Assembly (NCBI GenBank): GCA_963816145.1
Contig: CAWFJP010000004.1
Span: 320,001-384,000 of the forward strand
Source of the DNA: an uncultured delta proteobacterium
Lineage (GTDB): Bacteria > Desulfobacterota > Binatia > UBA9968
Length of the DNA stretch: 64,000 nt
Direction: 5' to 3'
The notes below the pieces were generated by a model, which was given only the letters and a program-made list of their open reading frames with translations, had not been told where the DNA came from and did not search any database. Below, piece by piece: positions 1 through 64,000 of this stretch (the stretch's first letter is position 1; the number at the start of each line of letters is the position of its first letter). The position numbers and the translations under genes were made by a program.

Positions 1-487
1 ACTTTGTCGCTCTGGCTGTCGGGCTCGAAAGCGCTGTTCGATCAGCACCAGGAGATCTTCAAGGCGATGGGCAACAAGATCATCTTCGTCGGCGAGCTGG
101 GCAATGCCAAGCTGGTGAAAAACGCCATGGCGATGTTCGCTGCGGTGGTGCACTTGACCCTGGCTGAGACTTGCGCTTGGCTAAAAAAGGGCGGCCTCAG
201 CGAAGACACCTTTCGCACGATCTCTGAAAAATTCCCAGCAGGATTCGGTCGCCATCGACCGGATCATGGAAATCATCGTCAGCAAGAAGTACAAGCCGCG
301 CAAATCCTGGATGCCTAAAGACGTCGGTTTCGGCCTCGACATGGCGCGCGAGATGGAAGTGCCGATGCCGTTCGTCGCCTTGGCCTACCAGATGTTTTCC
401 ATCGCCCAGGCCACCGGCCAGGACGGCTATGAGGCCACCGGCATCGCCTGCAACGTCTACGACATCATTACCGGGGCAAAAAAATAG
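1..487 (+). pseudogene. 3' part of an NAD(P)-dependent oxidoreductase (3-hydroxyisobutyrate/6-phosphogluconate dehydrogenase family), frameshifted near nt 223
   Basis: ORF 4-318 gives GELGNAKLVKNAM. The frame of ORF 266-487 continues the protein (LKNSQQDSVAIDRIMEII...MPKDVGFGLDMAREMEVPMP). One extra base at acgatctctgaaaaat separates the two frames; this is either an assembly error or a real lesion. Confidence 0.7.
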
Positions 488-497
488 CGAGGCTCCC

Positions 498-1034
498 ATG
501 GCGCTGGCACCGGAACGCTTGTCGCGCTTTCTGACCTTTCTCTTGCGACACAAGCCCAAGGATTATCCCTTGGCGATCGACAGCGAGGGGTTTGCGCCGT
601 GGCGCGATGTCGTCGATCTGGTGCAACAGCGCTTTTACGACGTCACCGAGGGGCAGATGCGCGCGCTGATCGCCGGTGCGGAGAAAAAGCGCTTCGAGAT
701 TCGCGGCGACAAAGTGCGCGCGACCTACGGCCATTCTTTTCCGGTCGATCTCGGCGGCACGGCGGCCGAGCCGCCGGCACAACTCTATTTCGGCGCGGCG
801 CGGGATCTGGCACAGTCGATGCTGCGCCGCGGTCTCGAGCCGCGCGACCGCCAATACGTGCACCTGAGCGTCACGGCGGAGGAAGCCGAGTCAGTGGCAA
901 GGCGCCATGATCCGGCGCCGGCGATTCTCGTCATCGACGCCCAGGCGGCCCACGCCGAGGGGGTGCGTTTCTACGAGTCCGGGCCGCTGTTCCTGGCCGA
1001 GAGCGTGCCGGCGAAGTTTCTGTCCCTGCGCTAG
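498..1034 (+). CDS. kptA: RNA 2'-phosphotransferase (Tpt1/KptA family)
   Basis: Motifs SRFLTFLLRH, KKRF, RATYGHS and RQYVHLS. ATG at 498 follows a GAGG. Confidence 0.88.
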   Translation: MALAPERLSRFLTFLLRHKPKDYPLAIDSEGFAPWRDVVDLVQQRFYDVTEGQMRALIAGAEKKRFEIRGDKVRATYGHSFPVDLGGTAAEPPAQLYFGAARDLAQSMLRRGLEPRDRQYVHLSVTAEEAESVARRHDPAPAILVIDAQAAHAEGVRFYESGPLFLAESVPAKFLSLR

Positions 1035-1284
1035 TTGTAAACCCGTTCGGTTGGTTCGCAACCCGCCCGAGCGATCCCATGAGTAATAATTCCTAATCTA
1101 TTTCCAGTCAGCCGCAGGGACGCGGGTAAATACTGTGGGCAATTTACAAAGTAGGGATTAACGATACAGCGGTGTAACTCTGATATTCCGAGGCGTGCCG
1201 CCGCCAGTAGGCTTTCGACTGAACGGAGCCAACGACGATGATTGGCACTTGGGTCCTGGTTGGTTTTGCGGAAATAAGTCGCAT

Positions 1285-1311
1285 AGATTTCTCGCTACGC
1301 TCGAAATGACA
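1285..1311. repeat. REP-like miniature palindromic element half-site (AGATTTCTCGCTACGCTCGAAATGACA)
   Basis: Resembles a widespread intergenic repeat terminus (TGTCATTTCGAGCG...GAGAAATCT), recognised from memory. Single copy in the window. Confidence 0.4.
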
Positions 1312-1526
1312 GTGGTGGGTAGCGATTATCCCGAACGTAGGGGGAAACGTTGCCGAATTGGACTACCATGGGATCTTTCACGACGAATAATCCGGTTTGC
1401 ACGGGCCATTTCATTCAGTTACATTGACTCCATCATTAGTCGTTCATCCCGAATATTTTTGCTTGAATCCTCCGGACCGGTGGCGAATTTGCCGGCCGGT
1501 GTGGCGGAAAATATTTAAGAAACGTC

Positions 1527-3209
1527 ATGCGAAGTCATCTTAAAACGCTCTTGAGCCAAGCTGTCGAGAAGACGGCAAAGTCGGGAGAACTGAATAATAG
1601 CGAGCTGCCGCCGCTCCACCTGGAGCCGCCGAAGCAGCGCGAGTTCGGCGACTTGTCATCGAACGTCGCTATGCTGTGGGCCAAGAGCGCCAAGAAAAAC
1701 CCGCGGGCGATCGCCGAGGCGATTCTCAAGAATATCGACGATGCCGACGGCATTCTCGCGCGCCAAGAGATCGCCGGGCCCGGGTTTTTGAATTTCGCAT
1801 TCGCGCCGAAGTTTTATTTCGCCCAGTTGCGCGAGGTCGCCGCCGGCAAGCAGGACAAAATCGAAATCGGCCAGGGGCGCAAGGTGCAGGTGGAATTTGC
1901 CAGCGTCAATCCGACCGGACCGCTTCATGTCGGCCATGGCCGGGTGGCGGTGATCGGCGATGTCTTGGCGCGCTTGCACGAAGCCACCGGCTTCAACGTC
2001 GAGCGCGAGTATTACGTCAACGACGCCGGCAACCAGATGGAGAATCTCGGGCTGTCGCTTTACGCCCGTTATCTGGAACAATTGGGCCGTCCAGCCGAGT
2101 TTCCCGAAGCGGGCTACCCCGGCGACTACGTCAAGGAGATCGCAGCTGAGATCGTGGCGCGGGACGGCGACAAGTATCTCCACCAGGACAAGGACGAGGC
2201 GGTAAAGTTCTTTCGCCAGTACGGCGGCGATGCGCTGCTCAACACCATTCGCGGCCAACTGGGCGACTTCGGCATCCGCTTCGATTGTTATTTCAGCGAG
2301 ACGGCGATGCGCGAGCGCAGCGAGGTCGCCCAATCGATGGCGGCGCTGCGCGCGCGCGGCCTGCTCTATTCCCAAGACGGCGCCGAGTGGTACCGTTCGA
2401 CCCAGTTCGGCGACGACAAAGACCGCACGGTGATCAAGAGCGACGGCGAGCTCACTTACTTTGCCGCTGACATCGCCTATCACCGCAACAAGTTCGAGCG
2501 CGGGTTCGACAAACTGATCAATGTCTGGGGCGCCGATCATCATGGCTATGTGCCGCGCTTGAAGGCGGCGATGCAGGGGCTGGGTTACGACGCCAACGCA
2601 TTGCAAGTGGTGCTCGTCCAGATGGTTCAATTGAGTCGTGGCGGCGAGCCGGTGCGCATGGGCAAGCGCACGGGTGAATTCGTCGCTCTCGAAGACGTGC
2701 TCCAAGAAGTGGGGCGCGACGCGGCGCGGTTTTTCTATCTCATGCGCAAGTCGGACAGCCATCTCGACTTCGATCTGGAGCTGGCGAAAAAGCAGTCGAG
2801 CGACAATCCGGTGTTCTACGTCCAGTACGCCCACGCGCGGGTGGCGAGTATTTTCGAGCAAGCGGCAAAAAGTGGCGTCGCCCTCGGCGCCCCCGAGTCG
2901 GTGCCGGTAGAGCGCTTGGAGCTGGCCGAAGAGTTGGAGTTGATCCGCCAGATGATTCAATTCAACGATGTCTTGGAGGAGTCGGTGCGCGAACTCGAAC
3001 CGCACCGTATGGTATTCTATTTACTGGAAATCGCCGGTGAGTTTCATCGTTACTACAACCGCAACCGGGTGGTGTCCGACGATGTCGACTTGAGCCGGGC
3101 GCGTTTGTTATTGTTGGCCAACATTCAAAAGACGATTCGCAAAGGCTTGGAGATCCTCGGTGTCGACGCACCGATGAAAATGGCTGCGAAGGCGGAAACC
3201 GAAGCTTGA
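1527..3209 (+). CDS. argS: arginyl-tRNA synthetase
   Basis: EFASVNPTGPLHVGHGR (HIGH motif), WGADHHGY, MGKRTG, NPVFYVQYAHAR. Confidence 0.98.
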   Translation: MRSHLKTLLSQAVEKTAKSGELNNSELPPLHLEPPKQREFGDLSSNVAMLWAKSAKKNPRAIAEAILKNIDDADGILARQEIAGPGFLNFAFAPKFYFAQLREVAAGKQDKIEIGQGRKVQVEFASVNPTGPLHVGHGRVAVIGDVLARLHEATGFNVEREYYVNDAGNQMENLGLSLYARYLEQLGRPAEFPEAGYPGDYVKEIAAEIVARDGDKYLHQDKDEAVKFFRQYGGDALLNTIRGQLGDFGIRFDCYFSETAMRERSEVAQSMAALRARGLLYSQDGAEWYRSTQFGDDKDRTVIKSDGELTYFAADIAYHRNKFERGFDKLINVWGADHHGYVPRLKAAMQGLGYDANALQVVLVQMVQLSRGGEPVRMGKRTGEFVALEDVLQEVGRDAARFFYLMRKSDSHLDFDLELAKKQSSDNPVFYVQYAHARVASIFEQAAKSGVALGAPESVPVERLELAEELELIRQMIQFNDVLEESVRELEPHRMVFYLLEIAGEFHRYYNRNRVVSDDVDLSRARLLLLANIQKTIRKGLEILGVDAPMKMAAKAETEA

Positions 3210-3240
3210 CCAGGCGAGACAAGGCGAGAGGTTAATCGAA

Positions 3241-3939
3241 ATGGCGGAGAATCGTAGAGGCAAAGACAGCCGATATTACCTGAGTCGCGGCCAGATGATT
3301 ATTCTCGGCGGCACTTTCACCTTGGCTTCGGTGGTGATCTTTCTCATCGGCATGATGGTGGGCAAGGTGATCGAGGAGCGGAAGATCCAAAAAAAGGATG
3401 AGCCCCTGGTGAAAATGCCGGTCAAGCCCGCCGGTGCCGCAGGTGGCGCGGCAGCGAAAAACGATGAGATCACCTTCTACGATACCTTGGCGAAGTCCCG
3501 CAGTGCTCAGGCACTGACCGAGCAACCGACCAAGGAGGTCAAACCGGCCGAAAAAACCGTCCGCGCCGAGGACAAAGAAACTAAAGCCGCCGTCAAAGCC
3601 GACACGCAGCTGGCCAAGCCGACGGAAAACAAAGCGGCTAAACCCCAGCCACCGGCTGAGATCACTAAGACGGAGTCCACCGAGTCCACCGATACCGCCG
3701 AAGGAAAAGTTTGGCGCGCCCAAGTGGACGCATTTCCCGACGAGCGGTCGGCGAAACAGTTGGTTGATCGACTGAAAAATAAGGGCTACAACGCCTATGT
3801 TAGTGAGGTGCAATATCGCGGCAAGCCCTGGTATCGGGTCAGCGTCGGCAAATACGGCGCACGCGAGGAAGCCGACAAAGTCGTGAGCGCGCTCAAGGGC
3901 AAAGAAAACTATGCGAAAGCGTTCGCCGCGTCCAAGTGA
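3241..3939 (+). CDS. SPOR-domain cell division protein (FtsN/DedD-like)
   Basis: N-terminal TM helix, ITFYDTL motif, low-complexity linker and C-terminal SPOR domain (WYRVSVGKY). Typical position downstream of argS. Confidence 0.85.
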   Translation: MAENRRGKDSRYYLSRGQMIILGGTFTLASVVIFLIGMMVGKVIEERKIQKKDEPLVKMPVKPAGAAGGAAAKNDEITFYDTLAKSRSAQALTEQPTKEVKPAEKTVRAEDKETKAAVKADTQLAKPTENKAAKPQPPAEITKTESTESTDTAEGKVWRAQVDAFPDERSAKQLVDRLKNKGYNAYVSEVQYRGKPWYRVSVGKYGAREEADKVVSALKGKENYAKAFAASK

Positions 3940-3956
3940 GCAGGGCGACACAGACC

Positions 3957-4973
3957 ATGAACATACGCGAAGCCATCGATAAGTTAGTCAACCGGATCAA
4001 CTTGACTGAAGCGCAGACCGTCGATGTTATGAACCAAATCATGACCGGCGAGGCGACGCCGCTGCAGGTGGCGTCCTTTCTGACCGCGCTGCGCATGAAA
4101 GGCGAAACCGTCGATGAGGTCACCGGAGCGGCGCGGGTTATGCGCGAAAAGGCGCATCGGGTCAATGTCGGCGGCAAGACCGTGCTCGATACCTGCGGCA
4201 CCGGCGGTGATCAAACGGGCACATTCAATATCTCAACGACATGCGCATTCGTGGTCGCTGGCGCCGGCGTCAATGTCGCCAAGCACGGCAACCGTTCAGT
4301 GTCGAGCCAATCGGGCAGCGCTGATGTGTTGGGCGCATTAGGCGTCAAAGTCGATGCGCCAAAAGAGCGCGTCGAGCATTGCATCGCCAAGATCGGCATC
4401 GGTTTCCTGTTCGCCCCGCTGCTCCATGAAGCGATGAAGTACGCGGTGCAGCCGCGCCGCGACATCGGTATTCGCACCATCTTTAATTTACTCGGGCCGC
4501 TGACCAATCCGGCCATGGCGACCCAGCAGCTGATCGGCATCTACAGTGGCGACTTGGTCGGCATGGTTGCCAACGTTCTGAAGAATCTTGGCAGTGCGCG
4601 GGCGATGGTCGTGCATGGACTCGAGGGCTTGGATGAAATCTCTCTGTGCGGGCCGACCCAAGTAGCCGAGCTGCGCGACGGCGCCGTCAAAGAATTCCAA
4701 ATCGAGCCCGAACAGTTCGGTCTCAAACGCTGCGTTTTAGCGGACCTGCATGGCGGCAGCGCCGAGGAGAGCGCGGTGATTGTCCGCGCCGTCCTCGATG
4801 GCAAGAGCGGTGCGCCGCGCGATGTCGTGCTGTTAAACAGCGGCGCGGCGCTTTACGTCAGCGGCAGTGCCGCCAATCTGCCGGATGGCATCAAACTGGC
4901 CGCCAAGTCCATCGACAGCGGCAAGGCGCGCCAAAAACTCCAGCAGCTGGTCGAGCTGACCAACGCCGCATAG
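3957..4973 (+). CDS. trpD: anthranilate phosphoribosyltransferase
   Basis: DTCGTGGD, FNIST, KHGNRSVSS, GLDEIS. Confidence 0.97.
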   Translation: MNIREAIDKLVNRINLTEAQTVDVMNQIMTGEATPLQVASFLTALRMKGETVDEVTGAARVMREKAHRVNVGGKTVLDTCGTGGDQTGTFNISTTCAFVVAGAGVNVAKHGNRSVSSQSGSADVLGALGVKVDAPKERVEHCIAKIGIGFLFAPLLHEAMKYAVQPRRDIGIRTIFNLLGPLTNPAMATQQLIGIYSGDLVGMVANVLKNLGSARAMVVHGLEGLDEISLCGPTQVAELRDGAVKEFQIEPEQFGLKRCVLADLHGGSAEESAVIVRAVLDGKSGAPRDVVLLNSGAALYVSGSAANLPDGIKLAAKSIDSGKARQKLQQLVELTNAA

Positions 4974-4980
4974 TTGATCC

Positions 4981-5760
4981 ATGGCTGAAATCCTGGCCAC
5001 CATCGCGGCGCATGTGCGTGAAGTCGTTGCCGTGCGCCAGCGCGAACTGCCACTGACCGCGCTGCGCGAGCGCTCGCTGTTTGGCGCGCCCACGCGCGGT
5101 TTTGCCAGAGCTCTGTCCGGTACCAAACGCCACATCGTTGCCGAGGTCAAAAAAGCTTCGCCGTCCAAGGGGCTGATCCGCGCCGACTTCGATCCGGTCG
5201 CCATCGCCAAAGACTACGCGGCCCATGGCGCCAGTGCTATATCGGTGTTGACCGAGGAGCGTTTTTTTCAAGGCGACTTGGCTTATCTCGAACAGATTCA
5301 CGCGAGTGTCGAGGTGCCGCTGTTGCGCAAGGATTTCATGCTCGATCCGTATCAGATCGTCGAAGCGAAAAGCTGCGGCGCTGACGCGGTGCTATTCATC
5401 GCGGCGATGCTTGATGGCCAACTCATGGGCGAACTGCGCCACCAGGCCAGTGAATTACAAATGGACTCGCTGGTGGAAGTGCATTGTGAAACAGAGCTAG
5501 CGGCGGCCTTAAGAGCCGGCGCCCAGTTGATCGGCATCAACAACCGCGATCTGAAAACCTTTGCCGTGAGCTTGGCGACCACCGAACGACTGGCGCCGCT
5601 GGTGCCGGCGGGCATGCCGGCGGTCTGTGAAAGCGGTATCGACAGTATCGAGCAGATCCGCCGAGTCGAGACATTTGGCATCCACGCGTTTCTGATCGGC
5701 GAGTCGCTCATGCGCGCACCCGAGCCCGGTGTGAAGCTCAGCGAATTGTTAAACGGCTGA
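4981..5760 (+). CDS. trpC: indole-3-glycerol phosphate synthase
   Basis: AEVKKASPSKG, LLRKDF, GINNRDL, ESGI, LIGESLM. Confidence 0.97.
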   Translation: MAEILATIAAHVREVVAVRQRELPLTALRERSLFGAPTRGFARALSGTKRHIVAEVKKASPSKGLIRADFDPVAIAKDYAAHGASAISVLTEERFFQGDLAYLEQIHASVEVPLLRKDFMLDPYQIVEAKSCGADAVLFIAAMLDGQLMGELRHQASELQMDSLVEVHCETELAAALRAGAQLIGINNRDLKTFAVSLATTERLAPLVPAGMPAVCESGIDSIEQIRRVETFGIHAFLIGESLMRAPEPGVKLSELLNG

Positions 5761-5767
5761 GGGTTCT

Positions 5768-6403
5768 GTGCCGATGCCGGTCAAGATCAAGGTTTGCGGC
5801 ATTACCAATCTCGGCGACGCCGAGAAGGCGCTGGAGTTTGGCGCGGATATTTTGGGCTTCAATTTTTATCCGCCGAGCCCGCGCTGTGTTACGCCGGGAA
5901 AGGCCAGGGAAATTATCGAGCGCTTGCCGCGCGATGCCTTCAACGTAGCGCTGTTCGTCAACGAGCCCAAAGCGCGCGTGAGCGAAGTGTTGGCGGCGGG
6001 CCGCTGGCCGGATGGACGGCAAGGCTATCGCGGCGTGCAGTTTCACGGCGAGGAGAACGGCGCGTACTGTCAAGGCTGGGATGTGAAAGTGATCAAAGCG
6101 TTTCGCATCAAAGAGCAGGCTTCGCTCGTCGCCTTGAAAGGTTACCCGGCGGACTACTATCTGCTCGATTCCTTTTCCGCGGGATACGGCGGCTCGGGAA
6201 AGATGTTTCCTTGGGAATGGCTCGATGGCATCGACGCCGGCAAGATCCTGCTCTCGGGCGGGTTGCGGGTCGACAATGTCGCCGAGGCGATCCGCAAGAT
6301 TCAACCGTTTGGAGTCGATGTCTGCAGCGGCGTGGAAGCGCGCCCAGGTATTAAAGATCATGGCAAACTCAAAGAATTTATCGATGCTGCCAAAGGTGCC
6401 TGA
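5768..6403 (+). CDS. trpF: phosphoribosylanthranilate isomerase
   Basis: [33 protein letters not shown]. Confidence 0.96.
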
Positions 6404-7580
6404 CCGGCGCGGCCATTTCGGGCCCTACGGCGGGCGCTATGTGGCGGAAACCCTCATGCCTGCGCTTAGCGAATTGGAGCGTGGCTATGCGCAAGTGCGC
6501 CGGGATGGCGGATTCAAACGCGAACTTGCCTATTATCTCAAAGAGTATGTCGGCCGGGAAACACCGCTTTATTTCGCCGAAAGATTGACCCGCAACCTGG
6601 GTGGCGCCACGGTCTATCTCAAACGCGAGGACCTCTGTCACACCGGCGCGCATAAGATCAACAACACCATGGGCCAGATCCTCCTGGCGCGGCACATGGG
6701 CAAGCGGCGCATCATCGCCGAGACCGGTGCAGGACAACATGGTGTGGCGACCGCCACGGTGGCGGCGCGTTTCGGCATGGAGTGTGAGATCTTTATGGGC
6801 AAGGAAGATGTCCAGCGCCAGTCGCTCAACGTCTTTCGTATGAGGCTCCTGGGCGCCAAAGTGCGCGAGGTCGAATCCGGTAGCCAAACGCTCAAGGATG
6901 CCATGAATGAAGCGCTGCGCGACTGGGTGACCAACGTGCGCACGACCTATTACCTAATCGGCTCGGTGGCCGGGCCGCACCCCTATCCGATGATGGTGCG
7001 GGATTTTCAATCGGTCATCGGCCGCGAGGCGCGTCGGCAGATTCTCAAAAAAGAAGGGCGGCTGCCGGATTATCTGGTCGCCTGTGTCGGCGGCGGCAGC
7101 AACTCAATGGGGCTGTTTTTCCCATTCATCAAAGACCGGCAAGTCAAAATGCTTGGTGTCGAGGCCGCGGGCCATGGACTAGGTTCTGGCAAACACTCGG
7201 CGACTATCCAGCGCGGCGAAGTGGGAGTCTTACATGGCAGCAAGAGCTATCTGCTCCAAGACGACAAAGGCCAAGTTAAGGAAACCCATTCGGTTGCGGC
7301 GGGCTTGGACTATCCCGGTGTCGGCCCTGAACTAAGTTATCTGCGCGACTGTGGCCGGGTGCAGTTCGATTCGGCAACTGACGATGAGGCGATCACCTCG
7401 ATCCGGTTTCTTGCCGAGGTCGAAGGGATCATTCCCGCCCTGGAAAGCGCCCATGCGATCGCCGTGGTGCGGCGCTTGGCGCCTAAACTGAAGAAACGCC
7501 AAATCATCATTGTCAACCTGTCCGGCCGCGGCGATAAGGACATGATCACCGTCGGCGATTATCTCGGAGCGAAGCTATAA
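6384..7580 (+). CDS. trpB: tryptophan synthase beta chain
   Basis: [51 protein letters not shown]. The start overlaps the end of trpF. Confidence 0.98.
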
Positions 7581-7584
7581 GAAT

Positions 7585-7662
7585 CGTTCAAAAGTTCAAC
7601 GTTTCAAACGTTCAAGGTTGGACGGGGATCTGCGCAGCCATTGAAGTTTTGAACCTTGAACG
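7585..7662. repeat. imperfect short tandem repeats (GTTCAA-based) arranged as an inverted repeat/hairpin between trpB and trpA
   Basis: Four GTTCAA/TTTCAA units on the left and three TTGAA units on the right. Perfect 11-bp inverted repeat CGTTCAAGGTT (7609-7619) / AACCTTGAACG (7652-7662). Confidence 0.7.
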
Positions 7663-7679
7663 GGCTTGATAATTTAACT

Positions 7680-8492
7680 ATGAGCCGTATCGAAAAAAAA
7701 TTTATTGAATTAAAGCATCGCGGTGAAGCCGCGCTGATTCCCTTTATCACCGCCGGCGACCCTGACTTGGCCATCACGCTCAAGATCATGCGTGCATTGG
7801 AAGCCGGCGGCGCCGACGCCATTGAGTTGGGCATTCCGTTTTCCGATCCCTCGGCGGATGGTCCGACGATTCAGCGTTCGTCGGAACGGGCTTTGCAGAA
7901 CCCGATCACTTTGCCGGCAATTTTCCGGTTGGTGCGCGAGTTCCGCCGCACTTCCGAACTGCCGATCATTTTGTTCGGTTATTACAATCCATTTTTTCGT
8001 TTCGGTCTCGACAAGTTTGCTAATCAAGCGGCGCAAGCCGGCGCCGATGGCGTGCTCTGCGTCGACTTGCCGCCGGAAGAGAGCGGTGAACTCAAGCATC
8101 GCACCGATCGTTGTGGTCTAGACGTAATTTTTCTCCTATCGCCTACCAGCGGTGCGGATCGGCGCCGCTTGGTCGCGCGCCAAGGCCGCGGCTTTATCTA
8201 TTATGTCTCGGTGACCGGGGTCACTGGCGCGCGGCAATCTTTCGATAGTGATCTGCGCCGCCAAGTCGCTCTGGTGCGCAAGGCGACTGCATTGCCGGTG
8301 GGGGTGGGCTTCGGCATTTCGACACCGAAGCAAGCCGCTTGGATCGCCGAGTTCGCCGATGCCGCGGTCGTCGGCAGTGCTTTGGTGCAACGCATCGAGC
8401 AGGGCAGAAGCAAATCTGACAAGGTGAAACAAGCCGGGAAATTCGTCGCCCAGCTCAAACGGGCGATGAAGCAAGCGCGCAAGAAAACCTAG
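7680..8492 (+). CDS. trpA: tryptophan synthase alpha chain
   Basis: ITAGDP, ELGIPFSDPSADGPTIQ, YYVSVTGVTG, VGFGIS. Confidence 0.98.
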   Translation: MSRIEKKFIELKHRGEAALIPFITAGDPDLAITLKIMRALEAGGADAIELGIPFSDPSADGPTIQRSSERALQNPITLPAIFRLVREFRRTSELPIILFGYYNPFFRFGLDKFANQAAQAGADGVLCVDLPPEESGELKHRTDRCGLDVIFLLSPTSGADRRRLVARQGRGFIYYVSVTGVTGARQSFDSDLRRQVALVRKATALPVGVGFGISTPKQAAWIAEFADAAVVGSALVQRIEQGRSKSDKVKQAGKFVAQLKRAMKQARKKT

Positions 8493-8545
8493 CTTTCCCA
8501 AAATGCGCGGAATCCGCCGATAGTGGCCGGGGACTGCCAAGCCGC

Positions 8546-9835
8546 ATGGCCAGTTATTCTGAAACTCTTGATCGGATCTACAACCTGCGCGGTGGCATCA
8601 TCGACCTGCGCCTCGACAGAGTCGCCGGAACGTTAAAGCTATTCGGCTATCCGGAAAGAAAATTCCCCTCCATTCACATCGCCGGCACCAACGGCAAAGG
8701 GTCAACCTCGGCGATTCTCCAGCGGATTCTTTCCCTGGCGGGCTACCGCACGGCTTTGTACACTTCGCCCCATCTGGTGGCGTTTACCGAGCGCATCAAG
8801 ATCGGCGACGATGAAATCACCGAAGCTGAAGTGGTGGCGATCGCCGACGAAATCTGGCAGCGCACCTCGACCGCAGGTATCGGACTCACTTATTTTGAAG
8901 TCGTAACGGTGATGGGGTTTATTTATTTCGCCCGCCACTCAGCCGAGCTGGCGGTTGTCGAAGTGGGCTTGGGCGGCCGCTACGACGCAACCAATGTCAT
9001 CACGCCGCTGGTTTCGCTAATCACGACGATTTCCAAAGATCATGAAGCGTTTCTCGGCACCGACCTTTTGTCGATCGCCGGCGAAAAAGCCGGCATCATC
9101 AAGCCTAGTATACCGGTGGTTTGCGGCGCGGTCGCCGCAGAAATCAAAGAACTGTTTCGCCACACTGCCGAGAAGCGGGGTTCAAATGCGTATTTCTTTG
9201 GTGCAGATTTTGATTTTTCCTTGAAAAATGAAGGGTTTTTCGATTATACAGGATTAAAACAACATTATTATAATCTTCCGCTTCGACTGCATGGCTTGCA
9301 TCAAAGGTATAACGCCTCGGTTGCGCTGGCAGGTTTAGAAGTCGTGCACGATCGATTCCCGGTGACCGAGCACGCGGTCCGCGCCGGCTTGGCAACCGTT
9401 CAATGGCCGGGAAGGTTCGAAGTGATGTTGGAGCGGCCGACGGTGGTCATCGACGGCGCGCATAATGGCGAAGGCATCCTGGCACTGGTCGAAGCGCTCA
9501 AAAGTTATCGCGGGCGCAAGATTAAATTGCTGTTCGCGGCGATGTCGGACAAAGATTGGCGGCTTATGTTGACGCGCTTGATCGGGGTTGTTTCCGAAGC
9601 GGTGTTCACAAGGGTTGCCGTGGAACGGAGCGCTGATCCGGCCGAGTTGGCAAACGGCTTTGCTGGCAGAATTGCTACGCGAGCTCACCCGGACTCAAGA
9701 GCGGCGTTGCGATTATTAATTGACGAATCCGCACCTGACGATGTTATTGTGGTAGCGGGTTCGCTTTATCTTCTCGGCGAAATTCGCCCGATGTTGCAAG
9801 AAATAGCCGCGGCGCAGCCCAAGCTCGCTGGCTGA
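8546..9835 (+). CDS. folC: bifunctional folylpolyglutamate synthase/dihydrofolate synthase
   Basis: HIAGTNGKGS, YTSPHL, EVGLGGRYDATN, WPGRFE, DGAHN, GSLYL. Confidence 0.96.
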   Translation: MASYSETLDRIYNLRGGIIDLRLDRVAGTLKLFGYPERKFPSIHIAGTNGKGSTSAILQRILSLAGYRTALYTSPHLVAFTERIKIGDDEITEAEVVAIADEIWQRTSTAGIGLTYFEVVTVMGFIYFARHSAELAVVEVGLGGRYDATNVITPLVSLITTISKDHEAFLGTDLLSIAGEKAGIIKPSIPVVCGAVAAEIKELFRHTAEKRGSNAYFFGADFDFSLKNEGFFDYTGLKQHYYNLPLRLHGLHQRYNASVALAGLEVVHDRFPVTEHAVRAGLATVQWPGRFEVMLERPTVVIDGAHNGEGILALVEALKSYRGRKIKLLFAAMSDKDWRLMLTRLIGVVSEAVFTRVAVERSADPAELANGFAGRIATRAHPDSRAALRLLIDESAPDDVIVVAGSLYLLGEIRPMLQEIAAAQPKLAG

Positions 9836-9860
9836 GGCGCAGTTGCAGGCAAGAACCACA

Positions 9861-12182
9861 ATGATTTTACGACCGATCTCTTTTACGATCACCGCGCTGC
9901 TCGCGCTGGCGCCGTGGACCTCGTCTGTGGGCGCAGCCCAGGCGCCGCAACCGGGTGCTAATGATCCCGCGGCGGTAATTAACTTGCAGGCCGACAAGTT
10001 GTCGTCGAGTGACAGTGGCAATCAGATCGAAGCCACCGGCAATGTTGAGATCAAACGGGAATTAACTACGCTCAAGGCTAACGAACTGCGAATGAACCGG
10101 GCGACCCAGGATGTCGAAGCTGAGGGCCGGGTGACGCTGGACGATCCGGAATGGAAGATCAAGTCCGCCGACTCGATCCGCATGAACATGGAAAAGGAAA
10201 CCGGCGAGCTGCACAACGCCGACCTTTTCCTGGAACAGGGCCATATCAGCATGTCGGGGCGCCGCTTGGAGAAATTTGGCGGCCAGACCTATCACATCGA
10301 CGACGGCTTTTTTACCACCTGTCTGTGCGAATCCGGCGCGCCATCGTGGAAATTTTCCGCTGAGCAGATGGATCTCACCCTTCAGGGCACGGGAACGATC
10401 AAAAACGGTGTGTTCTACATCCTGGATTACCCGGTGCTCTACATTCCCTATGGATATTTCCCGCTACGCAGTGAGCGTCAGACCGGTTTACTATTTCCCA
10501 AAGTCGGCACCTCGAGCCACGACGGTTTTCGCTTTCTGCAACCCTTTTTTTGGGCGATCTCAAAAAACAGCGATGCTACGTTGTCCGCTGACATTGAGAC
10601 GAACTCGCGGTTTGGCGTCATCGGCGAATATCGCACACTTTTCGATCGCAACTCGGACTTCAAACTTGAATCATCGTATTTTAATGAAAATTGGCGAACC
10701 AACTACGACATAGCCGACCCAACCATCGCCGATCCGAATATTCCCAAACACCGCTGGAACCTTTTCGGCTCGCACCGTTATACCACGGCCTCCGATTGGC
10801 TTACCTACAGCGACACTGCGGCATACAGCGATGATTTGTTTACCCGTGAACTGATGGGGCGGCTGGATTTGTCGATTAGCCAGGAGGCGAATATTCTCCG
10901 CAGCCGTTACGGCGAGTCGCGCATGGGTTTGTTCAAAAACTGGGGCGATACCTTCGTCAAAGGGGAGTTCAATTTTTACCAAGACTTCATTCAGCCCGAT
11001 AAGACCACGTATTTGCGCACGCCGGAGGTTGGGTTTTGGGGCCGACGTTTATTCCCGGGATTTCCGTTGGAGCTGCGTTGGTCGGCGGATGGCATAAACT
11101 ATCTTCGGCGCGACCGCGGTGACGGTCTCCGTTTCGATCTCCGGCCGGAATTCGTGCTGCCGTTCAAACTCGCTTCGGTTGTGAACGGGTCATTGAGTGT
11201 CGCGCCACGCGAAACCTTCTATCATTTGTACAGCACGCCGGTGAATTCTACAGCGCATAATGTGTCACGCGAGCTGGTCGAAATTCGCAGTAATTTTAAC
11301 ACTGCGTTGAGCCGGGTCTTCGCGGTCGATAGCCTGGGCCTAAAGCAGATCAAGCATGTTTTGGAACCTGAGATCAGTTATCTATTTGTCCCGGGGGTCA
11401 ATCAAGACAAGATTCCCATTATGGACAACATCGATCGGGTTAACCGCCGCAATGTACTTACCTTTGCTGTCAATAACCGCCTATGGGGAAAATCCCCCAG
11501 TCCTCTCACCGATCAAGACTTAGACCGCAGTACCGAGTATCTTAGCCCGGCAGTGACGGGCGATGTCCAGGAGTTCGCATCGTTTCGGATGGCGTTGTCT
11601 TATGATATCGATAAGGAGCGCAATGGCAGCGATAGCCTGTCCGATCTCGATTTTCGTTTGCGTTTGACACCCCGGGGGTTTCTCGACCTTGATTTGATCG
11701 GCGGCTTGAACCCCGGACCATGGTCCATTACCCAGATGCTCGCCAGTGTGGCGATCACAGACCCGCGGCCTTTATTCCGGCGCTCGCTCGATGCCGATTT
11801 CAACCGGCCTAATACCTTTGGTTTGAGTTTTCACTTCTTGCGCCGCGGGCCAAATAGTTTTCTCGCCGATAATGCCAATGCCGACGTAGATTTGTGCTCA
11901 ACCACTCCGAACAACCCCAATTGCAAAAAAAACACCGTGGGAAATATCATCAACAATCTTTTATACCGTGTCACCGACAACCTGCTGTTCAATTTCAACA
12001 GTACTTACGACGTCCGGGATAGCCGCTTCATCGGTTTTCGGGCGATCAGTAAGTTTCTGTCGTTTTGCGAGTGTTGGACAGTGACCTTTGGTGTTTCGCA
12101 CAGCGTTAACCCGGATAAAACCAGCTTCAGTGTGGACTTCAGTTTACTCGGGCTGGGCAATCCGAAAACTTCATTGAAGTAG
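9861..12182 (+). CDS. lptD: LPS-assembly protein LptD
   Basis: Signal peptide, OstA-like N-domain (QADKL, FTTC), RQTGLLFP, KHVLEPEISY and a beta-barrel C-terminus with CECW. Confidence 0.9.
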   Translation: MILRPISFTITALLALAPWTSSVGAAQAPQPGANDPAAVINLQADKLSSSDSGNQIEATGNVEIKRELTTLKANELRMNRATQDVEAEGRVTLDDPEWKIKSADSIRMNMEKETGELHNADLFLEQGHISMSGRRLEKFGGQTYHIDDGFFTTCLCESGAPSWKFSAEQMDLTLQGTGTIKNGVFYILDYPVLYIPYGYFPLRSERQTGLLFPKVGTSSHDGFRFLQPFFWAISKNSDATLSADIETNSRFGVIGEYRTLFDRNSDFKLESSYFNENWRTNYDIADPTIADPNIPKHRWNLFGSHRYTTASDWLTYSDTAAYSDDLFTRELMGRLDLSISQEANILRSRYGESRMGLFKNWGDTFVKGEFNFYQDFIQPDKTTYLRTPEVGFWGRRLFPGFPLELRWSADGINYLRRDRGDGLRFDLRPEFVLPFKLASVVNGSLSVAPRETFYHLYSTPVNSTAHNVSRELVEIRSNFNTALSRVFAVDSLGLKQIKHVLEPEISYLFVPGVNQDKIPIMDNIDRVNRRNVLTFAVNNRLWGKSPSPLTDQDLDRSTEYLSPAVTGDVQEFASFRMALSYDIDKERNGSDSLSDLDFRLRLTPRGFLDLDLIGGLNPGPWSITQMLASVAITDPRPLFRRSLDADFNRPNTFGLSFHFLRRGPNSFLADNANADVDLCSTTPNNPNCKKNTVGNIINNLLYRVTDNLLFNFNSTYDVRDSRFIGFRAISKFLSFCECWTVTFGVSHSVNPDKTSFSVDFSLLGLGNPKTSLK

Positions 12183-12210
12183 CGGCAAGATTCGGGTTCG
12201 GTGCATCGCT

Positions 12211-13119
12211 TCAACTCCGGTCAACCTGCGATTGCCTGCGGTTAGCGTCCAGCATGCCGAGGTAGTGATAGATGCGGCCTTTGCTGCGATAGCGCTTACG
12301 CTCTTTCCCTATCAGAGTGTAAAAAACGTACTCGATGGCGACACGGGTGAGACTAAAGAGCATGGATGCTGTGCTACGTTTTCGAATCAGGAATCGGCTG
12401 CCGCCCTGCTGCCAGTGAATCTGTTTGAAATACTCCTCGGTCAAGCGCCGGCGGTCGACCCCATGGTAAACCATCGCCTGCGGCGCATAGCCGATGGCAA
12501 TGCCCGCGCGAGTCAGGCGGCGCGCGAAGTCGACGTCTTCCGAGGTCCCCGACGCGCCAGGCCCGAGGCGTTCGTCGAAGCCTCCGGCCCGGTCAAACGC
12601 GGTGCGAGAGACGAAGAAGTTGGCGCCGTTCAAGGAATGCACGGACCTTACGTCTCGCGGGTGTTCGAGTCTCGGGATCGTGCGATAGCGTTCAACCAAT
12701 TTGACGAGATCCGGATCGTTCTGGGCCGGTGCTTGCAACCGGATGGCCCCCTGTCCCGCCTCGAAGGTGCCGGTTCGAAAAAAATCATCGACGGCGGTGA
12801 GCCAATTCTTATCAACGACCACATCGTCGTCGAGAAAGGCGAAGACATCGCCGTTCGCCGCCTTGACGGCATCGTTAATCGCCGCGGATTTCCCGGGCCG
12901 TACTACGCCCAAGACTCGAAGCGTTATCGGAAAATCTTTGGCGACGTTGGCGGTGAAATCATCGGTGCCGTCATCCGAACCATTGTTGGCTACGATGACT
13001 TCCGGGCGAATCGCTCCGATATTGTCGGCGCCGCGCAGACTCTCTAAAAGCTCGCCGAGGGTCAGCTCGCGATTTTTCGTGGGGATGATGATGGAAAGAC
13101 TGAAAGATCGTGCATTCAT
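12211..13119 (-). CDS. glycosyltransferase family 2
   Basis: SIIIPTKNR, NNGSDD, AFLDDD, GGFDERLG, SEDVDF. Confidence 0.92.
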   Translation of the reverse strand: MNARSFSLSIIIPTKNRELTLGELLESLRGADNIGAIRPEVIVANNGSDDGTDDFTANVAKDFPITLRVLGVVRPGKSAAINDAVKAANGDVFAFLDDDVVVDKNWLTAVDDFFRTGTFEAGQGAIRLQAPAQNDPDLVKLVERYRTIPRLEHPRDVRSVHSLNGANFFVSRTAFDRAGGFDERLGPGASGTSEDVDFARRLTRAGIAIGYAPQAMVYHGVDRRRLTEEYFKQIHWQQGGSRFLIRKRSTASMLFSLTRVAIEYVFYTLIGKERKRYRSKGRIYHYLGMLDANRRQSQVDRS

Positions 13120-13289
13120 GGTGCAAATTAACGGCTCTTTTAGTGTTTTTTGGAGGCCCGCGCCAGCATGTTATCAAGATAAACAAATTTGATCACAATA
13201 CAGACAATTTTTAACGTTTAAATAGTTGCTTGCATAAATTAATTAAGATACTAAATCTCTCTATGGTTGCTAGCCTAACGGCGCCAGCT

Positions 13290-13521
13290 AGGCGTATCCT
13301 GCAGTGCGGCCGCCTTGCCCGCTCGGGTCGTCGTAATCATTTTAACTTCGGTCTGTAGGTCGTTTGTTGCGCCTTGCACCATGGCCCGGGAGTCGTTATC
13401 GGCAACAATGATCTCGGGCCGGAGTTCGGTTAAGCCGTTCAGCCTCTTTAGGCTGGGAAAAGTTGCGCCAACGCCGGTGCTCGATCTTTTGTCGGTATTA
13501 TGCTGCTTGGGCGAAGCTCAT
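13290..13521 (-). pseudogene. degraded N-terminal fragment of a GT2 paralogous to 12211-13119
   Basis: Minus strand, read across frameshifts: IIPTKDRAPALAQLF / LRPEIIVADNDS...TRAGKAAALQD. The intact gene has IIPTKNRELTLGELL...IRPEVIVANNGS...VRPGKSAAIND. ATG with GAGGGA upstream at 13521. Confidence 0.75.
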
Positions 13522-13635
13522 TCCCTCTGATCTTTCCGAATTGCTCAGCACGGCTTGCTCATGAACCCGGCTTGATCCCATAACCTCTAGGCAATAGGTC
13601 TGAGATGACAAACTCTATTAAATTTGCTAAATGAA

Positions 13636-13651
13636 CGGTACAGTAATTGCC
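13636..13651 (+). promoter_or_regulatory. putative sigma54 -24/-12 promoter upstream of wzm
   Basis: CGGTACAGTAATTGCC has GG and TTGC at canonical spacing, about 60 nt before the wzm ATG. Confidence 0.4.
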
Positions 13652-13710
13652 AATTGCTGTGCTTCAACTAGGATACCACGCTCAAATCAGCATCGACCCT
13701 CCACCGTCCC

Positions 13711-14478
13711 ATGACATCCCTATATCAGTACCGCGAGCTTATTCGCAATCTCGTTGTGAAGGATCTTAAGCTAAAATATCGGGATTCGACGATCGGTTTT
13801 ATCTGGTCGTTGGTGAATCCGCTGCTATTGATTCTTGTTTATAGCTTCGTTTTTAGCAACATCCTCAAGGGTGGCATACCGAACTTCTCGTATTTCTTAC
13901 TGATCGGTATCTTGCCTTGGAATTTTTTCGCTCAGTCGATCATGATGTCGACCGGTTCAATCCTGGACAATGGCGGACTGATTAGAAAAGTTGCCATGCC
14001 GATGGAGGTTTTTCCGGTCGCCACGGTACTCTTCAACTTGGTTCAACTTGTTCTGGCGTTATTGGTTTTTGCGCCTATGTCTTTCTGGTTCTTTCAAGTG
14101 CCGATGGCCTGGGTTACCCTATGGTTTTTCCCCTTGCTGATCTTGCACATGCTCTTTACCATTGGTCTGAGTTTCTTGATCTCGACAGCGACCATCTTTT
14201 ACCGTGATGTGCGCCATTTTGTCGAGATCGCCTTGACGCTGTTATTCTGGCTTACACCGGTTATTTACGATATTGGCAGCGTTCCGGAATCTTTCCGCTC
14301 GGTCATTTACTGGAATCCGCAGTCCTTCTTTATCCTGAGTTATCAAGACATTCTTTATCGTCAAGCGGCGCCTGAAAATTCTCGAGTCGCGATCTTGATA
14401 TTATTGACGGTGGCGTCACTGACGATCGGCTACCAAGTGCATCGTCATTATAAGGCTCGGTTTGCCGAAGAGGTTTGA
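13711..14478 (+). CDS. wzm: ABC-2 polysaccharide/O-antigen export permease Wzm
   Basis: DLKLKYRDSTIGFIWSLVNPL, LPWNFF, FYRDV, WLTPVIY, WNP. About six TM helices. Confidence 0.93.
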   Translation: MTSLYQYRELIRNLVVKDLKLKYRDSTIGFIWSLVNPLLLILVYSFVFSNILKGGIPNFSYFLLIGILPWNFFAQSIMMSTGSILDNGGLIRKVAMPMEVFPVATVLFNLVQLVLALLVFAPMSFWFFQVPMAWVTLWFFPLLILHMLFTIGLSFLISTATIFYRDVRHFVEIALTLLFWLTPVIYDIGSVPESFRSVIYWNPQSFFILSYQDILYRQAAPENSRVAILILLTVASLTIGYQVHRHYKARFAEEV

Positions 14479-14482
14479 GGAG

Positions 14483-15232
14483 ATGGCGGGTCGAATCGAT
14501 ATCGTCAGTGTATCCAAAGCGTTTTCGATTCGCCACAATCGCTCGAATTCGCTCAAATCGTCATTTGTCGGAATCTTTCACCCGCGTTACCAGGAGCGCG
14601 TGGAAGAGTTTTGGGCCCTGCGCGATATCAACTTGGAGATCCAGCCCGGTGAATCTTTCGGCATCATCGGTCGGAATGGCTCCGGCAAGAGCACGCTTTT
14701 GAGAATCATCGCGGGGATTTATTCCCCCTCGTCGGGCGAAATTCGCATGCCGAAAAATATCCGCGTCGGCGCCATGATCGAGCTCGGGGTGGGCTTTCAT
14801 CCGGAGCTAACCGGACGAGAAAATGTCTTTTTGGGTGCTTCGATCCACGGACTCTGTCGTAAGGAAATCGAGGCGCTGTATCCGGCCATCGTCGAGTTCG
14901 CGGAGTTGGAGGAGTTCATGGATACCGCGATGAAAAATTATTCCTCCGGCATGCAGGCGCGCCTCGGCTTCGCGTTGGCGGTTAATCTCAATCCCGATCT
15001 TTTTATCATCGATGAAGTCCTCTCCGTGGGAGACGAAGCCTTTCAGCAGAAATGCGTCAAGCAAATTGAAGCGTTTCAAGCCCTGGGCAAGACTATCATT
15101 TTCGTTTCACATAGCCCGGAGGTCGTCAAAAGCATTTGCAGTCGGGTCTGCGTCTTGGATCACGGCTCATTGGTCTATTTGGGAGAGGCTCAAGAGGCGA
15201 TTGAACATTATCACGCTCGCCTGCCGCATTAG
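14483..15232 (+). CDS. wzt: ABC polysaccharide export ATPase Wzt, without C-terminal carbohydrate-binding module
   Basis: GRNGSGKSTL, GFHPELTGREN, YSSGMQARL, IIDEVLSVGD, VSH. Ends right after the NBD (249 aa). Confidence 0.93.
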   Translation: MAGRIDIVSVSKAFSIRHNRSNSLKSSFVGIFHPRYQERVEEFWALRDINLEIQPGESFGIIGRNGSGKSTLLRIIAGIYSPSSGEIRMPKNIRVGAMIELGVGFHPELTGRENVFLGASIHGLCRKEIEALYPAIVEFAELEEFMDTAMKNYSSGMQARLGFALAVNLNPDLFIIDEVLSVGDEAFQQKCVKQIEAFQALGKTIIFVSHSPEVVKSICSRVCVLDHGSLVYLGEAQEAIEHYHARLPH

Positions 15233-15535
15233 ATATTGACTCGATAGTGTATCAATTCCCGCAATGGTTAGCCGAAAGATTTTCGAATATCACTTTGCGC
15301 TGGTACTCAACAGGCGAGCAACGGACCAAGAAGCAGAATTATAATGGGGGAAGTTCCTGCCATTAATTAAGCTGCCTGTCCGTCTGTCTCTTCCGCCGTT
15401 TTACCGCTACCACAAAACGGCTCTTTGCAGGTTATTTGCTTCGATATTAATCAGCCTCGCAATCCAAGTCGATAGCGTTTGCACCGATTTTGCGGGATCC
15501 CGGGTTACATGGTACTTTCGCCGGAAAGCGATGTC

Positions 15536-16018
15536 ATGAATTATGCCACCGATCCTCAGAGTCGTGCCGTGAGAGGGCAGATCTACTTGCTGCTAGTCGT
15601 GGCATTAGTCGCATACTTGGGAGGTTGTACGATGTCGGACGCTCAACCCACCGAGAAAAAGGCCGGATGGACAACGAAAGTCGCGCCGGAATTAATAAAT
15701 CTGTATGACGAATATTCGCGCTACCTGGCTTCAGGTAAGTCCGGCGAGTTCAAATCGACCCATTCGTTGGTACCGGTCATTGATGATCGTGTGGTGATCG
15801 ACGCGGTGGCGTCTGGTGATGCGACCATTCTCAAAGCGGACCTAGAGTCCCTCGGGATGCAACGCGCGGTTGCCTTCGGTCGCATCGTCTCAGGCCAGCT
15901 GCCAATTTTGGCAATCTCCCGTATGGCGACACTACCTAGCTTGAATTTTGCCAGGGCGGCCTCTGCCGTTTTGCAAGGCGGCGGATCTCCGGTTCGTCCT
16001 GGGCCGCTTCCTCAATAG
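15536..16018 (+). CDS. lipoprotein consisting of a stand-alone subtilase propeptide-like domain
   Basis: Hydrophobic stretch plus lipobox LGG-C. Core is 31/41 aa identical to the prodomain of the next gene. Start codon uncertain (15536 or 15569). Confidence 0.8.
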   Translation: MNYATDPQSRAVRGQIYLLLVVALVAYLGGCTMSDAQPTEKKAGWTTKVAPELINLYDEYSRYLASGKSGEFKSTHSLVPVIDDRVVIDAVASGDATILKADLESLGMQRAVAFGRIVSGQLPILAISRMATLPSLNFARAASAVLQGGGSPVRPGPLPQ

Positions 16019-16046
16019 TTGATTGGCAGACAACGAGGGAAATTGC

Positions 16047-18515
16047 ATGAAACGATGGGTTTTGGGTTTGTTTGCCGTCATTCTGCTCCCTTGCCTTGGC
16101 AGCAACATCGCGCAGGCTCAAGCCAATAAGAGTGACCCCATGGCCAAGCTAACGCAAAGCTTGGTAACTCTCCACGATCGCTTTACCACACACTTGGCAC
16201 AACGCAGCGCGGCGTCGTTTAGATCCGCTGATCCTTTAGTCTCGCTGGTGGCCGATCGTGTTGTCGTCGATGCGGTTGCTGCTGGTGATGTTGATTTACT
16301 TAAAGCAGATTTGGTGTCGTTGGGAATGCGCAATGCAGTCTCCTTTGGACGGGTCGTCTCGGGCCAGCTGCCTATCGCCGCGCTTCCCGCCGCCGCGGGA
16401 CTGGCAAACCTGGGGTTCGCACGATCCACCGCTGCCATAACCAGTGCCGGTAGCGTGACGAGCCAGGGCGATCAAGCGATCCGTTCCAATGTGGCGCGGG
16501 CCACTTACGGGGTGGATGGGAGCGGGGTCACAGTGGGAGCCCTGTCAGATAGCTTTAACTGTCTCGGCGGCGCCACGGCAGACATCACTAGCGGGGACCT
16601 ATCGCCAGTAACCGTGGTCCAGGAGATTGGGAGCTGCGGCGCCGGTACCGACGAGGGCCGGGCCATGCTGCAAATCGTCCATGACGTCGCCCCCGGGGCT
16701 AGTTTGGCCTTTGCCACTGCGTTTAATGGCTCGGCTTCTTTTGCGGCGAACATTCAGTCGCTCGCGGCGGCCGGAGCGAAAGTAATCGTCGATGATGTAA
16801 TTTATTTAGCCGAGCCAATGTTTCAGGACGGTATCATCGCCCAGGCGGTCAATAACGTGGTCTCGGGAGGTGCCGCTTATTTCTCGGCGGCCGGCAACCA
16901 AGGTCGCGACGGTTATGAAAGCGCCTTCCGGCCAGGTGATGTCTTCGCGGCCAACGCGTTTCCGGGTGCACCCGCTTTTCTCGGTGGCACAGCCCACAAT
17001 TTCAATGCCAGCGGCGGCAACGATCCTTTCCAAAGCATCACGATCCCGGCAGGTACCACTGTCTCTGTTAGCCTACAATGGGACTCGCCGTTTTTTTCAG
17101 CTTGCCCTCCATCGACAAGCAACTGCCAAAGGACGCAAAACAATCTCGACCTCTATATTTTAGATGCCTCTGCAAGCGTAGTCATAGCCGGAGTTACAAC
17201 CAACAATATCATCAGCGGCGATGCGGTCGAGCTCCTCGGAGTCATGGTCACCGGCTCAACGCCACTTACCGTGAATCTCATGATCGTCAATCGCTCGGGA
17301 CCTAACCCGGGTTTGATTAAGTACGTTTATTTTGTTTCTGGTGCAGCACCGACGATCAACGAGTACGCCACAAACAGCGGCACGCTCTACGGCCATGCCA
17401 ACGCAGTTGGCGCGGAATCGGTGGGTGCGGCTGCCTACTTTAACACTCCAGCATTCGGTGTTTCTCCGCCGGTTTTAAATTCCTATTCTTCATCAGGGTC
17501 GACCCCTATTCTTTTTGACTTGGCAGGTAACCGGCTTACCAATCCCGAACTCCGTGCCAAGCCGGAGATTGTCGCCCCGGATGGCGGCGACACGACATTC
17601 TTTGGCTCCCTATATCCAGATGGAAATGGATTCCCCAACTTCTTTGGCACGTCGGCCTCGGCGCCTCATGCGGCGGGTGTAGCGGCACTAATGTTACAGA
17701 GGAGACCGACGTTAGTGCCGGCCGGATTATACGCAAGTCTGGAAAGCACCGCGATTGATATGGGCGTGCCAGGCTTCGATAGTGACAGCGGATTTGGCCT
17801 TATTCAGGCCGATGCGGCCCTAGTGATAAACGAAGTTTTTGTTCGTCAACAGTATTTGGATTTTTTGGATCGGGAGCCGGATTCTGGGGGCTTTGCGGGC
17901 TGGGTGAATGTATTGGACAACGGCTTACCGAGGGCGAGTTTGATCGAAGCATTCATGGATTCGGGGGAATTTCACTTTAAGGGGGAATTCATCGCCCAGG
18001 TTTATTTGGGGATTTTGACTCGGGATGCTGAATATAGTGGATTTCGGGGTTGGTTAGGGTTATTGCTCGCAGGAGCATCTCCAGAGCAGATTGTACAGGC
18101 GTTTTTAGTCTCGGGTGAATTTCAGTCTAGGTTTGGCAGCAATCTAACCAACGCACAGTTTGTCGAGCGGATGTACAATAATATATTGCTACGGCCGTCA
18201 GATCCTGGGGGATTTAATGGTTGGGTACAGGTATTAAACAGCGGGCAGCTGACTAGGGCACAGGTGGCGTTGAGTTTTTTGGATTCGGGAGAGTTTCAGA
18301 ATCTGGATGTGAGCCAGAATAGGGTGGACCTATCGCTTTTGTATTTCGATATGCTGCGGCGGGATCCTGATGCTGGGAGTTTTTCGGCGTGGGTAGGGGA
18401 TCTCGATGCTGGAGTACCATTCACATCGGTGCTAGAGGGCTTTCTGAACTCTATCGAATATAAAACGCGAATTGCCGCACTGGTGGCATCCTTGCAATTT
18501 TCCTCTAGGCTCTGA
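16047..18515 (+). CDS. secreted S8/S53-like serine peptidase with C-terminal DUF4214-like repeats
   Basis: Signal peptide (AQA-QA), prodomain, GVTVGALSDS, TDEGRAM, SAAGN, FFGTSASAPH. The C-terminal ~220 aa are FV..Y...L.R.PD..G...W...L...F..S.EF repeats. Confidence 0.9.
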   Translation: MKRWVLGLFAVILLPCLGSNIAQAQANKSDPMAKLTQSLVTLHDRFTTHLAQRSAASFRSADPLVSLVADRVVVDAVAAGDVDLLKADLVSLGMRNAVSFGRVVSGQLPIAALPAAAGLANLGFARSTAAITSAGSVTSQGDQAIRSNVARATYGVDGSGVTVGALSDSFNCLGGATADITSGDLSPVTVVQEIGSCGAGTDEGRAMLQIVHDVAPGASLAFATAFNGSASFAANIQSLAAAGAKVIVDDVIYLAEPMFQDGIIAQAVNNVVSGGAAYFSAAGNQGRDGYESAFRPGDVFAANAFPGAPAFLGGTAHNFNASGGNDPFQSITIPAGTTVSVSLQWDSPFFSACPPSTSNCQRTQNNLDLYILDASASVVIAGVTTNNIISGDAVELLGVMVTGSTPLTVNLMIVNRSGPNPGLIKYVYFVSGAAPTINEYATNSGTLYGHANAVGAESVGAAAYFNTPAFGVSPPVLNSYSSSGSTPILFDLAGNRLTNPELRAKPEIVAPDGGDTTFFGSLYPDGNGFPNFFGTSASAPHAAGVAALMLQRRPTLVPAGLYASLESTAIDMGVPGFDSDSGFGLIQADAALVINEVFVRQQYLDFLDREPDSGGFAGWVNVLDNGLPRASLIEAFMDSGEFHFKGEFIAQVYLGILTRDAEYSGFRGWLGLLLAGASPEQIVQAFLVSGEFQSRFGSNLTNAQFVERMYNNILLRPSDPGGFNGWVQVLNSGQLTRAQVALSFLDSGEFQNLDVSQNRVDLSLLYFDMLRRDPDAGSFSAWVGDLDAGVPFTSVLEGFLNSIEYKTRIAALVASLQFSSRL
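17941..18418 (+). repeat. 478-bp direct repeat copy 1 (DUF4214-coding), near-identical to 22799-23276
   Basis: Manual alignment: 8 mismatches in 478 nt, no indels. Confidence 0.92.
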
Positions 18516-19506
18516 AAAGGTTTGGGAAATCGCATAGAGTGAAGTGATAAATTTGTTCAGTCGAGCTAGAAGTGTCCGGCAGGTTTCACAATAAAATCGG
18601 TTGGTTAGTGTTGTCGCACAACAGTTCGTTGGTTGACGCGTAGGTAAGGCGCTGGAACAAAGAATTATTCTCCAACGGTGCAATGCTCAGAATCTGTAAC
18701 TTTTCGTGCAAGGACAAATCTCAATTGAGACGCTAACGAACGCTGGCGACTAATTTGGGAATCTCTGAACAAGTCTTCTGTAAAGTCGTCTAAAATCCAA
18801 AACCGGTAAGAATGTCCAGTTTTTCAATGGGACAAAATCGCGGGAACAAGTGAATCGTTGTTGGTTGAGGTTCGACGGTCGCCAACATGCCGAGCGCAAT
18901 TTTTGCACCCTCCCAGAGAGGCCCTGGACTATCAAACCGGGTATTTTTTGTTACAACAGAAAAACTACACATCGGGTCCGAGACGGATTGCGTAAAAGCG
19001 GTGCGGCTCGCGAGCGTCGCCATTAGGTCAAGACTTGCCGCGATTCGTTCCAATCCACCTTACCCGGACCAAGATCATAACGGGCACCGATAAGCATTCT
19101 CGGCTGAATGGTTCCTCATGCAGCAGGTCAGCGCCCCCAATAGTAACTAAACAAGGCCGAAACAGCTTTGCTACAGTAGCGCGTTAGTGAATCGTTGTTA
19201 GGCACCGGATGAATATAGCTGTTATTACCAAATAGCTTCTATTAATTACAGCAATTACACAATAGTTACTAGGCCTTCATAAGCATAGCTCGGGAAAAAA
19301 TTTTGTCGATGACTCTTACTTCATCGGTGGCGAGGATCGTAGTTGTAGCTAAACGCCTACGCATCACCTGTCTGATTTTCGAGTCACCAACTGACAAAAC
19401 TGTTCCTTCTTCACCATTCGATGGTCAGAACTGAACAAAAAAATATAACCGGTTTCCCCCAGGGAACAGCGGAGCGTCACAGACGGCAAGGGTGTGCGTT
19501 TAGAGT

Positions 19507-19549
19507 TGACACAAGTGTCATGTCCGAAGGCTGTGGCATCAACCCTGCT
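19507..19549 (+). promoter_or_regulatory. palindrome TGACAC-AA-GTGTCA plus putative sigma54 promoter TGGCATCAACCCTGCT
   Basis: Perfect 6-bp-arm palindrome at 19507-19520. GG/GC at -24/-12 spacing at 19534-19549, about 110 nt upstream of the riboswitch. Confidence 0.55.
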
Positions 19550-19658
19550 TAAGACGATCCAAGAAATTTTTAAAATTGTTGCACGGGTTTAATAGAAAAT
19601 GCGGGTTGGTTGCATAAGTGCTCGAAAACTTTCAACCAAAGCACTCGATAAGACTAAC

Positions 19659-19754
19659 GGTCGAAAAAGGCAATCCATCCGCAAGGGTAGGACGCGAAGT
19701 CACTGACCTGAGTTCCCCTACGCCGGAATACGGTAGCGGGGTTGCCATGCGACC
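19659..19754 (+). ncRNA. cyclic di-GMP-I (GEMM-I) riboswitch, variant
   Basis: P1 GGTCG/CGACC. GGCAATCCATCC-GCAA-GGGTAGGACGCGAAG (P2 with GNRA loop), then P3 ending GGTAGCGGGGTTGCC, as in the V. cholerae Vc2 architecture. Lies in the 5' UTR of the gene at 19809. Confidence 0.88.
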
Positions 19755-19808
19755 CCAGTTGACCTTTTCAACGACTGCGGGTCATGCACGCGAAGGAGGT
19801 TCTCTGGG

Positions 19809-20906
19809 ATGAGCCGTCTGTATTTTCTATGTCGAACAATAATTGTCATCGCAACTGTGTTGGCCGCGGGTGTGGCACTAGCAGATCGGGTCGAAGCAGC
19901 GAGCCTTCGTCTTGGCTGGAGCGACAACTCTAGCAACGAAAGTGGATTCAAAATTGAACGTCGCGCAGCCGGTGGAAGTTATGCTCAGCTTACGACTGTC
20001 GGCGCAAATGTTACGTCATACACTGACTCCGGCCTGACCTCTGGCCGGACATATTGCTATATTGTTCGCGCCTTCAATTCCGCCGGCACCTCGGTCCCAA
20101 CCAAGGAAGCTTGCGCGACAACTGCGTCAACATCCACGAGTAGCAGCACATCGTCAAGCACCACCACGACAACCTCGACCGGGACGACGGGTTCTACGTC
20201 AACTTCCGGCGGCAGCTCGGCGCTAACACTATTCTCTGATAATCGTGTGTTCGTCTCTCAGCAGTATTTAGACTTTCTGGATCGAGCGCCGGACTCTGTA
20301 GGATTTGCTGCATGGGTCAATGCACTGAACAGCGGGTTTCCGAAGGCGGGCCTAATCGAGAGCTTCATGGATTCTGGAGAATCCCGCATTAAGGGGAAAT
20401 TCATTGCTCAAACTTACCTGGGGATTTTTAGTCGGGATGCCGGGCATAACGAGTTTCGTGATTGGTTGGGAGCGTTGCTGCAGGGGATGTCACGGGAACA
20501 GATCGTGCAGTTTTTTTTGAACTCCGATGAGTTTAAGTCTCGGTTTGGCAGTGGTCTGACGAACAGACAGTTTGTGGAGAGGATGTACAATAACATACTG
20601 CTGCGTTCGTCTGATTATGCGGGATTAAATGGTTGGGTGTGGGCACTAAACAACGGGCAGGTGACCAGGGCGCAGGTGGCGCTGAGTTTTTTGGATTCGG
20701 ATGAATTTCAGAATCTTAGTGCCAGTCAGAACCGGGTGGACATAGCGCTTTTGTATTTCGACATGTTGCGGCGGGATCCTGATGCTGGGGGTTTTTCGGG
20801 GTGGGTCGAAGCTCTCAATTCGGGCGTACCGCTTACATCGGCAATCGATGCTTTCCTAATGTCCCGTGAATATCAAGCTCAATTCTGTAATTGCGTTCTA
20901 CAATAG
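19809..20906 (+). CDS. secreted fibronectin type III protein with Ser/Thr linker and C-terminal DUF4214-like repeats
   Basis: RBS AGGAGG, signal peptide, WSDNSSNESGFKIERR...YTDSGL...YCYIVRAFNSAG (FN3), TTASTSTSSSTSSSTTTTTSTG linker, then the same repeat module. Confidence 0.9.
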   Translation: MSRLYFLCRTIIVIATVLAAGVALADRVEAASLRLGWSDNSSNESGFKIERRAAGGSYAQLTTVGANVTSYTDSGLTSGRTYCYIVRAFNSAGTSVPTKEACATTASTSTSSSTSSSTTTTTSTGTTGSTSTSGGSSALTLFSDNRVFVSQQYLDFLDRAPDSVGFAAWVNALNSGFPKAGLIESFMDSGESRIKGKFIAQTYLGIFSRDAGHNEFRDWLGALLQGMSREQIVQFFLNSDEFKSRFGSGLTNRQFVERMYNNILLRSSDYAGLNGWVWALNNGQVTRAQVALSFLDSDEFQNLSASQNRVDIALLYFDMLRRDPDAGGFSGWVEALNSGVPLTSAIDAFLMSREYQAQFCNCVLQ

Positions 20907-21432
20907 ACGTTTAATGCCAGGCCGACTTAGTGCCGTAAACGATCCTATCAAAGTCGTTGGTTATACGACTACATGGAACGAGATTTCGAAGACGCCTCTG
21001 CCCGTTGTGAATGCTTGCCAGCGCCTGGGCTTTGCGATTGCAGGCAGCAAGCTCAACCAATGGCACTTTGACCGCGTACCCGCTCTTCCATTCCCGACAG
21101 ATCGATAAGCCCTCAGCGAAAAACGACCGACCATACGGAATTCTTCCGGCGGAATTTTTCCCAGCCGTGTTCTTCCGTCGGCAATCCGCTCACGCCGCAA
21201 GGCTAGAGCAGCTCGTTTTATGAACATTGCCGGGCTGAGTCTTGACCCTCAAGACCTCCGATCTGAACCAGACGGGTAAGGAACGGATCGTAGGAAGGAT
21301 TTTCCGATGGTGCAGTAAAATCCGAAACGCCCACCAATTGCCGGCCCCAGTACTCACCAGGTTGCTGTCGACCTCGAATGCTTCCGAGTTGACTTGATTG
21401 TTGCGAATAAGGCGTTCTATAAATTTCCATTC

Positions 21433-23334
21433 ATGGTATCTGGATCGTTTAACTTAAGGGGGCGGGGCAAGCTCAGATTATGCGAGATCGCAATTCTCTG
21501 GATCATTAATTTTGTTCTTTTACCCTTCTCAAATGCACAAACGCTAACCGACCCATCGTTGCGAGTGAGCGAGATTGTCGCTGGGTTGAGCCAGCCCACC
21601 GCGATGGCGTTTATCGGACCGGGCGACATTCTTGTGCTGCAAAAGGGAGATGGACAGGTTAAACGGGTCGTTGACGGGGTGCTGCAAGCGGCCCCGGTCC
21701 TAGATGTAACAGTCGACAATCAATCTGAACGTGGACTTTTGGGGATCGCCGTTCATCCGAACTTTCCAGCGACACCGTTTGTTTATCTTTACTACACACA
21801 AAGCAGCACCTCGACGGATACATCCGGAAACCCGTCGTCGCTCGGCAATCGCGTCTATCGTTACGCCTGGACTGGTAACGCTCTGGTCAGTCCCACTTTG
21901 ATATTGGATTTGCCGGTTACACCAGGACCGAATCATAACGGGGGCACTATGACTTTCGGTCCGGACGGCAAGCTCTATGTGGTCATCGGAGACCTGAACC
22001 GTGATGGACAACTGCAGAATTTCTCCAATGGTCCCGGCCCAGACGATACGGGGGTGATCTTCCGCATCAATGATGATGGTCGCGTTCCGATTGATAATCC
22101 ATTCTTTTCTCAAGGGGGCAATTTAGCAAAGTACTATGCGTACGGGATTCGCAACAGCTTCGGCCTGGCCGTCGATCCACTTACCGGCGAACTTTGGGAT
22201 ACCGAGAACGGACCGAACAACTTCGATGAGATTAATCTGGTGCAGCCGGGCTTCAACAGCGGCTGGAAGCGGATCATGGGTCCGGTGAGTCGTGATGCGG
22301 AAGGAACAAGTGATTTGGTTCAGTTTCCCGGCTCGCATTACGCTGACCCGAAGTTTTCCTGGCTAAATACTGTGGGACCAACTGCTATCGCTTTCATGAA
22401 ATCCCCTCTCCTGGGTGCCAAATACCAGAACGATATTTTTGTTGGAGATATCAATAACGGGAACCTCTACCATTTCGGAGTTAGCGCGACCCGAGATGGG
22501 TTTGACTTTACGAGTCTGGGACTCGCGGATCTGGTAGCGGACAGCAGTGCAGAACTCGAAGAAATTATTTTGGGAACAGGGTTCGGCGGAATCACGGATC
22601 TCAAAGTTGGACCAGACGGCTTGTTGTATGTCCTCTCATTCGGGGTGGGTAAGATATTCGTTTTATCCAGCGACTCCACGACCGAAAACGCGATCTTTGT
22701 TCGTCGGCAATATTTGGATTTTTTAGATCGGGAGCCTGGTCCGGGAGAGTTTACTGCTTGGCTAAACGCGTTGGATAGTGGGTTGGCGAGATCTAGTATG
22801 ATCGAAGCATTCATGGATTCGGGGGAATTTGACTTTAAGGGGGAATTCATCGCCCAGGTTTATTTGGGGATTTTGACTCGGGATGCTGACTATGGTGGAT
22901 TTCGGGGTTGGTTAGGGTTATTGCTCGCAGGAGCATCTGCAGAGCAGATTGTGCAGGCGTTTTTAGTCTCGGGTGAATTTCAGTCTAGGTTTGGCAGCAA
23001 TCTAACCAACGCACAGTTTGTCGAGCGGATGTACAATAATATATTGCTACGGCCGTCTGATCCTGGGGGATTTAATGGTTGGGTACAGGTATTAAACGGC
23101 GGGCAGCTGACTAGGGCACAGGTGGCGTTGAGTTTTTTGGATTCGGGAGAGTTTCAGAATCTGGATGTGAGCCAGAATAGGGTGGACCTATCGCTTTTGT
23201 ATTTCGATATGCTGCGGCGGGATCCTGATGCTGGGAGTTTTTCGGCGTGGGTAGGGGAGCTCGATGCTGGAGTACCTCTCACATCGATAATCGATGCATT
23301 TCTAAATTCCGCTGAATATAAGGCCCGGTTATAG
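21433..23334 (+). CDS. secreted PQQ-dependent glucose/sorbosone (aldose sugar) dehydrogenase with C-terminal DUF4214-like repeats
   Basis: ERGLLGIAVHPNF, NHNGG, FGPDGKLYV, AYGIRNSFGL, TENGP...DEIN. Signal peptide ending SNA-QT. Start uncertain (21394 or 21433). Confidence 0.9.
   Translation: MVSGSFNLRGRGKLRLCEIAILWIINFVLLPFSNAQTLTDPSLRVSEIVAGLSQPTAMAFIGPGDILVLQKGDGQVKRVVDGVLQAAPVLDVTVDNQSERGLLGIAVHPNFPATPFVYLYYTQSSTSTDTSGNPSSLGNRVYRYAWTGNALVSPTLILDLPVTPGPNHNGGTMTFGPDGKLYVVIGDLNRDGQLQNFSNGPGPDDTGVIFRINDDGRVPIDNPFFSQGGNLAKYYAYGIRNSFGLAVDPLTGELWDTENGPNNFDEINLVQPGFNSGWKRIMGPVSRDAEGTSDLVQFPGSHYADPKFSWLNTVGPTAIAFMKSPLLGAKYQNDIFVGDINNGNLYHFGVSATRDGFDFTSLGLADLVADSSAELEEIILGTGFGGITDLKVGPDGLLYVLSFGVGKIFVLSSDSTTENAIFVRRQYLDFLDREPGPGEFTAWLNALDSGLARSSMIEAFMDSGEFDFKGEFIAQVYLGILTRDADYGGFRGWLGLLLAGASAEQIVQAFLVSGEFQSRFGSNLTNAQFVERMYNNILLRPSDPGGFNGWVQVLNGGQLTRAQVALSFLDSGEFQNLDVSQNRVDLSLLYFDMLRRDPDAGSFSAWVGELDAGVPLTSIIDAFLNSAEYKARL
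22799..23276 (+). repeat. 478-bp direct repeat copy 2 (DUF4214-coding)
   Basis: Manual alignment with 17941-18418. Confidence 0.92.
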
Positions 23335-23472
23335 CGAACGAGGCTTCTTATTTGTGTTGGTCCTAGAATCTCTTGGGGGACGGGGGAGACAGTCCCGCAA
23401 CTAGACCCTCTATTCAGTTATCTTCCGGTGTCCTATACGTGCTTTCTGGATTGGACCCGGCAGACGTGAAGA

Positions 23473-25536
23473 GTGCGGAGCTTACATACGGTGATGGGAG
23501 AGAGCGAAAAATCTAAATTAAGACGAGACACGGTTGGCTATAGCCTTTTCCCGCACGGGACTAGGCGTGGCGAAGCTCTCGGCTTCATCAGAAACGCGAT
23601 TTACTTTCTTTTTCGTGGTCCTTCGGCAATTATTTACCAACCGCGGCGAATCGTGCGGACGATTCGCTCTGCGTTGTTTGTCCTGCGCAGAGGCGGGCTC
23701 AAGGCTTTGAGGCTTCGCCTTATGTACAGAGTCAGCGGCCAATTGGACTACGATTCTTGGATCAAAATCCACGATACCTTGACCGCTGCCGATCGCTGTG
23801 CGATCCGCCAGCATATCGAGCGGCTCGATTACAAACCTGTCATTTCGGTGATCATGCCCGTCTACAACACCGATCGGAGGTGGTTGCGAGCGGCCATAGA
23901 TTCCGTTGTTGAGCAACTTTACGACAAATGGGAGCTTTGTATCGCAGACGATGCGTCGACCGAATTTCACGTTAAGAGAATCCTCGAGGAATACCGGACT
24001 AAGGACCGGCGGATAAAGGTCATCTTCCGCGAAAAAAACGGTCATATCTCGGTTGCTTCTAACAGCGCGCTTGAACTTGCGACGGGGAAATTCGTGGCGC
24101 TACTTGACCACGATGATGTGCTGCCTGAGCATGCCTTATATACGATAGCGGTCGAGATGAACGACCATCGGGACGCAGATCTAATCTATAGTGATGAGGA
24201 CAAGATTAACGATGAAGGCCGCCGCTACGACCCCTATTTCAAACCAGACTGGAACCCAGATCTTTTTTTGTCTCAGAACTTGGTCAGCCATCTGGGAGTT
24301 TACCGCACCTCTATTATTAGACAGATCGGCGGGTTCAGGCCCGGTTACGAGGGCAGCCAGGATTGGGATCTTGCAATGCGGGTAGTCGAGAGTATCCCAC
24401 TTGTCCATATACGACATGTTCCTCACATCCTATATCACTGGCGCGCAATACGAGGATCGGCTGCTCTTACGGAGGATCAGAAGAACTACGTCCACGCAGC
24501 GCAGTTCAAGACGCTTCAATCTAACTTTGATCGTAGTGGCGACGATGTGGCAATTCTCCCGGCGGTGGGCGGGTACTGGCGCATCCGATATCCCCTGCCA
24601 CAGTCAGCGCCTCATGTCACGTTGCTTATTCCCACTCGAAATGGCCTCAGCCTTTTGCAACGATGCTTGGGCAGTCTTTTTGACAAAACAACTTATCCCA
24701 ACTTTGACGTAATCATACTTGACAATCAGTCGGATGATCCGGATATGTTGGTTTACCTCAGTGAGTTGGAGAGAACGAAGGCCGTCCAAATACTCCGCTA
24801 TGACGCACCGTTCAATTACGCCGCGATCAACAATTACGGGGTTCGACATGCGCGTGGAGAGATCATCGGTCTGCTCAACAATGATGTTGAGGTGATCTCA
24901 CCTGATTGGCTGGAAGAAATGGTAACGCATGCTCTCCGACCCGATATCGGCGCGGTAGGGGCGATGTTGTATTTTCCTGATGACACCATTCAGCATGCTG
25001 GTGTCATCCTTGGCCTCGGTGTGTATGGGGTGGCGGCCCATCCATATCAGCGTAGGCCACGAGGCTTGCAGGGCCAGATGGGGCGTGCGCTACTTGTGCA
25101 AAATCTTACTGCTGTTACTGCTGCCTGTTTAGTTTTGCGACGAGCCGTTTTCGAGGAGGTGGCAGGGATGGATGAACTCAACTTACCGGTAGCATTCAAC
25201 GACGTAGATTTATGTCTGCGCATTCGAGAAGCCGGATATAGGAATCTGTGGACTCCTTACGCGGAACTTTATCATCGCGAGTCGGCTAGTCGTGGATTTG
25301 ACGACATTCCGAATAAAAAAGTCCGTTTTCAAAAGGAGAGGGATTACATGATAAGCCGCTGGGGGGAAGTTTTGGTGAGCGATCCCGCTTATAACCCCAA
25401 TTTGGCACTGGACCAGGACGGCTTTATGCTTGCCTATCCTCCACGAGTTGCAAAACCCTGGCTTGCGGAGGAAGTTCGGCCGGGAGTAAAGGCGACGACC
25501 CAAAGTGCCGCCGCCTTTGAACGAGACTTCTCATAA
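23473..25536 (+). CDS. dual-domain GT2 glycosyltransferase (RfbC-like O-antigen polymerase type)
   Basis: ISVIMPVYNT, LDHDD, YSDEDK, FKPDWNPD, GSQDWDL. Second domain with LNNDVEV, AFNDVDLCL, HRESASRG, DPAYNPN. Confidence 0.93.
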   Translation: MRSLHTVMGESEKSKLRRDTVGYSLFPHGTRRGEALGFIRNAIYFLFRGPSAIIYQPRRIVRTIRSALFVLRRGGLKALRLRLMYRVSGQLDYDSWIKIHDTLTAADRCAIRQHIERLDYKPVISVIMPVYNTDRRWLRAAIDSVVEQLYDKWELCIADDASTEFHVKRILEEYRTKDRRIKVIFREKNGHISVASNSALELATGKFVALLDHDDVLPEHALYTIAVEMNDHRDADLIYSDEDKINDEGRRYDPYFKPDWNPDLFLSQNLVSHLGVYRTSIIRQIGGFRPGYEGSQDWDLAMRVVESIPLVHIRHVPHILYHWRAIRGSAALTEDQKNYVHAAQFKTLQSNFDRSGDDVAILPAVGGYWRIRYPLPQSAPHVTLLIPTRNGLSLLQRCLGSLFDKTTYPNFDVIILDNQSDDPDMLVYLSELERTKAVQILRYDAPFNYAAINNYGVRHARGEIIGLLNNDVEVISPDWLEEMVTHALRPDIGAVGAMLYFPDDTIQHAGVILGLGVYGVAAHPYQRRPRGLQGQMGRALLVQNLTAVTAACLVLRRAVFEEVAGMDELNLPVAFNDVDLCLRIREAGYRNLWTPYAELYHRESASRGFDDIPNKKVRFQKERDYMISRWGEVLVSDPAYNPNLALDQDGFMLAYPPRVAKPWLAEEVRPGVKATTQSAAAFERDFS

Positions 25537-25548
25537 AGTGCCGGTGAC

Positions 25549-27498
25549 ATGAAAGATGTAACGCCCCAGGTTAGTGAACCTGAGAAAAAAGTGAGCGAGT
25601 TGAAAGATAAAGTTGATCTACTGGAACGTTCGCTGCAACAAGCGCTTTACGAAAGGGATGTTTTAGAGTTTGAACTCCAGAAAATCAATAACAGTCTCTC
25701 TTGGCTGACAATAATAAAATATCGAGAATTACGTGACTGGTGTCTTCCGATCGGGACGAGACGTCGCCACGCTTACGACTCTGTACGAGGTAATCTTAGA
25801 GCGCTGATTTTACATACGGGTCCAAGCTCTGACCTTACTCGTCGGCACATTCCGGAGCAGATGGTGAGCACTCCCGAAGTTGGCTCCATCGAGCAGCCCT
25901 TGGCGAATGAGACGGTGCGACGCATGCCCATAGGGGTGTGGGGCTGGGCGGTTCTCGCTGGGCCCCTCGCGCGGGTTGACATCACAGTGGATGGGGAGGT
26001 TCAGGGGGCTGCCCGTCTCGGTGTTTACCGGCCCGAACTAGCAGTGTTGTTTCCAGGTCGACCCGATGCCATCGTTAGCGGGTTCGAGTATCTCCTTGAC
26101 TTGACGGGCCTGCCGGGAGAACGCAGCACTGTTACCTTGGGCGCGGACGCCCGCGGCCTCGACGGTTCATGTTATAAACTCTCCGAGGTCACAATCGGGA
26201 TCGGCCCTCGAGAGACCCCATACGAGGATTTCAACGGACGAACGGCCCGGCTTCGCGCAGAGCCCAGGCGCCAGGTCTCGCGAGAATCCGGGACCGGCGA
26301 GGAATCGATTCGACTACTTGCCTTCACCCATCACCTGGGATACGGAGGCGGGCAGCTGTACCTCTACGAGCTTCTGCGGCAACTCCGTCGCCAGGACGAC
26401 TTTACCAGTACGGTAGTAGCACCTGAAGACGGGCCACTACGCTCTGCAATCGAGGATTTGGGTATCCCTGTTCATGTCACTCATGGGTACCCTTACCAGA
26501 ACCTCGAGATGTTCGAGCGGCAGATCCATGAGCTTATGGCTTGGGCTCGTCCCCAGGGATTCAACGCGGCACTAGTGAACACGGTGGGTACTCTACCTGG
26601 GCCCGAGGTAGCCATTGGCCTGGACATTCCCTTCGTCTGGGCCATTCACGAGAGCTGGACGCCCCGCGTGATCTGGTCCGTGATTCATCCACCTCCCGGC
26701 GCACATCCTCAAGTCCGGCGAAGGGTCATTGATGCGCTAGGCAAAGCCGCGGCGGTCGTATTTGAAGCCGATGCCACTCGGCTCCAGTACCAGCCTTACG
26801 GTGATCCTGAGCGGTTCATCCTTGTGCCCTACGGCATCGATGTGGGTTCAGTTGATCGCTATCGGGCCTCGTTCGACCGCGTCTCGGCCCGTCGGCGCCT
26901 CGGAATTCCCAACACCGCGACCGCCATCCTCTGCATGAGCACCATTGAACCGCGCAAAGCACAAGTGCTCCTGGTCCAAGCGTTCCGGCAGGTGGCGGAG
27001 GCCCATGCCGACGCCTTCCTCATCCTGGTCGGCGATACAGGTTCCCCGTATGGCGAGGCCGTCCGGTCCTTGGTAGCTGCAGCCGGACTGCGGAAGCGTG
27101 TCATAATCTCCCGGGTGGTTCCAGAACCCTATGAGTGGTACGCAGCGGCCGACCTCTTAGTCTGCCCGTCGGATGTGGAATCGCTGCCTAGATGCGTCCT
27201 CGAAGCGATGGCATTTGAGCTCCCGGTGCTTGCGACGGAAGTGTTTGGGCTTCCGGAACTGATCAAGGATGGGGAGAACGGTTATCTCTGTCGGCCATGC
27301 GATCTCGGTGCGCTCGCCACTGCTCTGGATCGTGTGTTAAGCGAAGACAAGGAAAAGCGCCGACAGGTAGCAAGGAACGGCGCCAATTTGGTTCGCACGC
27401 GCCACGATTCGCGTGGATATGCGGACGCGTATCTGCGTCTGATGCGAGGGCTAATCCAGAACCCCGAGGCCAAACCTCGTGACCTTTTGGCCGGGTAG
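25549..27498 (+). CDS. GT4 glycosyltransferase with N-terminal coiled-coil/PxGTRR module and Ig-like domain
   Basis: HHLGYGGGQLYL, IEPRKAQ, ESLPRCVLEAMAFELPV. Ig-like segment GSIEQP...GWA...RPEL...SGF. Confidence 0.88.
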   Translation: MKDVTPQVSEPEKKVSELKDKVDLLERSLQQALYERDVLEFELQKINNSLSWLTIIKYRELRDWCLPIGTRRRHAYDSVRGNLRALILHTGPSSDLTRRHIPEQMVSTPEVGSIEQPLANETVRRMPIGVWGWAVLAGPLARVDITVDGEVQGAARLGVYRPELAVLFPGRPDAIVSGFEYLLDLTGLPGERSTVTLGADARGLDGSCYKLSEVTIGIGPRETPYEDFNGRTARLRAEPRRQVSRESGTGEESIRLLAFTHHLGYGGGQLYLYELLRQLRRQDDFTSTVVAPEDGPLRSAIEDLGIPVHVTHGYPYQNLEMFERQIHELMAWARPQGFNAALVNTVGTLPGPEVAIGLDIPFVWAIHESWTPRVIWSVIHPPPGAHPQVRRRVIDALGKAAAVVFEADATRLQYQPYGDPERFILVPYGIDVGSVDRYRASFDRVSARRRLGIPNTATAILCMSTIEPRKAQVLLVQAFRQVAEAHADAFLILVGDTGSPYGEAVRSLVAAAGLRKRVIISRVVPEPYEWYAAADLLVCPSDVESLPRCVLEAMAFELPVLATEVFGLPELIKDGENGYLCRPCDLGALATALDRVLSEDKEKRRQVARNGANLVRTRHDSRGYADAYLRLMRGLIQNPEAKPRDLLAG

Positions 27499-27635
27499 TC
27501 GTTGTCGTCGGTTCAAGGCCGTGTTGCGGCTCTGGACGAATTCGCCGCGGGTACTGTAAGGTGTTCAATTCCAGTTGACGGGTTATTATCACACGTGGTC
27601 CTGATTCTGTCACGAAGCCGGAAGGATTGGTAAAC

Positions 27636-28580
27636 ATGGCTATCAGCGGTCAAGAACGTTGGGACAAAGCATTCAGCAGTGATCACGCAAAGCCTGAGCA
27701 AATCCGCGCCATCTACACATTGGCGTCTGAACTATACTGGCATCTTTATGGCAACCGCTGCTTTGGCAATACCGGCAGTGAATACGGGTGGCTCTCGTGG
27801 CTTTATCGGGTGTACGGGCATCCACGGCCGCGCCGTGTACTCGAGCTCGGCAGCGGAAACGGTGATTTGCTGTTGGACCTGCAACGCATGAATTTTGCCG
27901 ACCAATACGTAGGTATTGATGTCTCCGCCGTTGGTGTAGAGGTCTCTCAACAAAAGGCGACCGAGGCGGGCATCTCGAACGTTCGATTTGAGGTGGGCGA
28001 TTTGAATCAGCTCCAATTAGCTCCGCTGTGCTACGATATGATTCTGGCGCAGATGTGCATCCACCACATCGAGAATCTCGAACACCTTTTTGCACAGGTA
28101 GCGCGTGCGCTTACACCCGATGGCCTATTCGCCATCTGTGACTTTGTAGGTCCCAGCCGATGGCAATTTACCCGGATGCAAATTCTGCTCGCAAATGCTC
28201 TGCTTTACTGCGTACCAGATCGATTGAAGGTAAGTCACCCTGAGGGGAACATTAAAGGTCGACTTAAGCGACCTACTATCGGTGAGATGCTGGCGATGGA
28301 TGCGTCCGAGGCGGTTCGTTCCGAGGAGATTTTACAGGTGTTCAAGCAATACTTTCGCGTCGAGTCTGTGATCGACTTCGGTGGCAGCGTTTCGATCCCC
28401 GTTTTAGATAGGATTATTAGCAACTTTCATGCAGGGGACCTAACCAGTGTTAGATGGCTTAAGTTTGTACTTTGGACAGATCATTGGGCGCGCCGTCTAC
28501 GTCTGGTTCCGCGGGTTAATCTGGTACTCGCAGGGCGCCCACGCAATGATGTGCGTAACACGTCTTTATCTACGGGATAG
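27636..28580 (+). CDS. class I SAM-dependent methyltransferase
   Basis: VLELGSGNG, GIDVS, IHHIENLE, DFVGPSRWQ, SEAVRS. Confidence 0.88.
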   Translation: MAISGQERWDKAFSSDHAKPEQIRAIYTLASELYWHLYGNRCFGNTGSEYGWLSWLYRVYGHPRPRRVLELGSGNGDLLLDLQRMNFADQYVGIDVSAVGVEVSQQKATEAGISNVRFEVGDLNQLQLAPLCYDMILAQMCIHHIENLEHLFAQVARALTPDGLFAICDFVGPSRWQFTRMQILLANALLYCVPDRLKVSHPEGNIKGRLKRPTIGEMLAMDASEAVRSEEILQVFKQYFRVESVIDFGGSVSIPVLDRIISNFHAGDLTSVRWLKFVLWTDHWARRLRLVPRVNLVLAGRPRNDVRNTSLSTG

Positions 28581-28689
28581 AGAGCACCCAAGCTATCAAG
28601 TCGCGGCATAAGCCGAGGTGCAACATGCGGGGAGACGCAGTTTAAGTCTTGGGTCTAGAAGCCGCGACGGAAAAATGACGACCGGATAT

Positions 28690-28884
28690 CAAGTCAGGAG
28701 TTTTTACCGCAAACTTGTGACTCTGGCGAGACCGCTGGTCTTCTCTAGGAAGGTCTATGAAACAGATCCTCTCGCGTGCCTGAAGTGCCCAAGCGATGCT
28801 TATCAATCCAAATTTCGGAACCAGAGAATCGTCGCTCTAATGAGGCACCTGAAGCCAAGGCAAAGCTCTAGTTTGGTCAGCTAG
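28690..28884 (+). mobile_element. decayed C-terminal fragment of an IS91-family-like transposase
   Basis: LARPLVFSRKVYETDPLACLKC...LMRHL resembles the WARL..KVYE.DPL.CP.C...IL.HL tail of these transposases. Confidence 0.55.
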
Positions 28885-28948
28885 GTAGCCGGGTTTCGCA
28901 GAGCAACGAATCGCGCCATTTTAGTTGTAATCAAAGTGGAGCGTTTAT

Positions 28949-29776
28949 TTGGAATTAAGAAACCTCAAATCACTGGTCACGAATATTCGATTGAAAGTCC
29001 GTTCTGGCGCGGAAAGGCATTACTGCCCTTTATGTAATCAACAGGTTAAAAACTATCTACCATTGCCTGACTTCTATTTAGATAATCTCCGAAAGTATGG
29101 CTGGAAATATAGTTTTGAAGACTCTGAATTCTGCAACGTAAAAAATTATTTATGTCCTTCTTGCGGTGCCAGTGATCGTGACAGATTGTACGCCTTGTAT
29201 CTAAAGCGATATTTCGCCAAAACTCGACGTGAAAATGCCATCAGGATCGTTGATTTTGCGCCCTCACCGCAGTTAACGGCTTTTATCAAGAATTTGGCGA
29301 CCGCATTAAATCAAAACATCACCTATCGGAGTGCCGATTTGTTCATGCAGGAGGCGGATGACAGGGTTGATATAATGGATATGACAATCTACCCGGACAA
29401 GCACTTTGATTTTTTTGTCTGTTCGCACATGCTTGAGCACGTCGTCGATGATCGGAAGGCGCTACGAGAATTATACAGAATCTTAAAGTGGGGCGGACAG
29501 GGCATCTTAGTTGTACCGATTGTGCTGAGCATTGATGAAATTGATGAAGACCCTTCAGTGACCGACGTCGCCGAGCGGTGGCGGCGGTTCGGGCAAGATG
29601 ACCACGTGCGGTTGTATTCCAAGCAAGGGTTCTTAAGAAGAATAGAGGAAGCAGGATTTGTCGTTCATCAGCTTGGTCAGAAATTCTTTGGCAAAAAAGT
29701 GTTCACGCAGAACGGCATTACGCCGCAGAGTGTCTTATACATAGTAGAGAAAACGGAGCACTGCGAACTCCCGTGA
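28949..29776 (+). CDS. methyltransferase type 11 family protein with N-terminal CxxC pairs
   Basis: CPLC, CPSCGASDRDR, DFAP, CSHMLEHVVDDRKALREL, FGQDDHVRLY. Confidence 0.85.
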   Translation: MELRNLKSLVTNIRLKVRSGAERHYCPLCNQQVKNYLPLPDFYLDNLRKYGWKYSFEDSEFCNVKNYLCPSCGASDRDRLYALYLKRYFAKTRRENAIRIVDFAPSPQLTAFIKNLATALNQNITYRSADLFMQEADDRVDIMDMTIYPDKHFDFFVCSHMLEHVVDDRKALRELYRILKWGGQGILVVPIVLSIDEIDEDPSVTDVAERWRRFGQDDHVRLYSKQGFLRRIEEAGFVVHQLGQKFFGKKVFTQNGITPQSVLYIVEKTEHCELP

Positions 29777-30681
29777 ACGGCTACCTACATCCGATTTACG
29801 CAAATTCGCTGATAGCGTTTGGCAGCCCACGTGAATTGCCTCGCAGCCGAGGTTGGCTATTAGAACGACAGATTCACGGTCATGCCGAACATGACGCGAT
29901 GGGCGTGTATCCGCTGTTTGCCTGTCAGGATTGGTCGAACTTACACGTAGATTTGGACGAGATAAAGCACGACTTGATCAGTTTAGCTTTAATCACTGAT
30001 CCGTTTGGTGATTACGATGAATCTTATCTGCGTCGATGCTTCAGAGATGTGGTATTCCCTTTCAAAGAACACTTCGTTGTCGATCTGAATCGTCCAATAG
30101 GCACTGTTGTCGGTCACCACCACCGTCGGAATATTAAGAAAGTGCTCGATCAGATTTGCGTAGAGAGATGCGCAAAACCCGCTGGGCACCTCGAGGAGTG
30201 GTGCAGCCTATACACGAATCTAATCCAGCGGTATCAAATCACCGGCATAGCAGCATTTTCGCGCGATGCGTTTGCGAAGCAATTGCACGTTCCTGGTATG
30301 GTAGCGTTCCGGGCAAGTCATAAAGGTGTTACAGTTGGAATGCTCCTATGGTACATCTACGGGAGTGTCGGCTATTATCATCTCGGAGCTTACAGTGAGT
30401 TAGGCTACGAAATGCGGGCTTCATTTGGTTTGTTTTCATTCGCTATTGAGTATTTCGCTGCTCATGGGCTGCGTTGGCTGAACCTTGGCGCTGGTGCCGG
30501 TGTCGAGGGAGATAGTACAGATGGTTTGAGTCGCTTTAAGCGCGGTTGGTCTACCGGCACCCGGACCGTTTACTTCTGTGGCCGCATTTTTAACCAAGCG
30601 CGGTATACGGAAATAGTAAAAGCGAGCGGACTTGGCAGCACTACGTATTTCCCGGCCTATCGGCGAGGTGAGTTCCGTTGA
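29773..30681 (+). CDS. GNAT/FemAB-like acyltransferase domain protein
   Basis: HHRRNIKK, YYHLGA, LNLGAGAG, DGLSRFKRGW. Translationally coupled to both neighbours. Confidence 0.8.
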   Translation: MNGYLHPIYANSLIAFGSPRELPRSRGWLLERQIHGHAEHDAMGVYPLFACQDWSNLHVDLDEIKHDLISLALITDPFGDYDESYLRRCFRDVVFPFKEHFVVDLNRPIGTVVGHHHRRNIKKVLDQICVERCAKPAGHLEEWCSLYTNLIQRYQITGIAAFSRDAFAKQLHVPGMVAFRASHKGVTVGMLLWYIYGSVGYYHLGAYSELGYEMRASFGLFSFAIEYFAAHGLRWLNLGAGAGVEGDSTDGLSRFKRGWSTGTRTVYFCGRIFNQARYTEIVKASGLGSTTYFPAYRRGEFR

Positions 30682-31313
30682 GCGTGATTGATAAGAAATA
30701 CCTGAGCATTGTATCCCACTATGAAAACTGCCTGGCACAGTACGGGGATAATCACTTGGGCGTTGACTGGCCGAAGAAAGCGGACGCTGAGACCCGCTAC
30801 CGAATTATGCTTGAAATCATCAAACCATGTGCTGACCGTGACGTTAGCCTCCTTGACTTTGGCTGCGGCGCGTCTCACCTGTATGAGCATATGTTGAAGC
30901 GAAATATGCGTGGTATCATTTATGCCGGGCTGGATTTGTCCGAGAAATTTACGCAGTTATCAAAAAACAAGTTTCCAGGAAATAAGTATTACTGCCTGGA
31001 TATTCTAGGCCAGAGCGGTCAGCTTCCTGGCTTCGATTATGTGGTCATGAATGGGGTTTTCACAGAGAAGCGGGAGCTTTCGTTCGATGACATGCTCGCC
31101 TATTTTAAGCAGATGCTAAAGACGATATTCAACAAAACCGCCATAGGTCTGGCGTTTAATGTTATGTCGAAGCAGGTGGATTGGGAAAGAGAAGATTTAT
31201 TCCATCTGCCTTTAGAGACCTTGGCTGATTTTCTAACCAGACAATTAAGCAGGAATTTCGTCATAAGGAACGACTACGGCCTTCATGAGTATACGACCTA
31301 CGTTTACAAATAA
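30678..31313 (+). CDS. class I SAM-dependent methyltransferase
   Basis: GVDW, LLDFGCG, FDYVVMNGVF, AFNVMS, DYGLHEYT. Confidence 0.87.
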   Translation: MSVIDKKYLSIVSHYENCLAQYGDNHLGVDWPKKADAETRYRIMLEIIKPCADRDVSLLDFGCGASHLYEHMLKRNMRGIIYAGLDLSEKFTQLSKNKFPGNKYYCLDILGQSGQLPGFDYVVMNGVFTEKRELSFDDMLAYFKQMLKTIFNKTAIGLAFNVMSKQVDWEREDLFHLPLETLADFLTRQLSRNFVIRNDYGLHEYTTYVYK

Positions 31314-31325
31314 AGGTTCAGGCAG

Positions 31326-31988
31326 ATGGCGAAAGTCATTATTTTTGGCTTACAAGACCTTGCGTCCCTGGCTCACTTCTATTTAAAACATGATAGTGAG
31401 CATGAAGTCGCGGCTTTTACTGTTACTCAAGAATATCTCTCTACAGAAAAGACGTTTGAGGGCTTACCGATTGTTCCATTTGAAGAGATAGAAACCGCTT
31501 ACAGTCCACCAGAATTTAGGTTTTTTGCGCCAATGTCGCACCGGAAAATGAATCGTCTCCGCGAGTCCATTTACCTGCAGGCGAAAGGCAAAGGCTACCA
31601 ACTGATCAGCTATGTTAGTTCGAAGGCGACCATTTTCCCGGGCGCAAAAATTGGTGATAACTGCTTTATTTTGGAAGACAACACTATCCAACCGTATACC
31701 GCTATTGGTAACAATGTGATCTTATGGAGTGGAAATCACATCGGACATCATAGCGTGATTAAAGATCATGTTTTCTTCACCTCCCACGTGGTTCTATCTG
31801 GCCATTGCACCGTCGAGCCGTACTCTTTCTTTGGCGTCAACTCGACTATCCGAGACGGGCTGCATATTGCCGAAGGCTCTTTAATTGCGATGGGCGCGTG
31901 CGTTACCAAAGATACGGAACCTTGGGGGGTTTACGATGGTGTTCCAGCGCAGAGAAGGAAAGTGTCAAGCAAGGATTTGGATTTTTGA
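31326..31988 (+). CDS. sugar N/O-acyltransferase, hexapeptide-repeat (PglD/NeuD-like)
   Basis: Rossmann-like N-domain followed by IGDNCFILE, IGNNVIL, HIGHH left-handed beta-helix repeats. Confidence 0.9.
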   Translation: MAKVIIFGLQDLASLAHFYLKHDSEHEVAAFTVTQEYLSTEKTFEGLPIVPFEEIETAYSPPEFRFFAPMSHRKMNRLRESIYLQAKGKGYQLISYVSSKATIFPGAKIGDNCFILEDNTIQPYTAIGNNVILWSGNHIGHHSVIKDHVFFTSHVVLSGHCTVEPYSFFGVNSTIRDGLHIAEGSLIAMGACVTKDTEPWGVYDGVPAQRRKVSSKDLDF

Positions 31989-32025
31989 GAAACCCTGAAG
32001 CTATGATCTGAAAAGCAAACCTTTG

Positions 32026-32961
32026 ATGAAATGGATCAAAAAGGGCCTTATTTTTGCCCCCGACAATAATTTCGATTGGATGGCTTCTCATGCTTCAATC
32101 CCGATTGCGGACAGAATTGACGACAACCGACTGAGAATATATTTCGGCACGCGGGATAATCAGGGACGTTCGCTGCCGGCATATCTTGAGGTCGACGCCG
32201 ATAATCCACAAAACATCTTATACCTTCATCCTGAACCGATCCTGCCATTGGGCCGGTTGGGGACTTTCGACGACGATGGCGTTATGCCCTCATGGATCGT
32301 CAATCACAATAAAAGGAAATATCTCTACTACACCGGTTGGAACCGCCAGGTGACCGTTTCTTATCGCCTGTCAATCGGGCTAGCAATCAGCGAAGACAAC
32401 GGCCAAAGCTACCACAAATATTCCGAGGGACCGATTTGTGACCGAGCATTAGACGAGCCATTTTTTAACACAGCGCCATGCGTGGTGGCGGAAGCGAACA
32501 TCTGGCGGATGTGGTATACGTCATGCACCAGATGGGAAATCATCAACGGGTGGCCTGAACCATTCTACCACGTGAAGTGTGCCGAGTCGGCGGACGGCAT
32601 TCATTGGGTAAAGGCAGGACGGGTCTGCATAGATTATGACGCCTTTACCGACGGTATTGGCCGCCCATGTGTTTATTTAGAAAACGGCTTGTATAAGATG
32701 TTTTATTCTTACCGCAGCGCAATCGGGTATCGCACTGATCCGCAGCGCAGTTATCGGCTCGGATATGCTGAATCAACCGATGGGCTCGATTGGACGAGAA
32801 AAGACAGCGAAGTGGGAATCACGAGGTCAGACAAGGGCTGGGACTCGGAAATGATGGAGTATTGCTTCCTATACGAGCATCACGAGCAAAAATATCTCTT
32901 TTACAATGGCAATGGATTTGGTAAGGCGGGCTTTGGATATGCCATTTTAGTAGACACTTAA
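32026..32961 (+). CDS. five-bladed beta-propeller glycosidase-fold protein (GH32/43/130-like), no signal peptide
   Basis: WIKKGLIF, GTFDDDGVMPS, YLYYTGW, Asp-box-like SEDNGQSY / SADGIHW / STDGLDW, YNGNGFG. Confidence 0.78.
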   Translation: MKWIKKGLIFAPDNNFDWMASHASIPIADRIDDNRLRIYFGTRDNQGRSLPAYLEVDADNPQNILYLHPEPILPLGRLGTFDDDGVMPSWIVNHNKRKYLYYTGWNRQVTVSYRLSIGLAISEDNGQSYHKYSEGPICDRALDEPFFNTAPCVVAEANIWRMWYTSCTRWEIINGWPEPFYHVKCAESADGIHWVKAGRVCIDYDAFTDGIGRPCVYLENGLYKMFYSYRSAIGYRTDPQRSYRLGYAESTDGLDWTRKDSEVGITRSDKGWDSEMMEYCFLYEHHEQKYLFYNGNGFGKAGFGYAILVDT

Positions 32962-32972
32962 CCCAAACATCC

Positions 32973-34178
32973 ATGAAGTCATCCTTGGAACAGTTGGCTA
33001 TTTTTGGAGGGGTGCCGGCCTTTCACGAGAAGCTCCACGTAGGTCGTCCCAACATCGGGAATCGCGAGCGGCTGCTGAAAAGGATTAACCAACTTTTAGA
33101 TAGCAAATGGCTAACCAATGGCGGACCTTTTGAGCAGGAGTTCGAGGAGCGGGTGGCTGCCTTACTGGGTGTCAGGCATTGTATCTCGATCTGTAGCGGC
33201 ACGGTTGCATTGGAGATTGCTTTTCGAGCGAGTGGCTTGCAGGGGGAAGTCATCGTCCCATCTTTCACTTTCATTGCGACGGCCCACGCTCTGCAATGGC
33301 AAAAAATCACCCCTGTCTTCTGTGATATTGACCCTCATACCCACACACTCGACCCAGCCAAAGTGGAACAACTGATCACCACACGCACGAGCGGTATTGT
33401 TGGCGTGCATCTATGGGGACAGAGTTGTGACGTGAAGGCGTTGACGAATATCGCTAGCCGTCACGGGCTCAAATTGTTATTTGACGCGGCCCATGCATTT
33501 GGATGTTCATATGAGGGACGTCCAATCGGTAATTTCGGCGATGCCGAGGTATTTAGCTTCCATGCCACCAAATTTTTTAACACCTTCGAAGGCGGTGCCA
33601 TTGTGACGAATGATGATGCGCTGGCAGCCGCCGTCCGACTGATGAGAAATTTTGGCTTTATAGGATACGACGACGTGAGCTCCGTGGGCACAAACGGCAA
33701 GATGAGCGAAATATCGGCGGCGATGGGATTGACCGGACTGGAGAGTTTGGAAGACTTTATCGCGGTCAATTATCGTAACTATAAATGTTACCAGGAAGAA
33801 CTAGCCGACCTGCCGGGGATCCGCCTTTTCCCACACAACGAATCGCAACCAGGAAATTATCAGTACATTATCTTGGAAGTCGACCCGGCGGCGGCACATC
33901 TCAGCCGCGACCGATTAATGCAAGTGCTGTGGGCGGAGAATATTTTGGCCCGGCGTTATTTTTATCCTGGCTGCCACCGAATGGAACCTTACCGCTCCTA
34001 CTATTCTAATGCCGCGCAATCGCTACCCGAAACGGAGAAGATTGCTGACCGCGTTCTTTGTTTGCCGACGGGCATGAGCGTTACTCCGACAGATATCGCC
34101 GTGATCTGCCGGATTATTCGCACAGCTCTCCAAGGTGTCGACGCCGTGAACCGACGATTAGAAACTGGGGCGGCGTGA
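32973..34178 (+). CDS. DegT/DnrJ-family NDP-4-keto-6-deoxyhexose aminotransferase (VioA/DesI-like)
   Basis: FDAAHAFG, SFHATKFFNTFEGG, GTNGKMSE, RRYFYPG. Confidence 0.92.
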   Translation: MKSSLEQLAIFGGVPAFHEKLHVGRPNIGNRERLLKRINQLLDSKWLTNGGPFEQEFEERVAALLGVRHCISICSGTVALEIAFRASGLQGEVIVPSFTFIATAHALQWQKITPVFCDIDPHTHTLDPAKVEQLITTRTSGIVGVHLWGQSCDVKALTNIASRHGLKLLFDAAHAFGCSYEGRPIGNFGDAEVFSFHATKFFNTFEGGAIVTNDDALAAAVRLMRNFGFIGYDDVSSVGTNGKMSEISAAMGLTGLESLEDFIAVNYRNYKCYQEELADLPGIRLFPHNESQPGNYQYIILEVDPAAAHLSRDRLMQVLWAENILARRYFYPGCHRMEPYRSYYSNAAQSLPETEKIADRVLCLPTGMSVTPTDIAVICRIIRTALQGVDAVNRRLETGAA

Positions 34179-34198
34179 ATTTGAAAGAAAAAATCAAC

Positions 34199-35833
34199 AT
34201 GAGTTCGGACAGGCCCCTGGTTTCAATCGTCGTTTGCTCCTACAACTATGCTTACTATATTGGGCAAACCATTGCGTCAGTCTTGGCCCAAACTTACGAC
34301 AACTGGGAACTGATAATCAGCGATGACGGCTCAACCGATACCTCTATAGAGGTAATTCGCTCTTTCTCAGATCCGCGAATTACCGTCATCGCTTCCGAAT
34401 CGAATAGAGGAGGAGCTGTTGCGTATGCTGAGGCTTACAAATTGTGCCGCGGCAAGTACTTTACTAGCTTGGACTCCGACGATTACATCGTGCCAAGCAA
34501 ACTCGAAAAGCAAGTCCAATACTTCGAGGATCACCCTGACATCGATATTCTAAGCACGTTCGTGACTGAAGTGGACGCAAGCGGACAAATCATTGGGGAT
34601 CAAGGGGTGCACCAGATATGGTTTAACCAGAAGATGGATTTGAACCAGCCCGATAGTTGGCTCTGGCAAAACCACTTGTGTCACTCATCCGCGTTGATTC
34701 GTAAAGCGTTCCATGACCAGATTGGTTTAACCAACCCTAATTTGCCTTATACGGCTGATTATGAATTTTGGGTGAGATGCCTAATCGGTGGTGGTCGCTT
34801 TCACGTCTTGCCGGAAAAATTGACTTATTATCGCGCTCACCGCGATATGGTGACCCACCAAAACCCTGACCGAGCTTTGTTAGAAAGCGCTTATGTCTTC
34901 TGCGCGCACTTGAAGCCATATCTGTTCAAGATTAATCGACATGATTTGGCTTACAAAGGATTTGCAGACCTGTTAAATCATCATGAACCTTATCAAAAGG
35001 CGAGCAAGCAGCTCAAAGCCAAACTTTTAAAACAATTACTATGTACTGAAACGGGACCTAAAGATTTCGAATGTTTCTTGGAAAATGCTCAAAGTCCGGC
35101 TAGTACCGAGTTCCTTACTCTCACGGAAGTTCTTGACAAAGCATTAATAGCTATACAAGAGTCAACCAAGCTCAATGAACAGCAGCAAGGCTGGATGACT
35201 GAGCTCGAAAAGGGCAAAAGCTGGCTGGAAGAGGAGCGGCAGAAGTGGCGGGACGTTGCATCGGAACAGGGGGCCCACATTCAGCGACAGCAGGCGGCTA
35301 TAGAACAGCAACAGGCGACGATTCAACAGCAGCAAGGCTGGATGACTGAGCTCGAAAAGGGCAAAAGCTGGCTGGAAGGGGAGTGGCAGAAGTGGCGTGA
35401 CGTTGCATCGGAGCAGGGAGCCCACATTCAGCGACAGCAGGCGGCTATAGAACAGCAGCAAGTCTGGATGACTGAGCTCGAAAAGGGCAAAAGCTGGCTG
35501 GAAGGGGAGTGGCAGAAGTGGCGGGACGTTGCATCGGAGCAGGGAGCCCACATTCAGCGACAGCAGGCTGCTATGGACCGACAACAAGCGACTATCCAAC
35601 AGCAGCAAGTCTGGATGACTGAGCTCGAAAAGGGCAAAAGCTGGCTGGAAGGGGAGTGGCAGAAGTGGCGTGACGTTGCATCGGAACAGGGGGCCCACAT
35701 CCAGCGACAGCAGGCGGCTATAGAACAGCAACAGGCGACGATTCAGGGGCTAGAAGAATATTTGATCAGACTCAGGCAAAAACCGCTTATTCGCTTTGGC
35801 CAATACTTCGGGCTACTAGGTCCAGATAGGTAA
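34199..35833 (+). CDS. GT2 glycosyltransferase with long C-terminal tandem-repeat coiled coil
   Basis: PLVSIVVCSYN, DDGSTD, LDSDD, DYEFWVR, then four 42/49-aa repeats and a basic amphipathic tail. Confidence 0.9.
   Translation: MSSDRPLVSIVVCSYNYAYYIGQTIASVLAQTYDNWELIISDDGSTDTSIEVIRSFSDPRITVIASESNRGGAVAYAEAYKLCRGKYFTSLDSDDYIVPSKLEKQVQYFEDHPDIDILSTFVTEVDASGQIIGDQGVHQIWFNQKMDLNQPDSWLWQNHLCHSSALIRKAFHDQIGLTNPNLPYTADYEFWVRCLIGGGRFHVLPEKLTYYRAHRDMVTHQNPDRALLESAYVFCAHLKPYLFKINRHDLAYKGFADLLNHHEPYQKASKQLKAKLLKQLLCTETGPKDFECFLENAQSPASTEFLTLTEVLDKALIAIQESTKLNEQQQGWMTELEKGKSWLEEERQKWRDVASEQGAHIQRQQAAIEQQQATIQQQQGWMTELEKGKSWLEGEWQKWRDVASEQGAHIQRQQAAIEQQQVWMTELEKGKSWLEGEWQKWRDVASEQGAHIQRQQAAMDRQQATIQQQQVWMTELEKGKSWLEGEWQKWRDVASEQGAHIQRQQAAIEQQQATIQGLEEYLIRLRQKPLIRFGQYFGLLGPDR
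35192..35746 (+). repeat. intragenic tandem repeat, 4 units, periods 147/126/147 bp
   Basis: TGGATGACTGAGCTCGAAAAGGGCAAAAGCTGG recurs at 35192, 35339, 35465 and 35612. Confidence 0.95.
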
Positions 35834-35895
35834 AAATAAGTACCGAGCTCACTCACTCGCTATAATCCAAATCGTCGATCATTGAGGGGAAACTG

Positions 35896-36585
35896 ATGTC
35901 CACATTCACCGATCTACGTGACGAATACGTCGCTCGCGTGGTTAAAGGTAAAACTTTTGCCGACGTGGGAGGGCTCTGGGGTACCATCGGTGAGAGGGTG
36001 TCTATTGCTCACCATCACGGAGCCGCTTCATTAACGATGGTTGATATTCAAGCCGAAGGAAATGAGTATTGGCAAATGTTCGAGGCTCGTATGCAAGAGT
36101 TGGGGGTTCCAAAGTACGAGTGTATCAGTACTGACATTTGCAATCCTAATTTAGAAAAGCTGTTGGAACCATTTGATGTCGTACACTGTTCAGGTGTCCT
36201 CTACCATCATCCCAATCCTATGATGATGTTGGTGGCTTTACGGAATATCACTAAAGAATATCTGATTCTAACCTCGGTTATTACGCAACAGGTTATTCAA
36301 AACGAAAAGGGCAAATACACCATCCCACCTTCCGGTGTGATATTTTTCCCAGCTTTGAATGATGCTGAACGGTCTATTCTAAAAGTCTACTGGGACAAAA
36401 TTGGCGCCGCCCATGCCCATGATATCACCAAAATATACCCCTACACCGTCGATGATTTTGCCCCGTGGTGGTGGCTACCTACAGCCCCAGCCTTGCTAGC
36501 CATGTGTGTGGCGGCTGGCTTTAAAATTTTGGATCACGGCTTGGTGTGGAATGATGATGCGCTAGCCATTCTTTTAAAAGTATAA
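35896..36585 (+). CDS. class I SAM-dependent methyltransferase
   Basis: FADVGGLWG, FDVVHCSGVLYHHPNP, WWWLPT, AAGF. Confidence 0.85.
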   Translation: MSTFTDLRDEYVARVVKGKTFADVGGLWGTIGERVSIAHHHGAASLTMVDIQAEGNEYWQMFEARMQELGVPKYECISTDICNPNLEKLLEPFDVVHCSGVLYHHPNPMMMLVALRNITKEYLILTSVITQQVIQNEKGKYTIPPSGVIFFPALNDAERSILKVYWDKIGAAHAHDITKIYPYTVDDFAPWWWLPTAPALLAMCVAAGFKILDHGLVWNDDALAILLKV

Positions 36586-36840
36586 CCGTTGATTTCACCC
36601 TAAAAGTAACCTAAGAGCGGGAATGAGTTCGCCGAATCAATACGACATCAAATCTCCAATCAGCTTGGCTTCCTTGGTTATGCAGAATCTTCACTCGTTC
36701 AAGCATTCCGAGTGTCGTTCTAGAGACCAGCTTGGTTGGCGTAACACCGCCCCTTGTTATGGTGTTTGAAAGGCTGTTGCGGGCCTTGGCAGAGAGTCAT
36801 GAGCCCGCTTAATGAGCCGTAACTACGGAATATCGAGTGA

Positions 36841-38448
36841 GTGAACGAAAAAATGCCACCGATAGATAATAGTGGTGAGGAAAACCTAAGCGATTTGAAA
36901 CACAGGATCGCATTACTAGAGCACGCGCTGCGACAGGAGCTGGACGAAAAAAGCGCTCTAGAACGCGAGCTACTCGAGATCAAGAACAGCTTCGCATGGG
37001 TGTCAATTCTAAAATATCGAGTTGTACGCGATCGGCTTTTTCCCATTAGAACGAGACGCCGTGGCGCCTACGATCGTGTAAAAAGCACATGTAGGGGTCT
37101 GGTATCTCCCGAGACTCCAAGATCCGGTTTTTTTCATGCTCCAAAACCCGGCCTCGTCAGCGAGGCTTTTAACACTCCGATAGCTCCATCTGTCGATCTA
37201 GCTGCTAAAACTTTCACTGGAAAAAAACTAGAATATCGGCCGTCGGCGTCGTCTCTAAAAATTGCGTGCTTAACTTGGACGATCCCCTATCCTCCCGATA
37301 CTGGGGGTAAAAACCGCAGTTATAATCTTCTCCGCTACCTTGCTCAGCATCATGAGGTCCATCTTCACGTTCCTGTATGGGAAGCCTCGACCGTTGCTCC
37401 CGAGTTACTCGATATCATGGCTTCCATCACCATGCACCAGCTGAATCGCTCTTTCACTAAAAAAAGCTATCGGTCAAAAGTAATCAGAGGGGTTCCAGCA
37501 CCCGTAGCCGGTTTGCACACAACTCAGTCAGTCGCCGAATTTCAGCAAATGATTGCGGCAGAGCCAGTGGACTTGATCCTTGTTGATGAGGCTCATTTGG
37601 CCCCTTATGCTTGGCCGTTATCGCAGATGCCATGCATTTTGATGCGGCAAAAAGTAGATCATCTGTATTATCGCGATGTTTTCTTAAGGGCTCCGTTTGG
37701 GCAGGAAAAGGCGAAAGCTTTGAGAGAATGGTTCTCATTTAGACTTTACGAAAACAGATTGTGGAACCGGTTTACACGTGGTGTGGTTGTATCCGAAATA
37801 GAACGCCAGACGTATCTGAAATTGAATCCGAAATTAGATTTGGCCGTGATCCCCAATGGAGTGGATCTATCGCATTTCCGAGTTACACCACTACCGAGCA
37901 ACCAAGCCCCTACCATATTACTTAACGGGACAATGTCATATTACGCTAATGTAGACGCTGCCGTCTGGTTTGTCGAAAAAATTTTTCCATTGATTTTGCA
38001 TATTTTACCCCAAACCATGTTGTTAATTGTGGGGCAGAATCCAGTAGACGCAGTCCAGCGCCTCGCTCGAGACGGGCAAATTATTGTGACCGGGAGCGTC
38101 CCCGATATGCGCGACTATTTAAACCAGAGCAATGTAGTTGCAATCCCACTCCGGATTGGACATGGCACCCGACTGAAGGTTCTTGAGGCCATGGCGGCCG
38201 GGCGGCCCGTTGTGTCAACACCAATCGGGGCTGAAGGGCTAGATGCTCAAGCTGGCAAACACTTGCTTTTGGCTGACAATCCAACGCAATTCGCCGCGGG
38301 TGTAATTGAAATTTTAACCAAGCCCCAGCTAGCTGAACGCATGGCCGGTGACGCTCGACAGTTCGTTGAAAGTGCTTATGCGTGGCCAGTTATCGGCGAG
38401 AAATTAAGTCAATACTGCCAACTGGTCGCTAACAGCCCGGTCAAGTAA
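36841..38448 (+). CDS. GT4 glycosyltransferase with N-terminal coiled-coil/PxxTRR module
   Basis: PYPPDTGGKNR, IPNGVD, NVDAAVWF, GHGTRLKVLEAMAAGRPVVST. Confidence 0.9.
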   Translation: MNEKMPPIDNSGEENLSDLKHRIALLEHALRQELDEKSALERELLEIKNSFAWVSILKYRVVRDRLFPIRTRRRGAYDRVKSTCRGLVSPETPRSGFFHAPKPGLVSEAFNTPIAPSVDLAAKTFTGKKLEYRPSASSLKIACLTWTIPYPPDTGGKNRSYNLLRYLAQHHEVHLHVPVWEASTVAPELLDIMASITMHQLNRSFTKKSYRSKVIRGVPAPVAGLHTTQSVAEFQQMIAAEPVDLILVDEAHLAPYAWPLSQMPCILMRQKVDHLYYRDVFLRAPFGQEKAKALREWFSFRLYENRLWNRFTRGVVVSEIERQTYLKLNPKLDLAVIPNGVDLSHFRVTPLPSNQAPTILLNGTMSYYANVDAAVWFVEKIFPLILHILPQTMLLIVGQNPVDAVQRLARDGQIIVTGSVPDMRDYLNQSNVVAIPLRIGHGTRLKVLEAMAAGRPVVSTPIGAEGLDAQAGKHLLLADNPTQFAAGVIEILTKPQLAERMAGDARQFVESAYAWPVIGEKLSQYCQLVANSPVK

Positions 38449-39680
38449 TGAAAATTGCATGGCTGATCAATCTCTATCCACCTTACATAATGGGTGGCAA
38501 TGAAATCCTCGCCCAAAATGTAATCTTAGAGCTGCGGGCCAGAGGGCACGAAGTCCATGTCCTGTCCGGCCGGGGGCAGAACTTGCCGCGGGATGTCTAC
38601 CATTTGAGCCCAATCAACTTTGATCTCGACCGTATGGGAGAACGTTTTCTAGGAACACGGACTCCGTCACTTTATGAGTCCATGCGGTGGCATATCTTCG
38701 ATTTCAATACTTACCGGGCGGCAATCCGGCTGCTAAATCACCTAAGGCCTGACTTAACGATTGTTGACAATTTTTCGCTTATTTCTGTGGCACCATTGAT
38801 TGCCGCCGCTCGGGCCAGATCTAAAGTAGTGGTGCAAGCAAACGACAAGTGGTTAATCTATGGTTTGAGGGCTGCTGGCCAAGGTCTTTGGCATACTCCA
38901 TCCAGGCAAACTTCGACCATTGCCACGTTTCAAGCTCTTATACAGCCTATTTTTAGAGCCGTGACCAGAAAGGTTCCTATTTTTGTCAACTCACACTTTC
39001 TAAAGAACGCTTATATCCAAAGCGGTTTCAAACCAGAGCAGTTACGCGTGATACACTTGGGGATTGATGTGGATACCTACCAACCTAACGCCAATCAAAG
39101 GACGCAGTTAGGCGCCCCTATACGGCTTATGTATGCCAGCCAATTATGGGCAGGCAAGGGCGCCCAGATCGCCATCCAGGCTTTGGCTGAATTAAGAAAG
39201 CTTGATCCAGAAAACACTTTTGTGATCGACGTGTATGGTGATGGAGCACCAGATTTTAAGAATTATCTAATCCAGTTAGCAACGGATTTAAGAGTCAATG
39301 ATTGTGTTAATTATTGTGGTTTTGTACCGCCCGCACAACTGGCCGAGGCTTTTCATAACCATGACATTTTTTTGTTTACTTCCATTTGGGATGAACCGTT
39401 TGCATTGACGCTGCTCTCAGCATTGTCCTGTGGTATTCCCGTCATTTCAACGTCCGCTGGGGGCAATCAAGAGGCAATTGAACATGAGCGGACGGGTTTG
39501 CTCGTACCCCCAGCCGACCCACTTGCCCTAGCTCAAGCAATCCTAAAGCTGGTGCGGGATTCCTCTCTCAGGTGCCGGGTTAGCGCTCAAGCCAGCGTCA
39601 CCGTGCGCGAAAGATGGTCCTTCCAGCGTTATGTTGATACGTTGGAGGCAGCCTATCGGACCTATGCGATGGATAACTGA
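38448..39680 (+). CDS. GT4 glycosyltransferase
   Basis: NLYPPYIMGGNE, KGAQ, SIWDEPFALTLL. The second Glu of EX7E is replaced by Ser. Confidence 0.88.
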   Translation: MKIAWLINLYPPYIMGGNEILAQNVILELRARGHEVHVLSGRGQNLPRDVYHLSPINFDLDRMGERFLGTRTPSLYESMRWHIFDFNTYRAAIRLLNHLRPDLTIVDNFSLISVAPLIAAARARSKVVVQANDKWLIYGLRAAGQGLWHTPSRQTSTIATFQALIQPIFRAVTRKVPIFVNSHFLKNAYIQSGFKPEQLRVIHLGIDVDTYQPNANQRTQLGAPIRLMYASQLWAGKGAQIAIQALAELRKLDPENTFVIDVYGDGAPDFKNYLIQLATDLRVNDCVNYCGFVPPAQLAEAFHNHDIFLFTSIWDEPFALTLLSALSCGIPVISTSAGGNQEAIEHERTGLLVPPADPLALAQAILKLVRDSSLRCRVSAQASVTVRERWSFQRYVDTLEAAYRTYAMDN

Positions 39681-39692
39681 GGCACGTGTAAT

Positions 39693-40613
39693 ATGAGAGT
39701 ATTGGTAACCGGAGGCAATGGTTTTATCGGCTCGCATTTGGTGGATCAATTACTCAAACGCGACTGGAATGTGACGGTTCTTGATGTAAATGAACGACGG
39801 TACGGTTCCTTACCACCACATGTGCATTTTATTAAGGGCGATTTAAATCAAGACTATCTAGTTAGGGAAGCGGTAACCGGGGTCGACGTGGTATTTCATC
39901 TAACCTGGACCACCATTCATGAGATTGCGAATCGAGATCCGGCTGGAGATGTGACGGCAAATCTCATTCCGACAATCCACCTGCTAGAAGCTTGTCGAAA
40001 CGCGGGAGTTCGCCGAATTGTTTTTACTTCCTCGGGGGGGACGGTCTATGGGCCGGCCCAGGCATGGCCGATCTCCGAGACGCATCCGCAAAACCCTGTC
40101 AACAGCTATGGGGTCACGAAACTGGCGGTCGAGAAATACTTTTATATGTTCAGACATCTATACGGGATGGACTATGCCATTTTTCGTCCGTCCGTTCCGT
40201 ATGGGCCTCGGCAGAACCCGCTGGCCCGGCAAGGAGCTATCGCGGTATTTCTCTATCGGGTGGCGCGTGATCTGCCGGTAACCATCTGGGGCGATGGCAG
40301 TGTTACACGTGATTATTTTTATGTCTCCGATTTAGCCGAGGCCCTCATCGCCGGAGCTGAACGTGAACTGCGCGAGCAACGCATCTTCAATATCGGCGGT
40401 GAACAAGAGGTGTCGCTAGTCCAACTGCTAAGAATGATAGAAGAAGTTATCGGCAAGCGAGCACGCGTTGAGTATGCTCCGGCCCGTGGTTTTGACGCGC
40501 CGCGAATCGTACTGGACACCCATCTGGCACGACAGGAATTGGGATGGAAACCTACTGTGTCCCTAACCGACGGGCTCGTTCAAACGTGGGCATGGATGTC
40601 GGACACAGTTTAG
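39693..40613 (+). CDS. NAD-dependent epimerase/dehydratase
   Basis: TGGNGFIGSH, SSGGTVYG, YGVTK, RDYFYVSD. Confidence 0.92.
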   Translation: MRVLVTGGNGFIGSHLVDQLLKRDWNVTVLDVNERRYGSLPPHVHFIKGDLNQDYLVREAVTGVDVVFHLTWTTIHEIANRDPAGDVTANLIPTIHLLEACRNAGVRRIVFTSSGGTVYGPAQAWPISETHPQNPVNSYGVTKLAVEKYFYMFRHLYGMDYAIFRPSVPYGPRQNPLARQGAIAVFLYRVARDLPVTIWGDGSVTRDYFYVSDLAEALIAGAERELREQRIFNIGGEQEVSLVQLLRMIEEVIGKRARVEYAPARGFDAPRIVLDTHLARQELGWKPTVSLTDGLVQTWAWMSDTV

Positions 40614-40638
40614 AGTTACGGAATAATCTGCGTCCATC

Positions 40639-42096
40639 GTGACAACACTTACTTTCAAGCCTTCTATCGATACGCCGCAAATCAAATATCAACAGGCTCG
40701 CAAGCTCCACTGGAACGCAGTCGCTCGCGAGCTGGGAACCTGGAAGGGTTGGGGAGAATATTATCACCAACGATTGGCTGAAGTTTATCGATCGGTAGTT
40801 TCGCCGGGGCAGTCGATCCTTGAAATTGGTTGCGCTCGCGGAGATCTGCTAGCTGCGCTCAAACCGGCTTTAGGTGTTGGAGTGGATTTTTCAGAAGAGA
40901 TGATTGGTGCGGCTAGACGCCGCCACCCAGATCTCCGCTTTATCCACGCGGACGCACATGCACTGGACCTTAGCGAAAAGTTTGATGTGATCATTCTCTC
41001 TGATCTGGTTAACGATCTGTGGGATGTTCAGACCGTCTTGCAACAAATTTGTAAATTCACGACTCCCCGGACCCGGATCATCATAAATTCATACAGCCGT
41101 CTGTGGGAGCCGCTCCTGAGGGCCGCACAATGGTTGAATTTGGCTAAGCCGACACTGTACCAAAATTGGTTGACTGTAGAGGATATTGCTGGACTGCTCG
41201 GTCTTACCGACTGTGAGATAATCAAGAAGTGGCAAGAAATCTTCTGGCCGCTCCGAACCTGGATTTTGGCTGATCTATTTAACCGTTTTGTGGTCAAGAT
41301 CTGGCCTTTCAAACACTTCGCCTTGACCAATTTCATCATTGCCCGGCCTCGCCCTGAACTCGGTTTGCGCGCTACGCTACCCTCTGTCTCAGTGATCATT
41401 CCAGCCCGAAACGAGGCTGGTAATATCGCGGAGATATTCAAACATGTCCCAAACATGGGCCGATCGACAGAATTGGTTTTTGTTGAAGGACATTCGAGAG
41501 ACAACACCTACGATACAATTAAAGCGGCAATTGCGGCCCACCCAGAGCGATGTTGCCAACTGCTACAACAGACCGGTATAGGCAAAGGTGATGCTGTTCG
41601 CTTGGGTTTCGCACGGGCGAAGGGCGAGATCCTGATGATTCTGGATGCCGACCTGACGGTATCACCCGAGGATTTACCGCGCTTCTACGACGCGCTTCTT
41701 TCCGGCAGGGGTGAATTCATCAATGGTGTTCGGCTGGTTTACCCTATGGAGAAGCAGGCGATGCGTTTTCTGAATTTATTGGGCAATAAATTTTTTAGCC
41801 AGGCATTTTCCTGGCTGTTGGGGCAACAGATCAAGGATACCTTGTGCGGCACCAAGGTTTTATGGAAACGCGACTACGAGGCCATCGCCGTCAATCGCGA
41901 TTACTTTGGCGACTTCGACCCCTTCGGTGATTTTGACCTGATTTTCGGTGCGGTGAAATTAAACTTGAAGATTACCGACTTACCAATCCGTTATAGCGAA
42001 CGCACCTACGGCACAACCAACATTCAACGTTGGAAGCATGGGTGGCTGCTGCTGAAGATGGTCGTATTTGCTGCTGAGCGACTCAAATTTGTGTAA
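40639..42096 (+). CDS. fusion of SAM-methyltransferase domain and DPM/GtrB-like GT2
   Basis: LEIGCARG in the N-half. SVIIPARNEAGN, GKGDA, LDADL, DTLCGTK, FGDFDL in the C-half. Confidence 0.88.
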   Translation: MTTLTFKPSIDTPQIKYQQARKLHWNAVARELGTWKGWGEYYHQRLAEVYRSVVSPGQSILEIGCARGDLLAALKPALGVGVDFSEEMIGAARRRHPDLRFIHADAHALDLSEKFDVIILSDLVNDLWDVQTVLQQICKFTTPRTRIIINSYSRLWEPLLRAAQWLNLAKPTLYQNWLTVEDIAGLLGLTDCEIIKKWQEIFWPLRTWILADLFNRFVVKIWPFKHFALTNFIIARPRPELGLRATLPSVSVIIPARNEAGNIAEIFKHVPNMGRSTELVFVEGHSRDNTYDTIKAAIAAHPERCCQLLQQTGIGKGDAVRLGFARAKGEILMILDADLTVSPEDLPRFYDALLSGRGEFINGVRLVYPMEKQAMRFLNLLGNKFFSQAFSWLLGQQIKDTLCGTKVLWKRDYEAIAVNRDYFGDFDPFGDFDLIFGAVKLNLKITDLPIRYSERTYGTTNIQRWKHGWLLLKMVVFAAERLKFV

Positions 42097-42104
42097 GTAT
42101 ACTA

Positions 42105-42875
42105 ATGCTCAAAACTTGGCTTGCCCACCCCCTCACTCGGGGCCTGAATATTGACCACCCAGAAACTACGCAACTGCGTCAGCAAATCATTCAAGAAAAG
42201 ATCTTCTTGAAACGGATTTATCAGGAATGGTATCGTGCGATCGCCGCGACTTTGCCGCCCAGTCAAGGTGCGGTACTGGAGTTGGGAGCAGGTGGGGGAT
42301 TCATGAGGGAATTTGTTCCCAACCTCATCACTTCGGAGCTTTTTTTCTGTCCGCGTATTCGAACGGTATTAGATGGGTTGCACTTGCCGTTTGCAGCCTA
42401 CTCTTTACGTGCCATCGTGATGACTAACGTACTCCATCACTTGCCAGAACCCCAGCTTTTTTTTGCCGAGGCAACTCGTTGCGTGCGGCCCGGAGGAGTA
42501 GTGGCGATGATCGAGCCGTGGGTTACTCCTTGGTCCCGATTCGTCTACAGCCGTTTACACCACGAGCCTTTTGAGCCCGAAGCGCCGTCTTGGGAGCTTC
42601 CGACCAGCGGTCCACTTTCCGGCGCAAATGACGCGATGCCATGGATTGTCTTTGTCAGAGACCGGTTGCAGTTTGAGCATGAGTTTCCGCAATGGCAAAT
42701 CGAAGTGATTAAGCCGACTATGCCTTTTCGCTATTTGCTTTCCGGCGGGGTTTCGCTACGAAGTCTCGCCCCTGGCTGGAGCTTCGAACTGTGCCGTGGG
42801 CTCGAAAATGCTCTTGGCCGGTGGAACGATCACCTGGCCATGTTTGCGCAGATTGTCGTGCGGCGTCTGGCATAA
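42105..42875 (+). CDS. class I SAM-dependent methyltransferase
   Basis: VLELGAGGG, NVLHHL, PGGVVAMIEP, HHEP, LSGG. Confidence 0.87.
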   Translation: MLKTWLAHPLTRGLNIDHPETTQLRQQIIQEKIFLKRIYQEWYRAIAATLPPSQGAVLELGAGGGFMREFVPNLITSELFFCPRIRTVLDGLHLPFAAYSLRAIVMTNVLHHLPEPQLFFAEATRCVRPGGVVAMIEPWVTPWSRFVYSRLHHEPFEPEAPSWELPTSGPLSGANDAMPWIVFVRDRLQFEHEFPQWQIEVIKPTMPFRYLLSGGVSLRSLAPGWSFELCRGLENALGRWNDHLAMFAQIVVRRLA

Positions 42876-42879
42876 GCCA

Positions 42880-42985
42880 CCTCGAGGATCGTTACGTCCC
42901 CATGCTTAAATGTTCCAAAGCAGTGTTTCAGCTAGAAGCGCCATTGGCTGAACACGCAGGCATTTTGATCTATCGGCGAAACACT
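42880..42985 (+). pseudogene. C-terminal remnant of a paralog of the downstream GT-C gene
   Basis: FQLEAPLAEHAGILIYRR versus YEQEPPLPEDPGILIFHRK at the end of 43009-44838. Confidence 0.55.
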
Positions 42986-43008
42986 CTTCCAATGATCGTG
43001 TTGGTTCT

Positions 43009-44838
43009 ATGAGCATAATCTCTACGGTTAAAGAGATCGCAGGTCAAATAAAGAATCTTGGCGTTCATGAGCTTTACAGAAAAATTGTGGAGCTCGAAGG
43101 TTGTGTGGTTGAGCTCACTAAGGAGAAACAGGCTCTTGAGGAGCGAAACGAGCAGCTAAAGCATTCGTTAGAATTTCGCAAGGAAACGTGGTTGAGACGT
43201 CTGGGTCCCATCCGCCTGTTCACGCAGTGGCGAGCGTATCTAGTACCGGTCGTGGTGTGCTGTCCTAGTCTTATCTGGATTGCGCTGGATAAAACTGCCT
43301 GGCCCTGGGATCAAGCGTGGTACGCTAAAGGTTCAACCGAGCTGTTCTATACCCTAATTTATAACCCTTCGTCTTGGTGGCCTACGCTGTTAAGCGGCTT
43401 ATCCCAGAAGGCGCCTGGGATCGCTTGGTTGGGCCAATTCTTTGTACCCTTAGGTTATCTATTAGGTTCAATTGACGTGGGATTGCTGTTGTCCATCCTA
43501 GTGACTCAAGCGCTGACACTGATGCTAGTATTTAAGTCTGTCGAAGAGTTATCAGGTGGCGAGAAGTTAATTGCGATAGCGGGTTGTATCATGGTAGCTT
43601 CAGCTCCTTTATTCATCGGCCTCTCCCATCAATTCCTTGTCGAGCCGATGCAAACACTAGCGGTAGCGTGGTTTGCGTCAATTATGACTTTCGCACCAAA
43701 ATGGAACCGGGCATTCATTTTGAGTCAGCTAGTGGCCGCTACATCCTTCGCAATGTTGGCTAAAGTTAGCTCACCTTTATATTGCTGTGGACCCGGGCTG
43801 GTCGCATTGAGCTACGCCTTCAAACCCCGATTGCTGTACTCTGGTAGCGATTGGCGGCAAGGGCGCGTCATCGTGACACTAGCTTTCGGTATAGTTTTAT
43901 CTTTTGCTGGTGCTGCTTGGTATCTGCGGAATATAAAATTTGTCGTCGACTACGTGGCCCTGGCTTCAACAGGGGCCGTTGCCGAGCTTTACGGCAAGAA
44001 CGACACTTTTTTGAATTCCATGTTTTACTGGCTTGACTCCTTACAAGCGAGCTTTTTTCTGCCCAGCTTTCTTATTTTAAGCGGTGCAATCGTGGCCGGT
44101 GGGGTTGTTCGCCATCTCGTTAAACCCAATTCATCTCTCAGGTACTTTACCCTGTGCAGCGTTATAGGTTTCTTGCAGATCCTGGTCGCGCTATCAGTGT
44201 TCTCGTTCAGTTCCAATCGAGACAACCGCTACTTATTGCCTTTGCTACCGTACGTTGCGATCTTATTATGTTGGGGTCTGGTTCAAATCAACAAAATCAT
44301 AGTAACCGCGTTGGTACTTTGTACTTTTTCGATCCAGTTGGCTATGGCTCACGCAATTACCTTAAGCATAATGCCGCCGAACAACAGCATTTCATTTTGG
44401 CTGTATCCGGCGAATAAGAACAGCAGGGACGCCACGGCTTTAAATGCGCTCGTCAGCCGGACTTGTACGGACAAAAGCGAAAGCCCGGGGCGTTACTACA
44501 ACACCGTAGGGGTTGAAAAACCCTGGCTCAATCTATGGACACTCTCTTACGTCGCGGCAAAAAACTTAGCGCCTAGTAACGTGTTGAACTGTTTTTACGC
44601 CTCTCTTGGCTATGTCGAGTCCGACGCAGATAAGATATGGAAGCAGATTCTGGCTTTACAAACCCGTTACTACATCACAACAGACCCCAATTTGTATCCG
44701 ATACCGTCAGACCCGGTGGATCAGGCAATAAATCAGCTAAGTGCCCCGATCCTGGAGCGTATCCGAACGAGTGGCTTGTATGAGCAAGAACCACCTTTGC
44801 CAGAAGACCCAGGCATTCTCATCTTTCACCGGAAGTAA
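43009..44838 (+). CDS. polytopic membrane GT-C-fold glycosyltransferase (ArnT/PMT-like) with short N-terminal coiled coil
   Basis: WPWDQAWY after TM1, many TM helices, LVE, RYLLPLLP and a C-terminal soluble domain. Confidence 0.75.
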   Translation: MSIISTVKEIAGQIKNLGVHELYRKIVELEGCVVELTKEKQALEERNEQLKHSLEFRKETWLRRLGPIRLFTQWRAYLVPVVVCCPSLIWIALDKTAWPWDQAWYAKGSTELFYTLIYNPSSWWPTLLSGLSQKAPGIAWLGQFFVPLGYLLGSIDVGLLLSILVTQALTLMLVFKSVEELSGGEKLIAIAGCIMVASAPLFIGLSHQFLVEPMQTLAVAWFASIMTFAPKWNRAFILSQLVAATSFAMLAKVSSPLYCCGPGLVALSYAFKPRLLYSGSDWRQGRVIVTLAFGIVLSFAGAAWYLRNIKFVVDYVALASTGAVAELYGKNDTFLNSMFYWLDSLQASFFLPSFLILSGAIVAGGVVRHLVKPNSSLRYFTLCSVIGFLQILVALSVFSFSSNRDNRYLLPLLPYVAILLCWGLVQINKIIVTALVLCTFSIQLAMAHAITLSIMPPNNSISFWLYPANKNSRDATALNALVSRTCTDKSESPGRYYNTVGVEKPWLNLWTLSYVAAKNLAPSNVLNCFYASLGYVESDADKIWKQILALQTRYYITTDPNLYPIPSDPVDQAINQLSAPILERIRTSGLYEQEPPLPEDPGILIFHRK

Positions 44839-45192
44839 AGTTGGTCCGCAGCAATTACTAAATCGGTAACGGGTAAAGAACGCATGAATCAAGTCTAAGT
44901 TTATATGTTCTGCTTCGTAACGTCGACCGACCGCGATAACGCATTTCTCGACCGGATGACGAACTCGCTGAGCATGGTGCAACTCACCGAACCCGGTGAG
45001 TTCTGAGTCGATCCAATTGGGCGTCGCCATACGGGGTGTGGCGATCCGCTCTCAAATGCGTGGATTGCTCTTTGTTGGGGTGGTTTTAGATAAATAAATG
45101 GAGACCGCTAACGTGGTGGTTAATAGGCGGGTTCAAAAAAATGTTTCAAATTTCTTGCCGAATTCTCTAAAGGATTAAGGGGGGCAGTTCAA

Positions 45193-46182
45193 ATGAAAAA
45201 GGCACTCATTACAGGTATAACGGGCCAGGACGGTTCTTATCTTGCAGAATTACTTTTGGAGAAAGGGTACGAGGTTCATGGCATTGTTCGGCGAGTTGCG
45301 ATTGAAGATCCGGAGCACAGACTCTGGCGGATAAAACACATAATCGACAAGCTCGTTCTTCATGCTGCCTCGCTGGAAAGTTTTGCCAGTATTTTCAGTG
45401 TGGTGGATAAAGTACAGCCGGATGAGATTTATCATTTAGCTGCCCAAAGTTTCGTGAGCTACTCCTTCGAAGATGAGTTTTCCACAATCGGTACCAATAT
45501 CAACGGCACTCATTACATGCTCGCGGCCATGAAGGAAAGAGCGCCGCATGCGCGGTTTTATTTTGCCGCATCGAGCGAGATGTACGGCAACGCAAAAGAA
45601 ACCCCGCAAAACGAAAATACCAGTTTTCACCCGCGGTCACCGTACGGCATCTCCAAAGTGGCCGGCTTCCAACTAACGGAAAATTATCGCCACGCCTATA
45701 ATCTCTATGCTGTGAGCGGTATTTGTTTTAACCACGAGTCACCCAGAAGGGGGTTTGAATTCGTATCGAGAAAAGTCATTAATACCGTCGCTCGAATTAA
45801 ACTTGGACTGGCAAATGAACTGGTGCTGGGCAACCTCGAATCAAAGAGGGACTGGGGTTATGCGGCTGATTATGTCAGAGCCATGTGGCTGATGTTGCAA
45901 CAGAGTGAGCCGGATGACTACGTCATCGCGACCGGAGAGAGTCATTCGGTGACGGATCTAGTGCAAAACGCGTTTAAGCATGTCGGCCTCGACTATGAAA
46001 AGTATACGACCATCGATAAAAGGCTATATCGGCCATCGGAAATTTATGAATTGAGAGGGGATTACGCCAAGGCGAGGCAGAAATTGAATTGGGAGCCTTC
46101 GGTAAAGTTTGATCGGCTGATTCACATGATGGTAGACTCTGAGATCGCTTCTCTGACGGAGCGTTCATCAAAAAGAGCCTAG
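45193..46182 (+). CDS. gmd: GDP-mannose 4,6-dehydratase
   Basis: ITGITGQDGSYLAE, PRSPYGISK, FNHESPRRG, RDWGYA. Confidence 0.96.
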   Translation: MKKALITGITGQDGSYLAELLLEKGYEVHGIVRRVAIEDPEHRLWRIKHIIDKLVLHAASLESFASIFSVVDKVQPDEIYHLAAQSFVSYSFEDEFSTIGTNINGTHYMLAAMKERAPHARFYFAASSEMYGNAKETPQNENTSFHPRSPYGISKVAGFQLTENYRHAYNLYAVSGICFNHESPRRGFEFVSRKVINTVARIKLGLANELVLGNLESKRDWGYAADYVRAMWLMLQQSEPDDYVIATGESHSVTDLVQNAFKHVGLDYEKYTTIDKRLYRPSEIYELRGDYAKARQKLNWEPSVKFDRLIHMMVDSEIASLTERSSKRA

Positions 46183-46331
46183 AGCCAAAAATATCGGAAA
46201 GTTTTGGCTCCCTCGATTTTCTCCGAGTCCTCACCCCCCTCCGCGGTGAGATAGCGGAATTTCTTTTACATGGCAGAGATACAGAGTTCGCGGAGGCTAA
46301 GACTGTCCCCGACATGACGGTACCTGACGAA

Positions 46332-46341
46332 TGTAGCTACA
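46332..46341. promoter_or_regulatory. perfect palindrome TGTAGCTACA, possible antitoxin operator
   Basis: 10-bp palindrome about 45 nt upstream of the Phd-like remnant. Confidence 0.4.
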
Positions 46342-46384
46342 ATCGATATGGAATATGGCTAGTTAGAAAGAGATCGCTATAGAG

Positions 46385-46505
46385 ATGACAGCCGGTAGCC
46401 GAGACCTGAAAAAAAATTTGGGCCATTATCTGAGGGAAGTAAAAAGGGGCGCTCAGTTACACTCACCGAAAGAGGAAACGTCGTGGCTACTATCGTTCCG
46501 GGCCG
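46385..46505 (+). pseudogene. frameshifted Phd/YefM-family antitoxin remnant
   Basis: MTAGSRDLKKNLGHYLREVKRG, a frameshift, then SVTLTERGNVVATIVPG. Matches the family pattern RELK..LS.YL..V..GE.V.IT.RG.PVA.LVP. Confidence 0.75.
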
Positions 46506-46633
46506 CACAAACGCAGGCGAGAGTGTCGTGTTTTCTTGTTTGATGCTCGCGTCGCCGATGCAGCGGGAAAGCAGCTCTGCGGTTTATGAAATAGGAAAAA
46601 GCTCGGAGGAGTCGGGTGCCCTCTCGGCATAAG

Positions 46634-47638
46634 ATGATTCCCGGAGAAGAGAATAAAAAGGTTAGCATTATCGTTGTTAACTGGAATGGTGAAGGATTTC
46701 TCAATGATTGCCTGAGCGCTCTTTCCGACCAAACCTATGCTAATTACGAAATCATCCTTGTTGACAACGGCTCTTCTGACAACTCCGTCTGCCTGACCAG
46801 GGAAAAGTTTCCCCAGGTAAAGATCGCTGCGCTTAGCGAGAACAAGGGTTTCACGGGAGGTAACGCGGCCGGGCTGGAGGTCGCTCAAGGGCCATACATC
46901 GCGCTGGTCAATAATGATGCCCGCACTGACAAGACATGGCTTGAAAACCTTCTCCAGCCGATGTTGCGCGATCGGAGCATCGGTATATGCGCGTCGAAGC
47001 TCATCTTCGAGAATTCTCTAATTCTCAACAGTGCCGGCGACGGGATCACCACCGCCGCCGTCGGCTTCAATCGCGGCCTGGGTAAAGATCCTGCGTTGTT
47101 TAACGGGGCGGATTTAGTCTTTAGTGCTTGTGGAGCGGCGGTTCTCTACCGCCGCAGGATGCTCGCGGAGATCGGGTTTTTGGACGACAATTTTTTTCTC
47201 TACGACGAAGACACGGACTTGAGCTTTCGGGCGCAGCTTGCGGGTTGGAAGTGCGTCTACGTTCCGAATGCGATCGCGTTCCACAAAGCCAACGCCACCG
47301 CCGGCCGGCTAAGCGACACCCATGTTTATTATCATACCCGCAATTTGGAATTCGTCTGGATCAAAAACATGCCGCTCGGTTTGATGCTCCGATTCGCGCA
47401 CCAGAAATTCTTTCAGGAGATTGGTTCATTTTGCTACCTCTGTTTGCGGCACGGGAAGTGGACACCGTTCTTTAAGGCCAAGAGAGACGCGCTCAAAATG
47501 TTGCCCCAGATGTGGAAAGAAAGGCGGGCGATTCAGGCACGGCGGCGCGTGTCGAGCGGGTATCTCCGCTCGCTGATGACCTCCATGTTCACGTGGGATT
47601 TTGTACGGCAAAAGATTCGGCAACTAATCAAAGGTTGA
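46634..47638 (+). CDS. GT2 glycosyltransferase (WbbL-like)
   Basis: IIVVNWNG, VDNGSSD, NKGFTGGN, VNND, FFLYDEDTDL. Confidence 0.92.
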   Translation: MIPGEENKKVSIIVVNWNGEGFLNDCLSALSDQTYANYEIILVDNGSSDNSVCLTREKFPQVKIAALSENKGFTGGNAAGLEVAQGPYIALVNNDARTDKTWLENLLQPMLRDRSIGICASKLIFENSLILNSAGDGITTAAVGFNRGLGKDPALFNGADLVFSACGAAVLYRRRMLAEIGFLDDNFFLYDEDTDLSFRAQLAGWKCVYVPNAIAFHKANATAGRLSDTHVYYHTRNLEFVWIKNMPLGLMLRFAHQKFFQEIGSFCYLCLRHGKWTPFFKAKRDALKMLPQMWKERRAIQARRRVSSGYLRSLMTSMFTWDFVRQKIRQLIKG

Positions 47639-47699
47639 GTTCAAATATCTGCTGTTGATCTTGCCCCGCAATAGGAGCGAGCGGTCGCTAGCTTTTCGG

Positions 47700-48850
47700 C
47701 AACGCTTGCCAGCGATCGAATGGGACGCTCAGCGGCCGTTGGTCTGAACTCTTGGCGCGGCATTTGGGCGTTTCTGCATAATCGTAAAAGAATTGAATGT
47801 GGATACTGCCCCACGGGTGGCTGTTTTCAGTACGTCAAATTGATACCAGTGCCAACCTCGCGCCAAGAACACCTTTGTCACAACCAACCCATTCAGCCTG
47901 ATCTCAACTCTTTGGCAGGCAGGCCCTTTGGGGGAATTGGGAAAAACGTTGAAACGGAAATGGCAATCCCGCTCAGTGGGCAAGGTTATGACCAATTCCG
48001 ATGCCAGACCAGTGGCCCAAACCATCGACCGTTTGCTGCCGTTCCACTATTCATCGCCCGACCAACCGTAGCCTAATGATGGTCGCGCTTGAGGCGTGCC
48101 AAAGTCAAAGTTGATTATCAAGGGATCTTGCGGAGCGATGTTGTTTGCCGCCACCATCTGCGCTGCAATCTTTTTTCAGCGTAATAAAGAAAAGTGAGAG
48201 CACTGAAGCCAAGCGTTAATGCGCCCTTCCAACCGACAAGCCCGAGCCAGCTTGGGCGAATGTCATTGCCGCGCGGAATTGATTTTTTTGCGATGGCAAG
48301 CCTGTTGCCGGGCCGATAACGGCTCCGCCGACCGCGTTCCAAGTATACTGTGCGTGCCAATAAAGACGGGAAATAGCAGGTAGAATCGCCGGTCAATTAA
48401 AACTGGACTCACGGCGAGAGAGCTAACACCGAGGCCGGAGGCGAGGCCAAACGCCGGCGCGCGTACGGCCCGAAGGAGGGAAGTGGAATCGCACGTCTGG
48501 TTGTGATTACTGGGTATACTCGAGCGCTCCGGCAATTGCGCTGACGAGAACTAACACAATGAGCACCGCAACCCCGGCGGTTTTGGTGCGAACATTTAAT
48601 AATAGCCGTGCTCCGGCAGTGTTGCGTCTATGACGATTTCCACGGCGCCGTGGTCGTAGTATCCGAAAATCCCCATCAACGGCTCAAATAATGGCGCGCG
48701 CAGCACGGGACAGACAAGATGCGTTACATCGACATTAGTTGAAGACTGATAGCATAACGTTGCTTGAGTGACTAAGAGATAAAGACCCAGTGTCACGCCG
48801 AACCGAGTAGGTGAACGGCGGTCTGCAGCCTAGCGGCGACTGAGCGTGCC
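47700..48850 (-). pseudogene. heavily decayed membrane glycosyltransferase-like gene (TM region plus periplasmic beta domain)
   Basis: Minus-strand fragments in shifting frames: AGVAVLIVLVLVSAIAGALEY, DRRFYLLFPVF, YWHAQYTWNAVGG, VWATGLASELVITLP...QRVEIRLNG...LARGWHWYQFDV. Many stop codons. Confidence 0.55.
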
Positions 48851-49000
48851 ACTCACCGCTGGGGAACGCGACGATCGCGGGAGTAGACCGCGGTGGAATT
48901 GCCTGCTATCTTCGGCATTCGGGATTGCACACTCTGCATGAATCGCGATAGCTTAAAATAGCTGTGGTCTGGATCATTCGGCAAACGATTATTATTAACG

Positions 49001-49912
49001 ATGACGGTCGTGCGAGGTATATGGGTGAACGGATTGGCATTTCTCAAAACCATTTTCGCAGTATTGGCGGCGTTGGCGTTGTGCGCTTGCGGCGGCGATG
49101 AAGCCAGACGGTTACCGGATTCTGGCTTCGCCGTCGAATTTTTGGAGAACGACATTCCCAGCACGATGACGGCCGGTAACAAACTTTTCGCTAATGTCGT
49201 TATTCGCAACATCAGCAAACAAACCTGGCCAAGCCGGCCGAACGCAAAGAATCGTAATCAAGTGAATCTTTCCTATCGCTGGAAGGACCCAAAGGGCCAA
49301 GTCTTAGTCGCGGACGGAGTGCGAACGCCGCTGCCGCGCAATCTGGCGCCGGGTGAATCCGTTCGACTGAAGATGAATATTGAGACGCCGGCACGGCCCG
49401 GGCGATATGTCATTGAAGTGACATTAGTTCAGGAGGCGGTTGCATGGTTCGACGAAAAAGGCGGCGCTGCGCTGGCGCTTCCTGTTGTCGTGTCAGAGGC
49501 AACGGCGAAGAACACAGAAAGCGAAATTACACCTACTGCGGCAAGCGCGCCGGCGCGGAGCGGCGATAAGCCAGTTAAAGTGAAACCCGCGAGCGTGAAG
49601 GTGCAGTCGAAGCAGGACGCTGCCCCTCGCGTCCCTGACAAGGCTCAAAAGGCTGTAGCGACTGCCAAGGGCACAACCGGACTATGGTTCATTCAAGTGG
49701 GCTCGTTTCCGGAACGTCACAATGCCGCAAGTGCCGCCAGAAAGTTGGGCCAGAAGGGCCACGATGTGTACGTCTTGGAGACAGAGGTCAACGGGAAAAA
49801 GCAGCAGCGAGTTGAAGTCGGTCGTTTGGCGAGCCGGGACGAGGCGGTGTCGCTGCAACAGGTATTAAAACAAAAAGAAAATTTCTCTCGGACAATCGTC
49901 GCCAAACAGTAA
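49001..49912 (+). CDS. lipoprotein with NBR1-like Ig domain and C-terminal SPOR domain
   Basis: Lipobox LCA-C. VNLSYRW...RTPLPRNLAPGES...PGRY...LVQEAVAWF. WFIQVGSF...RVEVG. Confidence 0.82.
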   Translation: MTVVRGIWVNGLAFLKTIFAVLAALALCACGGDEARRLPDSGFAVEFLENDIPSTMTAGNKLFANVVIRNISKQTWPSRPNAKNRNQVNLSYRWKDPKGQVLVADGVRTPLPRNLAPGESVRLKMNIETPARPGRYVIEVTLVQEAVAWFDEKGGAALALPVVVSEATAKNTESEITPTAASAPARSGDKPVKVKPASVKVQSKQDAAPRVPDKAQKAVATAKGTTGLWFIQVGSFPERHNAASAARKLGQKGHDVYVLETEVNGKKQQRVEVGRLASRDEAVSLQQVLKQKENFSRTIVAKQ

Positions 49913-50033
49913 GCGGCCGCCAGCGACAAATTTTAGACATAACACGATTTCGCAGGTGTCGCGGCGGCGACGTGAGATGCTCAGTGCCGACCCTTGGCTG
50001 TTCAGAGTGATCTGACTGAAGTTGCTTATCCGA

Positions 50034-51164
50034 ATGAAAGTTGCTCTGATTCACGATTGGCTGGTCGGCATGCGCGGCGGCGAGAAGTGTCTGGAAGTTT
50101 TTTGCGAGCTTTATCCGGCAGCCGATCTCTACACCCTGGTTTACGCTCCGGAAAGTATTTCAGCGACGATTCGGCGCATGAATGTGCGCACTTCGTGGCT
50201 GAATCGGCTGCCCTCGGCGCGCAAATACTTTCGCTATTTGCTGCCACTTTTCCCCCAGGCCGTCGAGCAATTCGATCTCGGCGCTTATGACTTAATTCTC
50301 TCGAGTAGCCACTGTGTCGCCAAGGGCGTATTTCCCCATCGCGCGCTCCATCTCGCTTATACTCACTCGCCGATGCGCTATGTGTGGGATTTGCACGACG
50401 CTTATCTTGCCGGCACCAACGGTTCGCTCATGAACCGCGCCGGTTTGGCGCTGTTCCGTTCCTACTTGCAGCGCTGGGACGTACAGAGCACGGCGCGAGT
50501 GGATTCCTTTATTGCGAACTCGTCAAACATCGCGGCCAAGATCGAACGATTTTATGGACGGTCGGCTACCGTGATCTATCCACCGGTGGAGGTTGAGCGG
50601 TTCCATGTCGATGGTGCAGTAAGACCGTTTTACCTGGTGGTTTCGGCGCTCGTGCCCTATAAGCGAATCGATATTGCCGTCCAGGCCTTCAATGCGCTAA
50701 AACTACCGCTAAAGATTGTTGGCATGGGTCCGCTGCGCGATTGCTTGCAGAGGCAAGCTAATGCCAACATTGAATTCCTCGGCTGGCTCGACGATGGTAG
50801 ACTGGCGGACCTGTATGCAGCGTGCCAAGCGTTTATTTTTCCAGGAGAAGAGGATTTTGGTATTGCGCCTCTGGAGGCACAGGCGAGCGGCCGACCCGTG
50901 ATTGCATTCGGACGGGGTGGCTTGATGGAAACCGTTGTCGGGCTGGATGGGGCGTCATCCGAGGCGTGTCCCACGGGTATCTTTTTTGACGAACAGAATG
51001 TTGCTAGCTTAATCGCGGCGGTGCGGCTTTTTGAGCAAAACAAAGATCGATTCGCTGCCGACCCCATTCGCGAGCACGCGGGTAAGTTTGGCCGTGCCCG
51101 ATTCAAGCGGGAAATTGCCGAGCACATCGAAGAGTGTCTGCGCCAATATCGCGGTGGTTCATAA
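50034..51164 (+). CDS. GT4 glycosyltransferase (WbaZ-like mannosyltransferase)
   Basis: MKVALIHDWLVGMRGGEK, HSPMRYVWD, VPYKRID, EDFGIAPLEAQASG. Confidence 0.92.
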   Translation: MKVALIHDWLVGMRGGEKCLEVFCELYPAADLYTLVYAPESISATIRRMNVRTSWLNRLPSARKYFRYLLPLFPQAVEQFDLGAYDLILSSSHCVAKGVFPHRALHLAYTHSPMRYVWDLHDAYLAGTNGSLMNRAGLALFRSYLQRWDVQSTARVDSFIANSSNIAAKIERFYGRSATVIYPPVEVERFHVDGAVRPFYLVVSALVPYKRIDIAVQAFNALKLPLKIVGMGPLRDCLQRQANANIEFLGWLDDGRLADLYAACQAFIFPGEEDFGIAPLEAQASGRPVIAFGRGGLMETVVGLDGASSEACPTGIFFDEQNVASLIAAVRLFEQNKDRFAADPIREHAGKFGRARFKREIAEHIEECLRQYRGGS

Positions 51165-51167
51165 GCC

Positions 51168-52574
51168 ATGCTAAAAAAGCATAGTGAACTGTTTAAGGGG
51201 TTACTGCTGGCGAGCGATCTCTGCTTCGTCAGTATGGCCTGGTGGTTCGCTTTTGCGCTGCGCTTCCATTCGAGTGTTTTTGTCGAAGCGGAGCCGTATG
51301 TACTGCGTCATTACGTGATCGCGTGGCTGGTGATTCTCGGCGTGTGGGCCGTGGTTTTTGAGCTTTGCGACTTTTATCGGCCGCGCCGTTTGTCCACGCA
51401 CCAGCATGAAACCGTTGAGCTCATCAAGGCCTCCGGTCTGGCCGCGATGATCTTTTTCGGGATCATTTTTCTGCTGCGCGAATTGATTCTGTCACGTCTC
51501 GTTGTCGTGCTTTTCTGGTTTTCCAGCCTGTTTTTCCTGAGTCTAAGCCATATTTGTTTTCGCGAGGCGCTGCGAATCGCGCGCCGGCGCGGCTACAACC
51601 AGCGCTACGTTCTAATTATCGGTATGCGCGCCCAAGCCGACGCTCTGCTCGCTCGCTTCAGAGCCTATCGTTATCTCGGCTTACGGATCCGGGGAATTTT
51701 CATGCTTGATGAGGACAACGAAACGAAAATAGCTAGTGATGCTGAATGGATAAGAAGTCCAAACCAACTGGCTGATATAGTTCGAACCGGGGAAATTGAC
51801 CAGGTGTTCGTTGCCTTGCCCCTGGAACAGGCATCCAAGCTTCCGGAAATCCTAGAATGGTTGGGTGACGAACCGGTGACGTTGCATTTTGTTCCAGACT
51901 TGCATGAACTGGCGACCTTGGGCGGTCATTTTGAAGACTTCGATGGACTACAAATCGTGACTTTGCAGTCATCGCCACTCGCCGGTTGGAATGCAGCGTT
52001 GAAGCGCGCGGCCGATCTCGTGTTGGGTGGCTTGGCCCTGCTGATCTGCACGCCGGTCATGGCCGCAGTCGCGCTGGCGATTCGCTGCTCATCAAAAGGG
52101 CCGGTATTCTACCGCCAGGAGCGTATGGGGTTGGACGGCGAGCGCTTCGAGATGCTCAAGTTTCGCACTATGGTGAATGACGCCGAGCAGCATACCGGCC
52201 CAGTGTGGGCAGCCGACGACGATCCGAGGGTAACCCCTTTGGGTCGTTGGTTACGGCATTGGAGCTTTGATGAATTACCACAACTGATCAATGTCTTGCG
52301 CGGTGAGATGAGTCTGGTCGGGCCGCGTCCGGAACGGCCCCCGTTGATCGCCGAGTTTCGTAAGACGATCCCCAAGTATATGCTGCGCCAGAAAGTGAAA
52401 GCCGGCATGACCGGCTGGGCGCAAATTCATGGCTGGCGTGGTAATACTTCCTTAGCGACCCGGATCGAATACGATCTCGACTATATCGAGCACTGGTCCT
52501 TGTGGCGCGATCTCAAAATCCTCGTGCTTACGGTCCTTGGTGGCTTCCGCAACGGCCGGGTGCGCCATTCGTAA
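51168..52574 (+). CDS. wcaJ: undecaprenyl-phosphate glucose phosphotransferase (WcaJ/WbaP family)
   Basis: Four N-terminal TMs, KRAADL, FYRQERMG, KFRTM, DELPQLINVLRGEMSLVGPRPERP, GMTGWAQ. Confidence 0.9.
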   Translation: MLKKHSELFKGLLLASDLCFVSMAWWFAFALRFHSSVFVEAEPYVLRHYVIAWLVILGVWAVVFELCDFYRPRRLSTHQHETVELIKASGLAAMIFFGIIFLLRELILSRLVVVLFWFSSLFFLSLSHICFREALRIARRRGYNQRYVLIIGMRAQADALLARFRAYRYLGLRIRGIFMLDEDNETKIASDAEWIRSPNQLADIVRTGEIDQVFVALPLEQASKLPEILEWLGDEPVTLHFVPDLHELATLGGHFEDFDGLQIVTLQSSPLAGWNAALKRAADLVLGGLALLICTPVMAAVALAIRCSSKGPVFYRQERMGLDGERFEMLKFRTMVNDAEQHTGPVWAADDDPRVTPLGRWLRHWSFDELPQLINVLRGEMSLVGPRPERPPLIAEFRKTIPKYMLRQKVKAGMTGWAQIHGWRGNTSLATRIEYDLDYIEHWSLWRDLKILVLTVLGGFRNGRVRHS

Positions 52575-52585
52575 TCGATAGCGGG

Positions 52586-53863
52586 ATGTGGTTTGCGCGC
52601 AGAGGGGGCAACGCGCGCTCTTGTCGGAGAGTCCGCGCAATAGTGAACATTGACAAGCTTCTAGACTGGTGGCAGCGCGGTGTGATCGCCGCGCTCGGCA
52701 TTTCGATCCTCTTGCTCGGTATCGGCCGCCTGGAATTTTCTAGTTTCAGCCTGAGCGCCTGGAGCGTTTCGCGGACGACTTTCATTTTCTGGTTCTTAGG
52801 GAAATTGCTGCTGCTGTATCACCGTGGTTGGGCCGGGTTCGAACTGCGCCGATTAAGCGGGTTGGCGCCATTAAGTCTATTTTTTCTTGCGGCTACTTTG
52901 TCGTTACTGCCGGATTTTCGCGCGGCGGGCGATTATCGTTACTTTGCTTTCGCCTGTGGGCATGCCGTCGTGGTGGCCGATCTACTCGCGGATAAACAAC
53001 GCGCGCGCTGGACGCTTCTAGCGCTCGGAGTCCTGCCGGCGATCTTGGTCGTGCGCGGCTTGGTTAACGACCCGGCGCTCCTATCTATTAATCTGGCCCA
53101 TCGTTTCGGCTTCCCCCTAGACCACGCAAACAGCGCTGGCTTCGTTTTGGCGTTGACCTTACCGCTAAGTCTCTGGTGTATCGCAACGGAAACAGGGTGG
53201 TGGCGCCGCCTGGCTGTCGTCTCCTGCCTGCTTCAATGGCTCGCCCTAATATTGACATTTTCGCGGGCCGCTTGGCTGGGCGCAACCTTGTCGTTGCTCG
53301 CCTACGCCATCTTGCTCAAACAGTGGAAGCCGATAACCGTCGTCGTTGCAGCGATTTTCGCTGCAATACTGACTTTGCCCTCGTTTCGCGACCGTGTCTT
53401 ATCTATGGCTAATCCGCGGCAGGATGTTGCGATCAGTGAACGGCTGATGCTTGTCAGTGAGGGCATGCGATTGGGAATCGACAAGCCAATTTTGGGCGTG
53501 GGATATGGACGAGGCCGTGTGAAGGAGGCGCTGCGCGGCCGGCTGCGTGGTACCGAATACGAGAATAATTCGCTTTGGCATACGCATAATCTCTATGTGG
53601 AACTGTTTGCTGGAACTGGTCTGCTTGGCCTTGGCGCGTTTTTATGGATGGCCAGCGCAGCATTGATGCGTGCCGCGCGCTCGGCCTGGCAAGCGGCGCG
53701 GCCCGATGCATTGTTGAGCACCGCACTGGCGTCGTCATGGTTTGCCATGATTATTTGTGGACTCGGCGATGTCCCATTTTTTCACCACGAAACTCGAATT
53801 ATGCTGTTTACTCTCTTAGGGTTGATTGTCAGCGCTTGCTCAGTCGGTACCTCGCGCCAATGA
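52586..53863 (+). CDS. O-antigen ligase family protein (WaaL/PglL-like, Wzy_C)
   Basis: Polytopic. HANSAG, LTFSRAAW, SER, PILGVGYG, HTHNLY..LF..TGLLG. Start uncertain (52586 or 52643). Confidence 0.87.
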   Translation: MWFARRGGNARSCRRVRAIVNIDKLLDWWQRGVIAALGISILLLGIGRLEFSSFSLSAWSVSRTTFIFWFLGKLLLLYHRGWAGFELRRLSGLAPLSLFFLAATLSLLPDFRAAGDYRYFAFACGHAVVVADLLADKQRARWTLLALGVLPAILVVRGLVNDPALLSINLAHRFGFPLDHANSAGFVLALTLPLSLWCIATETGWWRRLAVVSCLLQWLALILTFSRAAWLGATLSLLAYAILLKQWKPITVVVAAIFAAILTLPSFRDRVLSMANPRQDVAISERLMLVSEGMRLGIDKPILGVGYGRGRVKEALRGRLRGTEYENNSLWHTHNLYVELFAGTGLLGLGAFLWMASAALMRAARSAWQAARPDALLSTALASSWFAMIICGLGDVPFFHHETRIMLFTLLGLIVSACSVGTSRQ

Positions 53864-53926
53864 GAAATCCTTAGAGCGGAGTTTTGTTTGCCGGAGTGGC
53901 TTAATCTGGTATCATTCGTACCAATT

Positions 53927-54307
53927 ATGGCTGATCGACTGACCCACCCAGATAAACTTGTTGATAAACCATGGGGTTATGAGCTGATTTGGGCTCATAC
54001 CGATCGCTACGTCGGGAAGATACTGCACATCAACAAAGGGGAATCCCTGAGTTACCAGTTTCACAACATCAAGGACGAGACGATTAGGCTGCTCGCTGGC
54101 GTGCTTGAATTGGATATTGAGAAAGATGGCCAGCAACAGAAGCTGCGTTTGGCGGCGGGCGAGAGCTTGCATATTGTGCCGCTGATGAAGCATCGCATGA
54201 TCGCCATTGAGGATTGCGATGTTTTGGAGGTTTCGACGCCGGAACTCGATGACGTGGTCCGTTTGGAAGACCGCTATGGAAGAGCGGTTGCGCCAGTGCG
54301 CAAATAA
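53927..54307 (+). CDS. cupin (mannose-6-phosphate isomerase type II C-terminal-like)
   Basis: KPWGYE, LSYQFH..KDET, HRM, EVSTPELDDVVRLEDRYGR. Confidence 0.87.
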   Translation: MADRLTHPDKLVDKPWGYELIWAHTDRYVGKILHINKGESLSYQFHNIKDETIRLLAGVLELDIEKDGQQQKLRLAAGESLHIVPLMKHRMIAIEDCDVLEVSTPELDDVVRLEDRYGRAVAPVRK

Positions 54308-54327
54308 CCTTGTAACCGGGAATTTTC

Positions 54328-56028
54328 ATGGAAACACAAGCGACCTTTGCTGAGCGTCTCATCGAGCGGCAAATGCTCTCTAGCGAGGAAATGGAGCGGG
54401 TTCGCAAGCTTCAGGAGGAGCAGCATGCTCCGTTGAGCCGCTTGGTGGTCGAGCTGGGTTTTTTGTCGGAAGAAGATCTCCTGCCCGTCATGCGCGATCA
54501 TTTCGATCTGCTGCTGATGTCGCTGCGCGACGTGCCGAACACGCCGTTGCCCATCGAGTTGCCGGCGAGCATCGGCGATTTTTTCAAGTTAGCGCGTATG
54601 GTGCCGGTCAAAATCGAAGGGCGTGAACTGATCGTTGCCATTGCCGATCCTACGGAGCTGTCGCGGTTGCATGCCATCGAGCTGGCGACTGGTCTACGGG
54701 TCAAAGCGGTGCTCGCCAAAGAAAAAGAGATCGCCGCGCGCATCGAAGCTTTGTACGGTGGCAGCTACACTCCGGACGGGACGGCAGAGGAATCCGCGCA
54801 AGCGTTTGATGGGATCGCTGAAGACGAAGATGTCGCCCATCTGCGCGACATGGCGTCGGAAGTACCGGTGATCCGGCTGGTGAATCAGATGCTTGTCCGC
54901 GCCCTCGAAAGCCGGGCGTCGGATGTGCACATCGAGCCCTTCGAAAATCAATTGAAGGTACGATATCGCATCGACGGCATTTTGCACGAAGTCGAGTCGC
55001 CGCCGCGCCAGTTGAAGGGCGCAGTGATCTCGCGCCTGAAAATTCTCGCGCAGCTCAATATCGCCGAGCGGCGACTACCGCAGGATGGCCGGATCAAGAC
55101 TCGATTGGGCGGCAAGGACATCGATCTCCGTATCGCGACCGTGCCGACCCTGTACGGCGAGAGCGTCGTGATCCGCTTGCTCGAACGCGGGCAGATTTTT
55201 ACCCAGTTGGAAACCCTGGGCTTTCCGCCGGTGCAATTGGCGCGCTTTAACGAAATGATTCTCAAGCCCCACGGCATGATCTTGGTCACTGGACCGACCG
55301 GCAGCGGAAAGACCACTACGCTTTATGGCGCGCTGCAGAAGATCAACGATCCGGGCAAGAAAATCATCACCATCGAAGATCCGGTCGAGTATCAGTTGGG
55401 CGGCGTCAATCAGATCCATGTCAAGCCGCAGATCGGTTTGACTTTCGCCAACGGGCTGCGCTCGATCGTGCGCCAAGACCCCGACGTGATCATGGTCGGC
55501 GAGATTCGCGATGCCGAGACCGCCGAGATTGCCGTGCAAGCGGCGCTCACCGGCCATTTGGTATTTTCCACGCTGCATACTAACGATGCCGCCGGCGCAA
55601 TCTCCCGGCTTTTGGAGATGGGCGTGCAGGATTATCTGCTGTCGTCGTCGTTGCTTGGGGTCTTGGCGCAGCGCTTGGTGCGCCGCCTCTGTCCAGACTG
55701 TCGCAAAGAGGTGCCGTTTACTGGTCTGGAAGGCGTGGCGCCCGAGATGGCGCTGGCTAATAGCGAAGCCTTGCATACGATCTGGGAAGCGGCCGGCTGC
55801 GAAGCCTGTAGCGGTACCGGTTACCTCGGTCGTGTCGGTGTCTTTGAGCTTCTGCCGGTGACTGCGGATATTTGCAAGTTGATCAACCAAAAGGCCGATG
55901 CCAACGCCATCCGTAATCTTGCCGTCCAGCAGGGCATGCGTCTACTCCGTGAGGATGCCTGGGATAAAGTACGGCGGGGGATGACGACTTTGGCGGAGGT
56001 CGTGCGTGTGACCCGCGAAGAAGGATAG
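54328..56028 (+). CDS. gspE: type II secretion ATPase GspE
   Basis: ASDVHIEP, AERRLPQDGR, GPTGSGKTTT, RQDPD, TGHLVFSTLH, CxxC pairs. Confidence 0.96.
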   Translation: METQATFAERLIERQMLSSEEMERVRKLQEEQHAPLSRLVVELGFLSEEDLLPVMRDHFDLLLMSLRDVPNTPLPIELPASIGDFFKLARMVPVKIEGRELIVAIADPTELSRLHAIELATGLRVKAVLAKEKEIAARIEALYGGSYTPDGTAEESAQAFDGIAEDEDVAHLRDMASEVPVIRLVNQMLVRALESRASDVHIEPFENQLKVRYRIDGILHEVESPPRQLKGAVISRLKILAQLNIAERRLPQDGRIKTRLGGKDIDLRIATVPTLYGESVVIRLLERGQIFTQLETLGFPPVQLARFNEMILKPHGMILVTGPTGSGKTTTLYGALQKINDPGKKIITIEDPVEYQLGGVNQIHVKPQIGLTFANGLRSIVRQDPDVIMVGEIRDAETAEIAVQAALTGHLVFSTLHTNDAAGAISRLLEMGVQDYLLSSSLLGVLAQRLVRRLCPDCRKEVPFTGLEGVAPEMALANSEALHTIWEAAGCEACSGTGYLGRVGVFELLPVTADICKLINQKADANAIRNLAVQQGMRLLREDAWDKVRRGMTTLAEVVRVTREEG

Positions 56029-56083
56029 GCGCGCAAATCTATTCGGCGATTCCTGATACCAGATCGTGGCGTAAACAATAATT

Positions 56084-57301
56084 ATGGCGTTTTACCAATA
56101 TCGGGCCGCGGACCAAGCCGGTAAAGTCGTCGAGGGCGTAATGGAGGCCGATGCCGAACAGAGCGTCGTGTCGCGCTTGCGCGAGATGGGCTGTATCCCG
56201 CTGCGCATCGCCATGCCGAGCGAGCGCGCGGTTGGTGCGGCGCGCCAGGCACGGCCGCTGTTCGAAAAACGCAAGGTCAGCCAGCAGCAGTTGCTTCAGT
56301 TTACCCGTGAGATGGCCACCTTGCTCAATGCCGGCTTACCGCTTGACCGGAGCCTGTCAATTCTTGGCAATCTGTTTGAAGGCGCTGAATTCAGTAAAAC
56401 CTTGCGCTCGCTGGTTGAAGCCGTGCGCGCCGGCAAATCCCTCGCTGCATCCATGGGTGAACACCCACAAGTTTTCCCACGTATCTATGTCAACATGATC
56501 CGCGCCGGCGAGGCCGGGGGTATATTGGAAAGCGTGCTGCGCTATTTGACCGAGTATTTGGAGAGCACCACGGCGCTCAAGGAGGAGATCAAGTCGGCCT
56601 TGATCTACCCGATCATTCTGGCCACGGCCGCCGGAACCTCATTGATCCTTTTGTTTGTCTTGGTTATTCCAAAGTTCGCCGCTCTGTTTCGCGATAATCG
56701 CAAAGCGATTCCCTGGATCACTCAAGCCGTTATCGGCTTTAGCGAGATGCTGTCCCAGTATGGTTGGCTGATATTGTTGGTGATTACTGTGGTGGCGGCC
56801 GGGGCGATTTTTTACGTGAAAAGTCCGGAGGGTAGAAGCGAGTGGGATCGGCTATGCTTGAAGGCTTGGCTGATCGGCGATTTGGTGCGCAAGTTTGAAA
56901 CCGCCCGTTTCTCGCGGACGCTGTCCGCGTTACTCAGAGGCGGCGTGCCATTGCTCGAAGCGTTGGGCACCGTTCAAGGCGTGGTTGGCAACCGGCTCTT
57001 GTCTCGGGCCATTGGCCAGGTGCAGGTGCGGGTGCGCGAAGGCAAGGGCATGGCGCGACCGTTGAGCGAGAGTGGTTTGTTTCCGATTCTGGCTCTCAAC
57101 ATGATCGCGGTGGGCGAAGAGTCGGGCAAGTTGGATGGCATGTTATCCGAAGTGGCGTCGTTCTACGATCAAGAGGTCAGGCGGTCGACGAAAAGATTAA
57201 CTGCTTTGTTGGAGCCCATATTGATATTGGGGATGGGTCTGATCATCGCAGTGGTCGTCATCTCCATGTTGATGGCGATTTTCAGTATCAATGATATTTA
57301 A
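56084..57301 (+). CDS. gspF: type II secretion inner-membrane platform protein GspF
   Basis: AGLPL, AGEAGG, ALIYP, GEESG, LLEP. Confidence 0.95.
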   Translation: MAFYQYRAADQAGKVVEGVMEADAEQSVVSRLREMGCIPLRIAMPSERAVGAARQARPLFEKRKVSQQQLLQFTREMATLLNAGLPLDRSLSILGNLFEGAEFSKTLRSLVEAVRAGKSLAASMGEHPQVFPRIYVNMIRAGEAGGILESVLRYLTEYLESTTALKEEIKSALIYPIILATAAGTSLILLFVLVIPKFAALFRDNRKAIPWITQAVIGFSEMLSQYGWLILLVITVVAAGAIFYVKSPEGRSEWDRLCLKAWLIGDLVRKFETARFSRTLSALLRGGVPLLEALGTVQGVVGNRLLSRAIGQVQVRVREGKGMARPLSESGLFPILALNMIAVGEESGKLDGMLSEVASFYDQEVRRSTKRLTALLEPILILGMGLIIAVVVISMLMAIFSINDI

Positions 57302-57314
57302 CGAAAATCATCCT

Positions 57315-57737
57315 ATGAACACGATTAAGAACCAAGCTGGGTTTACTCTGATGGAAATGATCATCGTAGTCGTGATCATCGGTCTGTTGGCTGGGCTTGT
57401 CGCGCCAAATTTAATAAAACGTCAAGGGCAAGCCGAGAGCAAAACCGCCAGAGCGCAAATTGAGCTGTTCGGCACGGCCCTCGATACTTTCCGCCTCGAT
57501 GTCGGCCGCTATCCGACCAGCCAAGAAGGACTGGCAGCTTTGATGCAGAAGCCCGGCGGCGCCGACCGCTGGGATGGTCCCTACCTGAAAAAAGATTTGC
57601 CGCCCGATCCGTGGGGTAAGCCCTACACCTACAAGAGTCCGGGGGATCATGGCCCGTACGATATTATTTCCTATGGCGCTGATGGCGCCCCAGGGGGCGA
57701 TGACAACAACCGTGACATTACCAGCTGGGAAAGATAG
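57315..57737 (+). CDS. gspG: major pseudopilin GspG
   Basis: G|FTLME prepilin site, FRLDVGRYPT, WDGPYL, DPWG, SYGADG. Confidence 0.96.
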   Translation: MNTIKNQAGFTLMEMIIVVVIIGLLAGLVAPNLIKRQGQAESKTARAQIELFGTALDTFRLDVGRYPTSQEGLAALMQKPGGADRWDGPYLKKDLPPDPWGKPYTYKSPGDHGPYDIISYGADGAPGGDDNNRDITSWER

Positions 57738-58179
57738 CCGGGGATTTTCCCTCCTTGAGATGGTCTTGGTGCTAGTGGTGATGGGCATCAGCATGGCAAT
57801 CGTCGTGCCCAATATCGGCCGGCGCTTACAGGAGCGCGAGGTGCGCAGTTCGGCGCTCAGCTTGGCTGCGCTGGCGCGGGATCTGCGCAGCCGCGCTTTA
57901 CTCGATGGTATCGCGCAGCAATTGGTCGTCAGCATGCCGAACAATACATACCTCGTTCCAAAACAACGCGAGATTCATCTGCCCCAAGATATCCGCATCG
58001 CCTCCATCGAAGGCGGCGAAGCGGTGGAGCGCGACACCAAGCGATTCTATTTCTTTCCCAATGGCAGCAGCCTAGGCGGCGAGATTGTCATTACCGACAG
58101 TGCCAATGCAATTTCGTATCGCATTCGCATGGAACCTCTCACCGGTAAGATCGAAGTCGCGCGCGGCGATAATTCATGA
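57700..58179 (+). CDS. gspH: minor pseudopilin GspH
   Basis: G|FSLLE, FFPNGSSLGG, LTG. Start uncertain; overlaps gspG. Confidence 0.85.
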   Translation: MTTTVTLPAGKDSRGFSLLEMVLVLVVMGISMAIVVPNIGRRLQEREVRSSALSLAALARDLRSRALLDGIAQQLVVSMPNNTYLVPKQREIHLPQDIRIASIEGGEAVERDTKRFYFFPNGSSLGGEIVITDSANAISYRIRMEPLTGKIEVARGDNS

Positions 58180-58586
58180 AACCTGCCATACGACACAGCA
58201 AAGCCGGATTTACTTTGCTCGAGGTGCTGGTCGCTATGACCATCGTCGGTTTCGGCGTGGTGACATTGCTGCAAATATTTTCCCTCGGCCTGCGCTTGGG
58301 GTCGCGCAGCAACGTCCAGACCGAGGCGATCGCCCAAGGCGCGCGGGTCATGGACGAGTTGCTCGCCCGGCCTATGCTTCGTGACGGTTCCGAGAGTGGC
58401 AGGGTGGCGCCAGCCAGCCGCTGGCGCGCGCAGATTCAAACGCTCCGCGATGCCACGCCATCCCTCAATCTCGGCAGTAACTGGGAACTTAAGGAAATCG
58501 GTTTGGAAATGACCGTGCCTGATGGCGACAGAGAACGCCGGGTAGAGCTCAAGACGTTGCGCCTCGCGCGCAAGGGCAATCCATGA
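58176..58586 (+). CDS. gspI: minor pseudopilin GspI
   Basis: G|FTLLEVLVA and gene position. Confidence 0.85.
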   Translation: MKPAIRHSKAGFTLLEVLVAMTIVGFGVVTLLQIFSLGLRLGSRSNVQTEAIAQGARVMDELLARPMLRDGSESGRVAPASRWRAQIQTLRDATPSLNLGSNWELKEIGLEMTVPDGDRERRVELKTLRLARKGNP

Positions 58587-59251
58587 GTTCGCGATTTAGC
58601 TCGATTCCGTGCGCCGGCACGCCGCCAACAGGGCGCCTTCGGCGCGCTACTGGCTTTACTCTAATCGAAGTGGTGCTGGCTATCTCTATCTTCGCGCTCA
58701 TGGGGGGGGTCCTTTATGGCGCGTTTTCTCTCGGCCACACGGCGGTGGAAAAATCCGAGAAAAGTTTTAACCGCAGCCAACTGACTCGATCCATCGGCGA
58801 TCTCCTGGCGACTTATATCCACTCCGCTTATCCCTACCGCGAGTCGATTCAAGAACAGACGATTTTTTTCGAAGGCGAGCGCGACAGTCTGACTTTCGTC
58901 TCGGCTTACTCGCACGCCATGGGCGGGCGCGGCATGGCTGTGATCGTCATCGAGACGGAGGAGACTGACAACGGCCGGGCGAGATTTCGACTCTCCGAGA
59001 CCACGCCGGTGCGGGTTGGCGCCGATAGCGGCGAAGGCGGGCAGCGCTCTAGCTTGGTGATTCAGGAAGGCGTTCGCGATTTCCAACTCGCTTATCTCGA
59101 TACCGAGGGCGACAAAGAAAACTGGGAGGAGCGCTGGGACGGAAAAGAGCGGCGCCGCCTGCCGCGAGCGGTACGCATGTCGTTTATCGATGCCGAAGGC
59201 AAAGAAGTGCGCTGGGTTTTCCCCTTCATGTTGGCGGTGCTGTCGCAATGA
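58583..59251 (+). CDS. gspJ: minor pseudopilin GspJ
   Basis: G|FTLIEVVLAISI, W..RW, LPRAV. Confidence 0.87.
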   Translation: MSSRFSSIPCAGTPPTGRLRRATGFTLIEVVLAISIFALMGGVLYGAFSLGHTAVEKSEKSFNRSQLTRSIGDLLATYIHSAYPYRESIQEQTIFFEGERDSLTFVSAYSHAMGGRGMAVIVIETEETDNGRARFRLSETTPVRVGADSGEGGQRSSLVIQEGVRDFQLAYLDTEGDKENWEERWDGKERRRLPRAVRMSFIDAEGKEVRWVFPFMLAVLSQ

Positions 59252-60267
59252 GGACCGCGGTTCGAAAAGCGTTCCGCGTACGGCTAGGCAATCAGCGTGG
59301 TGTGGCGCTGATCGTGGTTCTATGGATCTTTATTTTTCTCTTCGTCGTCGCCTTCGATTTTAGCGCCACGGTGCGTGAAGAAGCGGCGGCAACCCATCGT
59401 TTTAGCGATGAGACTCAGGGTTACTATCTGGCTTTGGCGGGTTTTCAGCGCGGCTTGTACGATTTCGTCCAGCAGGCCGGCGGCGGCAACCCGCAGGCCG
59501 ATGCGAAGCAGAATGATTTGTTCGATGGCAGTTGGCGCGAGGAGAAGCTCGGCAGCGGGATGTTTCGTGTGCGGCTGGTTGACGAGGGTGGCAAGATCAA
59601 CCTCAATCGCGTCGACGAGCAGATCTTGCGCCGGGTATTGACCAACCTTGGGGTGGAAGGCTCGGTGGCGGATATTCTGGCAGACTCGATCATGGACTGG
59701 CGCGATCCCGACGACCTTCATCGCACTAACGGCGCGGAAAGCGACTATTATAGTTCGCTGTCGCCGGCTTACACGGCGAAGAACGGGCCTCTCGATAGCG
59801 TCGAGGATCTACTGTGGATTCGCGGCATGACGCCGGCGTTGTTTTACGGCTCTTCTGATGACGCCGGTGATACGCGGTCGGAGCGCGCGCCGCGAGTTGG
59901 GTTGCGCGATGTCTTTACCATCGATAGTCCCATCGACCGGGTCAATCTGCGTACCGCGACGGCGGAAGTGATTCACGCGTTGACCGGCATTCCGATGGAC
60001 AAATGCCGCAACTTCGTCGAGGAACGCAAACGCTTGTCGGAAAAAACCATGACCGACTTGCTGCCGCTCTTGGGTATCGGTTCGGGCGACACGGCGTTGC
60101 AGTCGTTTATATTTACCAACCCATCGGTGGTTGCCGTCGATGCCGAAGGCCGGCCGACGGATGCCCGCGCGGCGCGCCGCGTCAAAGGCGTGGTTCGGCT
60201 GGGCGGCGCCCAGGGATTTGAGATTTTACGCTGGCTGGATCGTGAGATTGGACTATCGCAACCTTGA
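59248..60267 (+). CDS. gspK: minor pseudopilin GspK
   Basis: RG|VALIVVLW, DEGGKINLN, IMDWRD.D, GAESDYY, VNLRTA. Confidence 0.92.
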   Translation: MRTAVRKAFRVRLGNQRGVALIVVLWIFIFLFVVAFDFSATVREEAAATHRFSDETQGYYLALAGFQRGLYDFVQQAGGGNPQADAKQNDLFDGSWREEKLGSGMFRVRLVDEGGKINLNRVDEQILRRVLTNLGVEGSVADILADSIMDWRDPDDLHRTNGAESDYYSSLSPAYTAKNGPLDSVEDLLWIRGMTPALFYGSSDDAGDTRSERAPRVGLRDVFTIDSPIDRVNLRTATAEVIHALTGIPMDKCRNFVEERKRLSEKTMTDLLPLLGIGSGDTALQSFIFTNPSVVAVDAEGRPTDARAARRVKGVVRLGGAQGFEILRWLDREIGLSQP

Positions 60268-60318
60268 GGTTTCATGTAAAATGAACCCGTTAACTGCATT
60301 TATGCCCCGCGAATACCC

Positions 60319-61914
60319 ATGGCTCTAGGACAGCGTTTACAAGATTTGTCCCGCGCCGACTTTCTCAGCAGCGTCGGTCTTTACGTCATGCAGGACCGTC
60401 TGGTGATGGTGCGGCTGCGCAAAAGCTTTCTCAACGTCTCGCTGCTCGACGAGCAAGAACGAGAGCTTCCCCAGAGCGACACTCGACCGGCAATCGCCGA
60501 TATCACCGGCTGGGTGGCCGAGGACATCAAAGAGATCGCGCTGAAAGCCGAGAGCGATTCGCGCGAGCGCAGCCTGCGCCAGGCGATGGTTTCTTTGTTG
60601 CCCCATTTCAATGCTGGCCGCGACGCGGTTTATCTGTGTATCCCGCAAGATCAGGTGATGATGCAACAAATATTCCTGCCCTTGGCGGCGCAGGACACTA
60701 TCGACCAAGTCTTGGAATATGAAATCGAACGGCAGTTGCCTTTTCGCCGCGATGAGATCTATTACGACTATCTCGCCGCTGGTAAAAAAGGCGAGAAGCT
60801 AAGCCTGTATATCGTCGCGGTGCAGAAAAAGCTTGTCGACAGTCTGGTGAACTTGCTCGAATCTTTCGGCATCAAGCCCGCGGGTGTTGAACCTGATATC
60901 ACCGCGCTCCTCAATTACGCGCTTTATGCCGCCGGCCCAAACAGCGGCCGTACGGCTATCCTGGCGGCGAGCGCGCAGAGCTGGGACGTGCTTGGGGTCG
61001 AGACCAAAGCGGGCAGTTGGAACCGTTCGCTTCAACTGCTGTTTTCGCACCGCTTGCCGAATTCGGAATGGGCTCAGGGCGCCAGCCGAGAACTACTGCT
61101 GCAAGATCTCGTCGATGTCGGCAAGTGCTATCGTTGGGGCACTCTCGGTGCGGTGACCGGCTTGCCGGCGGAAAAATTTGCTGCCGCCGAGGATCTCGGT
61201 TCGTTGGACAGTCATCGTTTGAGTGGTCTCAAATCACCTCCCCCTGAGGCAGCATTGCCAGCAGTGGGCGCTGCGCTGCGCGGGATTCGTGAAGCCTCGG
61301 TCATCAGCAATTTCTTGCGCCATGAGAATCCCGAGTCAGCAGGAGGCAAGTCGCTGTCGATGCTCAATACTATTTTGGGCGGGCTTCTGGTGCTCACGTT
61401 AATTGCCTGGGTACTCAGTTATCCGATTAAAGACGAAATGCGCTTGCGCCAGTTGCAACGGGAGAATCAGAAGTTCGAGCCGGCAATCGAGGCGTTGCGC
61501 CGCGAAGAAAATCAATTACAACAGCTGAACAAAGAAGTTAGCGCCTTGGCCGATCTGCAAGGGCGCCGGGGCGAAGTGCTGAGAATCCTCGACGAGCTGT
61601 CGAAGGTGGTTCCCAACAACGCTCATTTGTCCAATCTGCGCTACCGCTCTGGAGTGTTAGAAGTCCAAGGCAACGCCGAAAGTGCCTCGGCGCTGATTCC
61701 GCTGTTGGAGCGCTCGCCGGTTTTTGAGAACGTGGCATTTAACGCGCCGTCCAACCGCGGCCGGGACAACCGCGAAACATTTTCATTGAAGGCCGATGTG
61801 GAAAAATTCAAGGAGTCCGCCAAGGAGCCGCCGCCAGCTACCAAAGCAGTTACCAAAGAGGCTCCGAAAGAGGCCCCGAAGGTGACCCCCAAAGAAAGTA
61901 AATCGAAGTCATGA
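60319..61914 (+). CDS. gspL: GspL-like protein (cytoplasmic actin-like part plus PilN-like periplasmic part)
   Basis: LEYEIERQLPF...IYYDY, one TM, coiled coil, LERSPVFENVAF. Confidence 0.8.
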   Translation: MALGQRLQDLSRADFLSSVGLYVMQDRLVMVRLRKSFLNVSLLDEQERELPQSDTRPAIADITGWVAEDIKEIALKAESDSRERSLRQAMVSLLPHFNAGRDAVYLCIPQDQVMMQQIFLPLAAQDTIDQVLEYEIERQLPFRRDEIYYDYLAAGKKGEKLSLYIVAVQKKLVDSLVNLLESFGIKPAGVEPDITALLNYALYAAGPNSGRTAILAASAQSWDVLGVETKAGSWNRSLQLLFSHRLPNSEWAQGASRELLLQDLVDVGKCYRWGTLGAVTGLPAEKFAAAEDLGSLDSHRLSGLKSPPPEAALPAVGAALRGIREASVISNFLRHENPESAGGKSLSMLNTILGGLLVLTLIAWVLSYPIKDEMRLRQLQRENQKFEPAIEALRREENQLQQLNKEVSALADLQGRRGEVLRILDELSKVVPNNAHLSNLRYRSGVLEVQGNAESASALIPLLERSPVFENVAFNAPSNRGRDNRETFSLKADVEKFKESAKEPPPATKAVTKEAPKEAPKVTPKESKSKS

Positions 61915-62579
61915 AGCAATTCTGGCAAAGGTTGTCGCAACGCGAACGCGGATTGGTCTATTTGACCGGCGCGATTCTGTTGTTCTTTATCGGCAAGGCT
62001 GCGATTGCCACGCCGTTGCTTGAGCGCCAGGCCAGAATTAAGGGACAACTCGAGAGCCAACCGCAGTTGTTGCAAAGGAATCTGCGCTATTTAAGCCAAA
62101 AGGATTCGCTTTTGGCGGCGCTGGAAGTTGCGCGCAATCAGATCAAATCGATCGAACCGGCATTGCTAACTGGGGATACGCCTTCGGTGACCGCCTCTGA
62201 TCTTCAAGAGACGGTGCAATCGTTAGCGACTCGCGAGGGCACGCAGGTGATCACGACCCGGGTGCTCAATCCCGAGCCGAGCGGCTCGTTCTCCAAGATC
62301 GCGATCCAAATGGAGATCGGCGGCCAGGTCCAACAACTGGCCAACTTGATTCGCAGCATCGAAAGCTCGCAAAAGCTCCTGGTGATAGATGAGATCAATG
62401 TTCGATCGTTGTTCCGTCCCGTTGGTTTCCCTCAGGCGCCTGGGTCGCAACCGGCAGCACAACAAAACCTTAGAGTGAGCCTCACCGTCATTGGCTATGC
62501 CCGGGCGCAACCAGCTGCCGCGGCGAAACCTGAAGGTCCAGCGGGACCGGCGAAAGCAGCGCCGGATAAGCGCGTCTAG
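61911..62579 (+). CDS. gspM: GspM/PilO-like protein
   Basis: WQRLSQRER, TM, coiled coil, ferredoxin-like tail (LLVIDEINV). Confidence 0.8.
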   Translation: MKQFWQRLSQRERGLVYLTGAILLFFIGKAAIATPLLERQARIKGQLESQPQLLQRNLRYLSQKDSLLAALEVARNQIKSIEPALLTGDTPSVTASDLQETVQSLATREGTQVITTRVLNPEPSGSFSKIAIQMEIGGQVQQLANLIRSIESSQKLLVIDEINVRSLFRPVGFPQAPGSQPAAQQNLRVSLTVIGYARAQPAAAAKPEGPAGPAKAAPDKRV

Positions 62580-62793
62580 GTCGAGTTCGACCGGCAGTGA
62601 ACTCCGTCGTGCGTAACTGGAGTATGGCGTACTTTGCTTGAAAATGAGCGCTAGTTTGAGCGGTGCTAAATTTGGACATTAAGGTATTAAACTCCAAAAC
62701 GACATTGTATAATCGGGTGCCGAATTGAACTTGTGGCGCAACCGGGTAAACTTGAGCGACTTCTGACCCAAGAGCGGCTGGAGGAAAAGCGAT

Positions 62794-63486
62794 ATTCTTA
62801 CTCGATCCGCACTCTTAAGCATTGTTATGGCGGTGGCCATCGGATTGGTCGCATGGACGACTTATCGCTCTTGGCGCGCGGGGCCTTGGGATATCCCGGG
62901 ACCCATAGCGCAGCGGCCGGCGGCGATTGTCACTCAGACGCAGATTTCGCTGGCACCGCGGTCGCCGATCGGCACCGAAGCGATCATCAGCAAGAATCTT
63001 TTTGATCCGGAACGAGGCGCGGGGGCCTCGCGTGATGCGGAAGAAAACTCGCGTGCTGTGCAACGGGTGCGCGGCATGGTTCTAATGGGCACAGTAATTA
63101 TTGGCAATAACCGCGTGGCGATTTTGCAGGATGGGACAAACTCTGCGCCCGGTCAGCCCATTCCCGGCCAACGCCCGCCAGCCCAACCGGCGGCGATGAT
63201 GCGCTTAAAAGTTGGCGACTCGCTTGAAGGGTTTAGGCTCACCGAGATTGCCGATCAGCGGGTGGTTTTCGCGCGTGACGCTACACGGGTTGAAGTGTTG
63301 CTAGACTTCTTTCGCAAAGTCGACAATGTTTCACCTCGGCCGGTTGCTGCGTCGGGGCCGGTTGCTGTGCCGGGGCAGATTCAAGCGCCGCCTGTGGGGG
63401 CGCCCGTACCCGTGCCGCGGGTTTTGCCCAACTTGCCAAGACGGGGCCGAATACCGGTTCCAGGAAGCGGCAGCCCCGAGTCATGA
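62794..63486 (+). CDS. GspC-like T2SS protein
   Basis: TM anchor, IISKNLFDPER, VLMGTVI, LKVGDSLEGFRLTEI...V, Pro-rich tail. First ATG is at 62827, but the frame is open upstream to an RBS-aligned ATT at 62794. Confidence 0.72.
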   Translation: MLTRSALLSIVMAVAIGLVAWTTYRSWRAGPWDIPGPIAQRPAAIVTQTQISLAPRSPIGTEAIISKNLFDPERGAGASRDAEENSRAVQRVRGMVLMGTVIIGNNRVAILQDGTNSAPGQPIPGQRPPAQPAAMMRLKVGDSLEGFRLTEIADQRVVFARDATRVEVLLDFFRKVDNVSPRPVAASGPVAVPGQIQAPPVGAPVPVPRVLPNLPRRGRIPVPGSGSPES

Positions 63487-63505
63487 GCGGAGAAGGAGCG
63501 TTCGC

Positions 63506-64000
63506 ATGTCTTTAATCAGAGTATCACGCATGGCTATTTTGGCTCTTGCAATGGCGGTTGCCCTGCCGGCAAGGGCGCAACAACCGTCCGTGACACCGAC
63601 TCCGGCGCCGAGTCCTAATCAACCGAGCCCAAGTACTCAGCAGCCGCCAGTTCCCGGTGATCCCAACGTGCCTCCAGGACCGCGGCCGCCGGTTTTGCCA
63701 CGGCGTATCCCCGCGCCCGTGCAAGTCCCTCCTGGGCAAGCGCCTGCTCCCGCAGCCGTTCCGGGACCTCCTCTTCCGACCCCATTGCCGCCGAATCAGG
63801 CGCCGCCAGTTGGTGGCGATTCCAGCGCCCCGGCGCCGCAACCTGCGCCAGCGATTCCCGTGCCGTCAGCGCGGCGCGGCATTTCCGGACAGTCCATTCC
63901 CGCCGGCGGCATGGTTTCGCTTAACTTTAACCGCGCTGACCTGGTCGAAATCATCCACATCATCGCCCAACAATTAAGGTTGACCTACACCATCGATCCC
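63506..64000 (+). CDS. gspD: secretin GspD, 5' part (truncated by window; not in the supplied ORF track)
   Basis: RBS AAGGAG. MSLIRVSRMAILALAMAVALPARA-QQ signal, long Pro-rich segment, then VSLNFNRADLVEIIHIIAQQLRLTYTIDP (N0 domain). Confidence 0.85.
   Translation, partial: MSLIRVSRMAILALAMAVALPARAQQPSVTPTPAPSPNQPSPSTQQPPVPGDPNVPPGPRPPVLPRRIPAPVQVPPGQAPAPAAVPGPPLPTPLPPNQAPPVGGDSSAPAPQPAPAIPVPSARRGISGQSIPAGGMVSLNFNRADLVEIIHIIAQQLRLTYTIDP

Follow-up and report, generated by a model that had tools for sequence, protein, structure and literature searches.

A module of four DUF4214 repeats was found to be a portable tag for unrelated exported cargoes, and the tags within each locus are homogenized by gene conversion. 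In the 64,000-nucleotide stretch of DNA analyzed here (the window), three such proteins are encoded within an O-polysaccharide locus, and glycan-anchored surface display through the tag is a plausible reading of these sequences, to which we assigned a probability of roughly 0.45.

Tagged genes within an O-polysaccharide locus

A Pfam scan of the open reading frames (ORFs) in the window showed that the tagged genes of this LptD-adjacent O-polysaccharide locus are preceded by wzm-wzt and followed by the glycosyltransferases, with type II secretion system (T2SS) genes at the far end of the locus (Table 1), confirming the layout and coordinates proposed in a first-pass annotation made from the sequence. 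Wzm matched the NCBIfam Wzm/KpsM models weakly, below cut-off, and the Pfam scan found no Wzt_C carbohydrate-binding domain in the window Wzt. At least seven ORFs among the glycan synthesis genes have methyltransferase domains, and others encode an acetyltransferase of the NeuD/VioB type (31326) and a DesI-like aminotransferase (32973); gmd lies at 45193. A WcaJ-type gene follows, which matched NCBIfam WcaJ_sugtrans at 473.6 bits (cut-off 410.75). The T2SS genes begin 31 kb downstream of the tagged genes; GspG and GspI were assigned by reading ORFs, the NCBIfam GspH/XpsH models matched below their cut-offs, and no secretin gene was seen up to the window end. Pfam detected neither type I secretion system (T1SS) genes in the window nor RTX repeats in the three tagged proteins.

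Table 1. Features of the window (coordinates in the 64,000-nucleotide stretch)
Feature	Position	Strand	Evidence or remark
lptD	9843..12182	+	Pfam LptD, LptD_2, LptD_N; conserved left flank of glycan locus
Family 2 glycosyltransferase (GT2), divergent from remaining locus	12211..13119	-	Pfam Glycos_transf_2, E 6.9e-23
wzm, ABC-2 permease of glycan exporter	13711..14478	+	Pfam ABC2_membrane, E 1.5e-19
wzt, ABC ATPase, short form	14462..15232	+	Pfam ABC_tran, E 1.4e-22; 256 aa
Lipoprotein-like ORF, LGGC motif	15479..16018	+	179 aa; paralogue of subtilase N-terminal 140 aa
Subtilase with C-terminal 4x DUF4214	16023..18515	+	830 aa; Pfam Peptidase_S8 E 6.3e-13; DUF4214 E 1.6e-44, 4 stretches
Tag copy 1, four DUF4214 repeats	17829..18473	+	215 aa; DUF4214 E 9.1e-48
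Gene-conversion tract, subtilase tag	17941..18418	+	partner 22799..23276
1.1-kb stretch without ORF of ≥100 aa	18516..19658		ORF listing; longest 87 aa
c-di-GMP-I riboswitch aptamer	19659..19749	+	Rfam RF01051, 58.8 bits (gathering score 35), E 6e-09
FN3 domain, Ser/Thr-rich linker, C-terminal 4x DUF4214	19809..20906	+	365 aa; Pfam fn3 E 6.9e-07; DUF4214 E 2.3e-47
Tag copy 2	20241..20885	+	DUF4214 E 1.7e-48
Glucose/sorbosone dehydrogenase-family (GSDH) beta-propeller (PQQ-type sugar dehydrogenase) with C-terminal 4x DUF4214	21394..23334	+	646 aa; Pfam GSDH E 1.7e-56; DUF4214 E 6.2e-44
Tag copy 3	22687..23331	+	tblastn, DUF4214 profile
Gene-conversion tract partner, sugar dehydrogenase tag	22799..23276	+	partner 17941..18418
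Glycan synthesis genes	23473..47638	+	Pfam, NCBIfam; GT2 and GT4 genes from 23473
WcaJ-type initiating phosphoglycosyltransferase and O-antigen-ligase-family protein	51168..53863	+	Pfam Bac_transf, Wzy_C; NCBIfam
T2SS genes gspE, F, G, H, I, J, K, L, M	54328..62579	+	Pfam T2SSE, T2SSF, T2SSJ, T2SSK, T2SSL/PilN, T2SSM

Each tagged protein ends in a 215-aa module of four PF13946 repeats, and the module starts annotated earlier (17829, 20241 and 22687) held. Since Pfam found four PF13946 stretches per protein in all three, the module, previously termed DUF4214-like, is DUF4214 proper. Its four internal repeats are mutually alignable, with conserved R, P/D, G, W and S-x-E-F, and the module is acidic (pI 4.2-5.2), which we counted against glycan anchoring. 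A tblastn search with one module as query detected exactly three copies in the window (E 1e-141, 2e-126 and 2e-95; next match E 1.8), 69-87% identical in protein sequence. The subtilase and sugar dehydrogenase tags share a 478-nt tract with 8 mismatches, whereas identity falls to about 62-70% on either side: the first 112 nt differ at 34 positions and the last 55 nt at 21.

The claim that three unrelated cargoes with Sec-type signals share this module agreed with both the Pfam cargo families and the N-termini, which show a charged start, a hydrophobic run and AQA, VEA or SNA ahead of the likely cleavage point, as called by sequence reading and a crude heuristic rather than a dedicated signal-peptide predictor. 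The true start of the subtilase is likely the ATG at 16047 (MKRW...). The Ser/Thr-rich linker of the FN3 protein (about 20115-20219) was read from the translation, and the sugar dehydrogenase also matched NCBIfam non_repeat_PQQ below cut-off. The 179-aa ORF, whose lipobox was judged by eye, is 41% identical to the subtilase N-terminus over 144 aa (BLASTP, E 4e-16) and had no Pfam or NCBIfam match.

The stretch between the subtilase gene and the aptamer showed no recognizable homology or protein similarity, and a plasmid search with 18516-19808 gave no match. GC content is 0.479 in 18001-20000, and the region has a lower GC content than the sequence on either side. The c-di-GMP-I aptamer sits 60 nt upstream of the FN3 gene; between them, GAAGGAGG lies at 19793-19800, ahead of the ATG at 19809.

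Distribution of the tag in related genomes and public proteins

A genome scan found nine loci with tagged genes, seven of them close relatives from four metagenome-assembled genomes (MAGs; L001-L007) and two distant (L008 and L009). The first-pass annotation would have been contradicted by tagged genes unlinked to glycan loci in relatives; they lay inside the same glycan locus in four of the four related MAGs, at four of the seven loci. The window order of Mur ligase, LptD and reverse-strand GT2, then tagged genes and glycosyltransferases, recurs in L001, L004 and L006; wzm-wzt lies upstream of the tagged genes in L001 and L004 and was not seen in the 10-kb flanks of L006. The window Wzt is 78% identical to that of L001, and the L004 Wzt, unlike it, has a Wzt_C domain. 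In L003, three tagged genes stand immediately upstream of wzm-wzt in a rearranged setting. The related loci were viewed with 10-kb flanks, shorter than the 31 kb that separates the T2SS genes from the tags in the window. Cargo varied by genome, with FG-GAP in L004 and InlB-repeat and 540-aa unknown proteins in L003 and L006. The syntenic loci may represent one inherited arrangement. L002, L005 and L007 (three of the seven) are not set in glycan loci, which we counted against glycan anchoring, and neither are L008 and L009.

Comparison of tags across the window and the related loci showed that they group by locus, not by cargo. The window subtilase tag paired with the window GSDH tag (87% identity, support 100/100), and within-locus identity was 94% for the L001 pair, 87% for the 540-aa and GSDH proteins of L003, and 83% for the InlB and GSDH proteins of L006; GSDH cargo orthologues were 74-91% identical across genomes. 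Tags from L002 and L005 did not cluster with those of L003, which comes from the same MAG, nor did L007 cluster with L001. Homogenization thus follows the locus and not the genome, and gives no evidence for co-evolution with a genome-wide ligand.

This pattern, together with the three loci set elsewhere and the lowered GC, would suit a locally duplicating family in a recombination-prone variable region, its synteny reflecting descent and its glycan link not functional. On plasmids, 8 of 12 DUF4214 genes lay in polysaccharide loci, compared with 5 of 11 stretches taken from those replicons as controls, a high background without clear enrichment. However, the position beside wzm-wzt persists while cargo sets turn over, even in the rearranged L003; an ABC permease-ATPase pair lay within 10 kb of 4 of 12 plasmid matches versus 0 of 11 controls; neighborhood scoring on the three replicons above 500 kb gave yes, yes, no for matches versus no, no, no for controls; and the same association was reported independently in a preprint (bioRxiv 10.64898/2026.09.02.748959). 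We consider this account very unlikely.

Public proteins were searched with the module for longer proteins, yielding 255 matches at E ≤ 1e-3, and the best 87 of the best 120 of these were analyzed. Module identity was 54-93%, with 84 matches nearly full-length and three partial. By our own count of the Pfam column, cargoes among these 87 comprised GSDH (26), subtilase (15), InlB B-repeat (10), PKD (4), Kelch (2) and phosphoesterase (2), besides Calx-beta, FG-GAP and a DUF5122 beta-propeller, that is, at least nine Pfam families, and in 24 DUF4214 was the sole Pfam family. The crude heuristic recognized a signal-like N-terminus in 53 of the 87, and most of the remaining 34 were evident N-terminal fragments. 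In 82 of these 87 close relatives the module stopped no more than 21 residues short of the C-terminus, frequently with just 0-2 residues remaining. In P0077 and P0078 it was N-terminal, coming directly after the signal peptide, and in P0076 and P0084 it was internal. The portability claimed for a C-terminal anchor therefore stood, and its C-terminal placement applied to most but not all proteins.

Such terminal placement, and a T2SS cluster within the window, would be expected if the module directed sorting or secretion at an outer-membrane step, in the manner of the type IX secretion system (T9SS) C-terminal domain or of an element recognized by the T2SS. Nevertheless, the four N-terminal or internal cases are better matched by a domain for binding than by a C-terminal signal for secretion. 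Furthermore, T1SS-type DUF4214 proteins continue for another 100-150 residues after the module, the family also occurs in monoderms, 215 aa in four repeats is unlike known signals, and Pfam Por_Secre_tail matched no window protein. We consider a secretion signal exceedingly improbable.

Candidate ligands of the module

The nearest solved relatives of the module, and the only ones found, were phycobilisome linker domains (ApcE 7eyd, E 5e-05 and 4.7e-08). PBS_linker_poly gave weak matches to 28 of the 44 family members and to 11 of the 14 modules from the window clade, and all matches of the phycobilisome linker family (PF00427) to the window modules were below the Pfam cut-off. The repeat-conserved residues may be structural, because they recur in the ApcE alignment. 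Phycobilisome linker domains bind protein, not sugar, and these observations together raise the alternative that the module serves in protein-protein docking or assembly, fixing the cargoes to one another or to a protein scaffold such as an S-layer or a protein of the outer membrane. The linkers are cytoplasmic and bind inside phycobiliprotein rings, unlike the window proteins. However, no candidate scaffold gene accompanies the tags in related loci. A glycan ligand is better suited by the glycan-locus position and by Actinomycetota fusions among the ESM Atlas structural neighbors of a stand-alone DUF4214 module, which join DUF4214 to Glucosaminidase (53 members), Amidase_2 (57) and Peptidase_M23 (70); an Iamia plasmid likewise carries an M23-DUF4214 gene. 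In peptidoglycan hydrolases this slot is usually occupied by wall-binding modules. Protein docking is judged unlikely. DUF4214 also occurs in monoderms without LPS, and none of the phage receptor-binding proteins searched carried the module; we counted both against glycan anchoring.

A link between DUF4214 and the O-antigen-binding domain of RsaA had been suggested in the first-pass annotation, and it received weak support. The 27-bit cut-off of Pfam RsaA_NTD (PF19198) was reached in five of six rescanned DUF4214 proteins from other lineages (37.8, 32.2, 30.4, 27.4 and 27.2 bits), the match falling on a DUF4214 repeat and covering model positions of about 55-122, and the model also matched, weakly, 2 of 20 plasmid proteins as well as 5 of the 44 alignment members. 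A language-model search skipping DUF4214 ranked an RsaA_NTD cluster second (0.80) among named non-DUF4214 look-alikes, which serves as a lead only. Against the link, none of 14 modules of the window clade matched RsaA_NTD even at E ≤ 10, and no RsaA chain was retrieved from the PDB with profiles A1, A4 and A5 or three single proteins.

If the ligand were a glycan, the module might instead target its cargoes to a substrate, the proteins being periplasmic or released and acting on nascent or mature polymer with nothing displayed. GSDH-family enzymes are usually periplasmic, which also counts against display; the tagged genes lie between exporter and glycosyltransferases, and no secretin or other outer-membrane translocon is closely linked in the window. 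On the other hand, FN3, InlB-repeat, PKD, Kelch, FG-GAP and Calx-beta resemble surface or adhesion domains rather than glycan-processing enzymes, alphaproteobacterial DUF4214 proteins of the T1SS type have an architecture for leaving the cell, and c-di-GMP control suits surface or matrix proteins. Substrate targeting appears quite unlikely. In favor of glycan anchoring we counted the range of cargoes sharing one tag, the mostly terminal position of the module, the signal-like N-termini, the riboswitch before the FN3 gene, the peptidoglycan-hydrolase fusions, the locus linkage, the RsaA_NTD matches, the concerted evolution of the tags and the preprint's proposal.

Comparison with known surface-attachment systems

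SLH, CWB2 and choline-binding modules bind wall glycopolymers non-covalently, and their genes often lie near polymer synthesis genes. Like the DUF4214 tag, they are repeat modules on many unrelated surface proteins, but they have no sequence relation to it (no Pfam match) and work in a wall without outer membrane. In Bacteroidota, unrelated Sec-exported proteins with a common T9SS C-terminal domain end attached to A-LPS on a diderm surface, resembling the window proteins in cargo and architecture; that domain, however, is a short beta-sandwich that serves as a secretion signal and is cleaved off, a covalent link taking its place. SLH anchoring is described in PMC12175726.

[quoted passage not shown] Unlike the window tags, it sits at the N-terminus of a T1SS-secreted protein, depends on Ca and adjoins a lattice-forming domain. 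The September 2026 preprint (bioRxiv 10.64898/2026.09.02.748959) suggests that Psh, an RTX-DUF4214 protein from Pseudomonas putida KT2440, associates with the O-antigen, a claim based on in silico Boltz-2 docking only. It places DUF4214 in the same Gene3D superfamily as phycobilisome linkers, finds DUF4214 genes adjoining O-antigen operons or T1SS in >80% of cases, the O-antigen neighborhood mainly in Gammaproteobacteria, and notes RTX-less DUF4214 proteins with peptidase, peroxidase or Ig-like cargo. The idea of O-antigen anchoring via DUF4214 thus already has a precedent. Psh shares with the window proteins a DUF4214 array near the C-terminus, a gene adjoining an O-antigen operon and a proposed O-antigen seat at the cell surface. 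As described there, however, Psh has RTX repeats, is T1SS-dependent and is a single shielding protein, whereas the window combines Sec signals with one tag on several enzymes.

Under glycan-anchored display, the likeliest of the readings considered, a Binatia-like diderm lineage would add a portable four-repeat retention module to many unrelated Sec-exported proteins. The ligand of the tag would be a glycan, and specifically that of the surrounding locus: the tag would hold its cargoes non-covalently on a glycan of the envelope, in this case the O-polysaccharide made and exported by the Wzm/Wzt locus. The tagged proteins would pass the outer membrane through the T2SS or by another route, T2SS export being conjectural. 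In this way the cell would retain the protease, the FN3 protein and the sugar dehydrogenase, which would otherwise diffuse off.

DUF4214-tagged proteins and their glycan locus

The first-pass annotation had described three unrelated cargoes sharing one C-terminal DUF4214-like module, and this observation was confirmed by ORF calling, Pfam and tblastn. The last 215 residues of the subtilase, the FN3 protein and the glucose/sorbosone dehydrogenase (GSDH) each contain four DUF4214 stretches in Pfam (E 1.6e-44, 2.3e-47 and 6.2e-44 for the subtilase, FN3 and GSDH proteins, respectively). The three proteins and their modules scored 148-163 bits against PF13946, with four stretches in each, well over its gathering score of 23.2 bits; by this profile the tag is DUF4214 itself. 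The three tails are mutually 69-87% identical, and tblastn of the module against the window returned these three copies only (E 1e-141, 2e-126 and 2e-95), the next match having an E value of 1.8. Repeat finding placed the starts of the copies 2412 and 2446 nt apart; these copies and one short 25-nt family were the only direct repeats found, and inverted repeats were absent. The four internal repeats share the pattern Y-x3-L-x-R-x-P/A-D-x2-G-x3-W ... F-x2-S-x-E-F. By a heuristic sequence reading, the N-termini of all three proteins run from charged to hydrophobic residues and then to a small-x-small motif, which fits the Sec-type signals that had been assigned to them. The modules are acidic (pI 4.2-5.2), aromatic-rich and cysteine-free, a composition that would suit an extracellular, possibly cation-bridged binder and is proof of nothing.

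Features of the window with their positions and supporting evidence
Feature	Position	Strand	Evidence or content
Subtilase with DUF4214	16023-18515	+	ORF, Pfam
c-di-GMP-I riboswitch aptamer (RF01051)	19659-19749	+	58.8 bits against a gathering score of 35, E 6e-09, full-length model match
FN3 protein with DUF4214	19809-20906	+	ORF, Pfam
GSDH beta-propeller with DUF4214	21394-23334	+	ORF, Pfam
Modification genes of the glycan locus	27627-46182		At least seven methyltransferase-domain ORFs, DesI-like 4-aminotransferase, NeuD/VioB-type acetyltransferase, gmd
gspE to gspM	54328-62579		T2SS genes

Upstream of the tagged genes lie a trp operon, a Mur ligase gene, lptD, a divergent GT2 gene, and then wzm and a short wzt that lacks a Wzt_C domain; downstream lie approximately 24 kb of glycosyltransferases and other glycan genes. 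The Pfam and NCBIfam assignments thus upheld the placement of the tagged genes between wzm-wzt and the glycosyltransferases, with the T2SS genes farther downstream. A WcaJ-type initiating transferase matched WcaJ_sugtrans over its cut-off, an O-antigen-ligase-family protein scored 68.4 bits against Wzy_C (cut-off 31.7), and the DesI-like 4-aminotransferase scored 550 bits, under the cut-off of 650 (NCBIfam). With its adjacent ABC2_membrane and ABC_tran genes, its initiating phosphoglycosyltransferase and its ligase-family protein, the locus has the components of an ABC-transporter-dependent O-polysaccharide pathway, and we infer that the product is an LPS O-antigen. The gene content suggests a methylated polymer with an N-acetylated 4-amino-6-deoxyhexose. 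GC content is 0.47-0.56 over most of 10001-48000 (0.59 at 26-28 kb), lower than in the flanks (0.57-0.61 in the 10 kb before it, 0.54-0.59 on its downstream side); lowered GC is common in variable surface-polysaccharide loci. Inside the glycan locus, a 609-aa protein (43009-44838, +) begins with a coiled coil, contains numerous hydrophobic segments and matched no Pfam or NCBIfam model. Just 5′ of the subtilase gene, a 179-aa ORF (15479-16018, +) is 41% identical to the N-terminal 140 residues of the subtilase, carries a lipobox-like LGGC and has no family match; it could be a membrane-tethered pro-region copy that serves as an inhibitor or chaperone.

The best single reading of this arrangement, to which we give a probability of roughly 0.45, is that the module retains proteins on the envelope glycan. 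The host is a diderm. The tagged proteins are presumed to go from the Sec route to the cell surface, by the T2SS or otherwise. Components E to M of the T2SS are present, and no secretin was seen up to the window end at 64000.

The FN3-DUF4214 gene is preceded at 60 nt by the c-di-GMP-I riboswitch, followed by GAAGGAGG, a strong ribosome-binding site, and then the ATG. The GGC variant model, run in a search of narrower scope, fell just short of its cut-off (56.2 against 59). The riboswitch region folded no better than shuffles (z = -1.43), and Rfam detected no riboswitches in the seven related loci described below. A protein of the surface or matrix would be a fitting target for c-di-GMP control. 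The preceding 1.1 kb (18516-19658) contains no ORF of at least 100 aa (longest, 87 aa); GC is 0.479 in 18001-20000. The stretch 18516-19808 had no match in plasmids, and neither it nor the other stretches among the nine window intergenic regions compared resembled the proteins retrieved by the homologue search. Promoter-like and terminator-like sites did not clearly exceed shuffled expectation.

Portability of the tag and local gene conversion

When the module was used to look for longer homologues, 255 of 4558 candidates matched at E ≤ 1e-3, and the best 120 were listed. The first 87 of these have 54-93% identity to the module, 84 over nearly its full length and three over part of it, and one close homologue is labelled Candidatus Binatia. 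Among these best 87, Pfam cargoes were GSDH (26), subtilase (15), InlB B-repeat (10), PKD (4), Kelch (2) and phosphoesterase (2), as well as Calx-beta, FG-GAP and DUF5122 beta-propeller, and DUF4214 was the sole Pfam family in 24. A signal-like start was recognized heuristically in 53 of the 87, and most of the remaining proteins are plainly truncated. The module is therefore carried by many unrelated cargoes in public proteins, as its proposed portability had implied. The enzymes among them could alternatively be periplasmic or released proteins that the module targets to their substrates, an explanation that we consider unlikely.

In 82 of the 87, no more than 21 residues follow the module, a position that a sorting signal would also occupy. 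However, it is N-terminal, directly after the signal peptide, in two of the proteins (P0077 and P0078) and internal in two others (P0076 and P0084). A C-terminal secretion signal was rejected on these grounds, and any role in sorting is very improbable; likewise, the three window proteins have no match to Por_Secre_tail, the C-terminal sorting domain of the T9SS. Working at either protein end, the module would be a binding or assembly module.

A genome scan with two peptide patterns gave 49 pattern matches, 15 of them confirmed, in nine loci, and further tagged genes may have escaped it. Seven of the nine loci, found in four MAGs, are close relatives of the window, and 138 ORFs from these loci with 10-kb flanks were scanned with Pfam. 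Three loci (L001, L004 and L006) keep the window order of Mur ligase, LptD, GT2 on the minus strand, and tagged genes with glycosyltransferases; in L001 and L004, wzm-wzt lies ahead of the tagged genes, and in L006 it was not seen within the 10-kb flanks. The Wzt of L001 is 78% identical to that of the window. In a different setting, three tagged genes of L003 lie immediately 5′ of wzm-wzt. The linkage to glycan loci in relatives that the first-pass annotation had predicted was thus seen in four of seven related loci and in all four MAGs; the syntenic loci may represent one inherited arrangement rather than independent cases. Tagged genes in L002, L005 and L007 lie apart from any glycan genes, and neither distant locus, L008 (Acidimicrobiales) or L009 (Rhodospirillaceae), falls in a glycan region. 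That the module has no functional link to the glycan we regard as quite improbable. None of the related loci has a T2SS gene at a distance of up to 10 kb, which is uninformative either way because the distance in the window is 31 kb.

Cargo sets vary between the related genomes. The Wzt_C carbohydrate-binding domain is present in the Wzt of one relative (L004 7347-8597) and absent from that of the window (14462-15232), L001 and L003, so that the export mode or polymer cap differs among close relatives retaining tagged genes. Tagged genes split into two ORFs were observed for GSDH (L003 10873-12766), an InlB-repeat protein (L006 7089-8311) and a beta-helix protein (L007 12891-14967); each reflects a frameshift, a pseudogene or an error of assembly.

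In a tree of 15 modules, tags cluster by locus and not by cargo. The window subtilase and GSDH tags pair (87% identity, support 100/100), as do the two tags of L001 (94%), those of a 540-aa protein and GSDH in L003 (87%) and those of InlB and GSDH in L006 (83%). Between genomes, the cargo portions of the GSDH proteins share 74-91% identity. Between nt 113 and 590 of the subtilase and GSDH tags (17941-18418 and 22799-23276), only 8 mismatches occur in 478 nt, and the flanks are approximately 62-70% identical. This is clearly a recent gene-conversion tract. Moreover, the tags of L002 and L005 are apart from those of L003 in the same MAG, and those of L007 are apart from those of L001. This indicates that tag homogenisation is local, and it therefore gives no evidence of tags tracking a genome-wide ligand.

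Comparison with RsaA, phycobilisome linkers and known anchoring modules

The N-terminal domain of the Caulobacter S-layer protein RsaA is built of helices and, together with Ca2+, binds the PerNAc-Man O-antigen (PMC6978808). The proposed link between DUF4214 and this domain found some basis in other lineages and none in the window clade. Five DUF4214 proteins from other lineages, and only these, reached the PF19198 (RsaA_NTD) gathering score of 27 bits (37.8, 32.2, 30.4, 27.4 and 27.2). They are among six proteins, out of 120 listed, that carry a precomputed PF19198 label; the remaining one scored 26.3. The match always coincides with a DUF4214 repeat, at model positions of about 55-122. Weaker matches were given by 2 of the 20 plasmid proteins scanned and by 5 of the 44 sequences in one module alignment (A4), whereas none of the 14 window-clade modules matched PF19198 even at E ≤ 10. 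Once DUF4214 clusters were set aside, an RsaA_NTD cluster was the second named look-alike (0.80) of P0172, a near stand-alone module, which we treat as a lead only. In the PDB, neither the three alignment profiles used (A1, A4 and A5) nor any of three single proteins retrieved an RsaA chain at E ≤ 10. Homology of the module to the RsaA domain is unproven.

These searches returned only phycobilisome linkers and RTX proteins, with ApcE at E 5e-05 and 4.7e-08. Such profile matches would point to remote homology only; the window modules scored 12.4, 21.0 and 17.0 bits against the phycobilisome linker family PF00427, below its gathering score of 28.7 bits. Protein-protein docking in the style of phycobilisome linkers, for which these matches speak, is rather unlikely. 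Taken as a whole, the original interpretation is partly supported: portability and glycan-locus linkage stood, and the RsaA homology did not attain proof.

For retention on the glycan, known systems offer partial parallels. RsaA combines an N-terminal anchor with an RTX lattice domain and is exported by a T1SS, whereas the window proteins carry their module at the C terminus, start with Sec-like signals and did not match HemolysinCabind, and Pfam found neither RTX repeats nor T1SS genes in the window. Judged by gene content alone, the predicted window polymer loosely resembles the PerNAc/3-O-methyl-glucose O-antigen bound by RsaA. Pfam gave no match to SLH, CWB2 or choline-binding repeat models (E ≤ 0.01); the resemblance to these anchors is functional only.

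Full-text searches for DUF4214 or PF13946 found one functional study, a preprint of September 2026 that deals with Psh of Pseudomonas putida KT2440, a protein combining RTX repeats and DUF4214; in two other papers, DUF4214 surface proteins were mentioned in passing. According to this preprint (bioRxiv 10.64898/2026.09.02.748959), Psh exported by a restored T1SS blocks many phages, its gene adjoins the O-antigen operon, more than 80% of relatives adjoin O-antigen operons or T1SS genes, RTX-less relatives carry peptidase, peroxidase or Ig-like cargo, and O-antigen binding is proposed from Boltz-2 docking. The window proteins share with Psh the DUF4214 array and the O-antigen-adjacent gene but have neither its RTX repeats nor an adjacent T1SS. 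Since this preprint already backs the idea for T1SS proteins, the window arrangement varies an existing idea, with Sec-type export and several cargoes.

The wider DUF4214 family

With one module as query, 27,247 cluster representatives were retrieved at E ≤ 1e-3; tightening the limit to 1e-10 left 11,214, and tightening it to 1e-30 left 594. No match occurred in phage records or PHROGs. On alphaproteobacterial plasmids, DUF4214 arrays in 28 records are 27-36% identical to the module and homologous to it (hhalign probability, 99.85%). RTX repeats were present in 13 of 20 proteins scanned, with CAP, FG-GAP, M10 or Calx-beta cargo, and most plasmid proteins have 100-150 more residues after the array, as needed in T1SS substrates.

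Plasmid neighbourhoods, one match per genus, were compared under an identical rule with 20 kb taken from half a replicon's distance; a 32-kb plasmid was too small for a control. Polysaccharide genes occurred near 8 of 12 plasmid DUF4214 genes versus 5 of 11 controls. This coarse association is inseparable from background and was set aside as evidence. Only two comparisons lean towards an association: an ABC permease-ATPase pair lay within 10 kb of 4 of 12 DUF4214 genes versus 0 of 11 controls, and in three replicons larger than 500 kb the association was present, present and absent for DUF4214 neighbourhoods versus absent in all three controls. On four roseobacter and Paracoccaceae plasmids (L010, L012, L014 and L021), one to five clustered RTX-DUF4214 genes adjoin glycosyltransferase genes; those of L010, L014 and L021 directly adjoin a polysaccharide ABC exporter, and those of L014 also adjoin rhamnose genes. 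Several of the plasmids are of a roseobacter kind shown to be needed for attachment, for which a rhamnose operon and a polysaccharide ABC exporter are listed as core; a term search of that article found no mention of RTX, hemolysin, type I secretion or adhesin (PMC5030684).

The P0172 module is about 39-41% identical to the window module and has a confident ESM Atlas model (pTM 0.78). Among its structural neighbours there are fusions of DUF4214 with Glucosaminidase (53 members), Amidase_2 (57) and Peptidase_M23 (70), mostly in Actinomycetota, and with Calx-beta, M10 and NHL in Acidobacteriota; an M23-DUF4214 gene also occurs on an Iamia plasmid (L018 5521-6729). In peptidoglycan hydrolases, such a position is normally held by a wall-binding module. 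By this analogy, the hydrolase fusions hint that DUF4214 binds an envelope polymer and are the best independent sign of it. The literature found on Rv3811 does not mention DUF4214.

A broader proposal is possible and, in our view, doubtful: DUF4214 would be a general non-covalent bacterial envelope-glycan anchor and a distant homologue of the RsaA O-antigen-binding domain, and the candidate-phylum lineage studied here would use one interchangeable tag to hang a whole set of enzymes and adhesin-like proteins, all exported by Sec, on the O-polysaccharide, with tag genes travelling and recombining in the glycan locus and c-di-GMP selecting the displayed member. DUF4214 is a very large family without an experimentally assigned function, and the window arrangement may point to one. 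If the module is truly a glycan anchor, a function could be assigned to thousands of proteins, and diderms would have a general route for holding secreted enzymes on the surface without lipid anchors, autotransporters or a T9SS. It would also provide a compact surface-display tag, account for tagged genes residing in the variable O-antigen region, and tie surface enzyme display to c-di-GMP signalling.
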